Of a stretch of DNA of 64,000 nt, positions 1 through 64,000 are shown in pieces. The first letter of the stretch is position 1, and every line of letters begins with the position of its first letter. A model generated the notes under the pieces. It did not search any database, was not told the origin of the DNA, and saw nothing but the letters and a program-made list of their open reading frames with translations. The stretch covers positions 466,713 through 530,712 of the forward strand of contig CAWFYH010000004.1 of NCBI GenBank assembly GCA_963819985.1, in the 5' to 3' direction. This DNA comes from an uncultured Actinomycetota bacterium (GTDB lineage: Bacteria > Actinomycetota > Actinomycetes > DATJPE01). Both the position numbers and the translations under genes were made by a program.

Positions 1-1
1 G

Positions 2-268
2 GAGTCGTGCGGCAAGTGCACGCCGTGCCGCGTGGGGTCCGTACGCGGCACCGAGGTCATCGACCGGATCAGACAAGGGAAGGACAGGGAGGCCAACCTG
101 GTGCTGCTGGAGGATTTGTGCGAGGTGATGACCGAAGGGTCGTTGTGCGCCATGGGAGGACTGACCCCGATGCCGGTGCGCAGCGCGCTGCGCCACTTCC
201 CGGAAGACTTCGGTCCTCAGGACAAGCGTGACGGCAATCCGACCTGGACGGAGGGGCAGGCGCGATGA
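2..268 (+). CDS. fdsB: NAD-dependent formate dehydrogenase beta subunit (NuoF-family flavoprotein), C-terminal part; 5-prime end lies outside the window
   Basis: Frame-2 translation from nt 2 reads ESCGKCTPCR...SLCAMGGLTPMPVRSALRHFPEDF. This is the 4Fe-4S Cys cluster and C-terminus typical of NuoF/FdsB subunits. The stop overlaps the fdsA start (ATGA). Confidence 0.75.
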   Translation, partial: ESCGKCTPCRVGSVRGTEVIDRIRQGKDREANLVLLEDLCEVMTEGSLCAMGGLTPMPVRSALRHFPEDFGPQDKRDGNPTWTEGQAR

Positions 269-3138
269 CACTACTGGAGCAGCCCGGTCTGCTGACCGAG
301 CCCGACCTCGGCACGCCCCCCGCCCCGGGTGAGGCCGCCGGTGAGACGTCGGTCGAGCTCACCGTCGACGGCCTGCCCGTCGCGGTCGCCCCCGGCACCT
401 CAGTGATGCGGGCCGCGGCGCTGGCCGGGGTCGATGTGCCGAAGCTGTGCTCGACCGACCGGCTCGACGCGTTCGGCTCTTGCCGGATGTGTCTGGTCGA
501 GATCGAGGGCGTCAAGGGCACCCCGGCGTCCTGTACGACACCCGTCGCATCCGGCATGGTCGTACGCACGCAGTCCCAGAAGGTGGACCGGCTGCGCCGC
601 GGCGTCGTCGAGCTCTATCTGTCCGACCACCCCGCCGACTGTGCCGGTGACGGCCGCTGCGAGCTGCACGGCATGGCCGAGCGGGTCGGTGTCAGTGACG
701 TGCGCTACGGCAGAGACGGGCACAACCACCTGCACGAGCACGCGGATCACTCCAACCCCTACTTCGACTACGACCCGAAGGCCTGCATCGTCTGCTCGCT
801 GTGTGTCCGCGCCTGCGACGACATCCAGGGCACGTTCGCCCTCACCATTCAGGGTCGCGGCTTCGACTCTCGGATGTCAGCCGGCACGGCCATCGACGAC
901 TTCTTCAGCTCCGAGTGCGTGTCCTGCGGTGCCTGCGTCCAGGCGTGCCCAACCGACGCGTTGCAAGAACGCAGCATCGTCGAGCTCGGCATGCCGACGC
1001 GAACCGTCCTGACCACCTGCGGATATTGCGGTGTCGGCTGCACGTTCAAAGCAGAGCTGCGCCGCGATGGCGGTGGCGACGAGCAGCTGGTGCGGATGGT
1101 CCCCTACAAGGAGGGCGGCGCCAACGAAGGCCACTCCTGCGTCAAGGGTCGGTTCGCCTACGGCTACGCGGCGCACCCCGACCGCGTGCTCAAGCCGCGG
1201 ATGCGCGAGAACATCACCGACCCGTGGCGCGAGGTGGAGTGGGACGAGGCGATCTCCTTCGTCGCACACCGGATGCGGGAGATCCAACAGCTGCATGGGC
1301 CAGGTTCGATCGGTGCAATCGCGTCGTCTCGCTGCACGGCCGAAGAAGTCTTCGTCATGCAGAAACTCGTGCGAGCAGTGTTCGGCAACAACAACGTCGA
1401 CACCTGCGGCCGGGTGTGCCACTCACCGACCGGCTACGGCCTCAACCAGACGTTCGGAACGTCGGCCGGCACCCAGGACTTCCCCTCCGTCGACGAGACC
1501 GACGTCATGCTCGTCATCGGCGCCAACCCAACCGATGCGCACCCGGTCTTCGGGTCTCGGATGAAACGAAGACTGCGGCAAGGTGCGAAGTTGATCGTGG
1601 TCGACCCGCGGCGGACAGACCTGGTGCGCTCACCGCACCTCCGAGCCGACTATCACCTGCCTGTGCGGCCGGGCACGAACGTCGCTGTGGTCAACGCGTT
1701 CTCCCACGTCGTGGTCACCGAAGGCCTGGTCGACGAGGAATTCGTTTCGACCCGTTGCGAGGGGTTCGCCGACTGGGCGTTGTTCATCGCCGAGCCCGAG
1801 CACAGCCCCGAGGCGGTCGAGGAGATCACCGGCATCCCGGCAGCCGATCTGCGCGCCGCCGCCCGGCTCTACGCCTCGGCGAGAAACGCAACCATCTACT
1901 ACGGACTCGGCGTCACCGAGCACAGTCAGGGTTCGACCATGGTGATGGGCATGGCCAACCTGGCGATGGCCACTGGCAACATCGGCCGCTCCGGTGTCGG
2001 CGTGAACCCGTTGCGCGGGCAGAACAACGTCCAGGGCTCCTGCGACATGGGCTCTTTCCCGCACGAGTACCCCGGCTACCGCCACGTCGGCGACGACGAC
2101 GTTCGCGGCATCTTCGAGCGCGCCTGGGGCGTACCACTGCACGCGGAGCCGGGCTTGCGGATCCCTAACATGTTCGACGCCGCCATCGACGGAACGTTCC
2201 GTGCGTTGTTCGTACAGGGCGAGGACATCGCTCAGTCCGACCCGAATCTCAATCACGTGCGCGCCGCGCTCAGCAGCCTCGACCTGCTCGTCGTGCAGGA
2301 CCTGTTTGAGGTCGAGACGTCCAAGTTCGCGCACGTGCTGTTGCCTGGCACGTCGTTCCTCGAGAAGGACGGCACGTTCATCAACTCCGAGCGGCGCATC
2401 AATCGGGTCCGCCCGGTCATGGAGCCCAAGTGCGGAAAGCAGGAGTGGGAGGTCACGTGCGAGATCGCGCTGGCTATGGGCTACTCGATGCACTACGACG
2501 ACGCCAGCCAGATCATGGACGAGATCGCCATGACGACGCCCACCTTCGCTGGTGTGTCGTTCGACCTGCTCGACCGGGTCGGCAGCGTGCAGTGGCCGTG
2601 CAACAGCGCGGCGCCACTCGGTACGCCGGTGATGCACGTCGACGAGTTCGTTCGTGGCAAGGGCCGTTTCGTCGAGACAACCTATGTCCCGACCCTGGAG
2701 CGAACGACCCGTCGGTTCCCCCTCATCCTGACCACCGGTCGGATCCTGTCGCAGTACAACGTCGGCTCGCAGACCAGACGCACCGACAACGTGACCTGGC
2801 ACGATCGCGACGTGCTTGAGCTTCACCCGCATGACGCCGAGGACCGCGGCATCAGCGACGGCGATCTCGTCACACTGACCAGCCGCGTCGGGACGACCAC
2901 TGTGCAAGCCAAGGTCGCGGAGCGGATGCCGGTCGGCGTCTGCTACACGACCTTCCACCACCCGGAGACTGGCGCGAACGTCATCACCACCGAGCACTCC
3001 GACTGGGCCACGAACTGCCCCGAGTACAAGGTCACCGCTGTGCAGGTGGAGCTCGCCCACCCGCGCACCGCGGGTGAGGCGGTGGGTGTCGAGGCGCGGC
3101 ACGTACCTGCCCGTTCGGGGGCCGGACTCGGTGACTGA
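265..3138 (+). CDS. fdsA: formate dehydrogenase alpha subunit (NuoG-like 2Fe-2S/4Fe-4S N-terminus plus molybdopterin oxidoreductase domains)
   Basis: 957-aa ORF. N-terminal CRMCLVEIEGV (2Fe-2S), CxxCxxC ferredoxin motifs, and a molybdopterin oxidoreductase body (GANPTDAHPV) with a C-terminal MopB_CT-like domain. Sits between fdsB-like and fdsD-like genes. Confidence 0.9.
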   Translation: MTLLEQPGLLTEPDLGTPPAPGEAAGETSVELTVDGLPVAVAPGTSVMRAAALAGVDVPKLCSTDRLDAFGSCRMCLVEIEGVKGTPASCTTPVASGMVVRTQSQKVDRLRRGVVELYLSDHPADCAGDGRCELHGMAERVGVSDVRYGRDGHNHLHEHADHSNPYFDYDPKACIVCSLCVRACDDIQGTFALTIQGRGFDSRMSAGTAIDDFFSSECVSCGACVQACPTDALQERSIVELGMPTRTVLTTCGYCGVGCTFKAELRRDGGGDEQLVRMVPYKEGGANEGHSCVKGRFAYGYAAHPDRVLKPRMRENITDPWREVEWDEAISFVAHRMREIQQLHGPGSIGAIASSRCTAEEVFVMQKLVRAVFGNNNVDTCGRVCHSPTGYGLNQTFGTSAGTQDFPSVDETDVMLVIGANPTDAHPVFGSRMKRRLRQGAKLIVVDPRRTDLVRSPHLRADYHLPVRPGTNVAVVNAFSHVVVTEGLVDEEFVSTRCEGFADWALFIAEPEHSPEAVEEITGIPAADLRAAARLYASARNATIYYGLGVTEHSQGSTMVMGMANLAMATGNIGRSGVGVNPLRGQNNVQGSCDMGSFPHEYPGYRHVGDDDVRGIFERAWGVPLHAEPGLRIPNMFDAAIDGTFRALFVQGEDIAQSDPNLNHVRAALSSLDLLVVQDLFEVETSKFAHVLLPGTSFLEKDGTFINSERRINRVRPVMEPKCGKQEWEVTCEIALAMGYSMHYDDASQIMDEIAMTTPTFAGVSFDLLDRVGSVQWPCNSAAPLGTPVMHVDEFVRGKGRFVETTYVPTLERTTRRFPLILTTGRILSQYNVGSQTRRTDNVTWHDRDVLELHPHDAEDRGISDGDLVTLTSRVGTTTVQAKVAERMPVGVCYTTFHHPETGANVITTEHSDWATNCPEYKVTAVQVELAHPRTAGEAVGVEARHVPARSGAGLGD

Positions 3139-3142
3139 CACT

Positions 3143-3448
3143 ATGACTGAGGCGGCTGATCCGCCGCATTTGCCCTCCTACGTGCGGCTCGCGAACGAGA
3201 TCGCTGTGCAGTTCCCCCAGCTCTCTGAGGACGACGCGGCGGATGCGGTCGCGGCGCACATCCGCCGGTTCTGGGATCCGCGGATGCGGGCCGGGCTGCA
3301 CAAGCACCTCGCCGCCGGTGGTGCCGATCTGCTGCCGATCTCCCGGGCGGCCGCGACACTGCTGGACTCAGGTAGCGGCCGGCTAGGCATCCACGCTCGC
3401 CGAACGCCGGGAAAGTGTGCGTTCAGCGGCATCCCCCACGATTACTAG
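3143..3448 (+). CDS. fdsD: formate dehydrogenase delta subunit (FdsD-like accessory protein)
   Basis: ATG at 3143, 5 nt after the fdsA stop. RLANEIAVQF...HIRRFWDPRMR matches the FdsD signature (RMANQIA...KFWEPRMR). The longer 3074 ORF start overlaps fdsA and is less likely. Confidence 0.6.
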   Translation: MTEAADPPHLPSYVRLANEIAVQFPQLSEDDAADAVAAHIRRFWDPRMRAGLHKHLAAGGADLLPISRAAATLLDSGSGRLGIHARRTPGKCAFSGIPHDY

Positions 3449-3461
3449 ACTGCTCGAGCCC

Positions 3462-3534
3462 GCCCTCGTAGCTCAGGGGATAGAGCAACGGTTTCCTAAA
3501 CCGTGTGTCGGCAGTTCGATTCTGCCCGGGGGCA
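3462..3534 (+). tRNA. tRNA-Arg (anticodon CCT)
   Basis: 73-nt cloverleaf read by hand. Acceptor GCCCTCG/CGGGGGC (one G-U), D-arm GCTC-AGGGGATA-GAGC, anticodon arm ACGGT-TTCCTAA-ACCGT (CCT at 3495-3497), T-arm GGCAG-TTCGATT-CTGCC, discriminator A. CCA is not encoded. Confidence 0.85.
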
Positions 3535-3651
3535 CAAGCACCCGACTGGCAACGTCGGACCCAGTTCGGGGACCATCCTCCGGGCACGCCAACGCCGGGG
3601 ACCGTGCCTGGGCGCAGGCCCTGAGATCCACGGTCTGTTGGCGGTAGATTC

Positions 3652-3972
3652 TTGGCCGAGACAGCCAGAGGGGCTGGAACGCCGTGCAAGCTTGCAGGTG
3701 TCCGCAGCTCCCGGGTCCGCGACACCACCACCGCCTCTGAGGGTCTTCGGACGTTCGTCCCGCTAACTGTCATCGACTTCCTCGAGCGCGCTGCGTTGGT
3801 CTACTCAGACCGCGTCGGCGTCGTTGACGAGCCTGATCAACCGGCGATGTCGCTGGGTTCGTGGACCTACTGGCAGTTCGCTGACGCGGCCGGCTCCCAA
3901 GCCGCAGTCCTCGACCGTGCCGGTTGCCCGGCGGCGCCGTGCCGACCATCGACTGCGACCTCTATCACGTGA
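3652..3972 (+). pseudogene. truncated remnant of an AMP-dependent acyl-CoA synthetase (FadD-like) gene, N-terminal ~100 codons only
   Basis: The translation contains PLTVIDFLERAALVYSDRVGVVDEP...SWTYWQFADAAGSQAAVLDRAG, the typical N-terminus of fatty-acid-CoA ligases. The frame ends after 106 aa with no AMP-binding core. It lies between a tRNA and the nar operon. Confidence 0.4.
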
Positions 3973-4016
3973 CCCCCCACCCGCACGGGCAAAGCAGGGC
4001 CAGGTCCCGCTCCGGA

Positions 4017-4036
4017 TCAGGGACCAAAGTCCCTGA
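4017..4036. promoter_or_regulatory. DosR/DevR-type palindromic box (TCAGGGACCAAAGTCCCTGA) upstream of narG, with a degenerate second half-site at 3994-4012
   Basis: 20-bp near-perfect palindrome GGGAC-N4-GTCCC matching the DevR/DosR consensus (TTSGGGACTWWAGTCCCSAA). It is centred ~45 bp upstream of the narG GTG start. A second GGGCC-AG-GTCCC element lies 20 bp upstream. Confidence 0.5.
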
Positions 4037-4069
4037 CGAGCCAGCGTCGGGGAATGGGAGGGTGGGCTG

Positions 4070-7000
4070 GTGACCTATCGAGCCACCGACTCCCCGTCCG
4101 TCGGCGGCGCCGACGGCCCGCTTACCGACGCCCTGTTGAAGACGGGGCGTTTCTTCACCAGATGGGACGAGACCGACGACGGCCGTGCCGTCTTTCGCGA
4201 AGGTGGCCGCAAGGGCGACGTCTTCTATCGAGACCGATGGAGTCACGACAAGGTCGTCCGCTCGACGCACGGTGTCAACTGCACCGGCTCCTGTTCATGG
4301 AAGGTCTACGTCAAGGACGGGATCATCACCTGGGAGACCCAGCAGACCGACTACCCCACGACGGGCCCACACAGCCCGGAGTACGAGCCACGCGGCTGCC
4401 CGCGCGGCGCAGCATTCAGCTGGTACACCTACTCCCCCACCAGGGTGCGCTACCCCTACGTGCGCGGCGTCCTTGTCGAGATGTACCGCGAAGCGAAGTC
4501 GCGGCTGAAGGACCCGGTCCTCGCCTGGGCCGACGTCGTCGGAGACCCCGAGAGGCGCCGCCGCTATCAGCAGGCCCGCGGCAAGGGCGGCCTCGTACGG
4601 ACGACCTGGGATGAGTCAGTAGAGATCGCTGCCGCTGCTCACGTGCACACCATCAAGACGTACGGCCCCGACCGTTGCGCAGGATTCTCACCGATCCCGG
4701 CGATGTCGATCGTCTCGCACTGCATCGGAACGCGGTTCATCCAGCTCATTGGCGGGGTCATGACCTCGTTCTACGACTGGTATGCCGACCTGCCCGTGGC
4801 CAGCCCCCAGGTCTTCGGCGACCAGACCGACGTCCCTGAGTCGGGAGACTGGTGGGACGCGACCTATCTGATGATGTGGGGCTCCAACGTCCCCGTCACC
4901 AGAACCCCGGATGCCCACTGGATGACCGAGGTCCGCTATCGCGGCACCAAGGTCGTCAGCGTCAGCCCCGACTATGCCGACAACACCAAGTTCGCCGACG
5001 AGTGGCTACCCGCGCAGGCCGGCACGGATGCGGCACTGGCCATGGCGATGGGGCACGTCATCCTGCGGGAGTACCTCGTCGACCGGCAGGTACCGTTCTT
5101 TCACGACTACGTGCGCCAATACACCGACCTGCCGTTCCTCGTCACGTTGACTGAACGGGACGGCGCCTACGTGCCCGGCAAGAACCTCACAGCCGCCGAC
5201 CTGGGCGAAACCGGCGAGGGGGCGCAGTTCAAGACCGTGCTGCTCGACGCGGCCAACGGCGATCCGGTGGTGCCCAACGGATCTCTGGGGTTCCGCTACA
5301 CCGACTCCGGTGTCGGAAAGTGGAATCTCGACCTCGAGGACGTCACCCCAGCGCTGTCGGTGCGTGACGCGTCCGGTGACAGCAGCGTCGCTGAGGTGCT
5401 GCTGCCGTCGTTCGAGTCGGCTGACGGCACGGGCGCGGTCATGCACCGAGGAGTGCCCACCCGAACTGTCAATGGTCACCTCGTCACGACCGTCTATGAC
5501 CTGATGCTTGCCCAGTACGGCGTCGCGCGCGACGGCCTGCCCGGAGCTTGGCCGACCGGATACGACGACGCCGGCACCCCCTACACACCCGCGTGGCAGG
5601 AGGCCATCACCTCCGTTCCCGCGCAGGCCGCCACGCGGATCGCCCGGGAGTTCGCGACCAACGCCGAGCAGTCCGGCGGTCGATCGATGATCATCATGGG
5701 TGCAGGAATCTGCCAGTGGTTCCACGGTGACGCCACCTACCGCGCCGTACTGGCCATGTTGATGCTGACCGGCTGCATGGGTCGCAACGGTGGCGGCTGG
5801 GCGCACTACGTCGGGCAGGAGAAGTGCCGCCCGATCACCGGATGGATCTCCCTCGCCAACGCGATGGACTGGAGCCGGCCACCTCGCACCAACCCCGGGA
5901 CCTCGTTCTGGTACATGCACACCGACCAGTGGCGCTTCGACGGCTACCAGGCCGATGCCCTGGCCTCCCCCCTGGCCGAAGGGCACCTCACCGGCCTGCA
6001 CACCGCAGACACGATCGCGAAGTCCGCCCGGCTCGGCTGGATGCCCTTCTACCCTCAGTTCGACCGCAACCCCCTGGACCTGGCCGATGATGCCTTGGCG
6101 GCAAACCCGGACGCCCCCATCGATCACGTGGTCAAGGAGCTGACCGAGGGCACCCTGAAGTTCGCTGTTGACGACGTCGACGCGCCGGAGAACTGGCCAC
6201 GCACGCTGGTGCTGTGGCGAGCCAACCTGCTGGGCTCGTCTGCAAAGGGCAACGAGTACTTCTTGAAGTACTTGCTCGGGACCCACTCCAACGTCACCGC
6301 AGCCGAGCCCGGGCCGGAGGTGCGGCCGAGCGAGGTGACTTGGCGCGACGACATCCCTGAGGGCAAGCTCGACCTGCTGGTGAGCGCGGACTTCCGGATG
6401 ACGTCCACGACCCTGCTGTCCGACATCGTCTTCCCCGCCGCCACCTGGTATGAGAAGCACGATCTGTCCAGCACGGACATGCACCCCTTCGTGCACGCCT
6501 TCTCACCTGCGATCGATCCACCCTGGGAAGCCAAGAGCGACTTCGACACCTTCCATGCAATCGCTCGCAAGATCTCCCAGATGGCGAAGACGCATCTGGG
6601 AACCCGCAAGGACCTGGTCAGCGTCGCGCTGCTGCACGACACCCCCGGGGAGACGGCGCAGCCCGGCGGGCACGCGCTCGACTGGGCCAAGGGCGAGGTT
6701 GCGCCGATCCCAGGCAAGACGATGCCCGCCCTGACCATCGTCGAACGTGACTACACCGCGATCGCCGACAAGCTGGGGGCCGTCGGCCCGCTCGCGGAGA
6801 CGCTCGGTTTCCCGGTCAAGGGCGTGACCTACGACGTCAGCCACCAGGTTGAGCAACTCAGCAAGCTCGGTGGCGTCATGCTCGGTGGGGCGGCCGACGG
6901 ACGACCCGCCATCGACACGGACACCAAGATGGCAGAAGCCATCTTGACCTTCAGCGGCACCACCAACGGCGAGCTCGCTGCCCAGGGGTTCCGCACGTTG

Positions 7001-7780
7001 GAGAAGCGCGTCGGCAAGCCGCTGTCCGACCTCGCAGAGGGCTCGGAGGAGAAGCGGATCACTTTCGCCGACACTCAAGCGCGCCCGGTCGCGGTCATCA
7101 CCTCCCCCGAGTGGTCCGGATCGGAGACCGGCGGTCGCCGCTATGCACCGTTCACGGTCAACGTCGAGCGGCTCAAGCCCTGGCACACCCTCACCGGGCG
7201 AATGCACTTCTTCCTCGACCACGACTGGATGCGCGATCTCGGTGAGGCCCTGCCGACCTATCGGCCACCGCTCGACCTGCACCGACTTCTGGGTGAACCC
7301 GAGCTTGGTGAGGACGGTTCCAAGCAGATCACCGTCAGATATCTGACCCCGCACTCGAAGTGGTCCATCCACTCCGAGTACCAAGACAACTTGTTCATGC
7401 TCTCGTTATCCCGCGGCGGACCGACCGTATGGATGAGCCCTCAGGACGCAGCGGTCATCGAAGCGAAGGACAACGACTGGGTGGAATGCGTGAACGCCAA
7501 CGGCATCATGGTGCTAAGGGCGATCGTGACCCACAAGATGCCGCCCGGGATCGTCTTCGTCTATCACGCGCAGGAACGCACCATCGACGTGCCGAAGACC
7601 GAGCGCACCGGACGCCGCGGTGGCATTCACAACAGCCTGACCCGGCTCCTGATCAAGCCCACCCACCTCATCGGTGGATACGCGCAGCTGTCCTACACGT
7701 TCAACTACCTCGGCCCGACAGGAAACCAGCGGGACATGATCACGACGATCCGCCGGCGCTCCCAGGATGTGACGTACTGA
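4070..7780 (+). CDS. narG: respiratory nitrate reductase alpha subunit
   Basis: 1236 aa. GTG start preceded by GGGAGG. N-terminal GVNCTGSCSWKVYVKDG FeS0 motif and molybdopterin domains. Followed by narH/narI. Confidence 0.93.
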   Translation: MTYRATDSPSVGGADGPLTDALLKTGRFFTRWDETDDGRAVFREGGRKGDVFYRDRWSHDKVVRSTHGVNCTGSCSWKVYVKDGIITWETQQTDYPTTGPHSPEYEPRGCPRGAAFSWYTYSPTRVRYPYVRGVLVEMYREAKSRLKDPVLAWADVVGDPERRRRYQQARGKGGLVRTTWDESVEIAAAAHVHTIKTYGPDRCAGFSPIPAMSIVSHCIGTRFIQLIGGVMTSFYDWYADLPVASPQVFGDQTDVPESGDWWDATYLMMWGSNVPVTRTPDAHWMTEVRYRGTKVVSVSPDYADNTKFADEWLPAQAGTDAALAMAMGHVILREYLVDRQVPFFHDYVRQYTDLPFLVTLTERDGAYVPGKNLTAADLGETGEGAQFKTVLLDAANGDPVVPNGSLGFRYTDSGVGKWNLDLEDVTPALSVRDASGDSSVAEVLLPSFESADGTGAVMHRGVPTRTVNGHLVTTVYDLMLAQYGVARDGLPGAWPTGYDDAGTPYTPAWQEAITSVPAQAATRIAREFATNAEQSGGRSMIIMGAGICQWFHGDATYRAVLAMLMLTGCMGRNGGGWAHYVGQEKCRPITGWISLANAMDWSRPPRTNPGTSFWYMHTDQWRFDGYQADALASPLAEGHLTGLHTADTIAKSARLGWMPFYPQFDRNPLDLADDALAANPDAPIDHVVKELTEGTLKFAVDDVDAPENWPRTLVLWRANLLGSSAKGNEYFLKYLLGTHSNVTAAEPGPEVRPSEVTWRDDIPEGKLDLLVSADFRMTSTTLLSDIVFPAATWYEKHDLSSTDMHPFVHAFSPAIDPPWEAKSDFDTFHAIARKISQMAKTHLGTRKDLVSVALLHDTPGETAQPGGHALDWAKGEVAPIPGKTMPALTIVERDYTAIADKLGAVGPLAETLGFPVKGVTYDVSHQVEQLSKLGGVMLGGAADGRPAIDTDTKMAEAILTFSGTTNGELAAQGFRTLEKRVGKPLSDLAEGSEEKRITFADTQARPVAVITSPEWSGSETGGRRYAPFTVNVERLKPWHTLTGRMHFFLDHDWMRDLGEALPTYRPPLDLHRLLGEPELGEDGSKQITVRYLTPHSKWSIHSEYQDNLFMLSLSRGGPTVWMSPQDAAVIEAKDNDWVECVNANGIMVLRAIVTHKMPPGIVFVYHAQERTIDVPKTERTGRRGGIHNSLTRLLIKPTHLIGGYAQLSYTFNYLGPTGNQRDMITTIRRRSQDVTY

Positions 7781-7811
7781 TGACCAGCCACGCGAGCGCG
7801 GGGATAGCGCG

Positions 7812-10121
7812 ATGAGGGTCATGGCCCAGATGGGCATGGTGATGAACCTCGACAAGTGCATCGGGTGTCACACCTGCTCGGTCACCTGCAAGCAGACCTG
7901 GACCAACCGGGCTGGGGTGGAGTACGTCTGGTTCAACAACGTCGAGACCCGACCCGGCCAAGGTTATCCGCGCCGCAATGACGACCAAGAGACGTGGAAG
8001 GGTGGCTGGAAGCTCAACCGGCGTGGCCGGTTGGCGCTGCGCTCCGGTGGCCGACTGCGCCGCCTGTTGGGGATCTTCGCCAGCCCGGTGCTACCCGAGC
8101 TCGAGGACTACTACGAGCCCTGGACCTACGACTACGCCAACTTGATCGATGCCCCGCTCGGTGATGACTTCCCGGTCGCTCGACCGAAGTCGCTGATCAC
8201 CGGCCAAGACACCAAGGTCACCTGGTCGTCGAACTGGGACGACAACTTGGGTGGCGCAACTGAGTACGGCCACCTCGACCCGATCGTGGAGAAGCTCCGG
8301 GCCGAGTCCTCGGACAAGATCAAGTTCGAGTTCGAGCAGACCTTCATGTTCTATCTGCCACGAATCTGCGAGCACTGTCTGAATCCTGCCTGTCTGGCCT
8401 CATGTCCCTCGGGGGCGATCTACAAGCGGACTGAAGACGGCATCGTGCTGGTGGACCAGGACAAATGCCGAGGGTGGCGACAGTGCATCACCGCCTGTCC
8501 GTACAAGAAGATCTACTTCAACCACAAGACAGGCAAGGCCGAGAAGTGCACGTTCTGCTACCCCCGCATCGAGGTCGGCCTGCCCACCGTGTGTGCCGAG
8601 ACCTGCGTGGGGCGGCTGCGTTACATCGGGTTGTTCCTCTACGACGCAGACAAGGTCACGGCGGCAGCATCCCAGCCCGATGACCAGGACCTGTACGAGG
8701 CGCACCTCGACCTGATCCTGGATCCGACTGACCCCGAGGTGATTGCGGGTGCTCGGGCTGAGGGCATCCCGGACGACTGGATGGATGCCGCCCGCAGGTC
8801 GCCGGTCTATGCCCTCGCGAAGAAGTACAAGGTCGCGCTGCCGCTGCATCCCGAGTTCCGGACCATGCCGATGGTTTGGTACGTCCCGCCGTTGTCGCCG
8901 ATCGTCGACCTGCTGAGGGACCAGGGGCACGACGCGGAGGACCAGGGCAACCTGTTCGGCGCCATCGACGCCTTGCGCATCCCGGTCGAATACCTCGCCG
9001 AGCTGCTCAGCGCCGGTGATACCGAGGTCATCACCACGGTGCTGCAGCGGTTGGCCGCGATGCGCTCGTACATGCGGGGCATCACCCTCGGGGGTGAGGG
9101 AGATGAGTCGATAGCCGAGTCCGTCGGCATGTCCGGTGGCGGCTTGTACGAGATGTATCGACTGATGGCGATCGCCAAGTACGAGGACCGCTACGTCATC
9201 CCCAAGGCCCACGAGGAGCAAGCCCACGACCTCGAGGAGATGGGCTGCTCCGTCGACTTCTACGACGAGGGACCAGGAGCGGGCATGTTCGGCGAGGCGT
9301 CTGGGCGACCGGTCCCCGTGGCGGTCGAGACCTTCGAGGCCCTCAAACGTCGACAGACCTCCGAAGGCATCGCATCCGCGGAGTCCATGCACGGTCGGGT
9401 CAATCTGCTCAACTGGGACGGCGTGGGGGTGCCCGTCGGACTGTTCCCCGGAGTGCAACGACGTGAGCGGCAGCGACGACGCTGGAGACGGCCGATGAGC
9501 ACCCGAGTGGTCCACCAGGTCGCTGCCCGGTGCCTGGACCACCCGCAAGGAGCGTTGCTGGCTTGCCTCCCGGATCTGCAGTCTGCCGTCTGGGTGCTGC
9601 CAGCTCGCCAACGCGACTCTTTCCAACCGTTGCTGGACCACCTGACTGAAACGCCGCTTCCGGTCCTTCAACGCGAATACGTCGACGTGTTCGACATGAC
9701 CAAGAAGCACGCGCTGTACCTTTCGTACTGGACCGACGGCGACACCCGGCGGCGCGGCGAGGTGCTCGCGGCGTTCAAGGCGCGCTACCGCGCGAGCGGC
9801 TGGTTGGTCGACACCCACGGCGAGCTGCCGGACTACCTACCGATGGTCCTCGAGTACGCAGCCCTCGCCGACCCGGTCGATGGGCCTGTGCTGCTTCAGG
9901 AGTACCGAGCGAGCCTGGAGCTGCTCAAGTTCGCGCTGCGCGCCGCGCAGACACCGTATGCAGGTGTGCTCGATGCCGTCTGCGACACCCTTCCGGGTGC
10001 CTCGCCGAAGGATGCTGCGGCGGTCCACCGGCTAGCCGCAGAAGGCCCCCCACGCGAGCAGGTCGGACTCGATGCTTACGATCCGCGATTGCTGTCGATG
10101 GCCGCTGGAGGGTCCCGATGA
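7812..10121 (+). CDS. narH: respiratory nitrate reductase beta subunit with a NarJ (Mo-cofactor assembly chaperone) region fused in frame
   Basis: The N-terminal 561 aa are classic NarH (four Cys clusters CIGCHTC..., CEHCLNPAC..., CRGWRQC..., CTFCYPR...). There is no stop before an in-frame ATG at 9495. After it comes a ~208-aa NarJ-like region (LQREYVDVFD...GELPDYLPMVLEYAAL). The stop overlaps the narI start. Confidence 0.85.
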   Translation: MRVMAQMGMVMNLDKCIGCHTCSVTCKQTWTNRAGVEYVWFNNVETRPGQGYPRRNDDQETWKGGWKLNRRGRLALRSGGRLRRLLGIFASPVLPELEDYYEPWTYDYANLIDAPLGDDFPVARPKSLITGQDTKVTWSSNWDDNLGGATEYGHLDPIVEKLRAESSDKIKFEFEQTFMFYLPRICEHCLNPACLASCPSGAIYKRTEDGIVLVDQDKCRGWRQCITACPYKKIYFNHKTGKAEKCTFCYPRIEVGLPTVCAETCVGRLRYIGLFLYDADKVTAAASQPDDQDLYEAHLDLILDPTDPEVIAGARAEGIPDDWMDAARRSPVYALAKKYKVALPLHPEFRTMPMVWYVPPLSPIVDLLRDQGHDAEDQGNLFGAIDALRIPVEYLAELLSAGDTEVITTVLQRLAAMRSYMRGITLGGEGDESIAESVGMSGGGLYEMYRLMAIAKYEDRYVIPKAHEEQAHDLEEMGCSVDFYDEGPGAGMFGEASGRPVPVAVETFEALKRRQTSEGIASAESMHGRVNLLNWDGVGVPVGLFPGVQRRERQRRRWRRPMSTRVVHQVAARCLDHPQGALLACLPDLQSAVWVLPARQRDSFQPLLDHLTETPLPVLQREYVDVFDMTKKHALYLSYWTDGDTRRRGEVLAAFKARYRASGWLVDTHGELPDYLPMVLEYAALADPVDGPVLLQEYRASLELLKFALRAAQTPYAGVLDAVCDTLPGASPKDAAAVHRLAAEGPPREQVGLDAYDPRLLSMAAGGSR

Positions 10122-10864
10122 GCGTCTTGTTGTGGGGCGTACTCCCCTACATCGTCCTGGTCACCCTGATCGGTGGAACCATCTGGCGCTATCGGTATGA
10201 CCAGTTCGGCTGGACGACCCGTTCCTCGCAGTTGTACGAGTCCAGGTTGCTTCGCATCGGCAGCCCCCTGTTCCACTTCGGGATCCTGTTCGTACTCGTC
10301 GGACACATAGTCGGGCTGGTGATCCCCGAGAGCTGGACCGAGGCGTTCGGGGTGAGTGAGCACCTCTACCACGTGAACGCCCTTGTTGTCGGCGGCATCG
10401 CAGGCTTCTGCACGCTCGCCGGAGTGCTGATCCTCGTCTACCGAAGGCGGACCACCGGTCCGGTGTTCATGGCCACGACCAAGAACGACAAGGCCATGTA
10501 CGTCGCACTCGTCGCGGCGATCGTCTTGGGACTCCTCGCGACCCTGTCCGGCTCCGGCGTCGTGAATGAGGCCTACAACTACCGCGAGTCGGTGTCAGTG
10601 TGGTTCCGCTCGTTGTTCATCCTGCAGCCGAACGTCGACGCGATGGCAGCCGCTCCGTGGGAGTTCCACCTCCACGTGCTGGTGGCGATGCTGCTGTTCG
10701 CAATGTGGCCGTTCACCCGGCTGGTGCACGCCTTCACCGCACCGCTGCACTACGCCTTCCGTCCCTACATCGTCTACCGCAGCCGGGACGCGTCCAGCGC
10801 CCCGGGGGCGAGCGCTCCACGCCGCGGTTGGGACCCCGTCGGCACCAAAGACCGAGGACACTGA
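10118..10864 (+). CDS. narI: respiratory nitrate reductase gamma subunit (dihaem cytochrome b)
   Basis: 248 aa with five predicted TM helices. N-terminus LLWGVLPYIVLVTLIGGTIWRYRYDQFGWTTRSSQ is typical of NarI. ATGA overlap with the preceding gene. Confidence 0.9.
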   Translation: MSVLLWGVLPYIVLVTLIGGTIWRYRYDQFGWTTRSSQLYESRLLRIGSPLFHFGILFVLVGHIVGLVIPESWTEAFGVSEHLYHVNALVVGGIAGFCTLAGVLILVYRRRTTGPVFMATTKNDKAMYVALVAAIVLGLLATLSGSGVVNEAYNYRESVSVWFRSLFILQPNVDAMAAAPWEFHLHVLVAMLLFAMWPFTRLVHAFTAPLHYAFRPYIVYRSRDASSAPGASAPRRGWDPVGTKDRGH

Positions 10865-10905
10865 CGTACCCGCCGACCCTGACTACCCCACCACGTTGAG
10901 GACCA

Positions 10906-12117
10906 ATGACTGAGACCGCAGACGCCGTTGACCTCCGTACGGGCCAGACCCGCCAGCTGATCCTGGCCACCTGGGCCTTCGCGATCTCCTTCTGGGCGTG
11001 GAACCTGATCGGCCCGCTAGGCGTTGCCTACACGCAGAAGTTCGACCTCTCCTCCGGTCAGAAGTCGCTGCTGATCGCGCTCCCGGTTCTCGTTGGCTCC
11101 TTGGGCCGGATTCCCGCCGGCACGCTGACGGACCGCTTCGGCGGCCGGGTCATGTTCAGCGCCCTCCTGGTGATTTCCATCCCACCAGTCATCATGGTGA
11201 TGATCGCCGGGAACATCGACTCCTGGCCGCTGCTGCTGGTCTCGGCCTTCCTGCTGGGCATCGCCGGAACCACGTTCGCCGTCGGCATCCCCTTCGTGAG
11301 CCGGTGGTTCGTGCCATCCCGCAAGGGGTTCGCCACCGGCATCTTCGGTGCGGGCATGGGCGGGACAGCCCTGTCTTCATTCTTCACCCCGCGCTTCGTC
11401 AACTGGTTCGGCTACACCCAGACGCATCTCATCATCGCCGCCGCGTTGGCCGCGACGGCGGTTCTCTGCTGGGCGATGATGGCCAACTCGCCGAGCTTCG
11501 AGCCAAACACAGACCCGGTGGTCCCCAAGTTCGTGGCAGCGATCAAGCTGCCCGTGACTTGGCAGCTGTCCTTCCTGTACGCAATCACCTTTGGTGGCTT
11601 CGTCGCGTTCTCCACCTACCTTCCGACCTACCTGAAGGACGTCTACGACTTCGGGCTCACCCAGGCAGGCACGCGCACCGCAGGTTTTGCCATTGCAGCC
11701 GTTGTTGCGCGACCGATCGGTGGCGTGCTCTCGGACCGCTTCCACCCCAAGCCGGTCGTCATGACCTCCCTGATCGGTGCAGCAGTCATGGCCCTTGTCG
11801 TCTCCACCGTTCCTCCACCCGAACTTGCCGCGGGAGCATCCTTCATCGCGATGGCCTTCTTCCTCGGTATTGGTACCGGAGGGGTGTTCACCTGGGTCGC
11901 CCTGCGATCGCCTGCTGCCCGGGTCGGCTCGGTAAGCGGCATAGTGGGAGCAGCCGGCGGACTGGGCGGCTTCTTCCCACCGCTGGTGCTCGGTGCGACG
12001 TACAACGAGATCACCCACCGCTACACCGTGGGTCTCCTCCTCCTGTTCATCACGGCCACTGTCGCAGCGGTCTTTGTCGCGATCAAGCTCCGGCAGGAGG
12101 AGCCGGCCAAGGTCTGA
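10906..12117 (+). CDS. narK: nitrate/nitrite transporter, MFS NNP family (NarK/NarU-like)
   Basis: 403-aa 12-TM MFS. The FWAWNLIGPLGVAY and GRIPAGTLTDRFGGR motifs match NarK-type porters. Immediately downstream of narGHJI. Confidence 0.85.
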   Translation: MTETADAVDLRTGQTRQLILATWAFAISFWAWNLIGPLGVAYTQKFDLSSGQKSLLIALPVLVGSLGRIPAGTLTDRFGGRVMFSALLVISIPPVIMVMIAGNIDSWPLLLVSAFLLGIAGTTFAVGIPFVSRWFVPSRKGFATGIFGAGMGGTALSSFFTPRFVNWFGYTQTHLIIAAALAATAVLCWAMMANSPSFEPNTDPVVPKFVAAIKLPVTWQLSFLYAITFGGFVAFSTYLPTYLKDVYDFGLTQAGTRTAGFAIAAVVARPIGGVLSDRFHPKPVVMTSLIGAAVMALVVSTVPPPELAAGASFIAMAFFLGIGTGGVFTWVALRSPAARVGSVSGIVGAAGGLGGFFPPLVLGATYNEITHRYTVGLLLLFITATVAAVFVAIKLRQEEPAKV

Positions 12118-12120
12118 CCT

Positions 12121-13119
12121 TCAGAAAGGGTTGGAGGCAAACAGGTTCACGCCGAGTCGATCGGCCAGGAACTTTGTCGCACACTGTCCGCGAACACTGT
12201 TGCCTGCCTCGTCGAGAGGAGGGGAGAAGGTGGCGATCCCGCCCTTCCCCGGCGCCACGGTGACGATGCCACCACCGACGCCACTCTTTCCCGGGAGACC
12301 GATGTCGAACAGCCAGTCACCGGATCGTTCGTAGAGCCCCGAGGTAGCGAGCACGGAGAGCACCTTGGGGCACAGCGAGACGTCGATGACCCGTTGGCCG
12401 GTCAGCGGGTTCACGCCGCCGTCCGCCAAAGTCGCCGCCATGGTCGCGAGATCCCGGGCGGTCACCTCGAGCGAGCACTGACGCGTGTAGAGATCGGTCG
12501 CGTCATCGGGATCGGCGTACATGCGTCCATAGCTGTGCAGCAAATGGGCAACGCCCTGGTTGCGCTGGTTGGTGGCCGCCTCTGAGGCGTAGATCTCCTC
12601 GTTCATCACCAGCGGCCGGCCGGCGAAACCGGAGAGTCCTTCGAGCAGCCCCGCCCACTTCTCCTCCTCCGTCGCACCGGGCAACAGACTTGACGTGGCG
12701 ATGGCGCCGGCGTTGACCAGTGGGTTCATGGTCCGGGTGTCATTGAGCTCAACGGCCATCACGGAGTTGAACGGGAGCCCAGTCGCGTTGACACCCAGAC
12801 GCTCGCGAGCCTCCCGGTAGCCGATCGCCTGACAGACAAGTGCGAAGACGAAGGGCTTGGAGACGCTCTGGATGGAAAACGCATGATCCGCGTCACCGGC
12901 CGTGAACACTCGACCGGCGACACCGACAACAGCGACGCCGAACAATGACGCGTCCACCCGGGCCAGAGCGGGGATGTAGTCGGCCACCGTTCCGTCTGTG
13001 AGGTCTCGATACCGCACATAGGACTCATCGACAACCGCTTGTACGGCCTGCGGATCCGGGAGCTCTCCGGTCGACACCACGCGCGGATCGAGATGGTCCT
13101 CAAAGCTCGGCAGCGTCAC
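12121..13119 (-). CDS. glsA: glutaminase A
   Basis: 332 aa. SIQSVSKPF serine-beta-lactamase-like glutaminase motif, with a full-length match to GlsA architecture. Confidence 0.88.
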   Translation of the reverse strand: MTLPSFEDHLDPRVVSTGELPDPQAVQAVVDESYVRYRDLTDGTVADYIPALARVDASLFGVAVVGVAGRVFTAGDADHAFSIQSVSKPFVFALVCQAIGYREARERLGVNATGLPFNSVMAVELNDTRTMNPLVNAGAIATSSLLPGATEEEKWAGLLEGLSGFAGRPLVMNEEIYASEAATNQRNQGVAHLLHSYGRMYADPDDATDLYTRQCSLEVTARDLATMAATLADGGVNPLTGQRVIDVSLCPKVLSVLATSGLYERSGDWLFDIGLPGKSGVGGGIVTVAPGKGGIATFSPPLDEAGNSVRGQCATKFLADRLGVNLFASNPF

Positions 13120-13418
13120 AAACCGACTCTAGTGACTCTCGGTGACACGCCGTCCCAGGTCACCGATCAATGCGCCCGGCACGGGCACACTCTTAGTGAC
13201 TGGAGGTCGAGATGCGCCTGTCCGACGTCATCCGCCGGTGGACGAGCCGATCCCGCGGCGTGGACACACCGCGGCTTCCCGAAGCCTTCACAACGTTGCA
13301 CTCCGCCGACTTGGACGTCCACATCTCCGGGGTGGCCCGAGGGCCAACGGCCAGGCCGCCGTGGCCGTCTGCGTCCTGGGAGCGTCACGCGAGCGCGCGA
13401 ACCAGCGAGCCCTCAGAC

Positions 13419-13727
13419 ATGGCCAAGGTGCTCCTCGAGATGCACCCGGCCTTCAGGTGCGCCGACCATCCGCACTGGATGCAGGTTGAGCAGGCCGAAT
13501 CCCTGGCCCTGGAGTGGACCTCAGCATGGTTCACCTCCGCCGAGATGACGCTGTGGCAAACCCGACATCCGGGGATCTCCGCCGAGGCGGCCCGGGGCCT
13601 GGTCGATGCCGGGCTGGGGCCGTACGACAGCCTGGATCTCCATGCTCCGGGCGAGCTCCAATCCACGATCGACTTGCGCGAGAGGGGACACCTGGACCGC
13701 CCGCGGCCGACCTCCCGGCCTAGCTAA
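13419..13727 (+). CDS. hypothetical small Trp-rich protein
   Basis: ATG at 13419 inside the 13212 ORF. 102 aa (MAKVLLEMHPAFRC...), protein-like composition, no recognisable family. The upstream part of the ORF looks non-coding. Confidence 0.3.
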   Translation: MAKVLLEMHPAFRCADHPHWMQVEQAESLALEWTSAWFTSAEMTLWQTRHPGISAEAARGLVDAGLGPYDSLDLHAPGELQSTIDLRERGHLDRPRPTSRPS

Positions 13728-14517
13728 ACGGCTCCGGGCTCCGCGGACCCGCATTGTCCAAGCCGCCGTCCACCAGCAAGGTGGCACCCGTGACATAAGC
13801 GCCGGTGGGAGCGACCAGATAGGTCACAGCGTGCGCCACCTCAGCCGGTGCACCCAGTCGACCGGCAGGGATCACAGCCGACGCAACTTCTGGAGCCAGC
13901 CCATACCTCTCCCACGCTTCGGTGTGGATGAACCCCGGAGCCACGCAGTTGAGTCGGATCCCGTGCTGGCCCCACTCGACGGCCATCGTGCGAGTCATGC
14001 TCTCGACGCCCGCCCTTGCAGCCGCCGAGTGTGCCATCCCGGGCAGCGCGCCCCGAGGGCTGAGGACGATGGAGACCACCGCGCCGAATCCGCTGGGAAT
14101 CATCCACCGCTTCGCCACCGACGTCGTGAGGTGCCAGACGGCGTCCAGATTGAGCCGAGTGACCGCTCGGAAACCGTTGAGCGAGATCCCCTCGGCCGGA
14201 CTGACGAACTGACCACCCGCGTTGTTGATGAGCGTGTCAACGCTGCCGAGCTCGGCTCCTATCTGATCAAGCACCGCTTCGACATGATCTGGTTCGCGCA
14301 CATCGACGGGGTATGCGTGGACAGCTCCCGCCCCACGGGCGGCCAGCGCGATGGTCTCGTCCAGGGTCTCCGCGTGTCGGCCGAGCACGGCCACCGTGGC
14401 GCCAAGCTCGGCCAGCTCCAAGGCGATCGCCCGACCGATGCCGGTGCCGCCTCCGGTGACGACGGCGACTCGGTCGACAAGGAGCCCAGGTGCGAAAGGA
14501 TTCGTGGCTGACGTCAT
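13720..14517 (-). CDS. SDR-family NAD(P)-dependent oxidoreductase
   Basis: Start MTSATNPF at 14517. TGGGTGIGRAIA Rossmann motif, NNAG, and the catalytic S...Y...K pattern of short-chain dehydrogenases. Confidence 0.85.
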   Translation of the reverse strand: MTSATNPFAPGLLVDRVAVVTGGGTGIGRAIALELAELGATVAVLGRHAETLDETIALAARGAGAVHAYPVDVREPDHVEAVLDQIGAELGSVDTLINNAGGQFVSPAEGISLNGFRAVTRLNLDAVWHLTTSVAKRWMIPSGFGAVVSIVLSPRGALPGMAHSAAARAGVESMTRTMAVEWGQHGIRLNCVAPGFIHTEAWERYGLAPEVASAVIPAGRLGAPAEVAHAVTYLVAPTGAYVTGATLLVDGGLDNAGPRSPEPFS

Positions 14518-14568
14518 GCCTGGGCACGCTACCGGCCCACGAAGCGACTCAGGGCAGGCGAGCAAGAC

Positions 14569-15186
14569 TCAGACGCGACCGAAACTGACGTGGGAGCTGA
14601 AGATCACGCCAAGTCCGGTGCGGGTGCCCGGGCGGCTGGCGTGGTAGAGCTTGTGGTGGCCGGCGAAGATCCCGACGTGGTAGATGCTCCCGCTGCTGCT
14701 GCGGAAGAAGATCAGGTCGCCAGGGCGGGCGTGAGCGCGGCTCACGTGCTTGACCCTGGTGTACTGCGCGGCGGAGTTGTGCGGCAGGGAATGACCTAGC
14801 TTGGCGAAGACGTACCGCGTGTATCCCGAGCAGTCGAACCCAGCCGGTGAGGTTCCGGCGTAGCGGTAAGGCCCGCCGTCGTACTTGCGCGCCGTCTTGA
14901 GGATGCGCTTGGAGGTCAGGAGGTGCCTGTGCTTGTGTGCCTTGTGCTTGTGCTTGCCGCCTGTTGGCTTGACGCGGGAGAGGGCAGAAGAGCCGTGCGG
15001 ACCCTTGGCAGCACCGGAGTGAGAGCCGGCCACCGTCGCCTTTGCCGCGGGCATGGCCGGTGTCGTGAAGGCTGCGGCCGGCGAAGCCTGCACCAACGGG
15101 GCCACCAGGGCAGCTGCTGTGATCGTCGCAGCGGCCAGGAGGCGCAGCTGGGTAGGGGTTTTGGGGCGTGCAGAAGCCTTGGGCAT
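14569..15186 (-). CDS. secreted NlpC/P60 (C40) family peptidoglycan endopeptidase
   Basis: Start MPKASARPKTP (ATG 15186) gives a signal peptide. C-terminal GFDCSGYTRYVF...IYHVGIF...H is the C40 Cys-His catalytic core. Confidence 0.8.
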   Translation of the reverse strand: MPKASARPKTPTQLRLLAAATITAAALVAPLVQASPAAAFTTPAMPAAKATVAGSHSGAAKGPHGSSALSRVKPTGGKHKHKAHKHRHLLTSKRILKTARKYDGGPYRYAGTSPAGFDCSGYTRYVFAKLGHSLPHNSAAQYTRVKHVSRAHARPGDLIFFRSSSGSIYHVGIFAGHHKLYHASRPGTRTGLGVIFSSHVSFGRV

Positions 15187-15506
15187 CCCGAGCACAACAG
15201 ATCCTTCTCCGACGCCTGCGAGGTGAGCTGTCGGGTTCGGGCCGGAGCTGGCCCGGGCGATCGACCCGCACACGGCGGAACGAGCACCTTCACCCCAAGG
15301 TTGTCGCGAGCGGCCCGAGGCCGTCGTCCCAACCGTGGAACCTGTGGGTCCCCCACTCCTGCCCAACGGACTGTCACGCGAACCTCGACGTGGGGCAGGA
15401 CTCGGCGATCACGTCAAAGCGCCCCCGCCGGTGCGGGAGCGGAACGAGGCTACGTGAGGAGCCCGGCGTTTGTCACGTTTGTGTCACAGCGCGTCCCCCG
15501 AACGGG

Positions 15507-16196
15507 CTAGAAAGTGCTCGGAGCGACAAATACGTGACCCGCCGTCTCGGGGTCGAGCTCCGCGTACTCCATGCCCGAACCGACGAGCACTCCGCCCGCC
15601 GAGGTGGTCACTTTCACGACTTCGCCAGGCCGCACACCTGCGCGGCGTAGCGACGCCATCAGCGCAGCATCAGTCTGCAGCGGCTCACCGATGCGCCGGA
15701 CGACGACCCGGTGTGTCTCGTCCACGGCAGCTGACATCAGCGTGACCAAGGGCTCATCGTCCCTGCCTGGCTCCTCAGCACCCAGCTCGGCCAGGCCAGG
15801 GATCGGATTGCCGTACGGCGAATTCGTCGGGTGCTCAAGCAGCTCGAGCAGCCGTCGTTCGACGGCCTCGGACATCACGTGTTCCCACCTGCACGCCTCG
15901 GCATGGACGTCTTCCCAGGCCATCCCGATGACATCAACGAGCAAGCACTCGGCGAGGCGGTGCTTGCGCATCACTCGAGTCGCGAGCGCGCGCCCCTGCT
16001 CGGACAGCTCCAGATGTCGATCGCCCTCGACGGTGACCAGCTTGTCGCGTTCCATCCGCGCCACGGTCTGGCTGACCGTCGGCCCGCTCTGGCCCAGCCG
16101 TTCGGCGATTCGTGCACGCAGCGGGACGATCCCCTCTTCCTCCAGCTCGAAGATCGTGCGGAGGTACATCTCCGTGGTGTCGATGAGGTCGCTCAC
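15507..16196 (-). CDS. ideR: iron-dependent transcriptional repressor IdeR (DtxR family)
   Basis: 230 aa from GTG 16196 (VSDLIDTTEMYLRTIFELEEEGIVPLRARIAERL...). Near-identical architecture to M. tuberculosis IdeR, including the C-terminal SH3-like domain. Confidence 0.9.
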   Translation of the reverse strand: MSDLIDTTEMYLRTIFELEEEGIVPLRARIAERLGQSGPTVSQTVARMERDKLVTVEGDRHLELSEQGRALATRVMRKHRLAECLLVDVIGMAWEDVHAEACRWEHVMSEAVERRLLELLEHPTNSPYGNPIPGLAELGAEEPGRDDEPLVTLMSAAVDETHRVVVRRIGEPLQTDAALMASLRRAGVRPGEVVKVTTSAGGVLVGSGMEYAELDPETAGHVFVAPSTF

Positions 16197-16212
16197 GAGG
16201 GGACGACTCCAA

Positions 16213-17676
16213 ATGGATGAGGACTTCGGGGACCTGGCGCCGCCTATCCTCACACGCGATGGCGACGACCGGAACCGAGTTGCGCCGGTCGTGTCGGTGC
16301 GCGACGGTCGATCGGTGAGCCCGGCCATCCACTGGTTTCGTCGAGATCTCCGTCTCGCTGACAACCCCGCCCTGCTGTCTGCTGCAGCGGCAGGCGCCGG
16401 CGACGTGCTGGCCCTGTTCGTCCTGGACCCGCTGCTCTGGCGTCGGAGTGGTCCCGTCCGCCAGGCCTACCTGGTCGATTCCCTGCAGGCGCTCAGGGCG
16501 TCGCTCGACGGACGGCTGCTCGTGCGGCACGGCGATCCCACCCGCGTGGTGCCGGAGGTGGCAGACCAGTTCGCCGCCACGTCCGTCCACGCGGCGGCAG
16601 ACTTTGGTCCGTACGGCAGCCGCCGCGACGCCACCGTTAGCGAGGCCCTGGGGGATGCCTTCGTACGTGACGGATCGCCCTATGCCGTCGCACCCGGGAG
16701 GGTCCACAAGCCGGACGGGACGCCGTACCGCGTCTATACCCCCTTCTATCGGGCGTGGCGCGCTCACGGCTGGCGCGCTCCCGCGCCCTCCGCGGTTGAC
16801 GCGAACGTGACCTTCGCAACGCCGGAAGGCGACGACGGGGTCCCCGAGGCACCTAGCGAAAACCGTGCACAGCTACCGAAGGCCGGGGAGCAGGCCGCCT
16901 ACGAGCGCTGGATGAACTTCTGCGAGCGCGGGCTGGACGACTATGCGCAGTCACGTGATCGACCCGACCGGGCCGGAACGTCCGGCCTCAGTGCCGCACT
17001 GAAGTGGGGCGAGATCCATCCGCGCACGTTGCTGACCCACCTCGGGGACTCCCGCTCCCACGACACGTTCCGAAAGGAACTGGCGTGGCGCGAGTTCTAT
17101 GCCGATGTCCTGCACCACAACCCGGGCTCCGCCCACTGGAACCTGCGCTCAGACCTCTCGCACATCGAGGTCGACGAAGGTCCACAGGCCAACGAACGAT
17201 TCGAGGCCTGGGCCTCTGGCCGGACCGGCTATCCCTTCGTCGACGCGGGTATGCGACAGCTGCTGGCCGAGGGCTGGATGCACAACCGCGTGCGCATGGT
17301 GGTGGCGTCCTTCCTGGTGAAGGACCTGCATCTTGCGTGGCCTCGGGGCGCCCGGCATTTCATGCGGTGGCTCCGCGACGGAGACCTGGCATCCAACCAG
17401 CACGGCTGGCAGTGGGTAGCCGGGACCGGCACGGATGCGGCTCCGTACTTCCGCGTGTTCAATCCGGTCAGCCAGGGTCGGCGCTTCGATCCCGACGGCG
17501 ACTATGTCCGGAGGTACGTCCCCGAGCTCGTCGAACTGGCCGGGCCGGCCGTGCACGAACCCTGGAAAACACCGGGCGGCGCACCCCACGGATACCCCGA
17601 ACGGATCGTTGATCACGGCCTCGAGCGACAGGAGGCGCTCGCCCGCTACGACCGCGCCCGGCGGGCTTCTGGATAG
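16213..17676 (+). CDS. phr: deoxyribodipyrimidine photolyase (cryptochrome/photolyase family)
   Basis: The C-terminal part of ORF 15571 carries the FAD-binding domain (WREFY...GWMHNRVRM...WQWVAGTGTDAAPYFRVFNP). The 5-prime 640 nt of that ORF are antisense to ideR and not coding. ATG 16213 is the first start after ideR; alternative GTG starts at 16291/16315 sit just before the IHWFRRDLRL motif. Confidence 0.8.
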   Translation: MDEDFGDLAPPILTRDGDDRNRVAPVVSVRDGRSVSPAIHWFRRDLRLADNPALLSAAAAGAGDVLALFVLDPLLWRRSGPVRQAYLVDSLQALRASLDGRLLVRHGDPTRVVPEVADQFAATSVHAAADFGPYGSRRDATVSEALGDAFVRDGSPYAVAPGRVHKPDGTPYRVYTPFYRAWRAHGWRAPAPSAVDANVTFATPEGDDGVPEAPSENRAQLPKAGEQAAYERWMNFCERGLDDYAQSRDRPDRAGTSGLSAALKWGEIHPRTLLTHLGDSRSHDTFRKELAWREFYADVLHHNPGSAHWNLRSDLSHIEVDEGPQANERFEAWASGRTGYPFVDAGMRQLLAEGWMHNRVRMVVASFLVKDLHLAWPRGARHFMRWLRDGDLASNQHGWQWVAGTGTDAAPYFRVFNPVSQGRRFDPDGDYVRRYVPELVELAGPAVHEPWKTPGGAPHGYPERIVDHGLERQEALARYDRARRASG

Positions 17677-17713
17677 CGGTTCGGAGCGCCGCCGGGTAAG
17701 GCAGACTCAAGGT

Positions 17714-18505
17714 GTGCTCGTGATCAGCGTGGTCAGCCTCAAGGGTGGGGTGGGCAAGACCAGCGTGGTCCTCGGCCTGGCGGGTGCAGCCTGGGAGCGC
17801 GGCCTACGGACGCTCGTCGTGGACCTTGACCCCCAGGGCAACGCCTCCACCGTGCTGGACCCTCCAGAGGTCCGTTTCTCCGCCTCGGATGTGCTGTCTG
17901 ACCCGGGCTCCGGTTTGCTCACCCACGCCATCTCCCGCAGCGGTTGGGGGGAGTCCGTCGATGTGGTTGCCGCCGACAGCTTGCTCGAGCGGCACAACCT
18001 GTTCACGGGGCGCGCCTCCGGGCTTCAGCTTCGCGTTGCGCTCAACGGCCTCAGCGGTTACGACCTGGTGCTGATCGATGCACCGCCCTCGCTCGGTGGC
18101 CTGACTCGCAACGCGCTCGCCGCCTCTCACTACGCGCTCGTCGTGGCCGAGCCTTCGTTGTTCGCCTTGCAGGGCACTCAGTCGGCGCTCGAGGCGATCG
18201 ACATCGTCCAGGCCGACAATCTGCGTCTGCAGACGGCGGGGATCGTCGTCAACAAGCTGCGCGCGCAGTCGACCGAACACCGCTTCCGAATCGAAGAGCT
18301 CCGAGCCGCCTACGGCCTACTCGTGCTGGAACCATTGATTCCGGACCGAACGGCCATCCAGCAGGCTGAAGGGGCGTGTGTACCCGTCCAGGCCTGGCGG
18401 TCCCCCGGCGCACGCGAGGTCGGCGACGCGTTCGACGATCTGCTGGACAAATTGCTCGCACTGCGCGTCGCTGACGGCCCCCTTGCTTCGAGGAAGCACG
18501 CATGA
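17714..18505 (+). CDS. orphan ParA/MinD-family P-loop ATPase
   Basis: GTG 17714 after the photolyase stop. Deviant Walker A KGGVGKTS, then DLDPQGN, a Walker B-like region and an A-prime motif. Stop overlaps the next ORF (ATGA). Confidence 0.8.
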   Translation: MLVISVVSLKGGVGKTSVVLGLAGAAWERGLRTLVVDLDPQGNASTVLDPPEVRFSASDVLSDPGSGLLTHAISRSGWGESVDVVAADSLLERHNLFTGRASGLQLRVALNGLSGYDLVLIDAPPSLGGLTRNALAASHYALVVAEPSLFALQGTQSALEAIDIVQADNLRLQTAGIVVNKLRAQSTEHRFRIEELRAAYGLLVLEPLIPDRTAIQQAEGACVPVQAWRSPGAREVGDAFDDLLDKLLALRVADGPLASRKHA

Positions 18506-18978
18506 ACGCTGTCAACCCGCGCCCGGTCACCAACAGCCGAAACCCCGGACCCCGACCCGCGCTTCGCCGCGAAGGGGGTGAGCCGGATGGCGCCCTGGCG
18601 GTGGCCCGACCCGGGAGCGGAGCAGCCGGCGAGGAGGCCAGCCCGCAAGAACGCCGGATCAGGATTGCTCCGACGCCGGGTCAACGACGGCCCCATGACT
18701 CCGACCCATCCGCTGGCAGCCGCCCGGCGGAGGGCGAGGGGAAGGTCAAGGGAACGAAGAAGAACGCGAAGAAGGAGAAGCGCAGCAAGAAGGACAAGAA
18801 GAAGGGCAAGAAGAAGGAGAACCTCAGTGGTCTGCCATTGAGTGACGTGGTTCCCCCGGAGCTGACCGTCGCCTTGCCGAAGCCCCTACGCCGGGCACTG
18901 GCCGAGGCAGCGACCCAGCGTGACGTAGCGCCTGAGCTCCTGGTGGCTCAAGTTCTCTCGGAGTGGCTCGACCACTGA
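18502..18978 (+). CDS. lysine-rich disordered protein with a C-terminal ribbon-helix-helix (CopG/ParG-like) DNA-binding domain
   Basis: 158 aa. Central KVKGTKKNAKKEKRSKKDKKKGKKK tract. C-terminal LTVALPKPLRRALAEAATQRDVAPELLVAQVLSEWL fits a beta-alpha-alpha RHH fold. Translationally coupled to the ParA-like gene. Confidence 0.55.
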   Translation: MNAVNPRPVTNSRNPGPRPALRREGGEPDGALAVARPGSGAAGEEASPQERRIRIAPTPGQRRPHDSDPSAGSRPAEGEGKVKGTKKNAKKEKRSKKDKKKGKKKENLSGLPLSDVVPPELTVALPKPLRRALAEAATQRDVAPELLVAQVLSEWLDH

Positions 18979-18997
18979 CGCGTGGCGGGCACCCCCC

Positions 18998-19062
18998 ACA
19001 AGTCGAACTGTTCGATTTGCGGGTGCCCTGACCCACGAAAGTCAAACTGTTCGACTTACCGG
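18998..19062. repeat. two ~25-bp direct repeats, each containing a 13-15-bp palindrome (TCGAACTGTTCGA; GTCAAACTGTTCGAC)
   Basis: aagtcgaactgttcgatttgcggg at 18999-19023 and aagtcaaactgttcgacttaccgg at 19038-19062 (palindrome centres ~39 bp apart). They start ~20 bp after the RHH gene stop and ~120 bp upstream of the M15 peptidase gene. Confidence 0.6.
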
Positions 19063-19181
19063 ATGGGTACGGGGCGACTTATGGGGCGGGTACGGCTCCG
19101 CCCCGGGCGGCGCGACACGCGGAAGCAGCGCGATCCCAGCCGAGGCTTGACTCGCGGCTGCGGATCACCGAAGCATGAAGG

Positions 19182-19946
19182 GTGAGCAGTATCCCCGGCT
19201 CGAGGGCCGACTTGAGTCGCGTGGGCCGCGTCGCCATAGTCGCTGCTGCGTCGCTGGTGCTGGTGCTGGTCGGTCCCCAAGGTGCTTCTAGCGCGGCCTC
19301 GGGAGACGGCGAACGGTTCCCGGGAACGGCGCTGACGGTCATCGACCCCATGCCACCGAAGGCGGGGGTGAGCGTTTCCGGACCGCTGACGAGAGCAGAC
19401 GTGCCGTACTCCTATCGGCCCGGTTGTCCCGTGTCGCCGTCCCAGTTGCGGCGCGTCTCGGTGCTGCACGTGGCCTACGACGGCCGGATCGAACGCGGCT
19501 CGGTGATCGTGCGCAAGGACGCCGTGAACGATGTCAGTCATGTGTTCTCAGCGGCTTTCGAGGCGGAATTCCCGATCTTTCGAATGACCCCGGTCGACAC
19601 TTTCTACCGCAAGGGGAAGGTGTCGCCGTCGCGCTCCGACATCCGTGCGATGGAGGCGAACAACACCTCAGCCTTCAACTGCCGACCAGTGACCGGCAAC
19701 CCATACCGCTTGTCGACACACTCGGTCGGGATCGCGATCGACATCAACCCGCGGCAGAATCCGTACGTGACCAGCAGCCGGGTCTATCCAGACGGATCCC
19801 GCACCTTCCTCGACCGAGGCGACAAGCGCAAGGGGATGATCGTCAGAGGCGGAGTCATTGCCCAGGCGATGTCGTCGCGCGGCTGGCCATGGGGGGCTCG
19901 CTGGTCGCACCCCGACTATCAACATTTCTCTGCCAACGGCGGATGA
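19182..19946 (+). CDS. secreted M15-family (VanY / D,D-carboxypeptidase-like) zinc peptidase
   Basis: GTG start with a GAAGGG RBS, followed by a signal peptide. The SHSVGIAIDINP and WGARWSHPDYQHF motifs are typical of M15 peptidases. Confidence 0.7.
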   Translation: MSSIPGSRADLSRVGRVAIVAAASLVLVLVGPQGASSAASGDGERFPGTALTVIDPMPPKAGVSVSGPLTRADVPYSYRPGCPVSPSQLRRVSVLHVAYDGRIERGSVIVRKDAVNDVSHVFSAAFEAEFPIFRMTPVDTFYRKGKVSPSRSDIRAMEANNTSAFNCRPVTGNPYRLSTHSVGIAIDINPRQNPYVTSSRVYPDGSRTFLDRGDKRKGMIVRGGVIAQAMSSRGWPWGARWSHPDYQHFSANGG

Positions 19947-20722
19947 CGGGCGCGTCCGGCTCGGGATCGCGGGCTTCAGTACGCATGTCGCGACGTGTCG
20001 GCCTTGGGACGGCGCTGGTCTTCGGGATTGCCCTAACTGGAGTTCTCGTGGTCCTCGCTGCACGCCATCCGGAACAGCCGTCCACCAGTCCATCGGTTCC
20101 GGCAACACCCCCAACCAGCACCAGATCTCCCACGGTAGAACCGTCAGAAGCTGAGCCAACCCCATCACCTACCGACTCTGATCCAGCCGTCAGGGTGAGC
20201 AACCCGCGAAGGATCATGGGTCCCGATTGGGAACGAGACGGACCCGCTCACGACACCCGCGACGTGGATGAGGTGTTGACGTTGGCCGTCCCCCTGGGGT
20301 GTGTGCAACGTTCGTCCCTCCCCGAGCCGACGCGTGTCGTTGAGGACACGTTCGTCCACCGTGCGTCGTCCGTGCCCGCAGTCATGCTCCGCATGGACTT
20401 CAACACCGCGAAGGCAGCTCGACAGTTCCTGGAGCTGCGACTTGCTGATCTGCGTGCGTGCGCAGGGCAGTCCGAAGACCCCTACTCCGGCGCCCCAGCA
20501 CCCGTCACTGCCATCACCGACACAACTGTGGGGATCACGGCGACGGAGCGCACCGAGCCGTTCGCGGCGCCCAAGAAGGCCACGTGGACCGAGCTGTTCC
20601 ACGCCGACGGGAGCCGCATCTACGGGCTTGCGGTCAACGTGAGGGAAGCACGCGCGGCGACCGTCGGGCTCGAGGGGCTCGCGGCTCGGCTGGCCGCCGT
20701 ACAACGGATTGGATCCTCGTGA
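19943..20722 (+). CDS. hypothetical membrane-anchored protein with a Pro/Thr/Ser-rich linker
   Basis: ATG 19943 overlaps the peptidase stop (ATGA). N-terminal TM helix (LGTALVFGIALTGVLVVLAA), a PSTSPSVPATPPTSTRSPTVEPSEAEPTPSPT linker, and a C-terminal globular domain of unknown family. Confidence 0.5.
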   Translation: MTGASGSGSRASVRMSRRVGLGTALVFGIALTGVLVVLAARHPEQPSTSPSVPATPPTSTRSPTVEPSEAEPTPSPTDSDPAVRVSNPRRIMGPDWERDGPAHDTRDVDEVLTLAVPLGCVQRSSLPEPTRVVEDTFVHRASSVPAVMLRMDFNTAKAARQFLELRLADLRACAGQSEDPYSGAPAPVTAITDTTVGITATERTEPFAAPKKATWTELFHADGSRIYGLAVNVREARAATVGLEGLAARLAAVQRIGSS

Positions 20723-20817
20723 CTAGTTCCCACTTCGGCGAGTGGTTACGAACGGGTCGATCTTGGCCTCTCGATTGACCCGTTCGATGCCACTCGTCAC
20801 CGGAGGAGGCGAGGAAG

Positions 20818-21003
20818 CTAGGCCACCGGAGGCAGCAGGTTGACGAACCAGAGCTTGCAGCCGTGGCCCACGCGATAGATGGCCGAGTAGCCGTCCTTCA
20901 CGGCTAGCTCGAGCTCTTCATTCAGCTGTAGGCGGCGCTCCACGGTGTACGCCCAGCCCTCCAGCGGCCCGTCCCCAGCGGTGTACGCAACGCGCATCGG
21001 CAC
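20818..21003 (-). CDS. hypothetical small protein (61 aa)
   Basis: Protein-like ORF (MPMRVAYTAGDGPLEGWAYTVERRL...) directly downstream of pdxH on the same strand. No family recognised. Confidence 0.3.
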   Translation of the reverse strand: MPMRVAYTAGDGPLEGWAYTVERRLQLNEELELAVKDGYSAIYRVGHGCKLWFVNLLPPVA

Positions 21004-21087
21004 AGCCTCCAGACGCTCCTGAAAACAGGGACTTCGGCTCCGGGAATGCCGGTCTTGAGCGTGCAGCAGAACGGATTCGACGCCTCC

Positions 21088-21768
21088 CTAGGGAGCGAGC
21101 CGTTCGACCCTCCACGGCTGGTCCGCAGACTCCCGGGTGAAGCGCAGCCGGTCGTGCAACCGGTCGCGGCGCCCCTGCCAGAACTCCACTGTCTGGGGGA
21201 TAACCCGCAGCCCGCCCCAACCCGCCGGCAATGGGACCGAGTCTGCGTCGGGAAAGCGAGCCTGGGCTTCCTTCCACCGGTTATCGAGGTCTTCTCGAGA
21301 GCCCACGACCTGCGACTGGGGGCTCGCCCAGCTGCCGAGCCGCGACCCGTACGGTCTCGAGCGCCAGTAGGACTCGGTCTCCTCCCGGCTCACATCCTGG
21401 ACGTCCCCGACCACCAAAACCTGCCGCTCGAGCAGGTACCACGGGAAGACGAGGGAGACCCTGGGGTTATCGGCGATCTCCTGGCCCTTGCGCGAGCCGA
21501 GATTGGTGAAGAAGACGAAACCACGTTCGTCGTAGCCCTTGAGCAGCACCGTGCGCGCGCTCGGCCGACCATCGGCGGACGCAGTCGCCACGACCATCGC
21601 GTTGGGCTCGACAACTCCCTCTTCCAGGGCGGTCGCCAGCCAGCGTTCGAACTGCAACCACGGGTCTGCAGCGAGGTCCTGCTCGCTCAAACCAGCGGAG
21701 CCGTACGCCTGCCGCAATGCCTGAACGTCCACGTGACGTTGACTGCTGGAACTGCTCTCGGGACCCAC
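21088..21768 (-). CDS. pdxH: pyridoxamine 5-prime-phosphate oxidase
   Basis: 226 aa. C-terminal RLEFWQGR-type motif (VEFWQGRRDRLHDRLRF) and the FMN-binding region typical of PdxH. Confidence 0.85.
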   Translation of the reverse strand: MGPESSSSSQRHVDVQALRQAYGSAGLSEQDLAADPWLQFERWLATALEEGVVEPNAMVVATASADGRPSARTVLLKGYDERGFVFFTNLGSRKGQEIADNPRVSLVFPWYLLERQVLVVGDVQDVSREETESYWRSRPYGSRLGSWASPQSQVVGSREDLDNRWKEAQARFPDADSVPLPAGWGGLRVIPQTVEFWQGRRDRLHDRLRFTRESADQPWRVERLAP

Positions 21769-21900
21769 CCGTCCAGCGTGGCATACGTCATATGCGGTTG
21801 AATCGGAGCCACGCGGGTCCCTTCAGGGTGCCCTCAGACAGTGACGCCACGTACCGTGGGCGACCCCTAGGTCCGTGGCGCAGCAATGAGGAGACGACGC

Positions 21901-23037
21901 ATGTCAGATTTCGTACCCGGGCTCGAGGGCATCATCGCCTTCGAGACCGAGATCGCCGAACCTGACCGCGACGGTGGCTCCCTGCGGTATCGCGGCGTGG
22001 ACATCGAAGACTTGGTCGGCCGGGTTTCCTACGGGCAAGTATGGGGCCTGTTGGTCGACAACGAGTTCAACCCAGGCCTGCCACCCGCCGAGCCGTTCCC
22101 GATCCCGATCCACTCCGGCGACGTACGCGTAGACGTGCAGTCAGCGATCGCGATGCTCGCGCCGGCCTGGGGCCTGAAGCCGCTGCTGGACATCGATCAC
22201 GACGAGGCTCGAGAAAACCTCTCGCACGTGTCCGTGATGGCGCTGTCTTTCGTGGCGCAGTCCGCGCGCGGCCTCGGCGAGCCCATGGTGCCGCAGGCGC
22301 GCATCGACGAGGCCCAAACCATCGTCGAGCGGTTCATGATCCGCTGGCGCGAGGATCCTGACCCCAAGCACGTCGAGGCCGTGGACGCCTACTTCGTCTC
22401 GGCGGCCGAGCACGGAATGAACGCCTCCACCTTCACCTCACGCGTCATCGCCTCCACCGGGGCGGACGTCGCGGCAGCCATCTCCGGGGCCGTGGGTGCC
22501 ATGAGCGGCCCCTTGCACGGTGGAGCACCTTCACGCGTCCTGGGCATGATCGAGGAGATCGAGCGCCGCGGGGACGCCACCAGCTATGTCAAGGAGCTGC
22601 TCGACCGAGGCGACCGGCTGATGGGTTTCGGTCACCGGGTGTACCGCGCTGAAGACCCGCGCGCCCGCGTGCTGCGACGTACGGCGAAGCTGCTGGGCGC
22701 CCCCCGCTACGAGGTCGCCGAAGCCTTGGAAAAGGCCGCGCTCGAGGAGCTGCGCGCACGTCGCCCCGACCGAGTGCTCGAGACCAACGTCGAGTTCTGG
22801 GCGGCGATCGTGCTGGACTTCGCAGAGGTGCCTGCTCACTTGTTCACCTCGATGTTTACCTGCGCCCGGCTCGCCGGCTGGAGCGCGCACATCCTCGAGC
22901 AGAAGGAGACCGGGCGCCTGATCCGGCCGTCAGCTCGCTACGTGGGACCAGCACCCCGCAAGCCCGAAGAGGTCCCCGGCTGGGACCCCGTCATGGTTGC
23001 GCCATCCGGCTACACCCTCGCGCCAAGAACCACCTAG
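21901..23037 (+). CDS. citrate synthase (type II, CitA-like)
   Basis: Starts MSDFVPGLEGIIAFETEIAEPD. Citrate synthase active-site region (GFGHRVY, HG..G.PS). ~379 aa, resembling the mycobacterial CitA paralogue. Confidence 0.85.
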   Translation: MSDFVPGLEGIIAFETEIAEPDRDGGSLRYRGVDIEDLVGRVSYGQVWGLLVDNEFNPGLPPAEPFPIPIHSGDVRVDVQSAIAMLAPAWGLKPLLDIDHDEARENLSHVSVMALSFVAQSARGLGEPMVPQARIDEAQTIVERFMIRWREDPDPKHVEAVDAYFVSAAEHGMNASTFTSRVIASTGADVAAAISGAVGAMSGPLHGGAPSRVLGMIEEIERRGDATSYVKELLDRGDRLMGFGHRVYRAEDPRARVLRRTAKLLGAPRYEVAEALEKAALEELRARRPDRVLETNVEFWAAIVLDFAEVPAHLFTSMFTCARLAGWSAHILEQKETGRLIRPSARYVGPAPRKPEEVPGWDPVMVAPSGYTLAPRTT

Positions 23038-23216
23038 TTCAGCCGGCCACTCAAGGGGGCTGGCCGTGCGGTTGCCCGCGACCTGTGAGCCCTCACACGA
23101 GGGAATCGGAAGTGGGATTGGCTTTGTGGTACTAGTGCCATCGTCCCATGGCGTCAGGCACCACCCGGCGTGGGTAATGGGGGCAGTGGACCATCGACTG
23201 ACCCGAGGAGCACCCC

Positions 23217-23591
23217 ATGAAGCGCCTGCTCGCCTTCAGCGTCCTCGCCGCAGCAGCCGTCGTGCCTGCCGTGGTTGGGCTCGCCGGAAACGCATCCTTC
23301 GCGGAGACAGTCCCGGTGCGCGTCCCAGCGCAGGCCCAAGTCGAGGATGACCCCGGTAGCAAGTCAGCCCACCTCGAACCCGGCGATGACGGAGACGACT
23401 CCAGGCACCACGAAGACGACTCCAGACACCACGAAGACGACTCCAGACACCACGAAGACGACTCCAGACACCACGAAGACGGCGACTCCAGACACAATGG
23501 GGACGACTCCAGACACAGCGAAGGCGACGACTCCAAACACCACGAAGACGACGACTCCAGACACAGTGGGGAGGGCTCAGGCCACTCGTGA
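23217..23591 (+). CDS. secreted His/Asp-rich tandem-repeat protein
   Basis: GAGGAG RBS. Signal peptide MKRLLAFSVLAAAAVVPAVVGLAGNASFA. Then about seven copies of the 8-aa unit DDSRHHED (and variants). Stop overlaps the start of the sensor kinase gene. Confidence 0.7.
   Translation: MKRLLAFSVLAAAAVVPAVVGLAGNASFAETVPVRVPAQAQVEDDPGSKSAHLEPGDDGDDSRHHEDDSRHHEDDSRHHEDDSRHHEDGDSRHNGDDSRHSEGDDSKHHEDDDSRHSGEGSGHS
23394..23570 (+). repeat. 24-bp tandem repeat array (~7 copies; gacgactccagacaccacgaagac) inside the His-rich protein gene
   Basis: Head-to-tail 24-nt units visible directly in the sequence, in frame. Copies vary at a few positions (aggcac/agacac, cacgaa/aatggg/agcgaa). Confidence 0.85.
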
Positions 23592-25024
23592 CCGGGATGT
23601 CTGAGAGCACGGGATCCGTAGAGACCCCTTCGGTCTCCTCGGCACTTCCTGCTCCCCCGAACCGGGCCTCCCCATGGGTGGTGGTGACCGACGGCCCCGG
23701 CCGCCCGGCACTGGCCCATCAGCCCGTGCGGATGCGCAGAATCTTCATTCAGGTCATCGCGGCTGCGGCCGTGGTCTTCGTGGCCGTGGCTGTGGTGGGG
23801 GTCTTCGCAAGCCGTCGCGTGGCGGAACGACAGTCGGTGAATGCTGCCGCCCAGACGACTGACCTGCTTGCCGACTCAGTCGTTCAGCCGGCGATTGAGG
23901 ACGGCCTGCTGACCGGTTCGGCGGCCGCGCTCGACAGGCTCGACCAAGCGGTCCGCTCGTCCGTACTCGGCTCGAGAGTGGTGAGGGTCAAAGTCTGGAC
24001 CCCGGAGGGGCAGATCATCTACTCCGATGAGCCAAGGATCGTCGGCGAAACCTTCGACCTCGGGGAGGAGGAACGCTCGGTTCTGGAGAGACCGACGACG
24101 CACGCCGAGGTCAGCGATCTCACCCGCCCGGAGAACCGCTACGAAACGGGGGGAGGCAAGCTCCTCGAGGTCTACCGGCCGATCTGGACGCCGAGCGGGC
24201 AGCCGCTCTTGTTCGAGACATACATGCCCTACGACTCGGTAACGACAAGGACCGGTGAGCTGTGGCGCGGGTTCGCCGGGATCACCCTGGCCAGCCTGCT
24301 GCTCCTGATCGCGCTCATGTTGCCCATTCTGTGGCGGCTACTGGACCAGGTGAACAAGGCCCGAGATCAGCAGGTGGCGCTACTCGAGCATGCCGTCGAC
24401 GCATCCTCCGACGAGAGGAGGCGCATCGCGGCGACCCTTCACGACGGCGTTGTCCAGGAGTTGGCGGCGGCGTCCTTCGCGGTGTCCGGGGCTGCAGAGC
24501 GAGCCACAACGGACGGCAGACGGGACCTTGCAGATGTGCTGACAGGCGCGGCGGCCGCTGTCCGAGGGACTATCGGAGGATTGCGCTCACTCCTTGTCGA
24601 TATCTACCCGCCGAGTCTGCGCACGGCTGGCCTGGTCGCGGCGTTGACCGACCTCGCAGGCACTGTGCAGACCCGGGACATCGACGTCCACCTGGACCTC
24701 CCTGCGGACAATATGACCGGACTTGATGAGGCGCAGGAGCGCCTCGTGTTCCGGGTCGCACAGGAGGCGTTGAGAAACACGGCGAGCCACGCGGCAGCAG
24801 CTCGCGTCGACCTGGCGCTCGTCGTAGCCGGGCACAGAGTGCTGCTCTCAGTGTGCGACGACGGCGTGGGCTTCGACGTCAACGCCGCCCTCCGCAGTCC
24901 GCCCCAAGGCCACCTGGGATTGAGGGTCATGAGGGACCTCGCCGCACAGTCCGGTGCCCGTCTGGAAGTTTCTTCAGCGCCAGGAGCAGGCACCTGTTGG
25001 AAGCTGACGATTCCCCGCCGATGA
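23588..25024 (+). CDS. two-component sensor histidine kinase, NarL/DesK-type (HisKA_3 + HATPase) with a periplasmic sensor domain between two TM helices
   Basis: TM1 ~aa 55-75, extracytoplasmic ~150-aa domain, TM2 ~aa 235-255. H-box ERRRIAATLHDGVVQEL and an ATPase domain (GLRVMRDLAAQSGARLEVSSAPGAGT). Overlaps the upstream and downstream genes by 4 nt each. Confidence 0.85.
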   Translation: MTGMSESTGSVETPSVSSALPAPPNRASPWVVVTDGPGRPALAHQPVRMRRIFIQVIAAAAVVFVAVAVVGVFASRRVAERQSVNAAAQTTDLLADSVVQPAIEDGLLTGSAAALDRLDQAVRSSVLGSRVVRVKVWTPEGQIIYSDEPRIVGETFDLGEEERSVLERPTTHAEVSDLTRPENRYETGGGKLLEVYRPIWTPSGQPLLFETYMPYDSVTTRTGELWRGFAGITLASLLLLIALMLPILWRLLDQVNKARDQQVALLEHAVDASSDERRRIAATLHDGVVQELAAASFAVSGAAERATTDGRRDLADVLTGAAAAVRGTIGGLRSLLVDIYPPSLRTAGLVAALTDLAGTVQTRDIDVHLDLPADNMTGLDEAQERLVFRVAQEALRNTASHAAAARVDLALVVAGHRVLLSVCDDGVGFDVNAALRSPPQGHLGLRVMRDLAAQSGARLEVSSAPGAGTCWKLTIPRR

Positions 25025-25656
25025 TCACCATCCTGCTCGCCGACGACCACAGCCTGGTACGCGCCGGGCTCGCTGCACTGCTGGACGGCACCGATGACCT
25101 TCGGGTTGTCGGACAGGCGGAGAACGGTCGACGTGCCGTGGAACTCTCCAGTGACCTCAGACCAGACGTCGTCTTGATGGATCTGTCCATGCCGGTCATG
25201 GACGGAGTCGAGGCGACCAGAGAACTGCTCCGGACCCAGCCGGACAGCATCGTTGTCGTGCTCACCTCCTTCTCGGACCATCAGCGGGTTGGCGATGCGC
25301 TGCGCGCAGGTGCCGTCGGCTATCTCCTGAAGGACTGCGACCCGGGCGACTTGCTGGCCGCTGTGCGCGCCGCAGCACGGGGCCATGCGCCACTGGACCC
25401 GCGAGTAGCCCGAGCCCTCCTTCCCTCGGCCGACGCCGCATCGCCAGCTGCGGGCATCAGCGCCCGCGAGATGCAGGTCCTTCGTCTTGCCGCGCGCGGA
25501 CTCGCCAACAAGCAGATCGGTCGGTCGCTCGGCATCAGCGAACGCACCGTCAAGGCGCATCTAGGGAAAGTGTTTCGACACATCGGCGTGAGCGACCGGA
25601 CGAGCGCAGCGCTGTGGGCACGCGAGCACCTCCCGCCAGAAAACGAAGGGTCCTGA
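25021..25656 (+). CDS. two-component response regulator, NarL/LuxR family
   Basis: MITILLADDHSLVRAGL... receiver with the phospho-acceptor Asp in VVLMDLSMP, and a C-terminal LuxR HTH (EMQVLRLAARGLANKQIGRSLGISERTVKAHL). Confidence 0.9.
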   Translation: MITILLADDHSLVRAGLAALLDGTDDLRVVGQAENGRRAVELSSDLRPDVVLMDLSMPVMDGVEATRELLRTQPDSIVVVLTSFSDHQRVGDALRAGAVGYLLKDCDPGDLLAAVRAAARGHAPLDPRVARALLPSADAASPAAGISAREMQVLRLAARGLANKQIGRSLGISERTVKAHLGKVFRHIGVSDRTSAALWAREHLPPENEGS

Positions 25657-25886
25657 TGGCGTCGCCTGGTGCGTCACAGACTTCCGACCACCCTGGGTGA
25701 ACCGTCACGCCTTGAGACGACCCTTCACGGTTGTACACCTCACCCGCGCGCGGACCTCTCCAGGCTCGTCCGCTCACGGGTGTCGCACAGTGGTCCTACG
25801 ACCATTGCCCAATGGCGTCCCCGACCCATCTGCCTCGACGCTCATCGATGACAGCAGCAGTTTCGGCCCAAAGAGGGAGCACAACG

Positions 25887-26282
25887 ATGAGCAGGAAGAA
25901 GATCAACGGAATGGTGGTGGCGGTAACGCTCGCAGCGCTGGCCGTACCGATCACGCTTGCCGGCCCAGCGCAGGGCAAGGGTTCCGACGCCGTCAGAGCG
26001 CAGGGCACCTGCTCCAACGGCGCCACCTGGAAACTGAAGGCCAAGCACGATGATGCCCGGATTGAATGGGAGTTCGAGGTCGACACGAACCATTCTGGTC
26101 AGGTCTGGTCGGTAAGGGTCACCGACAACGGGAACAAGGTTTTCGCTGGCCGACGAACCACTCACGGGCCGAGCGGTTCCTTCAGCATCGAACGCCGGAC
26201 GGCTGACCGAGCGGGCATCGACACCGTCAGGGCGACCGCCACCCGCGGAGACGCCATCTGCTCCGCCAAGGTCAAAGTCTGA
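25887..26282 (+). CDS. small secreted protein of unknown function
   Basis: ATG 25887 behind a GAGGGAG RBS. Signal peptide MSRKKINGMVVAVTLAALAVPITLAGPAQG. ~100-aa mature beta-rich domain with two Cys. Confidence 0.55.
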   Translation: MSRKKINGMVVAVTLAALAVPITLAGPAQGKGSDAVRAQGTCSNGATWKLKAKHDDARIEWEFEVDTNHSGQVWSVRVTDNGNKVFAGRRTTHGPSGSFSIERRTADRAGIDTVRATATRGDAICSAKVKV

Positions 26283-26430
26283 CCCCTGTCGAGGGCCGGT
26301 CCTGGCGGGCATCCCTCCGCCAGGAACGGTCTGCAGCCGAGCATGAGCTGAGCAGCTCGACGCTCGTTGAGGAGGCCGAAGTCCAGAACCCCCATTTCCC
26401 GTGCCGTTCCATCCCTACCTTGGAGAATCC

Positions 26431-26919
26431 GTGACCGATCTCGATGCCAAAGCGACAAACGGCAGTCCACCAGGCCTCACCACGGGAGGTCCGAGTCGCC
26501 GAACCGTAGTCCTCACGGGAGGCGTCCTTGCCGCGGCGGCCGTCACCGCCGCTTGCAGTTCGAGTGGCTCGAACATCTCAACGCCCGGGCCGACCGCCAC
26601 AGGCGAGGCGTCAGCCAAAGCAGATGCGGGGACGGCGACAACCGTGCAGACCGGAGACATCCCCGTTCGAGGCGGCGACATCCTGGCTGATCAGAAGATC
26701 GTCGTCACCCAGCCGACCGCCGGAGCGTACAAGGCGTTCACGGCTGTGTGTACCCATCAAGGGTGCACCGTCTCGTCAATCGCCGACGGCGCGATCCAAT
26801 GCCCGTGCCACGGCAGCCAGTATTCAATCGCCGACGGCTCGGTGCTCGGCGGTCCAGCGCCGCGGCCGCTCGCAGCACTACCCATCACCGTGTCCGGCAC
26901 CACCATCACCGTGGGTTAG
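26431..26919 (+). CDS. Tat-exported Rieske [2Fe-2S] lipoprotein
   Basis: GTG 26431 behind GGAGAA. Twin-arginine SRRTVVLTGGVLAAAAV followed by lipobox AACSS. C-terminal CTHQGC...CPCHGSQY Rieske motifs. Confidence 0.75.
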   Translation: MTDLDAKATNGSPPGLTTGGPSRRTVVLTGGVLAAAAVTAACSSSGSNISTPGPTATGEASAKADAGTATTVQTGDIPVRGGDILADQKIVVTQPTAGAYKAFTAVCTHQGCTVSSIADGAIQCPCHGSQYSIADGSVLGGPAPRPLAALPITVSGTTITVG

Positions 26920-27015
26920 GACTGGCGCTTCTGCACAGCCTGCAACTGCACGCCCGAGTGGCCGGGTCGCGAGGTGTCCATCGCGGCGATCGCCGAGGGC
27001 TGAGCGCAACATCTC

Positions 27016-27633
27016 TCAAGGTCTTCGTGCCTGGGGGTATGGCGTGTCACCGCGCGAAAGCATCTGAACGTACTGCGCTATCCGGCGAGCACGGGTCTCT
27101 GGGCGCTTGGCGTCATGCACCCGGTACAGGACGGCGAACCTGTTTGTGCGGGTCAGCACGTCCCACATCGCCTGGGCGCTGGGCGAGGCGGCGAGCGCAT
27201 CGCGTAGGTCGTCCGGGACTTCGATGGATGCAGAACCGGGGTACGCCCGCTGCCACCGCCCATCAGCCTTGGCCCGCTCGACCTCGGCCAGACCCGCAGC
27301 CTGCATCCGTCCGCCAGCGATCAACTGTTCAGCCAGATCGACATTGCGTTGTGACCACGAGCTGCGCGGACGCCGGGGCGTGAACCGAACTCGATACGTG
27401 GCTTCATCGCGACGGGTGAGCTGGCCGTCGATCCACCCGTAGCTGAGCGCCTCGGGCAGCGCATCGTCGTAGGTCAGTCGAGTCGGCTCGCTGACACCCT
27501 TCTTGGCCAGCACAAGGCGAACGCCGCCCGATGTCTGATGGTTGGTAGCCAGCCACGCGCGCCAGGTGGCCGCATCTGCGGTCAGTAGCTCAGGAATCTC
27601 CTTCACGCAAACGATTGTCGTACGCCTCAGCAA
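27016..27633 (-). CDS. YdeI/OmpD-associated family protein (DUF1801-like)
   Basis: 205 aa with ...RLTYDDALPEALSYGWIDGQ...RFAVLYRVHDAKRPETRARRIAQYV, matching the YdeI family signature. The start is ambiguous (MLRRTT or an internal start). Confidence 0.6.
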   Translation of the reverse strand: MLRRTTIVCVKEIPELLTADAATWRAWLATNHQTSGGVRLVLAKKGVSEPTRLTYDDALPEALSYGWIDGQLTRRDEATYRVRFTPRRPRSSWSQRNVDLAEQLIAGGRMQAAGLAEVERAKADGRWQRAYPGSASIEVPDDLRDALAASPSAQAMWDVLTRTNRFAVLYRVHDAKRPETRARRIAQYVQMLSRGDTPYPQARRP

Positions 27634-28517
27634 AGTTTGCGTCGCCCGATCCAGGCAGGGTGGCCGGCGGCTTCCTGGTCACCTGCGTGGCCTCGATGCT
27701 CACGCATACCGGCCGAGCTGGAGGTTGTCCACACCCTGGTTTCTGCTGTGGTGACTGTCGGAGGTGGTCGGTAATATCCGATTTATGTCCGTATCAGAGG
27801 CTCTGCCGGTGGACCCGGCGCCGGAGCTGGCCGCCGCCGACCTGACAGGGCTGGTGTGGGAGGACCTGACCACCTCGGATCTGGGTTCGTGGACCGATGA
27901 GCAGCCGGTGGCCGAGGCGCGTCCCGGTCCTGGCTCGCGCGAGTCGCGCGACACCTGACCAACCGCCTCGACCCGACCGCCGCCGCGAGGAAACGCGAAC
28001 GCGCCCGCGCGTCCCGTTCGGTCAGTGTCGAGACGGCGCGGACGCGATGTCCTGGCTGAGCACCCAACGCCCCTCAGCCCGCATCAACGCCGCCTACCAG
28101 CACCTCGACGATCTCGCACGCACCCAACCGGTCGACGACAGCGACCCGCGCACCCTGGACGCCAAACACGCCGACATCGCCCTCGACCATGCGTCGCCGG
28201 GCACATGGGTGGGGGTCGGGAGCGGGTAAGCGAGCGTGGCCGGGCCTGGCAGGAGGCCGCATGACCATGCGGCCGGGTGGGCGAGCGTGCCGCTCCCGAC
28301 CCCCACCGTCTCGAACGGCCGTGCCGGTACGCCCAGCCAGGTCGGTCCCGTCGACGCCGACACCCTCCACGACGACCTCCTCAACCTGGCTCACGACACC
28401 GCGGGGACCGCCCGACGACGACCCGCCCTACTGATCCGGACAGTTCATCTGGTCGTCTGGGCTGTCTCGCGGAATGGACCGCGCGCGGCGCGCTGAGACG
28501 TCGCATTTACCCTGTGA

Positions 28518-29654
<1,137 letters not shown>

Positions 29655-29673
29655 GGCCGGCGCGGGTCTCGGT

Positions 29674-30708
29674 CTAGTCCGACGTCGACCGGTTGCGCCG
29701 TACGGCAGCCACCCAGGCAAGCCCCCCGCCGAGCACAAGTCCCGCCGCACCGACCCAAGCAATCGACCAACCTGAGCTCTCTTCCAGCGCGGGGCTGGAT
29801 GCGGCAGCGACGGTGGCATCGGTGCCGGTCGGCACGGGCTTCGCTGAGGGAGACTTCGACTCAACGACAGTCGGGACAGGCACCCGCCACACGGCACTCC
29901 GCTCGCCCTCACTACCCACGAGCACCGCAGAGCCGTCGAGGTCCCAGGTCAGAGACTCCCCCTGCGGCTGCAGCGGGAGCGCGAGGCGTGTTGCCTTCTT
30001 GCCTATGCCCGGCGCCACAGTGGCGTCAAGGTAGCCCCGCAGTGCCACTCTCCCATCGGGTGCGAAGGATCCATCCGTCATCAGCGGCCCCGCCGATGCG
30101 ACGCGCGTCAGGACGTTGACCTGGCCAGCGCGTAGCTGCGCCGGCGCCTCGTACACCGCCGCGCCCTGAACTCGCTTGGACACGACGTACAGCCGCCCAC
30201 TGCTTGGGTCAACCAGCAAGGTCTCTGCGTCGCGTGGACCGTCGGGGTAGCGCAAGTCGTAGGCAGTCCAGGCCACGGACTGGTCCTCGGCGGCCGTCGG
30301 CTCCGCAACGCGATAGATCCGGATCGTCGTCCACACCGAGTTGTTGTCACCAATATCCCCAACCCATAGCCAGCTACCACCGTCAGGTCTTGGCCCGACC
30401 GACACTGCCTCCCAGTCGCGATTGGTTGCCCCATCCAGTCGCAGGGTCAGCGCCGTACGGCCGTCCGGACCTACGCCGTAGACCTCCGGTTCGCCGCCGC
30501 TGTCGTTGACCGTCCAGAGAACGTCAGGCAAGGTGCGGCTGGCGGCCAGCCCGCTGGACTCCAGGATCCGCGGATCGCGGATCGTCAGCAGCTTCGTCGG
30601 TCCCGGCGACTCCTCAGCCGCGGTGGAGGGCGGAGTCGCGGCGCAGATGGCAGCCAGCCCAACTCCGAGCGCGGCGACCGCTAGCAGGGAGCGCGTCGAG
30701 CCACTCAC
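29674..30708 (-). CDS. hypothetical secreted protein with a C-terminal membrane anchor
   Basis: GTG 30708 overlaps the stop of the upstream methyltransferase gene and yields an N-terminal signal peptide (LLAVAALGVGLAAICAA). C-terminal hydrophobic helix plus RRNRSTSD. The globular body is of unknown family. Confidence 0.55.
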   Translation of the reverse strand: MSGSTRSLLAVAALGVGLAAICAATPPSTAAEESPGPTKLLTIRDPRILESSGLAASRTLPDVLWTVNDSGGEPEVYGVGPDGRTALTLRLDGATNRDWEAVSVGPRPDGGSWLWVGDIGDNNSVWTTIRIYRVAEPTAAEDQSVAWTAYDLRYPDGPRDAETLLVDPSSGRLYVVSKRVQGAAVYEAPAQLRAGQVNVLTRVASAGPLMTDGSFAPDGRVALRGYLDATVAPGIGKKATRLALPLQPQGESLTWDLDGSAVLVGSEGERSAVWRVPVPTVVESKSPSAKPVPTGTDATVAAASSPALEESSGWSIAWVGAAGLVLGGGLAWVAAVRRNRSTSD

Positions 30709-31895
30709 CGGTCGCGCGCCGCTGCGAGAACTGGGCGGAGCTCCAGCTCGAGCAAGTCCTGAAGCCTTGGACGGACCTGCCACGTCTCAGTGAGGTCGAG
30801 GTAGTCCCTCGCCCGCTTCGCGTTGACGGGAGCGTCGGTCCGGACCGCCCGGATGAGGGAGTTGCGTGGGGTGTGCCGCGAGCCGATGAACTCGATCACC
30901 TCGACCCGATATCCCAGCAGCCGCAACACTTCCGCCCGAAGCGCGTCGGTCAGCACGTCGGCGAACCGCTCACGCAGGATCCCTTGCCGGGTCAGTAGGG
31001 CGTACGGGTCCGGCGTGGTCGCCCGACCCAGCTGACGCTGCAGGTCATGGTGGCAACATGGCGCCGCCAGAATGATCGGAGCTCGCCACCGAACTGCCCG
31101 TGCCAGGGCGTCGTCCGTGGCTGTGTCACATGCATGCAGGGCGAGGGCAAAGTCCAAGGAAGCCGGCCCTAGATCGACGTCTGCGTCGATGATCGTGGAC
31201 TCGACGAAGCTGACGTCGTCTTGCCAGCCGAGCCGGTCCGCAGCCGCCTGGTTGTGCTGACGTGCCTGGGCCTTGACGTCCACTCCCACCACCCGGGTCG
31301 GTCGCTGGCGATTGAGCGTCAGGTGCCGGTAGGCGGCCAACGTCAGGGCCGCGTTGCCGCACCCGAGATCCACGAGACCGATCGGGCGGTCGGTCTCGTC
31401 GGGGACCACTGGGTCGAGTGCTCGCAAGAAGGCCTCAACCTGCCGCCGTTTGTCGGTGTCGGCCGCGACCACATCGAAGACAGGGTCCCCCGCTGAAAGG
31501 AGATGGCCGGGGGTCCGGTCGTGAGCCGTCTGCTGGCTGCGATCCGCAGTCGACCGGTGGACTTGGGCTTCTCCCTTCTTGGTCACTCGCAGTTGCAGCG
31601 TCTGGTCCACGGTGTCGACATGCCAATTGCCGTACGCCTCCGCCAACAACCCGTCGACGACGGCCTCGGCCTCGCAGCCGTACCCGAGATGCTGGGTCGT
31701 CGTCTGGACGCCGTCCCAGGAGGCGACCAAGAGCCGACGCCCGTCCTTCAGGTCCACAGGTCGCAGCTCGACGCGGCCGGCCGCCGGCTTCGGGTGTCCC
31801 TTGCGCCTTCCGGCGCCGACGGCGCGCACCAATCCAGCTGGATCCAGGAGCAGCGTTCGAATCACGGCAAGGGCGGGCAGCAGAGGCTCTGGCAT
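30705..31895 (-). CDS. class I SAM-dependent methyltransferase
   Basis: 396 aa. Motif I VDLGCGNAALTLAA and an acidic loop (VGVDVKAQ). The N-terminal ~170 aa form an extra domain of unknown function. Confidence 0.7.
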   Translation of the reverse strand: MPEPLLPALAVIRTLLLDPAGLVRAVGAGRRKGHPKPAAGRVELRPVDLKDGRRLLVASWDGVQTTTQHLGYGCEAEAVVDGLLAEAYGNWHVDTVDQTLQLRVTKKGEAQVHRSTADRSQQTAHDRTPGHLLSAGDPVFDVVAADTDKRRQVEAFLRALDPVVPDETDRPIGLVDLGCGNAALTLAAYRHLTLNRQRPTRVVGVDVKAQARQHNQAAADRLGWQDDVSFVESTIIDADVDLGPASLDFALALHACDTATDDALARAVRWRAPIILAAPCCHHDLQRQLGRATTPDPYALLTRQGILRERFADVLTDALRAEVLRLLGYRVEVIEFIGSRHTPRNSLIRAVRTDAPVNAKRARDYLDLTETWQVRPRLQDLLELELRPVLAAARDR

Positions 31896-32079
31896 GGGTT
31901 CAGGGTCGAATCAGGTGACGAGAGCGCCGAGAAGGACGAGCAAGACCATGAACACCAGAGCGGCCGGCACCAGCCACCGCCGCGTCCTTGGGTCCATGAA
32001 GTTGAGCGTACGCGGGCAGGGCACCTCCACGGCTGGCCCGACTGGCCCCCGCTGCGGCCAACCTCAATAGGCTGCGTCC

Positions 32080-32313
32080 ATGTCCAGCCACGAGCCTCCG
32101 GACGCTCCGCACGCCGACGCCGTCGTCCCGGTGTTGGTCGGCACCGGCTTGTGGGCCATAGCGCTGCTGATCGGGCTCATCATCGGAGCAGATCCGCCGT
32201 GGGTCCAGGTCAGCGCCGTCGGTCTTGGCATGGGAGTGCTCGGCTCGGCGTTCGTGCTGCGGCGACGTGCGGCCTATCGCCGGGCCGGAAAAGCTTCCTC
32301 CGGCCAGGGCTGA
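32080..32313 (+). CDS. small two-TM membrane protein (DUF2530-like)
   Basis: 77 aa with two hydrophobic helices and a basic tail (RRRAAYRRAGK). Typical of small actinobacterial membrane proteins. Weak evidence. Confidence 0.35.
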   Translation: MSSHEPPDAPHADAVVPVLVGTGLWAIALLIGLIIGADPPWVQVSAVGLGMGVLGSAFVLRRRAAYRRAGKASSGQG

Positions 32314-32321
32314 CGTCCGGC

Positions 32322-33086
32322 TCAGGAGTGCCCGAGGTCGTCGTATCCGAGGTCGTCGACGATCGGTGTGGGCAAACCGCTCGGCTGCCGCAGCCGCCGA
32401 CTCTCCGCCGATCCCTCGGAATGCGCTCCGCAACCATGGTCGAAGGAGACCGCGTGGCCGTCGCTGGGTGAATAGATGTTGGCGCACAGTCCGAAGGCCT
32501 GCCCGAGCACCCCGCCGATGTGAACGAGAAAGCCACAGCCGTCACAGGTGCCCGGCGCCTGCTCGGCCAGGGGGACGTAGGGTCCGCCGGCACCGTTGAC
32601 CCATCGGTCGGCCGCCTCTTCACGACCCTCGGCCGACAGAATCCGTCGTCGCCCCAGTCCAAGGTCGCGCGCGACGAAAACCACATCCTCGTCCGGCTCC
32701 TCCTGACCGAGAGCCGACCAACCCGGCGCGAGCCTGGGATCGTCATCCGCTGTCGGAAGGATGTCACCGACACCTACGTCACCAGCCTCGAGCCGGTCAG
32801 CCCAGGGGATCCAAGCTGGGGCGAGCAGAGCGTCCGGCCCCGGCAGGTGGACGACCTCGTCGATGGTCACAACTCGGCCGCGCGGCACTCGCGCGACCGT
32901 CACCGCCCAACGCCACCCCACGTAGCCGGGCAGCAGGCTGTCGAACAGGTGGGTCACCACCCGTTCATCCGAGGCCTCCGTCGACAGGTGTTCTCCGACA
33001 GCCGCATCACCGGCGACCTCCACCGCGGCCGCCCGGGCATCGTCGACCACCGCGGCTGCGGCCGCATCGAGAGTGAGCGTTGCCAT
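32322..33086 (-). CDS. DUF3027 domain-containing protein
   Basis: Start MATLTLDAAAAAV. C-terminal CDGCGFLVHIGG...GLCANIYSPSDGHAVSFDHGCGAHSE Cys/His-rich region characteristic of DUF3027 proteins conserved in actinobacteria. Confidence 0.6.
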   Translation of the reverse strand: MATLTLDAAAAAVVDDARAAAVEVAGDAAVGEHLSTEASDERVVTHLFDSLLPGYVGWRWAVTVARVPRGRVVTIDEVVHLPGPDALLAPAWIPWADRLEAGDVGVGDILPTADDDPRLAPGWSALGQEEPDEDVVFVARDLGLGRRRILSAEGREEAADRWVNGAGGPYVPLAEQAPGTCDGCGFLVHIGGVLGQAFGLCANIYSPSDGHAVSFDHGCGAHSEGSAESRRLRQPSGLPTPIVDDLGYDDLGHS

Positions 33087-33090
33087 CCGG

Positions 33091-33468
33091 TCAGCCGTCC
33101 ATCTGGTCAGCGACGGCTCGCAGCATCTTCGACACCTTGGTGGTGTCAGCTGGGTAACGCCCGCGGCGGAGGCCATTGCCAACCCCGTCGAGCACCTTGA
33201 TCAGGTCCTCGACGATGACGGCCATGTCCTCGGCCGGACGGCGCTTGGCCTTGGCGACCGACGGGATCGGATCGAGTAGTCGTACGGACAACGCCTGCTC
33301 GCCCTTCTTGCCCTCGGCAACCCCGAACTCGACCCGGGCGCCGGTGGGCAACGCTTCGAGGCCGTCGGGCAGCGCAGATGCATGGACGAAGACATCTCCG
33401 CCGTCGTCGCGGGAAAGGAAACCGAAGCCCTTCTCGGTGTCGAAGAACTTGACTTGACCGGTGGGCAC
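33091..33468 (-). CDS. cold-shock domain protein with a C-terminal extension
   Basis: GTG start. N-terminal 67 aa form a CSD (GQVKFFDTEKGFGFL...VFVH) followed by a ~55-aa basic/acidic tail. Confidence 0.8.
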   Translation of the reverse strand: MPTGQVKFFDTEKGFGFLSRDDGGDVFVHASALPDGLEALPTGARVEFGVAEGKKGEQALSVRLLDPIPSVAKAKRRPAEDMAVIVEDLIKVLDGVGNGLRRGRYPADTTKVSKMLRAVADQMDG

Positions 33469-33587
33469 GAGATTCTCCTGGAACGGGGGTTCGACGGTGG
33501 GTTCGACCCGGACGAGCTGGTCGCGGGTGCTGCCTGATGGCTCGAGTCCTAGCGTAGCCGGGTTGTGTCCCGCTCCGCCCCCGTTGA

Positions 33588-34772
33588 TCAGCCCTTTGCC
33601 ACGTCAACCAGATCGACGGGCGCGTCGTGGGCCACGCAGATCGCCGATGGTTTGTCCCAGGTGACCAGTCCCCACCGACGCGACGCGTCCCGGATCTGCG
33701 CCTTCGTCAACCCGGCTTCCCGCAAAGGGGCCAGCGCCCCACGGTCCTCTGCCGCACCGATGGTGGGTTGGAGACTCGGGAGAGCAGCGTCGTCTGCCTG
33801 GATTCCAGTGACGATGTATCGCACAGCAAGGCGTTCAGCGACCGGACGGAGAACCTCGAGGAGCTCTGCCTTGCAGAAATAGCAACAGCCTGCAGGCTCG
33901 CCGACGACGTCCTTGCGGGTCGCCTCAAACGATCGCGGAGCCACGTGGCGTACACCGAGGTCGTGAGCAATCTCCCGGGCCAGCTCAAGCTCTCCAGGGG
34001 CCAGCGTCTGCGAGACCACCGTGGCCGCAACAACATGCATAGGTCCGAGAGCGCGTACAGCTGCCGCCAGCACGAACGACGAGTCGGCACCGCCACTGAA
34101 CGCCACCACGACCGAGTCCAGCGCCGAGAACTCCTCCTCCAGTGCGGCCAGCTGGGTGAGGAGGAGGTGCTCGTCCAACCAGCCGGGGAAGTCCAGCAGC
34201 GTGTCGAGAACAGCGTTGGCGCCTGCGTCGACCAGTTCGGCGGCTGAAGCTGCACCCGTTGCTACTCCGACTGCGTGAACCCCCGCCTGCCTGGCAGCAG
34301 CCATGTCCCCCGGATGATCACCGACATAGATCCCAGCACCGTGCTCACGCAGGGCTTCAGCCTTGCCCTCCGCCCAACGCCAGCCCTCCAGCTCGTCCAC
34401 GTCCAGAGCAAGGTGGTCGAGATGCAGGGCAGCGTTCGGAGCGAACTTCGCGGTGACGACCAGCGAACGGCCGCCAGCCGCCCGGACGGCCGCGAGGGCC
34501 TCCGAGGCGCCTGCCAGGGCAGCCGTCGGCTCGATGGCCAGGCTGGGGTAGAGCTCCCGGAACCGATCAGCCATCGCCGGCACGAGCTCCGGCGCGAACC
34601 AGTTGGCCAGCTCGGTGTTGAGCGGTGGGCCCAGCCGGGTCAGCACGAGCGGGACATCGATGAACGTCGCCGACTCGGCTGCCAGTGCCTCCAGGACCGC
34701 TCCGATCCCCGGTCGTGAGTCGATCAGGGTCATGTCGAGGTCGAAGCCAACGACCAGCGGAGGGAATGGCAC
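33588..34772 (-). CDS. bifunctional-looking fusion: HAD-superfamily phosphatase (N-terminal) + PP-loop ATP pyrophosphatase of the LarE/TIGR00268 family (C-terminal)
   Basis: HAD motif I FDLDMTLID and motif IV GDHPGDMAAA. The C-terminal half has the PP-loop SGGADSS and the CYFCK motif seen in LarE-like sulfur-insertion ATPases. GTG 34772 is chosen so as not to overlap the divergent gene; the ATG at 34928 is an alternative. Confidence 0.65.
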   Translation of the reverse strand: MPFPPLVVGFDLDMTLIDSRPGIGAVLEALAAESATFIDVPLVLTRLGPPLNTELANWFAPELVPAMADRFRELYPSLAIEPTAALAGASEALAAVRAAGGRSLVVTAKFAPNAALHLDHLALDVDELEGWRWAEGKAEALREHGAGIYVGDHPGDMAAARQAGVHAVGVATGAASAAELVDAGANAVLDTLLDFPGWLDEHLLLTQLAALEEEFSALDSVVVAFSGGADSSFVLAAAVRALGPMHVVAATVVSQTLAPGELELAREIAHDLGVRHVAPRSFEATRKDVVGEPAGCCYFCKAELLEVLRPVAERLAVRYIVTGIQADDAALPSLQPTIGAAEDRGALAPLREAGLTKAQIRDASRRWGLVTWDKPSAICVAHDAPVDLVDVAKG

Positions 34773-34814
34773 GGGAATGAGAGTACTGACGCCACTGCGG
34801 GTAGCGTCGTTCGG

Positions 34815-37175
34815 ATGACCACGGTCCCACCGGCGCGCAGCCTGGCCGAGGCGCTGCGCGCCTGGACCGATGAGCAGTTCGTGGAACTGCTCCGAGCCAG
34901 GCCGGACCTCCTGACGCCGGTCCCCCACGACATGGCCTCCTTGGCCGCTCGAGCCAGCTCGATCCCCTCGGTGTCCCGCGCCCTGGACCAGCTCGATCAG
35001 TTCTCCCTAGACGTCCTGGAGGCGGCAGCCGTACTCCACGAACAGGTCAACGTCGAGACGTTGTCGACAGCTTTGCCCGGAGTCGACAGGGCGGCACTCG
35101 AGGATGCCCTCGTGCAGCTCCGCAGTCTCGCGCTGCTGTACGGCCCGGAGGGCGAGGAGCGGCTGGTACGCGGGGCGGTCGACGCGCTAGGTCCGACGGT
35201 CAGCGGATTGGGGCCGGCGATGGCGGCCTCGCACGCTGACGTCTCAGCGCTGGCCTCGGACCCTGCCAGGCTTCGGGAGCTCCTCGCCGAAGGGCCCGAG
35301 GGAGCCTCGGCTGCCTTGGACCAGCTCCTCTGGGGACCACCGCACGGGCGTATCGAAAACGCGCGGCGTCTGGTCAAGGATCCGGCTCAGGCAAAGACTC
35401 CGGTGGAGTGGCTGCTCGCCCACTCGTTCCTGGTTGCCGTCGGTCCGGACACCGTCGTCCTGCCCCGCGAGGTGGCGCTGGTCCTTCGTGACGGCGTGGT
35501 CCGTCGGGATGCCTCACCCCGACCGCCGATCTTGACCGGTGAACCTCGCGAGCATGTCGAGGCCTCGGCCGCCGGACAGGCCTTCAGCGCCGTGCGCCTG
35601 GTCGAAACCTTGCTGGAGGCTTGGGGGCTGGACTCCCCCGCTGTGCTGCGCGCAGGCGGGTTGGGCGTTCGCGAGCTGAAACGCACGGCTGGGCTCCTCG
35701 ATGTGGACGAGATCACCGCGGCCGCGGTCATCGAAGTTGCTCGTGCCGCCGGTCTGCTCGCCGCAGACGGGGAGCTCAATGAGGCCTTCGCCCCCACCCC
35801 CGGCTACGACCTGTGGTTGGCCCAGGAGACGGCAGACCGCTGGAGCCAGCTGGCCGCGGCATGGTTGGCTGCGCCGCGCGCGGCCGGGCTCGTCGGAAGC
35901 CGCGACACCCGCGACAAGACCCGCGCCGCACTGGGTCCCGACCTCGAGCGGCCCGCGGCACCCGACCTGCGTGCGGCAGTCCTGACCCTGCTGGCTGATC
36001 TTCCCGAGGGCCATGCTCCAAGCCCCGAGCAGCTCATGGAGCAGCTGGACTGGAGCCATCCGCGACGCGGCGGGCCGGCCCGACATGACCTCATCACCTG
36101 GACGTTGGCCGAGGCCGAGCTGTTGGGCATCACCGGGCGAGGCGCCCTCTCCCGCCCCGGCCGAGCGTTGCTCACCGAGGGGTCAGACGAGGCTGCCGAC
36201 ATGTTGGCGCCGCTGCTCCCGACGCCGCTGGATCACGTGCTGATCCAGGCCGACCTGACCGCCGTGGCGCCAGGTCCGCTGGAGTCGGCTCTGGCGGGCG
36301 AGCTGGCCCTGGTCGCTGATGTGGAGTCGACGGGTGGGGCGACGGTCTTTCGCTTCACGCCCGACTCGGTTCGGCGCGCGCTCGACGCTGGTCGCAGTGC
36401 GGCCGATCTCCACGCCATGTTGGCTGCGCGGTCCAAGACGGCAGTGCCGCAGCCGCTGACCTACCTCATCGACGACGTCGCCCGCAGGCACGGGCGGATC
36501 CGGGTGGGCGTTGCGTCCGCCTACATCCGCTGTGACGACCTGGCCCTGCTCGACGAGATGCTCGCGGATCGCAGATCGGCGACGCTGCGGATGCGTCGGT
36601 TGGCGCCGACCGTCGTGGCGGCTCAGGCACCGGTCGACCAGGTGCTTGCCGGACTGCGCTCCATGGGACTGGCGCCCGCGGCCGAGGCTCCTGACGGGAG
36701 CGTGGTGGTGCGTCGCCCCGACAGTCGACGTACGCCTCCGCGGCAGCGCCCGCCTCGCCTCGCCGTACGACAGGCCATGCCTGGCGAGAAGCTGCTGACA
36801 GCAGCCGTACGCGCCATCCGGGCCGGGGAGCGGGCCTCCACCGCACCTCGCGGACGCACGGTGGGGTCGCCGTTTGGCGGCGCTGTCCCGCGTAGCAGCA
36901 CGGCGGAGACGCTGTCCCTGCTCGGATCCGCGGTGCAGGCGGAACGGCCGCTCTGGATCGGCTACGTCGATCCGCACGGTGGGGTGACCGAGCGGGTCGT
37001 CGATCCGCTCCGGCTGGCCGGCGGCTACCTGACGGCCTTCGATCACCGCAAGCAAGAGGTCCACACCTTCGCGGTGCACCGGATCAGCGGGGTGGCCGAG
37101 CTCACCGATGGCGAAACCGTCGGCGGTTCAGGAGACAATGGACAACCCGAATCCAGCCCGGAAGGCGTCGCGTGA
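34815..37175 (+). CDS. large conserved helicase-associated protein (XPB partner, Rv0862c-like)
   Basis: 786-aa Ala/Leu-rich protein. Its stop overlaps the start of the XPB gene (GTGA). No catalytic motif recognised by eye. Confidence 0.6.
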   Translation: MTTVPPARSLAEALRAWTDEQFVELLRARPDLLTPVPHDMASLAARASSIPSVSRALDQLDQFSLDVLEAAAVLHEQVNVETLSTALPGVDRAALEDALVQLRSLALLYGPEGEERLVRGAVDALGPTVSGLGPAMAASHADVSALASDPARLRELLAEGPEGASAALDQLLWGPPHGRIENARRLVKDPAQAKTPVEWLLAHSFLVAVGPDTVVLPREVALVLRDGVVRRDASPRPPILTGEPREHVEASAAGQAFSAVRLVETLLEAWGLDSPAVLRAGGLGVRELKRTAGLLDVDEITAAAVIEVARAAGLLAADGELNEAFAPTPGYDLWLAQETADRWSQLAAAWLAAPRAAGLVGSRDTRDKTRAALGPDLERPAAPDLRAAVLTLLADLPEGHAPSPEQLMEQLDWSHPRRGGPARHDLITWTLAEAELLGITGRGALSRPGRALLTEGSDEAADMLAPLLPTPLDHVLIQADLTAVAPGPLESALAGELALVADVESTGGATVFRFTPDSVRRALDAGRSAADLHAMLAARSKTAVPQPLTYLIDDVARRHGRIRVGVASAYIRCDDLALLDEMLADRRSATLRMRRLAPTVVAAQAPVDQVLAGLRSMGLAPAAEAPDGSVVVRRPDSRRTPPRQRPPRLAVRQAMPGEKLLTAAVRAIRAGERASTAPRGRTVGSPFGGAVPRSSTAETLSLLGSAVQAERPLWIGYVDPHGGVTERVVDPLRLAGGYLTAFDHRKQEVHTFAVHRISGVAELTDGETVGGSGDNGQPESSPEGVA

Positions 37176-38824
37176 CCGACGGACCCCTGATCGTCCAGTC
37201 CGACAAGACCCTGCTGCTCGAGATCGACCACGAGCAGGCAGCAGCGTGCCGCCGCGCCATCGCGCCGTTCGCCGAGCTCGAGCGCTCACCCGAGCATGTC
37301 CACACCTACCGGATCACTCCACTCGGGCTGTGGAATGCCCGCGCGGCCGGACATGACGCGGAGCAGGTCGTCAACGCACTGCTGACCTTCAGTCGCTACG
37401 CCGTCCCGCACGCGCTGCTCGTGGACGTCGCCGAGACCATGGCGCGCTACGGCCGGCTCCGACTGCTCAAGCACCCCGTGCACGGACTTGTGCTCGAGGC
37501 CACTGACCGACCGGTGCTGGAAGAGGTCATCCGCTCGGCGAAGATGCGGCCACTGCTCGGTGAGCGCATCGATCCCGACACCGTGGTCGTTCATCCGAGC
37601 GAGCGCGGGACGGTCAAGCAGGTTCTGCTCAAGCTGGGCTGGCCCGCCGAGGACTTGGCCGGCTACGTCGACGGTGAAGCGCATCCGATCGACCTGGTCG
37701 AGGACGACTGGACGCTTCGCGCCTACCAGCACGAGGCCGTCGAAGGCTTCTGGCACGGCGGATCCGGGGTCGTTGTCCTGCCGTGCGGCGCGGGAAAGAC
37801 TCTTGTCGGAGCGGCAGCGATGGCTCGGGCGGGAGCGACCACGCTGATCCTGGTGACCAACACCGTGTCGGCCAGGCAGTGGAAGCACGAGCTCATCAAA
37901 CGCACCAGTCTCACCGAGGACGAGATCGGTGAATACTCGGGCTCCCGCAAGGAGATCCGCCCGGTCACTATCGCGACCTACCAGATCATGACCACCCGCC
38001 GAAAAGGCGTCTACGCCCATCTCGAGCTCTTCGACGAACGCGACTGGGGGCTGATCATCTACGACGAGGTTCACCTTCTCCCCGCGCCGATCTTCCGGTT
38101 CACCGCAGACATCCAGTCCCGCCGCAGGTTGGGGCTCACAGCGACGCTGGTCCGCGAGGACGGGCGCGAGGGCGACGTGTTCTCCCTCATCGGGCCGAAG
38201 CGCTACGACGCCCCCTGGAAGGACATCGAAGCGCAGGGCTGGATCGCTCCGGCCGATTGCGTCGAGGTCCGGGTGACCCTCACCGACCACGAGCGGCTGG
38301 CCTACGCGACGGCCGAGCCCGAGGAGCGCTACCGGCTGTGCGCTACCGCGCGATCGAAGACCGCGACCATCGAGGCGCTCGTCCAGCGCCACGAAGGCGA
38401 GCGGGTGCTCGTCATCGGGCAGTACCTCGACCAGCTCGACGACCTGGGCGAACGCTTGGACGCCCCTGTTCTCAAGGGCGAGACGACCGTGAAGGAGCGA
38501 GAACGACTGTTCGAGGCTTTCCGGACCGGGGAGATCCCGACCCTGGTGGTGAGCAAGGTCGCCAACTTCTCGATCGACCTTCCCGAGGCGGCAGTGGCCA
38601 TCCAGGTGTCCGGCACATTCGGGTCTCGTCAGGAGGAAGCGCAGCGACTCGGCCGGGTGCTTCGCCCGAAGGCCGACGGCCGTACCGCCCGGTTCTACAC
38701 CGTGGTCTCCCGCGACACCCAGGACCAGGACTACGCCGCCCACCGGCAGCGGTTCCTCGCCGAGCAGGGCTACGCCTACCGCATCGTCGACGCCCACGAG
38801 CTCAACACCCTCGACGCCGACTGA
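37172..38824 (+). CDS. DNA repair helicase XPB/ERCC3 homologue (SF2, 3-prime-to-5-prime)
   Basis: 550 aa. N-terminal damage-recognition-like domain. Helicase motif I LPCGAGKT, motif II IYDEVH, a RED-like motif and C-terminal motifs (TATLVREDG, QRLGRVLR). Confidence 0.88.
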   Translation: MTDGPLIVQSDKTLLLEIDHEQAAACRRAIAPFAELERSPEHVHTYRITPLGLWNARAAGHDAEQVVNALLTFSRYAVPHALLVDVAETMARYGRLRLLKHPVHGLVLEATDRPVLEEVIRSAKMRPLLGERIDPDTVVVHPSERGTVKQVLLKLGWPAEDLAGYVDGEAHPIDLVEDDWTLRAYQHEAVEGFWHGGSGVVVLPCGAGKTLVGAAAMARAGATTLILVTNTVSARQWKHELIKRTSLTEDEIGEYSGSRKEIRPVTIATYQIMTTRRKGVYAHLELFDERDWGLIIYDEVHLLPAPIFRFTADIQSRRRLGLTATLVREDGREGDVFSLIGPKRYDAPWKDIEAQGWIAPADCVEVRVTLTDHERLAYATAEPEERYRLCATARSKTATIEALVQRHEGERVLVIGQYLDQLDDLGERLDAPVLKGETTVKERERLFEAFRTGEIPTLVVSKVANFSIDLPEAAVAIQVSGTFGSRQEEAQRLGRVLRPKADGRTARFYTVVSRDTQDQDYAAHRQRFLAEQGYAYRIVDAHELNTLDAD

Positions 38825-38963
38825 ATCCTCCCTGGGCGCGCTTCACAGTGGAGTGTCCCCTTCGGCGCTTGCGATGCCACGCTTTGTCCGTTTTGGGGGG
38901 TATTCCGGCAGGTGAAGCAGGGCGCTCCGGCGGGTGAAGCACCGGGGTGGTAGACCGGAGACC

Positions 38964-39599
38964 ATGCAGCCGCATCATCTCGCTCCGGCGTGGATCGAGG
39001 TTTGCCGGGTCGTCGCAGCGCGAGATGACGTCGCCGGCACCGGCGCACGGCTCCTGGAGGCCTACGCCGACCCGAGCCGCCGCTATCACGACCTGCGCCA
39101 CCTGATGGACGTGCTCGACCACATCGACACCCTCGAGGCGGTGACACCGGACCCTGCCGTCGTGCGACTCGCGGCGTGGTTCCATGACGCCGTCTATGAC
39201 CCCGAGAGAGCTGACAACGAAGACCGCAGCGCAGACCTCGCGATCCACGAACTTTCCGGGCTGCAAGTGTCGCCAGGAGTCGTGGAGGAGGTGGCGCGCC
39301 TTGTACGGCTCACGGCAACCCACGACCCGGATCCGGACGACCGGGACGGGGCGGTTCTGTGCGACGCGGACCTGGCCGTGCTCGGCCGAGACCCTGAGGG
39401 CTACGCCTCCTACGCCGCAGCTGTGCACCAGGAGTACGCCTTCGTCGACGACGAGGCCTTCCGGACCGGCCGTACGGCAGTCCTGCAAGGACTGCTGGAC
39501 CAGCCCACCATCTATCGAACCGCCGAAGGCCTGGCCCGCTGGGAGAGCGCCGCTCGCCGCAACCTCACCAACGAGCTCGTCACCCTCGCAGCGGGGTAG
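38964..39599 (+). CDS. HD-domain metal-dependent phosphohydrolase
   Basis: H..HDLRH...AAWFHDAVYD HD motif. ATG 38964 behind GGAG is preferred over GTG 38934. Confidence 0.65.
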   Translation: MQPHHLAPAWIEVCRVVAARDDVAGTGARLLEAYADPSRRYHDLRHLMDVLDHIDTLEAVTPDPAVVRLAAWFHDAVYDPERADNEDRSADLAIHELSGLQVSPGVVEEVARLVRLTATHDPDPDDRDGAVLCDADLAVLGRDPEGYASYAAAVHQEYAFVDDEAFRTGRTAVLQGLLDQPTIYRTAEGLARWESAARRNLTNELVTLAAG

Positions 39600-39625
39600 T
39601 TCGTAACGGCCATAGCCGTCGCGTT

Positions 39626-39922
39626 TTACCCCAATCCGAGCGGGGGCGGCGGTCGGTGCTTGGGGCGGCGCAGCCCTGCGGCGGTGATCCGCGCGACCAA
39701 GATCTTGCTGGAGACCTCGATCGCTCCGGCGGTCACGACAACCGCCCGGTGCGACTCAGGAACGTCGTAGTGATCGCGATGGAAGCCTCGCTCGGGTATC
39801 CCGACCAGCGCGGCGAAAGCGTGCAGCTCCTCGAACGACTGGTCGCTGACCAGGTGACACCACAGGCGTCCACGGCCGGCCCAGATCGCCGAGTCCACGA
39901 GCACCGTCACGTCGTCAAACAC
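39626..39922 (-). CDS. DUF4031 domain-containing protein
   Basis: 98 aa (MFDDVTVLVD...WCHLVSDQSFEELHAFAALVGIPERGFHRDHYDVP) matching the DUF4031 pattern. Confidence 0.6.
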   Translation of the reverse strand: MFDDVTVLVDSAIWAGRGRLWCHLVSDQSFEELHAFAALVGIPERGFHRDHYDVPESHRAVVVTAGAIEVSSKILVARITAAGLRRPKHRPPPPLGLG

Positions 39923-39986
39923 TAGGCGCTGCTACCCTCACCCGGCTCCCCACCCGCCGTGAACGCCTCCTGGGAGGAGCCCAGCC

Positions 39987-42029
39987 ATGCCTGATGACAG
40001 CGTGCCTCGCGGCACCACCGATCCTGTCGCCACGCTCGTGCGCGAGCAGGCCTTCTTGGCCAAGGCCCGCGGCGACCTGGCAGCGATGCGTGAGCGAGTG
40101 CTGGCACTCGATGCGGTCGGAGGCGACGCCATCTCCGACGGCTACCTCGCCGCCACCCTCGAGCATCGCGCCCGCTCCCTTGTCGACAACCCCGACGTCC
40201 CGCTGTTCTTCGGGCGCATCGACTCCCAATCCGGGCGTTGGCACATCGGCCGACGGCACGTCCAAGACGAGCTCGGCGAGCCGGTAGTCGTCGACTGGCG
40301 TGCCGACGTCTCGCTCGCGTTCTATCGCGCGACCAGAACCGACCCGATGGGAGTAGCGCTGCGTCGCCGGTACGGCTTCGAAGGCGGCCGACTGACCGCC
40401 TACGAGGACGAGCACCTCACCGACACCACCGAGATCATGCAACGCAGCGCGATCCTGGCTGGAGAGATCGAACGTCCCCGCACCGGTCCGATGCGCGACA
40501 TCGTCGCGACGATCCAGCCCGAGCAAGATGCCCTGGTCCGTGCCGACCTCAGCGAGTCGCTGTGCATTCAGGGGGCCCCCGGCACCGGAAAGACAGCCGT
40601 CGGACTGCACCGCATCGCCTTTCTGGTCTACACCTTCCGTGAGCGGCTCGGTCGCAGCGGCGTGCTCGTGGTCGGCCCGAACCGAGCCTTTCTCTCCTAT
40701 ATCGCCCAAGTACTCCCAGCCCTCGGCGAGTACGAGGTGGAGCAGACAACCGTGGAGCAGCTCACCGGCGGCGACCGGTTCCGGCTGCGATCGGTCGACA
40801 CGACCGAGGTCGCGCAGCTCAAGGGCGACGCCCGGATGGCGACGGTCTTGCGCCGGGCGGTCTGGTCCCACGTTCGAGCACCGACCGAGCCGCTGATCGT
40901 GTCCGTCGGATCCCGCCGCTGGCGAGTCCCGACCTCGCAGGTCGCTCGGGCCGTCGAGGCATTGCGCGAGCGAGACGTGCGGTACGGCGCCGGCCGGGCG
41001 GTGCTGGGTCAACGCCTCGCCCACGAGGTCCTCGTCGCCATGGAGCGTCAGGGAATTGTCACAGACGACCGCGACCAGGATCGCGTAGCCCGTACGCGTG
41101 ACATGAAGGCATACGTCGACACGATCTGGCCGCGCCTGGATCCGACCAAGCTGGTGATGCGGCTGCTGGGCGAGCAGGATCTGCTCGAAGACAGTGCCCA
41201 GGGCGTTCTCTCCCAGGAGGAGATCACCGCCCTGCGTTGGGCAGACCCGGCGCGCGGCCCCGCCTCGGCTCGGTGGGCGGCAGCCGACACCGTGCTCATC
41301 GACGAGGTGGCCGACCTCATCGAGCGCACCCCGAGCCTTGGCCATGTCGTGCTCGACGAAGCACAAGACCTTTCACCCATGCAGCTGCGGGCGGTGGGGC
41401 GGCGGGCCAGCACGGGCTCGATCACCGTGCTCGGCGATCTCGCCCAGGGCACGACACCATGGGCCGCCACCAGCTGGTCCGAGGCGTTGACGCACCTGGG
41501 TCGTCCAGACACACCCGTTGCAGACCTCACCCGAGGCTTTCGGGTCCCTGCCGCCGTCATCGATTTCGCCGCTCGACTCCTGCCACACCTCGACGTGCAG
41601 CTCGATCCGCCGACGTCCGTGCGCGCCGATCCAGGATTGCTCGAAGTGGTGGCGGCCGAATCACTGGCGGCGTCGGTGGTCTCCGCGTGCCGCGCAGTCC
41701 TTGACTATCCGGGCTCGGTCGGAGTCATCTGCGCCGATGCTTTGGCCAGCGACCTAGGAGGCTGGTTGGAGGACGCGGCGCTCGAACCGGTGGTGCTGGG
41801 CGACGAGATGACCTTCGCCGCCGATCTCACGATCGTGCCGGCCTCCCTCGCCAAGGGCCTGGAGTTCGACCACGTGGTAGTCGTCGAACCAGCGGCCATC
41901 GTGGCGGCGGAGCCACGCGGTCTCAACCGGCTCTACGTCGTGCTCACTCGAGCTGTCTCCGGCCTGACCGTTGTCCACGAACGGGCCCTGCCAGCGGAGC
42001 TCAGCCCGCAACTGCTCACGATGAGATAG
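39987..42029 (+). CDS. HelD-like UvrD-family helicase (helicase IV / RNA-polymerase-associated, HelR-type)
   Basis: 680 aa. N-terminal HelD-specific domain (FFGRIDSQSGRWHIGRRHV), Walker A GAPGTGKTAV, and UvrD-like 1A/2A domains with the characteristic split. ATG behind GGGAGGAG. Confidence 0.8.
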   Translation: MPDDSVPRGTTDPVATLVREQAFLAKARGDLAAMRERVLALDAVGGDAISDGYLAATLEHRARSLVDNPDVPLFFGRIDSQSGRWHIGRRHVQDELGEPVVVDWRADVSLAFYRATRTDPMGVALRRRYGFEGGRLTAYEDEHLTDTTEIMQRSAILAGEIERPRTGPMRDIVATIQPEQDALVRADLSESLCIQGAPGTGKTAVGLHRIAFLVYTFRERLGRSGVLVVGPNRAFLSYIAQVLPALGEYEVEQTTVEQLTGGDRFRLRSVDTTEVAQLKGDARMATVLRRAVWSHVRAPTEPLIVSVGSRRWRVPTSQVARAVEALRERDVRYGAGRAVLGQRLAHEVLVAMERQGIVTDDRDQDRVARTRDMKAYVDTIWPRLDPTKLVMRLLGEQDLLEDSAQGVLSQEEITALRWADPARGPASARWAAADTVLIDEVADLIERTPSLGHVVLDEAQDLSPMQLRAVGRRASTGSITVLGDLAQGTTPWAATSWSEALTHLGRPDTPVADLTRGFRVPAAVIDFAARLLPHLDVQLDPPTSVRADPGLLEVVAAESLAASVVSACRAVLDYPGSVGVICADALASDLGGWLEDAALEPVVLGDEMTFAADLTIVPASLAKGLEFDHVVVVEPAAIVAAEPRGLNRLYVVLTRAVSGLTVVHERALPAELSPQLLTMR

Positions 42030-43440
42030 CTAGCTGACCGCGGAGGGCGATTGCGAAGGTCTCCAGGTTGGCGACGAACCGAGCGACGTCCTCGTCGGTG
42101 TGCTGCACCGACATCGTCCACTGCTCGCACTTGCCCCACGGCGGCAGAAACACGTGACCGTTGTGCTGATAGAGCCAATGCGCATTTCCCCACTGGTCGT
42201 CATAGCCGAGGAAGTCGCGATAGTCGTTGAGGCGATTGGTGAAGATGACTGCGCCCTTGGCCCCGAAGGACTGCACGTAACCTGGCAAGTCATAGCGGCG
42301 TAGCACGTCCTCGCAGCCGCTCACCTGCTTGACCCTGAGGCGCTCGAACTCGGTGTACGCCTCCTCGGTCAGCACGTCCTCGAGCATGGCCCGCGATGCA
42401 GCCATCGTCAGTGGGTTCCCGTTGAAGGTGCCGACCTGCTCATAAGTCTTGTCGGTGACGAGATTCATGACCTCAGGTACGGCACCGATGGCACCGCACG
42501 GCAGGCCACCACCCATCGCTTTGGCGATGCACACGATGTCGGGGATCACCCCTGACAGCTCGGTCGCCCCACCGAAAGCCACGCCGAAGCCCGTCTTCAC
42601 CTCGTCGAAGGCGAGATAGGCCCCGTGCGCGTGGAGGAGCTCCTTGAGGGCCTGGAGGTAGCCCGGAGGGGGCGGGATCATGCCGATGTTCATCATGATC
42701 GGTTCGACGATCATCCCGGCGATCTCGCCGCGGTTCTCGACGAGCACCTGCTCGACGGTTCCAAGGTTTCCGAACGGCACGATGATCGTCAGGTCCGCGA
42801 CGGCCTGCGGGATCGACGCAGCTGCCCGAACGGACTTGGGTCGATCCACTGGGCCGACCTGGTCGTCCTCCGGGTAGACCGAGACCTGCGCAGAGTCGTG
42901 GTGCCCGTGATAGCTGCCCTCGATCTTGATCACCTTGTCGCGCCCCGTGGCGATCCGCATCAGGTGGAATGCGTCCATGGTCGACTCAGTGCCCGAGTTG
43001 TTGTAGCGCCACAACGGGATCCCGAAGCGTCGGGTCAGCTCACGCGATACCGGGATGACATCCTCGGTCGGCTGGGCGAAGTGCGTGCCCAACTTGACCC
43101 GCCGGGTCACGGCCTCGACGATCGCCGGATGAGCATGTCCGGCCAAACCAACGCCGAAGCCGCCGTGGAAGTCCGAGTACTCAAAGCCGTCGACGTCCCA
43201 GACGCGAGAACCGGCGCCGTGACTGATCCAGATCGCTGCCGGAGGCGCGTCCTGCCAAGACGAGGCAACTCCCCCGGCCAAGGAGGCACGAGCCTGCTCA
43301 CGCAATGCCTGCGAGGCGGTCGTCCTATCCAGGACGATCTGCTCCTGCTCGACGATCAGCCGATCCATCGCCACCAGGTCCGCGTCGGGCGTGTGCTCCT
43401 GTTCTGCAACCGCGTGAGTCGACGCGTCGGTGAGCGTCAT
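42016..43440 (-). CDS. class-III (omega / GSA-aminomutase-like) PLP-dependent aminotransferase
   Basis: 474 aa with the class-III aminotransferase fold (SYHGHHD, the EVKTGFG lysine region). ATGA overlap with the upstream oxygenase gene. Confidence 0.8.
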   Translation of the reverse strand: MTLTDASTHAVAEQEHTPDADLVAMDRLIVEQEQIVLDRTTASQALREQARASLAGGVASSWQDAPPAAIWISHGAGSRVWDVDGFEYSDFHGGFGVGLAGHAHPAIVEAVTRRVKLGTHFAQPTEDVIPVSRELTRRFGIPLWRYNNSGTESTMDAFHLMRIATGRDKVIKIEGSYHGHHDSAQVSVYPEDDQVGPVDRPKSVRAAASIPQAVADLTIIVPFGNLGTVEQVLVENRGEIAGMIVEPIMMNIGMIPPPPGYLQALKELLHAHGAYLAFDEVKTGFGVAFGGATELSGVIPDIVCIAKAMGGGLPCGAIGAVPEVMNLVTDKTYEQVGTFNGNPLTMAASRAMLEDVLTEEAYTEFERLRVKQVSGCEDVLRRYDLPGYVQSFGAKGAVIFTNRLNDYRDFLGYDDQWGNAHWLYQHNGHVFLPPWGKCEQWTMSVQHTDEDVARFVANLETFAIALRGQLAISS

Positions 43441-44666
43441 GCTCGGAAGCTCCGTTCGGCGGCGAGAGAGCCCTCAGATACAGGCGGTGGGTCGGCGGAG
43501 ATGGGCGTGCCGTCGCGGTAGGCACGAGCCAGCTGTTGGGTGAACGCCTGAAGAACGATCTCGTGAAAGCTCGAGAACGGCCCAGGGACGAAGGAGCGGG
43601 CTGTCACTCCACGCTGCACCGACTCACAGGCCGTCCAGTCCTGTCGATTGGTCAGGTCCCAGAAGTCGACCGCGTAGGACGGGCTGAAGCCTTCAAGGTC
43701 GAAGGCCTCCGCCGGGAACAACCACTGGCACTCAACCTTGGTTCGGTCGGCCGCCAACGGTTCCATCCGATGGGTCATGACGTAGTCGGGATGCAGGCTC
43801 ACCAGCAGGTTCGGCGTTACCTGCACATAGATCACGTCGCGCAGCCGGCCAGGCGGGACGCTCGGGATCGGCACACCGTGCGAGACACCGTCGAGAGACA
43901 TCGTCTCGTTCCCCTCGATCAGCTCCATGTCCCCGCCGATCCAGGACCCGCGTCCGAGCATGGATTCACCCGAGGTAGGCGAGGACACGCGGCACAGCTC
44001 GGGATGGATCGACACGCAGTGGAAGCACTCGTGGTAGTTCTCCACGATCAACTTCCAGTTCGCCTCGAGTTCGTAGGCGTGCGTCGCAGCGACCATGAGA
44101 GAACGCGTGCTGTAGCGGTCGAATATCTCGCCCAACCCATCCAGATGGTCCGCCAGCGGAGCGGCGTCTCCGGACAAATTGATCATGACAAAGCCTTGCC
44201 ACTCCTCGATTCGCACGCCGTTGAGCGAGAACGGCGTCCGATCCGGAACGTCATCGCGATGCAGCGGGGGAACACCCTTCAGCTCACCTTCGAAGTCATA
44301 CACCCAGGCGTGGTAGGGGCACACGATCGCCTTGCCCGTGGTGGCTCCACCACACGGCAGCAATTCATGACCTCGGTGCCGGCAGGAGTTCGAGAAGCCA
44401 CGCAGCACGCCATCGTTTCCTCGCACCAGCAAGACACCCTCGTCCCCGACGGTGACCGCGCGCTGCTGTCCTGACTCAGCCAGCTCATCAGCACGCCCGG
44501 CGCAGACCCAGCCGCGCCGGAACAGGAAGTCCCGCTCCCACGCCAGGACCTCCGCATCGACGTAAGCGGCTCGCGGCAGCATGCTGCCGCTCGTCTCAAG
44601 GTCGAGTACGGGCTCGAGCTGGGCCGGGTCGACCGGCGCCGGGATCGACGTTTCTACGCTGCTCAT
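43437..44666 (-). CDS. Rieske non-haem iron oxygenase, alpha subunit (no beta subunit present)
   Basis: CRHRGHEL...CPYHAW Rieske motif, and a mononuclear iron site (EN.HE.FH...D) in the C-terminal catalytic domain. Confidence 0.85.
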   Translation of the reverse strand: MSSVETSIPAPVDPAQLEPVLDLETSGSMLPRAAYVDAEVLAWERDFLFRRGWVCAGRADELAESGQQRAVTVGDEGVLLVRGNDGVLRGFSNSCRHRGHELLPCGGATTGKAIVCPYHAWVYDFEGELKGVPPLHRDDVPDRTPFSLNGVRIEEWQGFVMINLSGDAAPLADHLDGLGEIFDRYSTRSLMVAATHAYELEANWKLIVENYHECFHCVSIHPELCRVSSPTSGESMLGRGSWIGGDMELIEGNETMSLDGVSHGVPIPSVPPGRLRDVIYVQVTPNLLVSLHPDYVMTHRMEPLAADRTKVECQWLFPAEAFDLEGFSPSYAVDFWDLTNRQDWTACESVQRGVTARSFVPGPFSSFHEIVLQAFTQQLARAYRDGTPISADPPPVSEGSLAAERSFRA

Positions 44667-44679
44667 TTGACGTCCCTTC

Positions 44680-46323
44680 TCAGGTCGAGCGACGGAACCG
44701 GCGGCGCTTGCGGTCGCTCAGCATCTTCGTGCTGCACAGGTAGCCAGCGATGCCGGTCACACCGCCACCGCCATGCGTGGCCGAGGAACACTGGTAGAGC
44801 CCGTCGATCGGCGTCGTGTAGTCGCTGTATCCCGGGGCCGGCCGCATGTGGAACAGCTGCTCGGGGGTGAGCTCTCCGTGGAAGATGTTGCCGCCGATCA
44901 GGCCGTACTCGTGCTCCATCTCGTAGGGGCCGATCACCTGCCGGTGCAGCACCTGCTTCTTGAAACCGGGCGCCAGCTTGTCGTAGAGGTCGATGACCCT
45001 ATCGGCATACGCAGCGAGCTCCTCGGGGTGCGACTCATCGCTCCAGGTGTGTGGCACCCATTGGGTGAACATGGACATCACGTTGGTCCCGTCGGGGCAC
45101 AGGGTCCGGTCAACGGTCGACGGGATGACCGTGTCGCTGAAGGGAGCCGTCGCCGCCTTGCCGGCGCGGGCCTCCTGGAAGGCAGTCTCCACGTACTCGA
45201 GGGAGTCGCACAGCTCGAGGACACCCGTGTAGTCCTCCGGCGCCAGGTCGGGCGCCGAGGCGAACTTCGGCAGACCTTCGATGGCCAAGTTGATCTTCAC
45301 CGTGCCGCTGCGTGACTTCCACCGCTCGATGTCCTCGACGAAGTCGGACGGAAGGTCGCGCCGATCGAGCTGACGGAGGAAAGTGATCTGCGGGTGCGTC
45401 GCAGCCACGACCAAGTCCGCCCTGATCTCGGTCCCGTCGGCCAGTGCGACCCCCACCGCCTTGCCGCCTTGCACAAGGATCCGCTCGACGGGGGCGTTGG
45501 TCCTGATCTCGGCACCGAACGATCGCGCACTGCTCGCGATCGACGCTGACACAGCCCCCATGCCACCGACGGGATAGCCCCAGGAACCCATGGTGCCGCT
45601 CATGGATCCGTCGCCGACATCGCCGATGGAGTGGTGCAGCATGACGTACGCCGTTCCGGGCTCGCACGGTCCGGCCCACGTGCCGATGACGCCGTTGATG
45701 GCCATCATCCCCTTGACCTCGGGCGACTCGAACCAGTCGTCGAGCAGGTCGGCGATGCTCATGGTGAACAAACGCGTGGTGTCTCCCACCTTGCGCACGT
45801 CGAGACCGCGCATGCCCCAGGCCAGCCTGAGCTGGTCGAGCAGGTCACCAGGCCGCTTGGAGCCGACCTTGGGCGGGCTCTTCATGAGCAGCGGCGACAA
45901 GACGTCGGCGATCCCCTTGAGCCAGGCTTCGTACTTCGGGAAGGCGTCGGCGTCCTTCGTAGAGAACTTGCTGAGCTCCTTGTGGTCGTTTGCGTGATCA
46001 CCGTTGAGCAGCATCGAACGGCCATCCGGGAAGGGGATGAAGCTCGGTCCCATCGGGATGACGTTGTAGCCGTGCTCGGGCAGACGTAGCTCCCGCAGGA
46101 TCTGCCCCGGCATCAGACTCATGACGTAGGACAACGCGGTGATCTTGAACTCCGGTCCCCACGGCGTCTCCGTTGTCGCCGCGCCACCGAGGTTGTCTCT
46201 TGCTTCCAAGACGAGTGGCTTCAGCCCGGCCCGAGCGAGATAGGCCGCCGTGACCAGTCCGTTGTGGCCCCCTCCGACGATGATCGCGTCATAGCTACCG
46301 CGTGCGGTGCCCGTGCCGGTCAC
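44680..46323 (-). CDS. FAD-dependent oxidoreductase of the phytoene-desaturase / amine-oxidase (CrtI-like) family
   Basis: 547 aa. N-terminal dinucleotide fold GGGHNGLVTAAYLARAG, and a C-terminal amine-oxidase-like region. Confidence 0.8.
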   Translation of the reverse strand: MTGTGTARGSYDAIIVGGGHNGLVTAAYLARAGLKPLVLEARDNLGGAATTETPWGPEFKITALSYVMSLMPGQILRELRLPEHGYNVIPMGPSFIPFPDGRSMLLNGDHANDHKELSKFSTKDADAFPKYEAWLKGIADVLSPLLMKSPPKVGSKRPGDLLDQLRLAWGMRGLDVRKVGDTTRLFTMSIADLLDDWFESPEVKGMMAINGVIGTWAGPCEPGTAYVMLHHSIGDVGDGSMSGTMGSWGYPVGGMGAVSASIASSARSFGAEIRTNAPVERILVQGGKAVGVALADGTEIRADLVVAATHPQITFLRQLDRRDLPSDFVEDIERWKSRSGTVKINLAIEGLPKFASAPDLAPEDYTGVLELCDSLEYVETAFQEARAGKAATAPFSDTVIPSTVDRTLCPDGTNVMSMFTQWVPHTWSDESHPEELAAYADRVIDLYDKLAPGFKKQVLHRQVIGPYEMEHEYGLIGGNIFHGELTPEQLFHMRPAPGYSDYTTPIDGLYQCSSATHGGGGVTGIAGYLCSTKMLSDRKRRRFRRST

Positions 46324-46378
46324 GAGAGTTCCCTTCGTTGGCGCGGCCCCATGACCCGAGGCTCGCTGGGAACAGCCT

Positions 46379-46398
46379 AACTGAACGACCAGTCAGTT
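46379..46398. promoter_or_regulatory. operator-like imperfect palindrome AACTGAACGACCAGTCAGTT upstream of the minus-strand oxidoreductase/oxygenase/aminotransferase operon
   Basis: Located ~55 bp upstream of the first gene of the operon (44680..46323). One of three copies of the motif AACTGAAC-N4-AGTCAG in this window. Confidence 0.5.
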
Positions 46399-46438
46399 TG
46401 GCAAGACCGGAACGCGCCTCAGCAGGTCCGAGCGCGCC

Positions 46439-47422
46439 TCAGTAGGTCGGGATCCGTCGAGCAATAAGGTCGTCGGCACGCCCGGACACCTCGCTGTCGC
46501 CAGTGACCGCAGACAAGAAGTCGTCCCGCTCGAGATAGAGCAGGACACAGTCCTCATCTGCGGTGACCGTCGCGGTCCGTGGCACATCACGCAGCAGCGC
46601 AATTTCGCCGAATGGATCGCCAGGGCCGGCAGTCGACAAGGTCTCGCCGGCGAACGTCGCTGTCACGTGCCCGCTCTCCAGCACATAGAAGCGGTCGCCG
46701 GACTCACCTTCCCTGATGATCACGTCACCAGCCGGCACCTCGCGGCGGCCGAGCTGTTGGGCCACAAGTTCCAGCGACTTCGGTTCCAGTGGCGAGAACA
46801 GCGGCACCCTGCGCAGAACGGGCAGGCCTTCCGGTTCACCGAGCGTCTTGTCCAGTCGGCGTAGCCGGACCATCGCGGGCGTCACGATGACCGTGATGAA
46901 CAGGGCCAGCACCGCCAGGGACCAGCGAAGACCCCACAGATGAACCATGACCGGCATCGCGACCGAGCCCAGGGCCATTGCCGTGATCAGGCCGGTCTCC
47001 AGCGCGCCGAAGACCCGCCCCATCACCGAGTCATCGGCCAACCGCTGAATGATGGTCGAAGCGTTGACGTCGACGATGGGATTGGCGAACCCGATGATGA
47101 ACATCGCGAGGAAGGCGGCCCAGAGCTCTGGCCAGATCGCGGCAAGCAGGAGCGGAAGCGCCCAGAAGATGACACCGACCCCGAAGTCCGTGGCCAGCTT
47201 GCGGGCTGAGGCGCGGCCGATGGCGACCAGACCGCCCAGGACCGCTCCGACGCCGAGCACGCTGTCGAGGTAGCCGACGCCCTTGGGGCCGAAGTCGGTC
47301 ATCTGAACAGCGATCTCTACGCTGAACACGATCGACGCACCTGCCACGATCGTCTGTGCGCAGTAGACGAGCGTGACCAACAACAGGTCACGGTTTCGCG
47401 CGATGACCGCAAAGCCAGCCAT
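46439..47422 (-). CDS. C-terminal half of an MFS transporter fused to a cyclic-nucleotide-binding (cNMP/CAP-effector) domain; out of frame with the upstream N-terminal half, so a probable frameshifted gene
   Basis: Six TM helices, then a cNMP-binding domain (FGEIALL...RTATVTA). Together with 47509..48165 it would form a 12-TM MFS-cNMP protein. The frames differ by +1 across a hexanucleotide repeat. Confidence 0.6.
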   Translation of the reverse strand: MAGFAVIARNRDLLLVTLVYCAQTIVAGASIVFSVEIAVQMTDFGPKGVGYLDSVLGVGAVLGGLVAIGRASARKLATDFGVGVIFWALPLLLAAIWPELWAAFLAMFIIGFANPIVDVNASTIIQRLADDSVMGRVFGALETGLITAMALGSVAMPVMVHLWGLRWSLAVLALFITVIVTPAMVRLRRLDKTLGEPEGLPVLRRVPLFSPLEPKSLELVAQQLGRREVPAGDVIIREGESGDRFYVLESGHVTATFAGETLSTAGPGDPFGEIALLRDVPRTATVTADEDCVLLYLERDDFLSAVTGDSEVSGRADDLIARRIPTY

Positions 47423-47460
47423 GGACTCAGCCAGGAACCCACCCTCGTCGGTGCCGGCAA

Positions 47461-47532
47461 GAGACTCAGACGCAGATCCAGACCGAGACTCAGACTCAGA
47501 CTCAGACGTCAGACCTCAGACTCAGACTCAGC
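47461..47532. repeat. imperfect hexanucleotide simple-sequence repeat (GACTCA/GAGTCT)n at the break point of the split MFS gene
   Basis: gagactcagacgcagatccagaccgagactcagactcagactcagacgtcagacctcagactcagactcag. In the minus frame it encodes (SE)n and contains the TGA that ends the N-terminal fragment. Confidence 0.8.
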
Positions 47533-48165
47533 TTCGGCGGGCACCCGGATGCGGGAAACGATCACAGCCGACCAGGCGAAGGTGGCCGCGTTGAACACCA
47601 GGACCGCTGGCACCGAAAGGGCAGTGATCAGGATGCCGCCGAGGGCAGGGCCGACGAAGAAGGCCAGGCTCTCGATCGTGCTAGCCGTCCCGTTGGCTGC
47701 CGTCAGCTCCTCCGGACGCGACACGAGCTTGGGGAGGAGCGCAGCCACCGCAGGCCGAAACGGTGCGGCGACCAGCGAGGTCAGCGTGGCGAGCACGAAG
47801 ATGAAGCCGGCCGGTGCCTCGCCCCAGATGAGCAGGGCCGACCCCACGACAAATGCACCACGAACGACATCGGTCGTGACCATCACGGCCTTGCGTGAAT
47901 ACCTGTCCACGATCGCCGAAGCGAACGGCGTCACGACGGCCATCAGCAGCAGCCGTACGGTCCCCCAGATGCCGACCGCGGTGACCCCGCCGACGTCATA
48001 GGCCCAGACGACGATCGCGGTCGCGTAGGCCCAGTCACCGATCGCGGAGCCGGCAAAGGCCAAGTTGATCCGACGCAGACCTGGGTTCTTGAAGACCGTC
48101 GAGAGCGAGGATCCGGTCTCGCTCAGCGCCGAACCGACTTTGGACATGCGCTCCCCCAACTCCAA
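47509..48165 (-). CDS. N-terminal half (first six TM helices) of the same MFS transporter; ends AEAESESEV inside the repeat tract
   Basis: 218 aa with an MFS signature (DRYSRK loop 2-3). See the C-terminal fragment above. Confidence 0.6.
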   Translation of the reverse strand: MELGERMSKVGSALSETGSSLSTVFKNPGLRRINLAFAGSAIGDWAYATAIVVWAYDVGGVTAVGIWGTVRLLLMAVVTPFASAIVDRYSRKAVMVTTDVVRGAFVVGSALLIWGEAPAGFIFVLATLTSLVAAPFRPAVAALLPKLVSRPEELTAANGTASTIESLAFFVGPALGGILITALSVPAVLVFNAATFAWSAVIVSRIRVPAEAESESEV

Positions 48166-48286
48166 GACTCGACCCGCACACGAGACGACGCGGGCACGAA
48201 CCTAGTGCTCTGCTCAGCTAGGCACAGCGCTTCGTCGATATTCGGACCTGGCCTGGTTGACCCGTGTTTGGCAGACTGGCCGGCGG

Positions 48287-48314
48287 CTGACTGTCTGTTC
48301 AGTCAGTTGACTCG
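48287..48314. promoter_or_regulatory. operator-like motif copy (minus-strand CTGAACAGACAGTCAG, overlapping a plus-strand GTTCAGTCAGTTGAC) 13 bp upstream of the acyl-CoA dehydrogenase GTG
   Basis: Same CTGAAC-N4-AGTCAG core as at 46379 and 49645. Sits in the divergent region between the MFS fragment and the ACAD gene. Confidence 0.5.
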
Positions 48315-48326
48315 AAAGGACCCGCC

Positions 48327-49514
48327 GTGGACTTCGCCTACTCCCCACAGCTCGCAGACCTCTCCGACCGGGCGACCCGGTTGGTCGCGGCGATCGAGCC
48401 GTTCGAGTTGAGCTGCGAGTTCGACAACGGCCTCGACGCCAACGCGCACGAGACGATAGCCAGTGCCGTACGGGCCGAGTCTCTGCACGCCATCAACATG
48501 CCGACCGAGTGGGGAGGCCAGGGACTCACCTTGCTCGAGCAGGTCGTGGTCCAGGAGCGGCTCGGACGGTTGACCAATGCGCTGTGGGACTGCGTCTGGC
48601 GGCCGGCGAACGCCCTCAAGGCCTGCACCGAACAGCAGCGCGAGCGGTGGCTGCTTCCGGGGATCCAAGGCCAGCGCCGAGACGCGGTGGCGATCACCGA
48701 GGAGCTGGCGGGCAGTGACCCGCTGGCCATGCGGACGACCGCGCGGCGAGACGGCGACGACTGGGTCATCGACGGGGTCAAGTGGTTCGTGACGGTGGGC
48801 GACGTCGCCGACTACCTGCTCGTCCTAGCCCTTGCGGGTGAGGATCGGGCCGCCACCATGTTCCTGGTCGACAAGGACACCCCAGGTGTTTCGATCGCCC
48901 GAACTCCGCGCTACATGCACACGTTCGTCTACGAGCACCCCGAGTTCGTCCTGGACGGCGTGCGAGTGAGTGACAGCCAACGCCTAGGCGAGATCGGCCA
49001 AGGCTATGAGCTGACGCGCGACTGGTTCACCGAGGAGCGGTTGATGATCGGAGCTCGTACGATCGGCGCAGCCGAACGGGCCTTGCAAGAGGCAACCGCC
49101 TGGGCGACAACGCGCGAGCAAGGTGGCACAACGATCGCGAACCACCAGCTCATCCAAGGCATGCTCGCCGACTGCGCCGTCGACATTGCCACCAACCGAG
49201 CGCTGGTCCACCAGGTCGCCTGGGAGGGGAGCCAGGGGATGGATCGCAAGACCCTGCACGCCAAGGCTGCGCTGGTGAAGCTGGCCGCGTCCGAGGCCGC
49301 GGGACGCGTCGTAGACCGCTGCGTCCAGATCTTCGGGGGGCGCGGCTACATGCGTGAGTACGCCGTCGAGCGGCTCTACCGCGAGCTACGCGTCGATCGG
49401 ATCTGGGAAGGCACCTCCGAGGTTCAACGCCTGATCATCGCCAACGAGATGGTCAAACGCGGTACGGATGCTCTGCTCTCCCTGTCCCGACCGCCCGCCG
49501 CTCCCCAGGCGTAG
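48327..49514 (+). CDS. acyl-CoA dehydrogenase family protein
   Basis: 395 aa. ACAD N-terminal, middle and C-terminal domains, and the terminal IYEGTSE-type motif (WEGTSEVQRLIIA). Confidence 0.85.
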   Translation: MDFAYSPQLADLSDRATRLVAAIEPFELSCEFDNGLDANAHETIASAVRAESLHAINMPTEWGGQGLTLLEQVVVQERLGRLTNALWDCVWRPANALKACTEQQRERWLLPGIQGQRRDAVAITEELAGSDPLAMRTTARRDGDDWVIDGVKWFVTVGDVADYLLVLALAGEDRAATMFLVDKDTPGVSIARTPRYMHTFVYEHPEFVLDGVRVSDSQRLGEIGQGYELTRDWFTEERLMIGARTIGAAERALQEATAWATTREQGGTTIANHQLIQGMLADCAVDIATNRALVHQVAWEGSQGMDRKTLHAKAALVKLAASEAAGRVVDRCVQIFGGRGYMREYAVERLYRELRVDRIWEGTSEVQRLIIANEMVKRGTDALLSLSRPPAAPQA

Positions 49515-49644
49515 CCGGACTCGATCCGCGCCAGACCACAGACTCATCACGATTTGGTCCGCATGAACCCCAGTGCGCGCACCGTGACTGACAATGGCCC
49601 AGCAAACACCACCCTTGTCATCGGCGCTCGTTCTCGACAGACTT

Positions 49645-49663
49645 AACTGAACAACCAGTCAGG
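49645..49663. promoter_or_regulatory. operator-like motif copy AACTGAACAACCAGTCAGG upstream of the ABC transporter substrate-binding protein gene
   Basis: ~50 bp upstream of ATG 49715. Third copy of the shared motif. Confidence 0.5.
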
Positions 49664-49714
49664 AGAGCCCGACTACGGAGACCCGACAGCCCCTTGCTCC
49701 CAGGAGGACCCGGC

Positions 49715-51007
49715 ATGCCTTTCGATCCCAAGCCCACCGACCGAGCCCCGCAGAGGCGACCGCAGCTGGCCCGCCGCGACGTCCTCCGGCTCGGAGGCTT
49801 GGCCGCCGCTGGCCTGACGGCCGCACCCCTGCTATCCGCCTGCTCGCGCGACTCGAACAACACCGCCACCACTGGCGGCACCGGCGCCTCAGGCGGCACC
49901 GGCGACGGGCCTTACCCGCTGGCGCGCCCGGATGCGCCGGTCACCCTGCCGATCTTCGACGACACCCCGGCGATTGCCAGCGGGCAACAGATCGAGAAGG
50001 TCTCCGCGCTGCGCGTGCTGAACTACGCCGACTACATCGCCCCCAAGGTGAAGAAGCAGTTCGGGCAGAAGTACGGCGTGGAAATTCAGGTCACTCCCTA
50101 CAACAACTATGACGAGATGCTCACCAAGCTCACCGCGCCCGGCGCCGCGTTCGATGTCGTCTTTCCAGGGCCGAGCTATCTGAGCCGCATGGTCTACGGC
50201 AAGCTCCTGCAGCCTCTCCAGCATTCCTACGTACCCAACCTGAAGAACGTCTGGCCGGAGTACGAGGACCCGTGGTACGACCAGGGCTCGCAGTACACGG
50301 TGCCCTACACCGTCTACACCAGCGGTATCGGATATCGCACCGACCGCGTCACCGACCCCTCCGAGGGTTACAAGATGCTGTGGAACAGCGCTTACTCCGG
50401 CAAGATGGGCGTTCTCGACGATGCCGGCGAAGCGCTCGCTATGGCGATGCTGGCCTGGGACATCACGCGTGACATCAACACGGCCGATCCCGCGCTGGTC
50501 CAAGCCGCCCAGGACAAGCTGGACGAGCTGATCCCGCTCGGGGTGAAGGTCGACATCACGCAGTACGAAACGATCGCAAGCGGCAAGTTCACGGTTCACC
50601 AAGCCTGGTCGGGCGACATGATCGCAGCCAGGTGGTATCTGCCGAAGGGTGTGAGCACCGACGTCCTTGGCTACTGGGTCCCCGAGGCCAACACCGACCG
50701 CGTGATCGGGAACGACAACATGGCGATTCCCGCGTCCTCCCCATCACCTGTCCTGGCACACACCTTCCTCAACGAGCTGCTCGACAACGATGTCTCCGAG
50801 CTGAACTTCAGCTGGAACGGCTACCAACCCCCCCTCACGAAACTGACCGCCGACTATCTCATCAAGCAGGACTACATCAAGTCGAACATGATGCCCGCGG
50901 TCGTCGTCCCCGCAGATTTCGCCTCAGAGCTCCAGTTCTTCGAGCGACCGCCTGCGGTAGAGAACATGTGGCTGGCCGCCTTCCAGGCGTTCCAGAGTGG
51001 CGGCTGA
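49715..51007 (+). CDS. Tat-signal lipoprotein; polyamine-type (PotD/PotF-like) ABC transporter substrate-binding protein
   Basis: ATG behind CAGGAGGA. RRDVLRLGGLAAAGLTAAPLLSACS Tat/lipobox. PBP2 PotD/PotF-like body. Confidence 0.8.
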   Translation: MPFDPKPTDRAPQRRPQLARRDVLRLGGLAAAGLTAAPLLSACSRDSNNTATTGGTGASGGTGDGPYPLARPDAPVTLPIFDDTPAIASGQQIEKVSALRVLNYADYIAPKVKKQFGQKYGVEIQVTPYNNYDEMLTKLTAPGAAFDVVFPGPSYLSRMVYGKLLQPLQHSYVPNLKNVWPEYEDPWYDQGSQYTVPYTVYTSGIGYRTDRVTDPSEGYKMLWNSAYSGKMGVLDDAGEALAMAMLAWDITRDINTADPALVQAAQDKLDELIPLGVKVDITQYETIASGKFTVHQAWSGDMIAARWYLPKGVSTDVLGYWVPEANTDRVIGNDNMAIPASSPSPVLAHTFLNELLDNDVSELNFSWNGYQPPLTKLTADYLIKQDYIKSNMMPAVVVPADFASELQFFERPPAVENMWLAAFQAFQSGG

Positions 51008-51911
51008 GGTTTTAGCGGGGGGGCGACGCGACGCCTCGACCCGCTTTCTATGGCCGATCCTCGCGCTTCCGGGAACGGTCTGGCTCATCTTGCTCTTCCT
51101 GGTGCCGTTCTACGGGATCATGGCGGTCGCCTTCTCGAGCCAGCTCGACCTCCTCGGTCAGCCCATCCCCGAATGGAACCCTGCCTACTGGGACTTCAGC
51201 GTCATGCAGTCGGTGCTCAGCCAGTCGGTGGATGGGATATATCGGTCGGCCTGGGAGCACACGTTCATCTACTGCGCTATCGCCATGTCGATCTGCGTCC
51301 TGGTGGGCTACCCGGTCGCCTACTACGTGGCGCGTCTCGCAGGCGGCAACCGTGGCCTGCTGCTCGCGCTGATCCTGGCCCCGTGGTGGATCAACTACCT
51401 CACCCGAATGCTCGCGTGGGTCGGGATCCTCGGCGACGAGGGCTACGCCAATGACATCGTCACCAAGTTCGGGTTCGCCAAGGTCGACTGGCTGGGCGGG
51501 CAGTGGTACGTCGTCGTCGCCGGCCTGGTCTACGGCTACTTGCCGTTCTTCATCGTCCCGCTCTACGCCTTCCTCGACCGCATCGATCAGCGCATGATGG
51601 AAGCCTCGCGCGACCTGGGTGCTAACGGCTTTCGTACCTTCTTCCGGGTGACCTTGCCATTGAGTCGGGTCGGTCTGATCACCTCGCTGGTCATCACGGC
51701 CCTTCCGATGTTCGGCGACTACTACACGAACACCCTCGTCTCGAACTCTCCGACCACCGTCATGATCGGCAACTCGATCGAGAGGTCGATCCAAAGCGGC
51801 TTCTCCAGGTCACAAGGAGCCAGCCTGGTTCTGCTGCTGTCGGCGGTTCTCCTCGTGTTCATGGCGTACTACCTGACCATGACCATACGAACATCACGGG
51901 CGGCTCGATGA
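50997..51911 (+). CDS. ABC transporter permease (PotB/PotH-like)
   Basis: Six TM helices and an EAA loop (EASRDLGANGFRTFFRVTLPL). Confidence 0.8.
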   Translation: MAAEVLAGGRRDASTRFLWPILALPGTVWLILLFLVPFYGIMAVAFSSQLDLLGQPIPEWNPAYWDFSVMQSVLSQSVDGIYRSAWEHTFIYCAIAMSICVLVGYPVAYYVARLAGGNRGLLLALILAPWWINYLTRMLAWVGILGDEGYANDIVTKFGFAKVDWLGGQWYVVVAGLVYGYLPFFIVPLYAFLDRIDQRMMEASRDLGANGFRTFFRVTLPLSRVGLITSLVITALPMFGDYYTNTLVSNSPTTVMIGNSIERSIQSGFSRSQGASLVLLLSAVLLVFMAYYLTMTIRTSRAAR

Positions 51912-52894
51912 CCACCATCGGGATCGACTCGCCGGACGCCTCTAAGGCATGGGACGAACGCGGTCGCTACGTCCCCCCACCGACATCGGTGAAGCCAGCC
52001 AAGAAGGGGTTCGTTCCGCCTTGGCGAAACCCTTGGCGCCGCCCCTACGTCCTGGCGACGATCACCTGGGTCTACGTGGCCTGGAGCCTCGTGCCAGTCC
52101 TCATTGCGATTCAGTTCTCGTTCAATGACTCCCGGTCTCGAAGTTCGTGGAACGGATTCACCACCGACTGGTATTGCTGCGGGGGCCCCGACTCCATTGC
52201 CGCCGGTGCATCCGTTGCCGAAGACCCAGCGCTGCTCCTCTCGCTGAAGAACAGCCTGATCCTCGGTGTTCTGGCCACTCTCATCTCGGTGCCCATCGGC
52301 ACTGCGCTCGCCCTGGGCCTGACCAGGTGGCGCTCCCGGACCAGCAACGTGGCCAACGGCGTCTCGCTGTTCCCCCTCGTTACACCCGAGCTCGTTCTCG
52401 GATCAGCGCTCTACCTGGTGATCACCAACCTCTACGTCGGGATCGGACTCGGTCGTACGGCGCTGCTGCTCGGCCACATCACGTTCTCGATCTCATTCAT
52501 CCTGGTCATCGTGCGTGGTCGACTGGTCAGCATCGGCCCCGAGTTCGAGACCGCAGCTCAAGATCTAGGCGCCACGCGCATGCAGGCGATCCGCACCATC
52601 CTGCTTCCACTGCTGGTTCCCGCCATCTTCGCAGCGGCGATGATCACCTTCGCCGCGTCACTCGACGACTTCGTTGTGAGCAACTTCCTGTACGGCGACG
52701 CGAGCAACATCACCGTCCCGGTCTTGCTGTACAGCGCGGTCAAGGCGGCGCCGTCCCCGGCCCTCAATGCTCTGGCCACCATCTTGCTGGTCGGAACGAT
52801 GACCGCCCTGGTGCTCGCCTACATCGTCTTGCGGTTGCGAAGAAGGGGCGAGGGAGGCTCAGCCCTGGACGACCTGGCCGGCATCGAGATGTAG
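51908..52894 (+). CDS. ABC transporter permease (PotC/PotI-like)
   Basis: ATGA-coupled to the preceding permease gene. EAA loop AAQDLGATRMQAIRTILLPL. Confidence 0.8.
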   Translation: MTTIGIDSPDASKAWDERGRYVPPPTSVKPAKKGFVPPWRNPWRRPYVLATITWVYVAWSLVPVLIAIQFSFNDSRSRSSWNGFTTDWYCCGGPDSIAAGASVAEDPALLLSLKNSLILGVLATLISVPIGTALALGLTRWRSRTSNVANGVSLFPLVTPELVLGSALYLVITNLYVGIGLGRTALLLGHITFSISFILVIVRGRLVSIGPEFETAAQDLGATRMQAIRTILLPLLVPAIFAAAMITFAASLDDFVVSNFLYGDASNITVPVLLYSAVKAAPSPALNALATILLVGTMTALVLAYIVLRLRRRGEGGSALDDLAGIEM

Positions 52895-52944
52895 CTTCAG
52901 TCGCAGACTGGATCGAGCACAGCACGCCTCTCGGCTGAACCGAC

Positions 52945-54090
52945 TCAGCCGGCCGCAGCCACCGGGCCACTGTCGGTCCACGCGTGGTCCTCGGAGTGCT
53001 CGAGCACTCGCAAGGCGTCGGAGAGCATGCGCACGCGGCAGGCGTCACCGGAGCTCCACGGCTCCTCGTGCACGGCATTGGTGACCAGGGACTGCACGGA
53101 GGAACCATCCGGCAGTCGTACAAACACCTGCGAGGTCGAGCCCAGGTAGACCACGCGTTCGACCATCCCCGGCACCCGGTTGTCCCCGGTGCCGTCACCC
53201 TCTTCGAGGTGGATGCTCTCCGGGCGGATGACCGCCCGCCCCAGCCCAGTCGGGAACCCCTCTGGAATCTGAGCATCAAGGGTGAACTCACCCAGGCGGA
53301 CACGGCCTGTTCCTCCGCCGCCGGACTCGACCGTGACATCCAGCAGGTTGGCGACACCGAGGAAGTCGGCGACGAACTCGCTGCGCGGAAACTGGTAGAT
53401 GTCGCGCGGGGCGCCGAGCTGCATGATCCGCCCCAAGCTCATGACTGCCAGTCGGTCCGACATCTCCAGGGCTTCCTCCTGGTCATGGGTGACAAAGACG
53501 AAGGTGATGCCGACCTCGCGCTGAAGGCTTGTGAGCTGGGCTCGCAATGAGTGGCGGAGCTTGGCGTCCAACGCGCCGAGTGGCTCGTCGAGCAGCAACA
53601 CCGAGGGCTCGAGCACGAGGGCTCGGGCCAGTGCGACCCGCTGCTGCTGGCCTCCCGAGAGCTGGCTGGGACGGCGCTTGGCATATTCCGACATCTCCAC
53701 GAGCTCAAGGGCGGCATCCACCTTCGGCTTCCGCTCGCCCTTGCTCACATCCGCCCAGCGCAGCCCGTACTCGACGTTCTTCCACACATCCATGTGTGGG
53801 AACAGCGCGTAGCTCTGGAAGACGGTGTTCACCGGCCGCTTGTGCGGCGGGGTCTGGGCCACGTCGGTGCCATCGATCATGATCTGGCCGTCCGTGGGCT
53901 GCTCGAAACCGGCCAACATCCGAAGGGTGGTCGTCTTGCCGCAGCCGGAAGGCCCGAGCAGCGAGAAGAACTCTCCCGAAGCGATGTCGAGGTCGATCCC
54001 GTCCACCGCGATCGAGCCGCCCTCGAACTCCTTGCGGAGCCCTCGAATCGCGATCGATCCGCCGCCGGTCCCCTTCGCGTCGTCAGTCAT
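52945..54090 (-). CDS. ABC transporter ATP-binding protein (PotA/PotG-like, with a C-terminal TOBE-type domain)
   Basis: Walker [10 protein letters not shown], signature [15 protein letters not shown], Walker B LLLDEP. Convergent to the permease genes. The first ~110 codons of the ORF lack a protein-like pattern, so ATG 54090 (or 54117) is the likely start. Confidence 0.8.
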
Positions 54091-54171
54091 GAACAGGAGT
54101 TTAGGTGTGCTCGCCATCCTGCGCGCAGACAATGCTGAGTATTCAGACAGGCTCTCGCTACTCTGCTCGGG

Positions 54172-54579
54172 ATGAGCGAACACGGCACCGCGGAGGGGCA
54201 CAGCGCCGCCGAGCTGGACGCCGCTCTCGGGCTCACCCGGGCCGCCGACGACGGCAACCGAGCGGTCTTGCGCCTGGACCCGTCCGATTTGGCCATCGGC
54301 GCCACGGACCCGGTCGCCTACCTGCACGGCGGCGCACTGGCGACGTGCGTCGACACAGCCGCCTGGGAGGCCGTCGTGAAGGAGAGCGCCGAGAGCTGGG
54401 TGGTGGCCGACCTGCGTATCGACTTTCTTCGGTTGGCCCGGGCGGAGCCGCACCGAGTCTCCGCGGTCGCTCGAAGGGTCGGTCGGTCACAGGCTGTGGC
54501 CGACGTCGAAATCGCGTCGTGGGACGACCCCGGACGTGTGGTGGCCCTCGGCCGAGTCGCCCTGACCAGGGTCGGTTGA
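54172..54579 (+). CDS. PaaI-family hotdog-fold thioesterase
   Basis: 135 aa with the PaaI-like pattern (HGGALATCVDTAAWEAV...VADLRIDFLR). Confidence 0.65.
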   Translation: MSEHGTAEGHSAAELDAALGLTRAADDGNRAVLRLDPSDLAIGATDPVAYLHGGALATCVDTAAWEAVVKESAESWVVADLRIDFLRLARAEPHRVSAVARRVGRSQAVADVEIASWDDPGRVVALGRVALTRVG

Positions 54580-54580
54580 G

Positions 54581-56581
54581 TCAGCCGACGGTGAAGGTCC
54601 TGGGCGTCGAGCAGTCGCTCACGTTGCCTGCGGCATCCTCGGCCTCGGCGCTGACGGAGTACGTCTCCGGGGTCAGCGGACCGAGCGCGATGCCAGCCGC
54701 ACCGAAGGCACCGGCTGTCACCGATCCCACGGCCGGACCGGTGCAGTTGGAGCTGAGATAGACCGTCACCGTGCTGCCGGGTTCGGCCGTACCCGTGGCC
54801 AGCGGGTCTTGATCCGGACCGTCGGGGATCGGCTCGACCTCTGGCGCATCCGGGGCGGTGGTGTCGACCTCGAAAGCGAACGGGTCGGAGCAGTCCCCGA
54901 TATTGCCTGCGCCGTCGGTCGCCCGCGCGACCACCTGGTGTTGGCCATCGGCCAGGTTGGGGAGCCCACTGATCCCTGGTCCGGCAAACGTTGCGGCCGA
55001 GCCCGCCGCATCTGCACCGCCCGCGCAATTCGCCCCGACCCATACCTGCACCTGAGAGCCGGCTTCCGCCGTACCCCTGACCAGCGGTGCGGAATCAGTC
55101 GTGGGTGACCCGCCGACGATGCCCAGTCCGGTCGGCTTGTCCGGGCCGATGGTGTCGATCACCAGGGGTAGCTCGCTACAGGAGCTCACGTTCCCGGCAG
55201 CGTCAGTTGCGTTGAACCGGATCGTGTGGGGCACATCGGGTGTCAGCGGCCCCACTGAGACACCAGCAGCAAGCTCAGCCGGCGTGAAGATACCGATGGG
55301 GGTTGCGGAACAATTGGTGTCGACGAACACCTTGACCTGGGAACCCGCCTCAGCGTGGCCCGTGACCTTCGGCGAAAGGTCTTGGGTCGGGCTGGTCGGC
55401 ACCGATGCCAAAGCGTCGGGGGCGTCTGGGGCGATGTCGTCATGGACGTAGGTGAACGGGTCGGAGCAGGCAGTGTCCGTGCCACCAACGGTGTTGGTGG
55501 CACGCACCGACACGACATTTGCGGTGTTGGCCGTCATCGGCACCGTGATTCCCGGGTCTGCGAACTCCGTCGCCGAACCTGAGGCGATCGGTGTGTCGCT
55601 GCACGAACCGTTCCCGAAGACCTGAACAGTCGATTCCGCCGGCGCGATCCCGATCAGCTTGGGGTTCTGGATCGGGCTGGGACTCGGCGGGTTAGAGGAC
55701 AGGATCTGCGGCTGCAACGGGCCATCGTCGTCAAGCAGGGTCATCGACGTGGGGTGCGACGGCAGCTTGACGTGGGAAGGTTTCGACCAGGCGATCGTGA
55801 AGGTCTCGTCGGGCTCATCCTTTGCGTCGCCAAACACGTCAACCTTGATCTTCTTGGTCGTTTGCCCTGGCTTGAAGTTGAGGACGGCGCTTCCGCCGGC
55901 GAGGTCGGTGCCGAGCGAAGCCGCACCGCTGATGAGCTTGTAGCGCGCCGAGATGGGCTTGCCGCTGGGCGCCGACAGCACAACGGCGATCTTTCGCTTG
56001 ATCGGCAACGTCGAGGTGCCCTCGATCACCGTCCGGGTCGGCACGGTGATCTTGGGGCGCGGATCGTCGTCGCGAATCGTCGCGGTGGCATTGGGTTTGG
56101 CGATCTTGACCCCGCCGGACGCCTTGCTCAGGCGGACTCGGAAGGTCTCCTTGAACTCGTCGAGGGCGTCGGCGTTGACCCGCACGAACAGCACTGTCGA
56201 GGTCGCGCCCTTGGGGATGCTGGCCTTGGTGCCCTTGCGCACTGGCTTGAAGTCTCCAGCCGACGCCGAGGCAGTTCCCGCCTTGGTGCGCCAGGAGAAG
56301 GTGATCTTCTTGGGGGCCGGCTTCGACAGCCGTACCGAAAATGCCACGAGCCCCTGACCACCGGTGCCCTCGACCAGTGTCGCGTCGTAGACGCGCAGCT
56401 TCAGGGTGGCCGCGGAGGCTGGTGGCGCTGCCACGACAACTGTCGCCAAACCGAGCGTCACCGCGACGAGCGCCACCCACAGACGGCGTACGGCTCGCGG
56501 CACGTGGCACTCCCCCGGCGGAACGGGACCTGCTGGCTGATCGGCAGCTGACGTGCACCCACGATGCCAGACCAGCGCCAC
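54581..56581 (-). CDS. large secreted protein with Calx-beta and repeated Ig-like (Big) domains
   Basis: Signal peptide (VALVAVTLGLATVVVAAPPASA). Calx-beta-like segments (ATIRDDDP..., TLLDDDGP). Four copies of a ~90-aa unit containing GTAEAGSQV.V.V..NC...P.G and ATDAAGNVSDCS. The true start is probably an internal GTG near 56500. Confidence 0.65.
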   Translation of the reverse strand: MALVWHRGCTSAADQPAGPVPPGECHVPRAVRRLWVALVAVTLGLATVVVAAPPASAATLKLRVYDATLVEGTGGQGLVAFSVRLSKPAPKKITFSWRTKAGTASASAGDFKPVRKGTKASIPKGATSTVLFVRVNADALDEFKETFRVRLSKASGGVKIAKPNATATIRDDDPRPKITVPTRTVIEGTSTLPIKRKIAVVLSAPSGKPISARYKLISGAASLGTDLAGGSAVLNFKPGQTTKKIKVDVFGDAKDEPDETFTIAWSKPSHVKLPSHPTSMTLLDDDGPLQPQILSSNPPSPSPIQNPKLIGIAPAESTVQVFGNGSCSDTPIASGSATEFADPGITVPMTANTANVVSVRATNTVGGTDTACSDPFTYVHDDIAPDAPDALASVPTSPTQDLSPKVTGHAEAGSQVKVFVDTNCSATPIGIFTPAELAAGVSVGPLTPDVPHTIRFNATDAAGNVSSCSELPLVIDTIGPDKPTGLGIVGGSPTTDSAPLVRGTAEAGSQVQVWVGANCAGGADAAGSAATFAGPGISGLPNLADGQHQVVARATDGAGNIGDCSDPFAFEVDTTAPDAPEVEPIPDGPDQDPLATGTAEPGSTVTVYLSSNCTGPAVGSVTAGAFGAAGIALGPLTPETYSVSAEAEDAAGNVSDCSTPRTFTVG

Positions 56582-56651
56582 TTCTCGAAACCGGCGAGTG
56601 GACCCCCGCCGATGGGCCGATCGGGTGACCCAGCTCCCCTACCAAATGCGA

Positions 56652-56683
56652 GAAGGGCGGTCCCCCATCGGGGGACCGCCCTT

Positions 56684-56684
<1 letters not shown>
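56652..56684 (-). terminator. 15-bp-stem / 3-nt-loop GC hairpin followed (on the minus strand) by a T-containing tract; putative groEL terminator
   Basis: GAAGGGCGGTCCCCC-ATC-GGGGGACCGCCCTTC is a perfect inverted repeat located after the repeat array downstream of groEL. Confidence 0.55.
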
Positions 56685-58728
<2,044 letters not shown>

Positions 58729-58882
58729 CCCGGCCGAGGCCCCGTCCTTCTCCACCACCCGCGCTTCACCCGCTGGAGCATCCCTCTGAGCGTCGCGAAA
58801 TCAACATAAACCGGACAGAACGTCACGAGTCAGGGTGCGTCTGCCGGGTGACGCGCCGAAAACGTGGGCGGAGGAGAACTGG

Positions 58883-59086
58883 TCAGGGGATGACGCGGAC
58901 GTCCTCAGCCTGGGGGCCCTTCTGACCTTGGGTGATCTCAAGCTCGACGCGCTGGTCGGCCTCCAATGTGCGAAACCCGTCACTTTGGATCGCGCTGTAG
59001 TGGACGAAGACATCCTGCCCGCCGTCCACGGCGATGAAGCCGTAGCCCTTCTCCCCGTTGAACCACTTGACGGTGCCTTCGGCCAT
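58883..59086 (-). CDS. cspA: cold-shock protein CspA family
   Basis: 67 aa [33 protein letters not shown]... with the RNP1/RNP2 motifs. Confidence 0.92.
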
Positions 59087-59169
59087 GCTGCGCTCCCGAT
59101 CGGTGTCGTACGTCTCCCGCACTGCAACAACGAGACGAGAGTAGTGCGCCGATCCTTGCGGAACCAGGC

Positions 59170-59904
59170 TCAACTGGCTGCAGGTTGCGGGGGCAGGTCG
59201 AACTCGTCGTTGGTCATTCTCAGCAGGGCCACTGAAGCTCCCGCAAATCCCACCGCGGCCACGGTCAGGCCTGCGGCGATGAGCACGTTGTTGACGCTGA
59301 AGAACGGATGCGTGAAGGTCCCGAAGATCAGGGCCATGCCCATCCACGCGGGAGCCGCCTTGCTGCGCCATAGCGCGAATCCGAGCAGCGGCAGACCGAT
59401 CAGGATCGCGATGATGAAACCCAAGGATGCGAGCTGCTGGATCGGATTGGCCTCAAACGCATCCTCCAACGCGGAGATGGCCGACACGTCCAGCCCGTGC
59501 TGGGCTATGGCCAGCGCGTCATCATCCCCGCCGCGCAACACGGCGACCGCAGACAGGAGCCCACCAGCTCCCAGCACTGCGCCAATCGTCGTCAGTCGAG
59601 GCGCGCCGCGGCGGGACACCCAGGCCACGGCCACGATCGCCGGAACGATGAGCACGACGAACGCTGCGTCAAACCACTGCAGCACCTCCATCCGCTGCTG
59701 ATGGGCCGCGAAGGCTGCCACTCCGTCCGCCAGTGGGACGTCCCCCTTGCCTGGGTAGAGCAGGTAGTTCACTGCCTTCGCCAGCATGGGCAACGGTGCA
59801 ATGACCGCGAGCAGGATCCGCCAGAAGCCGCGCCAGTCGTGGAGGGCGGCAGCCGACGGCCGATCTGCAGAGGACGTTGAACGGCCTGCGGAGCTGATCG
59901 TCAT
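59170..59904 (-). CDS. hypothetical polytopic membrane protein
   Basis: ATG 59904 behind GGAGG. ~6 TM helices. No family recognised. Confidence 0.5.
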
Positions 59905-60062
59905 GGGGACCTCCAGGGACGGCGGGAATCTGTCGGAGGCAACCCTGGGTCGCACGAAGTGATCCGTCATGGGAGCACCGGCCCAAAATCCCCCGGACGA
60001 ACCCGGGCCAATTAGGTGCCTGCTCCTATGTCCAGCACCCTCCAGCGGGGCCACAATGAACC

Positions 60063-62027
60063 ATGGTCGCTGCGGCCCGTGGCCCGATGGCCGTGTTGGG
60101 GGTGACGGTCGGGATTTCGGTCGCGGCCTGGTGGGCCTGGTTCATCGCAGGCAACACCTTCGCGGGATCTATCGAAACCTATCTGCTGTCAAACACGACG
60201 CTGGCCGTCACGTTCACAGCGTTCGGGGTGCTCGTCCTGGCCCATCGTCCCAGGCACACCATCGGTCGGCTGTTCATGGCCTTCGGTGCTTGCTATCTCG
60301 TGAGCGTCGCCTGCTTAGGTCTCGTCTCCGGTGCCTTTGCGCTATCCCCTGCCTGGGAGCGGTGGATCACCGTCGTCGGGATCACCGTCTGGATCCCCGC
60401 ACCCTTGGTGGTCCTTCCGCTGATCCTCCAGCTGTTCCCCGACGGACGCCCGCTTTCCTCGCGCTGGCGCCCCGTCGTGGCAGTTACTCTCGCCCTGACC
60501 TTGACCGCGCCGTTGCTGGCCCTGGCCCCAGGAGCGATCGAGGAAGAACCGATCGCTGACGCCAGTCCGCTACTGCCTGCTCGGGGCGGCGAGGCGGTCC
60601 AAGCCGTCCTACCGTTCTTCGGCGCTCTGGCCGCGGCGACCCTGCTGCTCAGCCTCGGCTCCCTGGCCCTCCGGGCGCGAAGGTCGGACGGAGTGCAGCG
60701 GCTGCAGGTTATGTGGCTGGTTTGGGCGGTCGCCGTCTTTGTCGTGCTCAACGCGCAACGCCTGGTCACTACCGACGGCCCGATCCTGTTCTTGCTGACC
60801 CTGGCGCTGATCCCGGCGGCCGGCACGGTGGCCATCGTGCGCTACCACCTCTACGACATCCGCCTGATCGTCAACCGATCTGCGGTCTACGGGATCCTCA
60901 CGCTGGGCGTCGTCCTTGCGTACCTGTCTCTCGTGGCTGTGATCGGCACGTTGGTCGGGGATCACACGCGGGCTGGGGCCCTGCTAGCAACGGGTGTGGT
61001 CGCTGTGGCCTTTGCCCCAGCACGTGCGCGCGTGCAAGCGCGCGTCGACCACGTGATGTACGGCCGCCGCCGCGATCCCGCGGAGGCCGCCGCCCGCGTC
61101 GTGGTTCGCCTGGGCGACGGTCTCGATGGCGTGCTGAGGGCGATGTGTGAAGCGCTGGCGCTGCCCTACGCGGCGGTCAGCTCGAACGGGCGCATCGTCG
61201 CCTCGCACGGTGTGCTCCCGGATCTTCGTCATACCTTCGCCCTCGATGCCCCAGAAGGCCTCGGGGCTGACCTGCTCGTGGGTCTGAGAATCGGCGAGTC
61301 AAGGCTGTCCAACGCCGACGAACGAACCCTGGATCTGCTGAGAGCACCGATCTCGGTCGCTTGGCAAGCCATGATCCTTTCGGAGGATCTCCTCGACTCC
61401 CGAGCGCGCATCGTCACCGGCCGGGAGGAGGAACGACGTCGCTTGCGGAGAGATTTGCACGACGCCCTCGGCGGCTCGCTGACCGCTGTGAGCCTCAAGG
61501 TCGACGCCGCACTCAACCTCAGGAAGGCGGATCCCCAGCGGTCCTACGAGCTGTTGACGGGGGTGCGGGCCGACCTGACAGCACTGATCGACGACATCCG
61601 TCGACTCGTGCACGCGCTGCGTCCCCAACCGCTGGACGAGCTCGGGCTCATCGGTGCCCTTCGGGAGCGAGCCGATCATGCATGGAGCCGAGAAGACGGC
61701 ACCTTCCTCGTCACCATCGACGCGCCTGACCCGATGCCTGCGATGCCTGCGGCCGTGGAGGTAGCGGCCTATCGGATCGCCTCCGAGGCCGTGACCAACA
61801 CCATGCGGCATGCCCAGGCCCGCCACTGCGCCGTCACGATGCGTGTGGACGGCGACCTCTTCCTCGAGGTCAGGGACGACGGGACGGACTGCACCAGGCC
61901 CTGGCGGCTCGGCGTGGGCCTGACGTCGATGACCGAGCGCGCGAGCGAGCTGGGCGGACGACTGGTGGCCGGCCCGACGGACCACGGCGGCCGGGTCCAC
62001 GCGGTGCTCCCCTTGGACCCCGCATGA
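60063..62027 (+). CDS. sensor histidine kinase (NarL-type HisKA_3/HATPase) with a large N-terminal multi-TM sensing domain
   Basis: ~8 TM helices in the first 320 aa, a linker/GAF-like region, an H-box EERRRLRRDLHDALGGSL, and an ATPase domain. Confidence 0.8.
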   Translation: MVAAARGPMAVLGVTVGISVAAWWAWFIAGNTFAGSIETYLLSNTTLAVTFTAFGVLVLAHRPRHTIGRLFMAFGACYLVSVACLGLVSGAFALSPAWERWITVVGITVWIPAPLVVLPLILQLFPDGRPLSSRWRPVVAVTLALTLTAPLLALAPGAIEEEPIADASPLLPARGGEAVQAVLPFFGALAAATLLLSLGSLALRARRSDGVQRLQVMWLVWAVAVFVVLNAQRLVTTDGPILFLLTLALIPAAGTVAIVRYHLYDIRLIVNRSAVYGILTLGVVLAYLSLVAVIGTLVGDHTRAGALLATGVVAVAFAPARARVQARVDHVMYGRRRDPAEAAARVVVRLGDGLDGVLRAMCEALALPYAAVSSNGRIVASHGVLPDLRHTFALDAPEGLGADLLVGLRIGESRLSNADERTLDLLRAPISVAWQAMILSEDLLDSRARIVTGREEERRRLRRDLHDALGGSLTAVSLKVDAALNLRKADPQRSYELLTGVRADLTALIDDIRRLVHALRPQPLDELGLIGALRERADHAWSREDGTFLVTIDAPDPMPAMPAAVEVAAYRIASEAVTNTMRHAQARHCAVTMRVDGDLFLEVRDDGTDCTRPWRLGVGLTSMTERASELGGRLVAGPTDHGGRVHAVLPLDPA

Positions 62028-62737
62028 CTGTCGAGCAGACGCCTGCTGACTCCCCCGCTGCCGAATTCTTGACTGCTGACAGCCCGATCCGGCTGGTCAT
62101 CGTCGACGACCACCCGCTCATGCGCGACGCGCTGCGGGCGTTGATGAGTTCGCTTCCCGACTTCGTGGTGGTCGGTGAAGCAAACGACGGGCTGACCGCG
62201 GCGAAAGAGGTCCAGCTGACCCGGCCCGACGTCGTGATCATGGACCTGCACCTGCCAGGGGCCAGTGGCATCGAGGCCACCCGAGCCATCCGCGAGAACT
62301 CACCCGGCACGAAAGTTCTCGTGCTGACCATGCTGGAGGACGATGACTCGGTCTTTTCAGCCATGCGCGCCGGCGCAGCGGGCTACGTGGTCAAAGGCGC
62401 GCAGCAGGACGAGATCGTGCGGTCGATTCGTTCGGTCGCTGCTGGCCAGGCCGTGTTCGGTCCATCCATCGCCGAACGCATCAGGGACTACTTTGCGCGC
62501 GGCAGCGCGAGGGCCACCCCCCGCGCCCCCTTCCCAGAGCTGACCCCGCGAGAACGCGAGATCCTCGACCTCGTGGCTCAGGGGCGGTCCAACTCATCGA
62601 TCGCGCAGATATTGGTGATCAGCACCAAGACGGTCAGTAACCACATCTCCGCCATCTTCGCCAAACTGGCCGTGGCGGATCGCTCCGAGGCCATCGTTCG
62701 GGCCCGCCAGGCCGGCCTCGGAGGCACGACGGACTGA
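62024..62737 (+). CDS. two-component response regulator, NarL/LuxR family
   Basis: ATGA-coupled to the kinase gene. Receiver domain (VVIMDLHLPG) plus LuxR HTH (EILDLVAQGRSNSSIAQILVISTKTVSNHI). Confidence 0.9.
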   Translation: MTVEQTPADSPAAEFLTADSPIRLVIVDDHPLMRDALRALMSSLPDFVVVGEANDGLTAAKEVQLTRPDVVIMDLHLPGASGIEATRAIRENSPGTKVLVLTMLEDDDSVFSAMRAGAAGYVVKGAQQDEIVRSIRSVAAGQAVFGPSIAERIRDYFARGSARATPRAPFPELTPREREILDLVAQGRSNSSIAQILVISTKTVSNHISAIFAKLAVADRSEAIVRARQAGLGGTTD

Positions 62738-62753
62738 GTGGCTGATCGAAGAT

Positions 62754-63029
62754 TCAGCCTCCGGCAACAGCAGGTATGACCGAGACCGAACATCCGTCGG
62801 GAGTCGCCGTCCCGAGTCCCTCGGCGAACCGTACGTCGTCGTCGTTGACGTAGACATTCACGAAGCGCCTCAGCTTGCCCTCGTCGTCGAGCACGCGAGC
62901 CCCGATCCCGGGGTGCGCGCCGTCCAGCGCCGCCACCACCTCCGCGACCGTGCCACCGTCGACCGACACCTCAGCGGCGCCGCCGGTGTATTGGCGCAGG
63001 ATGGTCGGAACCCGAACGGTGACGCTCAT
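62754..63029 (-). CDS. MoaD/ThiS-family sulfur-carrier protein with C-terminal Gly-Gly (CysO/MetO-like)
   Basis: 91 aa ending ...VIPAVAGG. The start overlaps the stop of the upstream threonine-synthase-like gene (ATGA). Confidence 0.75.
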   Translation of the reverse strand: MSVTVRVPTILRQYTGGAAEVSVDGGTVAEVVAALDGAHPGIGARVLDDEGKLRRFVNVYVNDDDVRFAEGLGTATPDGCSVSVIPAVAGG

Positions 63030-64000
63030 CAGGACACAACCTCTCGGAAGGCTTCTAGGGACGGGCTGATCGTGGCAGACGGCCCGACCACCGGGGCGAC
63101 CGCATCGAGGGTTTTCAGCCCCTCCCCGGTATTCAGGATGACCGTCTCCGCCGACGGATCCAAGGCCCCACTCGCCAGCAGCGCACGCAGGACGGCGACG
63201 GTCACTCCGCCCGCGGTCTCCGCAAAGATCCCTTCCGTCTCGGCAAGCAGCCTGATCCCTTCGACCACCTGCTCGTCCGAGACGTCGCCGACGGCGCCGC
63301 CCGTCCGGCGAACCACGTCGAGGGCGTACGGCCCGTCCGCGGGATTGCCGATGGCCAACGACTTGGCGATCGTCTGCGGGCGCACGGGGCGGACCACGTC
63401 ATGACCGGCACGCCAAGCCTGGGCCACTGGTGAGCAGCCGGTCGCCTGGGCGCCGAAGACGCGGCACGGCGTCCCCTCCACCAACCCCAGGGAGGCCAGC
63501 TCCCGGAAGGCTTTGTCGACCTTGGTCAGCAACGAGCCGGACGCGACCGGAGAGACGATCTGCTCAGGAAGCCGCCAGCCGAGATCCTCGGCCACCTCGT
63601 ATCCGACGGTCTTGGACCCCTCGGCGTAGTAGGGCCGCAGGTTGACGTTGACGAAGCCCCAGTCGGACTTGTCCGGCTCTCCCGCGATCTCCGAGCACAG
63701 CCGGTTGACGTCGTCGTAGGTGCCGTCGACAGCGACCAGCGTGCCGCCATACACGGCCGTGGTCAGCACCTTGCCCGCCTCGAGGTCGGACGGGATGACC
63801 ACCACGGAGCGCAGGCCCGCTCGGGCGGCTGCAGCTGCCACGGCGTTGGCCAGGTTGCCCGTGGAGGCACAAGCGATGGTGCGCACCCCAAGAGGGCGAG
63901 CGGCGGCGAGAGCGACGGCGACCACCCGGTCCTTGAACGAGTGCGTGGGGTTGCCGCTGTCGTCCTTCACCCACAACGTCTTCATACCGAGGGCGCGAGC
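63029..64000 (-). CDS. threonine-synthase-like fold-II PLP enzyme (MetM/ThrC-like); N-terminus outside the window
   Basis: PTHSFKDRVVAVAL...IACASTGNLANAVAAAAARAGL matches the threonine synthase PLP-lysine region and glycine-rich loop. The ORF continues beyond nt 64000. Confidence 0.7.
   Translation of the reverse strand, partial: ARALGMKTLWVKDDSGNPTHSFKDRVVAVALAAARPLGVRTIACASTGNLANAVAAAAARAGLRSVVVIPSDLEAGKVLTTAVYGGTLVAVDGTYDDVNRLCSEIAGEPDKSDWGFVNVNLRPYYAEGSKTVGYEVAEDLGWRLPEQIVSPVASGSLLTKVDKAFRELASLGLVEGTPCRVFGAQATGCSPVAQAWRAGHDVVRPVRPQTIAKSLAIGNPADGPYALDVVRRTGGAVGDVSDEQVVEGIRLLAETEGIFAETAGGVTVAVLRALLASGALDPSAETVILNTGEGLKTLDAVAPVVGPSATISPSLEAFREVVS

Follow-up and report, generated by a model that had tools for sequence, protein, structure and literature searches.

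A 12-TM MFS transporter gene with a cyclic-nucleotide-binding domain, interrupted within a hexanucleotide repeat in an uncultured actinobacterial contig

The window, a 64-kb stretch of DNA that was analysed as a whole, carries on its minus strand a transporter gene whose two halves lie in different reading frames and meet in a hexanucleotide repeat. The locus raises the question of whether the gene itself is broken or only its sequence as assembled. The first-pass annotation had offered slipped-strand phase variation, a recent pseudogenisation and an assembly error at the repeat; the last two stood as live explanations, and the first was dropped on account of the 6-nt repeat unit. A consensus or polishing error in a long-read metagenome-assembled contig was judged the probable cause, with modest confidence, and a real, very recent frameshift was retained as a substantial minority possibility. 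The most fitting reading of the frame break is one of data quality, and its biological weight is small.

The six-helix MFS half and the six-helix MFS half with a cyclic nucleotide monophosphate (cNMP)-binding domain were recovered in different frames, and the imperfect 70-bp hexanucleotide repeat, (GAGTCT)n encoding (ES)n, was present at their junction, all at the coordinates given in the first-pass annotation. The features were as follows:

47509..48165, minus strand, N-terminal half, ORF with a TTG start, 218 aa, six TM helices of the MFS N-domain
47509..48147, minus strand, N-terminal half from the ATG start, 212 aa, ending ...RIRVPAEAESESEV at the TGA at 47509-47511
46439..47422, minus strand, C-terminal half, 327 aa from the first ATG, six TM helices of the MFS C-domain and a cytoplasmic cyclic-nucleotide-binding domain (CNBD)
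46508..46744, minus strand, cyclic-nucleotide-binding domain, Pfam PF00027, 75.9 bits, residues 468-546 of the reconstructed protein
46571..46612, minus strand, phosphate-binding cassette FGEIALLRDVPRTA, fitting FGE[LI]AL...R[ST]A
47462..47531, no strand assigned, imperfect hexanucleotide tandem repeat (Tandem Repeats Finder: period 6, 11.3 copies, 83% matches, 6% indels, score 87)
47508..47515, minus strand, frame-break site, two adjacent 7-nt units, GAG[G]TCT and GA[C]GTCT

The ATG at 48147 is a likelier start than the TTG at 48165, because homologues begin with MSKVG or MSRVG. The N-terminal half matched Pfam MFS_1 with 69.8 bits over profile positions 3-177 of 347 and gave no cNMP_binding match. 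The C-terminal half matched both MFS_1 (46.2 bits) and cNMP_binding (76.7 bits, cut-off 27.5). Its frame is offset from that of the N-terminal half by +2/-1 and stays open upstream to 47515, where it reads GLTSESESESRSGSASESLAGTDEGGFLAESMAGF...; it opens just past a TGA at 47518-47516, and the two open frames overlap by 7 nt only (47509..47515). In the homologue alignment, the Met at 47422 corresponds to the conserved internal 'ESMAGF' Met of the family, and the ATG of the C-terminal half is thus an ancestral internal Met and no newly evolved start. It lies 87 nt past the stop of the N-terminal half and has no well-spaced Shine-Dalgarno sequence (GAGGGTGGG ends about 15 nt upstream).

On the minus strand the repeat reads GAGTCT x2, GAGGTCT, GACGTCT, GAGTCT x3, CGGTCT, GGATCT, GCGTCT, GAGTCT. 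It is the sole period-6 array in the window and is far beyond chance: an 18-mer of three units had three matches with at most two mismatches, against 0.01 expected in shuffled sequences. Its translation is ...AEAESESE... in the N-terminal frame and ...SESESESRSGSASES... in the C-terminal frame, and the encoded (ES)n stretch belongs to the disordered central cytoplasmic loop. The extra bases are, in plus-strand numbering, the G at 47508 and the C at 47514/47515. The spacing from AGGAACCCACCCTCGTC to GCTTCGGCGGGCACCCG is 81 nt as sequenced, and the in-frame lengths are 79 +/- 6n.

When both extra bases were deleted in silico, an ORF of 568 aa was obtained, in which seven GAGTCT units are perfect; the alternative repair, in which one base is missing within 47512-47515, restores the frame equally well. 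A single uninterrupted ORF of about 560-600 aa, which is a feature of the family, is absent from the sequence as it stands and appears after the removal of 2 nt or the addition of 1 nt. The reconstruction aligned over 100% of its length with MFS-cNMP homologues and was colinear with their single ORFs, which bears out the earlier view of one MFS-cNMP gene broken at a repeat.

The reconstructed gene is predicted to encode a 12-TM exporter-type MFS transporter (DHA3/MFS_3-like) with a C-terminal cytoplasmic CNBD. Its Pfam scores were 107.8 bits for MFS_1 (cut-off 33.4) and 75.9 bits for cNMP_binding (cut-off 27.5), and the residues of the cassette were invariant in alignments of 17 and 22 sequences. 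The best NCBIfam match was TIGR00900 (DHA3-type H+ antiporters, E = 1.9e-44); EntS, Mef and Tap were matched less strongly. The TIGR00900 score was 152.5 bits against a curated cut-off of 319.6 and all NCBIfam scores were far under their cut-offs, so the protein is no equivalog of any named pump. The DHA3-type efflux pumps (TIGR00900 / MFS_3; EntS, Mef(A), Tap) thus resemble it in the best NCBIfam match and the MFS fold, but they have no CNBD.

The layout of six plus six TM helices and a CNBD is supported by the AlphaFold model of an intact homologue, P0001 (76% identical, mean pLDDT 78.7), in which six helices, a loop at 206-238, six further helices and a beta-roll CNBD are predicted. The loop is disordered in the model, with pLDDT below 50 (around 30). 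The MFS part of the model superposed on the exporters SPNS2, VMAT, MdfA and NorA with target-normalised TM-scores of 0.74-0.80, and the CNBD part gave fold matches to PKA/PKG/HCN; no solved structure with both MFS and CNBD was found by structure comparison of this model. Binding of cAMP (or cGMP) at the CNBD is predicted to modulate transport by the intact protein, a prediction drawn from the domain identity and the conserved cassette and from nothing further.

With the reconstruction as the query, 2,212 proteins were retrieved at E <= 1e-20 among 8,000 scored candidates. Almost all of the best 120 of these 2,212 homologues were 556-603 aa long and combined MFS with cNMP_binding at 100% query cover, and their alignment was colinear except in the central loop, which was hypervariable in length and sequence. 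Fusions of this kind (MFS-CNBD, PF07690 + PF00027) are widespread in Actinomycetota. The reconstruction has the same domain order, length and canonical cassette as these fusions, and the window gene differs from them by its interrupted ORF and by an (ES)n linker repeat unseen in the aligned relatives. Larger multi-domain examples are Rv3239c and Rv3728 of M. tuberculosis; a literature search for functional work on MFS-CNBD proteins, these two among them, returned nothing mechanistic and no characterised member. A cNMP-gated MFS transporter had been called unusual in itself, which does not agree with more than 2,200 homologues and with a 2023 review in which MFS-CNBD fusions already appear in a list of uncharacterised regulatory fusions (PMC10710835). 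Within the MFS-CNBD family, which is very large, uncharacterised and already catalogued, the window gene is unexceptional, and the locus adds nothing special to the family-wide question of cAMP-regulated efflux in Actinomycetota.

A genome scan gave 46 loci of the family: 36 that were 62-91% identical to the reconstruction and 100% covered, in Nanopelagicales, Actinotalea, Longivirga and other uncultured Actinomycetes, and 10 distant ones (48-53%) that were nearly full length. The nearest relative, L001 (MAG MFD05442.bin.1.346), shares 91% aa and 85.7% nt identity and a synteny that extends across 13.7 kb. Its ORF of 565 aa is intact, with the linker VAEVEVKAADEGADGAADSGRGEDADEGG and no ES repeat. 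The linker of a JGI fragment, P0034 (91%), also differs from that of the window, and the (ES)n repeat therefore arose recently, as an expansion specific to the lineage of the window. In-frame tandem repeats with periods of 6, 9, 12, 15, 21 or 24 recur at the loop position in many orthologues. The loop can thus accommodate repeat growth, and it evidently lengthens and shortens through in-frame slippage.

The synteny with L001 extends to the genes around the transporter:

42016..43473, class-III aminotransferase
43437..44717, Rieske oxygenase alpha subunit
44680..46323, FAD amine oxidoreductase
48327..49514, acyl-CoA dehydrogenase
49694..54486, Pot-type ABC importer

These neighbours look like an amine catabolism cluster, and the transporter had been linked to a 'catabolic regulon' in the first-pass annotation. 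The neighbourhood is common to the window and L001 only; the other 45 loci lack it, and a functional link therefore finds no support. The neighbours that recur beside orthologues are one or two divergent paralogous MFS-CNBD genes, which the window lacks.

It had also been proposed that a change in repeat length would restore or break the frame. In slipped-strand phase variation, the locus would act as a contingency locus in which such changes switch the transporter ON and OFF, and a tandem repeat in a coding region does lie at the frame break, as in the phase-variable SSR genes of Neisseria, Haemophilus and Campylobacter. The unit of 6 nt is, however, a multiple of 3: slippage by whole units always stays in frame, and the shift is caused by two surplus single bases, so a defining property of phase variation is missing. 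In addition, the tract as sequenced is imperfect and nowhere holds more than three perfect units in a row, the break lies mid-gene and away from the 5' end, the closest relatives have no such repeat and the other orthologues carry only in-frame repeats in the loop. The host is a free-living environmental actinobacterium, unlike those of the known SSR genes. Phase variation was accordingly considered very improbable.

The C-terminal frame is -1 relative to the N-terminal frame, which is compatible with programmed -1 ribosomal frameshifting that would join the two frames during translation. The 7-nt overlap (GAG GTC TGA) contains no X XXY YYZ slippery heptamer, however, and this mechanism was therefore excluded, its probability being rated as negligible; nor was the two-frame arrangement conserved in any relative. 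Programmed and phase-variable mechanisms of any kind were together allowed a very small probability at most.

A frameshift could also be real and tolerated, with the N-terminal six-helix half and the C-terminal six-helix half with its CNBD both being made and reassembling into a working transporter. The break lies precisely within the disordered central loop that joins the six-helix bundles, the sole position at which a cut in an MFS protein is possible, an in-frame ATG opens the C-terminal half, and both halves look fully constrained. Lactose permease split in its central loop is said to reassemble into a working transporter (reported by Bibi and Kaback in 1990). Against this stands the distribution among relatives. 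Two separately conserved genes had been named as the observation that would overturn the idea of a single broken gene, but no separately conserved halves with their own start and ribosome-binding site were found among the 46 loci or the best 120 homologues listed; the relatives are single ORFs save for five frameshifted copies of an error type, which are described below. Furthermore, the ATG of the C-terminal half coincides with the ancestral internal Met, and its ribosome-binding site is weak or absent; together with the 87-nt gap, this would make re-initiation poor. A tolerated split was therefore regarded as improbable, and a natural 'split MFS' caught at birth, in which a hypermutable (ES)n loop repeat would, through indels, have given rise to two reassembling polypeptides, as something even less to be expected.

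An error of assembly is suggested by the broken copies among the relatives. Frameshifts were present in three of the 46 loci, L034, L035 (two shifts) and L036, all of them in Microflora Danica (MFD) MAGs. This corresponds to 3 of the 23 MFD loci, compared with 0 of the 23 loci from short-read MAGs or isolates (one-sided Fisher p about 0.12, not significant alone). Two further broken copies from ENA 'contig_N' records, L052 and L053 (the latter with three shifts and beside a split alpha-amylase), were fetched from fragment matches and stand outside the 46-locus set. All five of these frameshifted copies come from Nanopore-type 'contig_N' assemblies and are broken elsewhere than the window gene. 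Their breaks are 1-nt insertions outside homopolymers, and two of the sequence contexts recur: L034 and L053 share CCC[G]GCC, and L035 and L036 share CT[T]CGTGAT. Independent real mutations are not expected to repeat their contexts, so the recurrence points to a systematic error, and both contexts may merit reporting to those who polish such assemblies.

The MFD MAGs were produced from Nanopore reads only, with Flye assembly and one round of Medaka polishing (PMC12313526), and gene-fragmenting indel errors in Nanopore-only assemblies have been described (PMC9262707). We infer that the window derives from a Nanopore-only assembly as well, because the profile of its contig record is the same as that of the MFD MAGs, which dominate the relatives and supply the closest of them. 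Likeness to the described errors lies in single-base insertions that split a conserved ORF, in the five sister copies and in a second anomaly in the window; it is limited in that the classic sites are long homopolymers, whereas the sites in the window are non-homopolymer and the sequencing technology is deduced from the record.

Both called halves are on record from one contig of 655,173 bp only (sources NCBI and ENA). A homology search centred on the junction returned no near-identical fragment besides the two halves themselves. JGI metagenome scans with the flanks at a variable gap, and with the 'corrected' perfect repeat plus flank, gave no match, and the exact products of both halves, like that of the flanking oxidoreductase, were traced to no second contig. 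A Logan contig, L051 (run ERR11594398), was reached via the acyl-CoA dehydrogenase neighbour and matched 47653..51392 over 3,740 bp with 1 mismatch and 0 gaps; it stops at 47653 and leaves the last 120 nt or so before the repeat uncovered, and the reads behind it may be those of the assembly itself.

Under the favoured reading of a consensus or polishing error, the disordered and hypervariable linker would recently have gained an in-frame (GAGTCT)n repeat, encoding (ES)n, in the lineage of the window. Two stray single bases in adjacent repeat units would then break the frame, with no regulatory device involved. The error would have arisen in a Nanopore-only assembly of the Flye + Medaka type, possibly helped by heterogeneity of repeat length among the reads.

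Several observations count against an artefact and speak for a real, very recent inactivating frameshift, in which one or two indels in the repeat would truncate the transporter after TM6 and little useful C-terminal half would be made. Nanopore errors concentrate in homopolymers, and the inserted bases of the window lie outside them. Tandem repeats are genuine mutational hot spots. About 50 other genes of the window give full-length Pfam matches, and the assembly is otherwise clean and mostly accurate. The L051 match beside the gene, with its single mismatch, points the same way. The ATG of the C-terminal half, with its lack of a good Shine-Dalgarno sequence, also fits a nascent pseudogene. 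On the other side, dN/dS against L001 was 0.064 for the N-terminal half and 0.054 for the C-terminal half, and the polarised lineage-specific aa changes numbered 6 in the window and 7 in L001, all conservative; neither half shows relaxed selection. With no excess of aa changes and such low dN/dS, a pseudogenising event would need to have happened extremely recently. The cleanest reconstruction further requires two independent insertions in adjacent units, the other broken copies that were fetched all belong to Nanopore-only assemblies, and a second frame anomaly (narH) lies within the same 64 kb. A nascent pseudogene was on balance considered unlikely, though worth keeping in view. Annotation pipelines will call the locus as two fragments or as a pseudogene, and merging or flagging is advised.

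The second frame anomaly is an ORF that joins two genes:

7812..10121, ORF of 769 aa joining NarH to NarJ

NarH relatives end about 15-25 aa past GLFP with an acidic tail. Comparison with the JGI contig L054 (86% aa) shows a surplus of exactly one base in the window, near 9457. The +1 frame of the window narH reads ...DVSGSDDAGDGR*, and its stop overlaps the narJ ATG as ATGA. The 1-nt insertion near 9457 removes this narH stop, which normally overlaps the narJ ATG, and the NarH-NarJ fusion is probably false, arising from a second single-base error.

A GACGT(C/G) motif near both frame anomalies was considered as the mark of a methylation-linked error and rejected, as the motif at the MFS site is created by the inserted base itself. 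Overlapping ORF pairs elsewhere in the window had also raised suspicion, namely photolyase/ParA, kinase/regulator pairs, SDR/NlpC and helicases; all proved to be separate intact genes.

Other copies of the transporter gene, in Nanopore-only assemblies, carried 1-nt insertions that caused frameshifts, located at ~6390 in L034, ~7290 in L035, and ~7400 in L036 (loci from MFD MAGs), and at ~3908 in L053 (an ENA 'contig_N' locus). The insertion contexts recurred among these four loci, CCC[G]GCC being found twice and CT[T]CGTGAT twice, which suggests that the consensus of those assemblies contains systematic errors tied to particular motifs.

A reading-frame anomaly was also observed among the nitrate reductase genes of the window, where the beta subunit NarH and NarJ were joined with no stop between them:

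4037..7780, NarG, intact
7812..10121, + strand, NarH-NarJ joint ORF, 769 aa
10118..10864, NarI, intact
10906..12117, NarK-like MFS gene, intact

Sequence comparison with the close JGI relative L054 revealed one extra base in the window, and the break was placed near 9455-9460. In the +1 frame, the NarH C-terminus was read as ...DVSGSDDAGDGR*, with the stop overlapping the narJ start codon as ATGA. The joint ORF probably results from another one-base error in the assembly, the second in the window, and not from a true fusion.

The FAD amine oxidoreductase adjoining the transporter (44680..46323, - strand) was 99% identical at the aa level to its orthologue in the nearest relative locus, L001 (7794..9404), while the genes flanking it displayed only 85-96% identity between the two. 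Exceptionally strong constraint could account for the 99% identity, as could a recent transfer or recombination event involving the window and L001 lineages. In many loci (L004, L005, L008, L017, L019, L021, L043, and others), one or two extra MFS-cNMP genes (~28% identical) directly adjoined the transporter orthologue on the opposite strand, so that paralogues of this family are often found in clusters. Only a single copy was present in the window.

Two further tandem repeats were detected. An intergenic one (56680..56951; 89-nt unit, 3.1 copies, 98% identical) was flanked by a Big_13/Calx-beta surface protein gene (54581..56638, - strand) and groEL (56934..58670, - strand). The other, a lysine-rich (KKDK...-type) 12/24/30-nt repeat (18741..18818, + strand), was within a 167-aa ORF (18475..18978), which had no Pfam match and was preceded upstream by a ParA-like ATPase gene.

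A third repeat was found in a short ORF:

23217..23591, + strand, 124-aa ORF, signal-peptide-like N-terminus and His/Asp-rich repeat

The repeat comprised ~8 copies of a 21-nt (7-aa) unit (DDSRHHE). The ORF was directly upstream of a sensor kinase gene (HisKA_3; 23588..25024) and a gene for a response regulator of the LuxR type, and its product could be a secreted metal-binding protein coupled to a two-component system.

Follow-up and report, generated by a model that had tools for sequence, protein, structure and literature searches.

The window, the whole stretch of 64,000 nucleotides that was analysed, ends within a gene whose product resembles threonine synthase (ThrC) and which adjoins a gene for a small protein of the ThiS/MoaD type, and we asked whether the two code for a threonine synthase with an unrelated neighbour or for a homocysteine synthase (MetM) with its sulfur carrier (MetO). 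Analyses of the two genes, of their orthologous loci and of the active-site motifs indicated that the pair is very probably a metM-metO operon, which would convert O-phospho-L-homoserine to L-homocysteine in a thiocarboxylate-dependent reaction. The following features were located in the window.

62754 to 63029, minus strand: metO-like gene of 91 amino acids, coding for a ThiS/MoaD (beta-grasp) sulfur-carrier protein (Pfam ThiS, E 1.4e-14).
63027 to 63031, minus strand: TGATG junction, consisting of the enzyme TGA (63031-63029) and the carrier ATG (63029-63027) with one base in common.
63029 to 64000, minus strand: 3' part of the metM-like gene, 972 nt (323 codons plus stop), coding for a ThrC-family fold-type II PLP enzyme.
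63040 to 63045, minus strand: GAGAGG, a Shine-Dalgarno-like hexamer read from the sequence, 10 nt upstream of the metO ATG and within the metM coding sequence.
63932 to 63934, minus strand: AAG codon of the predicted PLP Schiff-base lysine, Lys126 in the numbering of the full-length protein, in the motif PTHSFKDR (from sequence and alignment).

The metM-like gene runs past the window end at base 64000 and its start codon lies outside; the ATG at 63985 reported by the ORF finder is internal to the gene and is not its start. A database protein match provided the full-length enzyme (P0001, 426 aa), which is 100% identical across the 323 in-window residues, while the window end cuts off its 103 N-terminal residues and the 5' leader of the gene. 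The enzyme fragment matched Pfam PALP (E 2e-66) and scored 257 bits against the NCBIfam thrC model TIGR00260, the full-length protein scoring 278 bits, and both passed the cut-off of 167; against NF006050 the full-length enzyme scored 281 bits, under the cut-off of 303. Named database homologs of the enzyme are all labelled threonine synthase, the closest being those of Motilibacter and Vallicoccus with 80-83% identity. The TIGR00260 score and these labels are what a genuine threonine synthase would give, in which case the MoaD/ThiS protein beside it would be unrelated and might serve, for example, molybdopterin synthesis for the nitrate reductase or formate dehydrogenase that are also encoded in the window; we consider this very improbable in the light of the regulation, motifs and gene context described below. 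With the cysKM model TIGR01136 the enzyme obtained 35.9 bits for a cut-off of 344, which places it in the ThrC family and not among CysK/CysM. This argues against a CysM/CysO-like cysteine synthase, which would form cysteine from O-phosphoserine and the carrier thiocarboxylate.

The predicted carrier terminates in IPAVAGG, with Gly-Gly immediately before the stop codon. Its best PDB match was M. tuberculosis CysO (3dwg_C, E 5.5e-27, 55% identity) and the second best was 4n6e_B, another CysO-type protein, while the score of 36.7 bits against the MoaD model TIGR01687 was under the cut-off of 49.5 and the SAMP1 model cut-off was likewise not reached. Judged by these matches, the protein is a CysO-like sulfur carrier rather than MoaD, and neither moaE nor any other Moco biosynthesis gene was found next to it in the window or in the flanks of a close relative (locus L001, see below); both points speak against a threonine synthase with a molybdopterin-related neighbour. 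The overlap of the metM stop with the metO start suggests translational coupling of the two genes. Because the window MetO terminates directly in GG, C-terminal trimming should not be needed, unlike for the GGC-ending variants of many Streptomyces. The original prediction had described an enzyme closer to threonine synthase than to CysK/CysM (now 257-278 bits for thrC and 36 bits for cysKM), whose stop overlaps the start of a MoaD/ThiS-type protein ending in GG and acting as a Gly-Gly sulfur carrier, and the analyses bore out each of these points, the overlap being a single base.

The likeness of the carrier to CysO is also a feature that a cysteine synthase would account for, and two further points are in line with it: O-phosphoserine and O-phosphohomoserine are both O-phospho amino acids, and in S. 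coelicolor the orthologs share their regulation with genes of cysteine synthesis and sulfate assimilation, SCO4293 (annotated 'threonine synthase') and SCO4294 falling and rising together with cysM and the cysNDCH/ssu genes. Streptomyces, however, already carries a separate cysM cluster (SCO2910-2912), and the activity published for Streptomyces is homocysteine synthesis; with the family assignment of the enzyme and the regulation described below, we hold the cysteine synthase to be very improbable. The match to 4n6e_B, which we take to be the CysO that serves a thiosugar synthase, would be compatible with a sulfur-insertion module for a specialised metabolite (a thio-sugar or a thioamide) that borrows a CysO-type carrier, as in BexX/CysO of Amycolatopsis. 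The locus, however, lies in conserved core-genome synteny with no biosynthetic cluster around it, and its orthologs are under SAM-riboswitch control, so that such a module is extremely improbable.

Since the 5' leader of the window gene lies beyond base 64000, the leader and flanks were studied in a 95%-identical ortholog (P0003) encoded on a 504-kb metagenomic contig (locus L001), whose gene order is identical to that of the window and which stands in for it. A scan of species-representative genomes gave, among the matches listed, 80 further loci that encode proteins 65-76% identical to the query and derive from Streptomyces, Streptosporangium, Actinomadura, Kribbella, Nonomuraea, Lentzea and many MAGs; with L001 they make up the 81 listed loci. 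Rfam analysis of L001 revealed a SAM-I riboswitch (RF00162) with a complete aptamer at L001:9839-9986 (72 bits, gathering score 44), which ends 14 nt upstream of the enzyme start codon. All 11 further loci scanned with Rfam carried a SAM-I riboswitch above the gathering score at the same position, and an nhmmer profile of these 12 Rfam-verified aptamers matched the coding strand just ahead of the gene in each of the 81 listed loci, the best match per locus having an E-value of 1e-14 or better. From the 95%-identical relative and the orthologs we infer that a SAM riboswitch also precedes the window gene.

The methionine pathway is favoured over threonine synthesis because SAM control fits a methionine enzyme, while a threonine synthase has no reason for it; the orthologs show this riboswitch and no threonine-related control. 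The same element indicates methionine/SAM rather than cysteine. The L001 leader was scanned for an intrinsic terminator and for a sigma-70 promoter and neither was found, and folding it revealed nothing significant apart from the aptamer (z = 0.10). With no intrinsic terminator detected and the aptamer ending so close to the start codon, the riboswitch would probably act on translation initiation or through Rho-dependent termination.

Analysis of the genes downstream of the riboswitch revealed a carrier homolog directly following the enzyme gene on the same strand in 70 of the 81 listed loci, and the two genes overlapped by 4 nt or 1 nt in 20 of these 70 pairs. Given the homology E-values and this pairing, the gene pair is far beyond chance; both the retention of the pair and the stop/start overlap are at odds with a threonine synthase and an unrelated neighbour. 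The window carrier showed a median identity of 72.5% to the carriers adjoining orthologous enzymes, of which 50 end in VAGG, 15 in AGGC and five in longer tails, many of the 15 that end in GGC being from Streptomyces. Carriers of Streptomyces spp. with the same gene arrangement were about 71-79% identical to that of the window, and for the enzyme the identity was 65-70% to its counterparts in more than 40 Streptomyces species that have the riboswitch-enzyme-carrier layout. Eight of the 81 listed loci keep the SAM riboswitch and are without an adjacent carrier.

The enzyme was aligned with five solved ThrCs, its 81 orthologs and 70 representatives of the clade. Lys126 falls on the lysine of the SFKDR motif in every solved threonine synthase and was invariant in 81 of 81 orthologs. 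The orthologs carry STGNL, VNVNLRPYYAEGSKT, ASGS(L/Q)LTK, SLAIGNPADG and ETAGGV, essentially invariant, while the solved bacterial ThrCs (Aquifex, Bacillus, Thermus and Mycobacterium) carry STGNT, VN-SVNPxRxEGQKT, GNAGNITA, AIRIGNPASW and EPASAA. The window enzyme lacks this canonical set and has STGNL, VNVNLRPYYAEGSKT, ASGSLL and ETAGGV instead. By counting residues in the alignment, the replaced positions include T88, N154, S155 and R160 of the Thermus enzyme, presumably the residues that bind the substrate or product phosphate and steer water addition in product-assisted catalysis. The window enzyme also has an N-terminal 4-Cys zinc ribbon (CxxC...CxxC motif) in the part of P0001 that lies outside the window, about 70 residues, and its four cysteines were invariant in all 81 orthologs. 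In a PDB homology search with the enzyme, no structure of the MetM clade was found and none covered the zinc ribbon, the solved ThrCs aligning to residues 68-420 only.

At E<=1e-30 a homolog search gave 1804 cluster representatives (50% identity), probably with canonical ThrCs among them, and the named members are annotated as threonine synthase. The neighbour-joining tree indicated that the window protein and the Streptomyces orthologs belong to a large clade with the signature L-R-Y, while the solved ThrCs, together with one zinc-ribbon-bearing representative that has the ThrC motifs, formed a separate T-N-R clade. The replaced motifs and the position in the tree count against a genuine threonine synthase, and by sequence the enzyme is apparently not a standard ThrC. 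Clade membership alone is no proof of the reaction, because a cyanobacterial homolog, the 'moonlighting ThrC' of Microcystis aeruginosa, when assayed in vitro, had the activities of a threonine synthase and of a threonine deaminase but no clear MetM function (PMC12172450). This enzyme, which lends some support to a threonine synthase here also, is 51.6% identical to MetM of S. albulus and is adjoined by a metO-like gene (PMC12172450); it falls in the same broad ThrC-like clade as the window enzyme and, unlike the 81 listed orthologs of the latter, is without a SAM riboswitch.

The gene context was compared between the window and L001. Sixteen nucleotides downstream of the carrier gene lies a convergent LuxR-type response regulator with its HisKA_3 kinase, and beyond this two-component system the window encodes a membrane protein, cspA and groEL. 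In L001 the enzyme gene is preceded by a 300-nt intergenic region and, further upstream, by a glycosyltransferase, a trehalose phosphatase (otsB) and unrelated genes. Genes for ThiF/MoeZ, rhodanese, JAMM or molybdopterin proteins were found neither in the 64-kb window nor in the flanks of L001 up to 10 kb to each side; MoeZ is presumably unlinked in M. tuberculosis also. A search of the window for a canonical ThrC, a second carrier and a JAMM motif returned just the pair itself and one chance regex match in a non-coding frame. The molybdoenzymes could be taken to favour a molybdopterin role for the small protein; narGHJI, narK and the formate dehydrogenase, however, are encoded 50 kb from the gene pair and no Moco-biosynthesis genes were found around them. 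The hom-thrC-thrB context was likewise absent around the enzyme gene in the window and among its L001 neighbours, and Streptomyces possesses such a cluster besides its metM/metO-type pair, again contrary to what a genuine threonine synthase would suggest.

The original prediction had proposed phylogeny as a check and had named a molybdopterin operon downstream of the carrier as one half of the case against its MetM/MetO-like reading. The tree placed the enzyme with the Streptomyces orthologs and apart from the solved ThrCs, and the convergent two-component system occupies the place where such an operon would have stood. With the SAM riboswitch in all 81 listed loci, the adjacent carrier in 70 of them and the active-site motifs, the MetM/MetO reading has gained support.

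Among the 81 listed loci, otsA was found upstream in 61, otsB upstream in 43 and groEL downstream in 55. The synteny otsA/otsB ... cspA-groEL extends over Streptomyces, Streptosporangiales, Kribbella and many MAGs, and the pair is not embedded in a biosynthetic cluster. Because the otsA/otsB and groEL neighbours are conserved, the locus can be regarded as a vertically inherited actinomycete core locus.

For the metM-metO pair the following course is proposed. At low SAM the riboswitch would permit expression of the two genes. MetO would be adenylated and then receive its C-terminal thiocarboxylate from a MoeZ-type enzyme encoded elsewhere. In MetM, O-phosphohomoserine would form an external aldimine on Lys126-PLP and the gamma-phosphate would be eliminated, after which the MetO thiocarboxylate (MetO-COSH) would attack C-gamma; in ThrC, by contrast, the phosphate is retained and water added at C-beta. 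The resulting MetO-homocysteine adduct would be resolved, possibly by a Mec-type JAMM hydrolase, and the homocysteine released would be methylated to methionine by MetE or MetH.

Two further readings extend this proposal, and jointly we regard them as rather unlikely. The zinc ribbon might be a docking or gating module that admits the thiocarboxylate tail of the carrier; if so, it would form, with the remodelled phosphate pocket, the structural switch from a threonine synthase to a gamma-replacing homocysteine synthase. The riboswitch-bearing orthologs without an adjacent carrier (the eight listed loci mentioned above) might borrow CysO in trans, and in that case cysteine and methionine synthesis would draw on a common sulfur-carrier pool.

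A standard HMM would name the window gene threonine synthase (278 bits for a cut-off of 167), while the most likely role of the enzyme is to provide homocysteine without passing through O-acylhomoserine. The correct call alters what is predicted for uncultured actinomycetes as to methionine prototrophy and sulfur flow. Possible rules for telling MetM from ThrC are the SAM riboswitch (81/81 listed loci), the adjacent GG carrier (70/81) and the diagnostic motif set.

Comparison with known systems showed likenesses of different extent. Canonical ThrCs (2zsj, 6cgq, 1uim and 2d1f) have in common with the window enzyme the fold-type II PLP domain with 34-37% identity, the SFKDR lysine motif and O-phosphohomoserine as substrate, the last being presumed for the window enzyme. 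Unlike them, the window enzyme has the extra zinc ribbon, and STGNT is replaced by STGNL, N-S-x-N-P-x-R by N-V-N-L-R-P-Y-Y, GNAGN by ASGSL and EPASAA by ETAGGV.

The CysM/CysO/Mec system of M. tuberculosis (3dwg) resembles the window pair in its carrier, which is 55% identical and shares the AVAGG terminus, and in its logic, a thiocarboxylate carrier feeding sulfur to a PLP enzyme that acts on an O-phospho amino acid. It differs in that the window enzyme belongs to the ThrC family, with O-phosphohomoserine as predicted substrate and gamma-replacement as predicted chemistry, and in that the window pair is without an adjacent mec and, judged from its orthologs, would be regulated by a SAM riboswitch. 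Homocysteine synthesis with protein-thiocarboxylate sulfur is also said to occur in Wolinella succinogenes, where Krishnamoorthy and Begley reportedly described HcyS/HcyD/HcyF/MetY in 2011. The PLP enzyme of that system is reportedly an O-acetylhomoserine sulfhydrylase of fold type I, and its carrier is said to need proteolytic trimming.

The closest system is MetM/MetO of S. albulus. A route of this kind in Streptomyces, which the original prediction had invoked, is indeed on record: Hasebe et al. 2024 (Appl Environ Microbiol 90:e01247-24), as cited in PMC12172450 and the GapMind 2026 preprint, described MetM as a ThrC-homologous homocysteine synthase and MetO as a sulfur carrier. A SAM riboswitch lies upstream of S. 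albulus metM, with metO adjacent (PMC12172450). According to the GapMind 2026 preprint, MetO, MoeZ, Mec and MetM turn O-phosphohomoserine into homocysteine, and threonine synthase is a frequent misannotation of MetM. The window pair agrees with the S. albulus system in having a ThrC-homologous PLP enzyme beside a ThiS/MoaD-type carrier, in the SAM riboswitch (here in the orthologs) and in the annotation of the enzyme as threonine synthase. It differs in its host, an uncultured non-Streptomyces actinomycete, in the 1-nt overlap of the genes, and in the GG end of the carrier as opposed to the GGC of many Streptomyces, the latter being consistent with the Mec-dependent maturation listed by GapMind. 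On this comparison the window pair is, as far as sequence and gene order tell, an ortholog of an already described and usually misannotated system, the tie to S. albulus being made through the Streptomyces spp. loci of the same architecture. The system is already known, and the window copy shows no departure from the published one that would surprise a specialist.

The N-terminal 103 residues of the full-length MetM-like protein (P0001) lie beyond base 64000, outside the window, and contain the following feature:

P0001 residues 24-46, N-terminal four-cysteine zinc ribbon

The four cysteines, C26, C29, C41 and C44, were invariant in all 81 orthologs listed, and no solved structure was found to cover the MetM-like zinc ribbon. 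Since this ribbon also occurs in some representatives with canonical ThrC motifs, it is not MetM-specific.

Analysis of the 81 metM-like loci listed indicated that eight (L004, L032, L042, L047, L050, L063, L078 and L079) lacked the downstream carrier gene but still had a MetM-like gene preceded by the SAM riboswitch, with at least 1.4 kb of downstream sequence present in each. One example is:

L047:5805-7218, Lentzea albida, locus without downstream carrier

In these loci the carrier may be supplied from elsewhere in the genome, possibly by the cysteine-synthesis carrier CysO. In Streptosporangium saharense, the metM-like gene is preceded at a distance of about 5 kb by a separate Rfam match, to Transposase-2 RNA (70 bits; L010:816-882, + strand), which bears no relation to the MetM/MetO finding.

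At 62735-62756 in the window, metO (-) and the response regulator gene (+) converge with only 16 nt separating their stop codons, and a search for a terminator-like hairpin found none; the two transcripts would thus be expected to overlap.

Elsewhere in the window the following were observed:

3462-3535 (+), single tRNA-Arg (anticodon CCT) with the formate dehydrogenase genes on one side and narG on the other
7812-10121 (+), unbroken 769-aa ORF in the narGHJI cluster carrying NarH (Fer4_11, Nitr_red_bet_C) and NarJ (Nitrate_red_del, residues 603-718) domains together
about 14569-15198 (-), NlpC/P60 cell-wall hydrolase gene
15198-15417 (-), c-di-AMP riboswitch (RF00379, 54 bits) directly upstream of the hydrolase gene
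23217-23591 (+), small secreted-looking ORF with tandem DDSRHHED-type His/Asp-rich repeats and a histidine kinase gene downstream

The 769-aa ORF reflects either fusion of NarH to NarJ or loss of the stop codon that would separate them, and the repeat ORF possibly encodes a metal-binding protein.

The window MetO ends exactly at Gly-Gly. Among the 70 MetO orthologs, 15, many from Streptomyces, terminate in ...AVAGGC, with one Cys beyond Gly-Gly, and five carry longer tails still. Examples ending in ...AVAGGC are:

L018:7254-7532
L026:7269-7547
L049:7281-7559

The extra Cys and the longer tails imply C-terminal processing, which fits the step that GapMind assigns to the JAMM-type hydrolase Mec.
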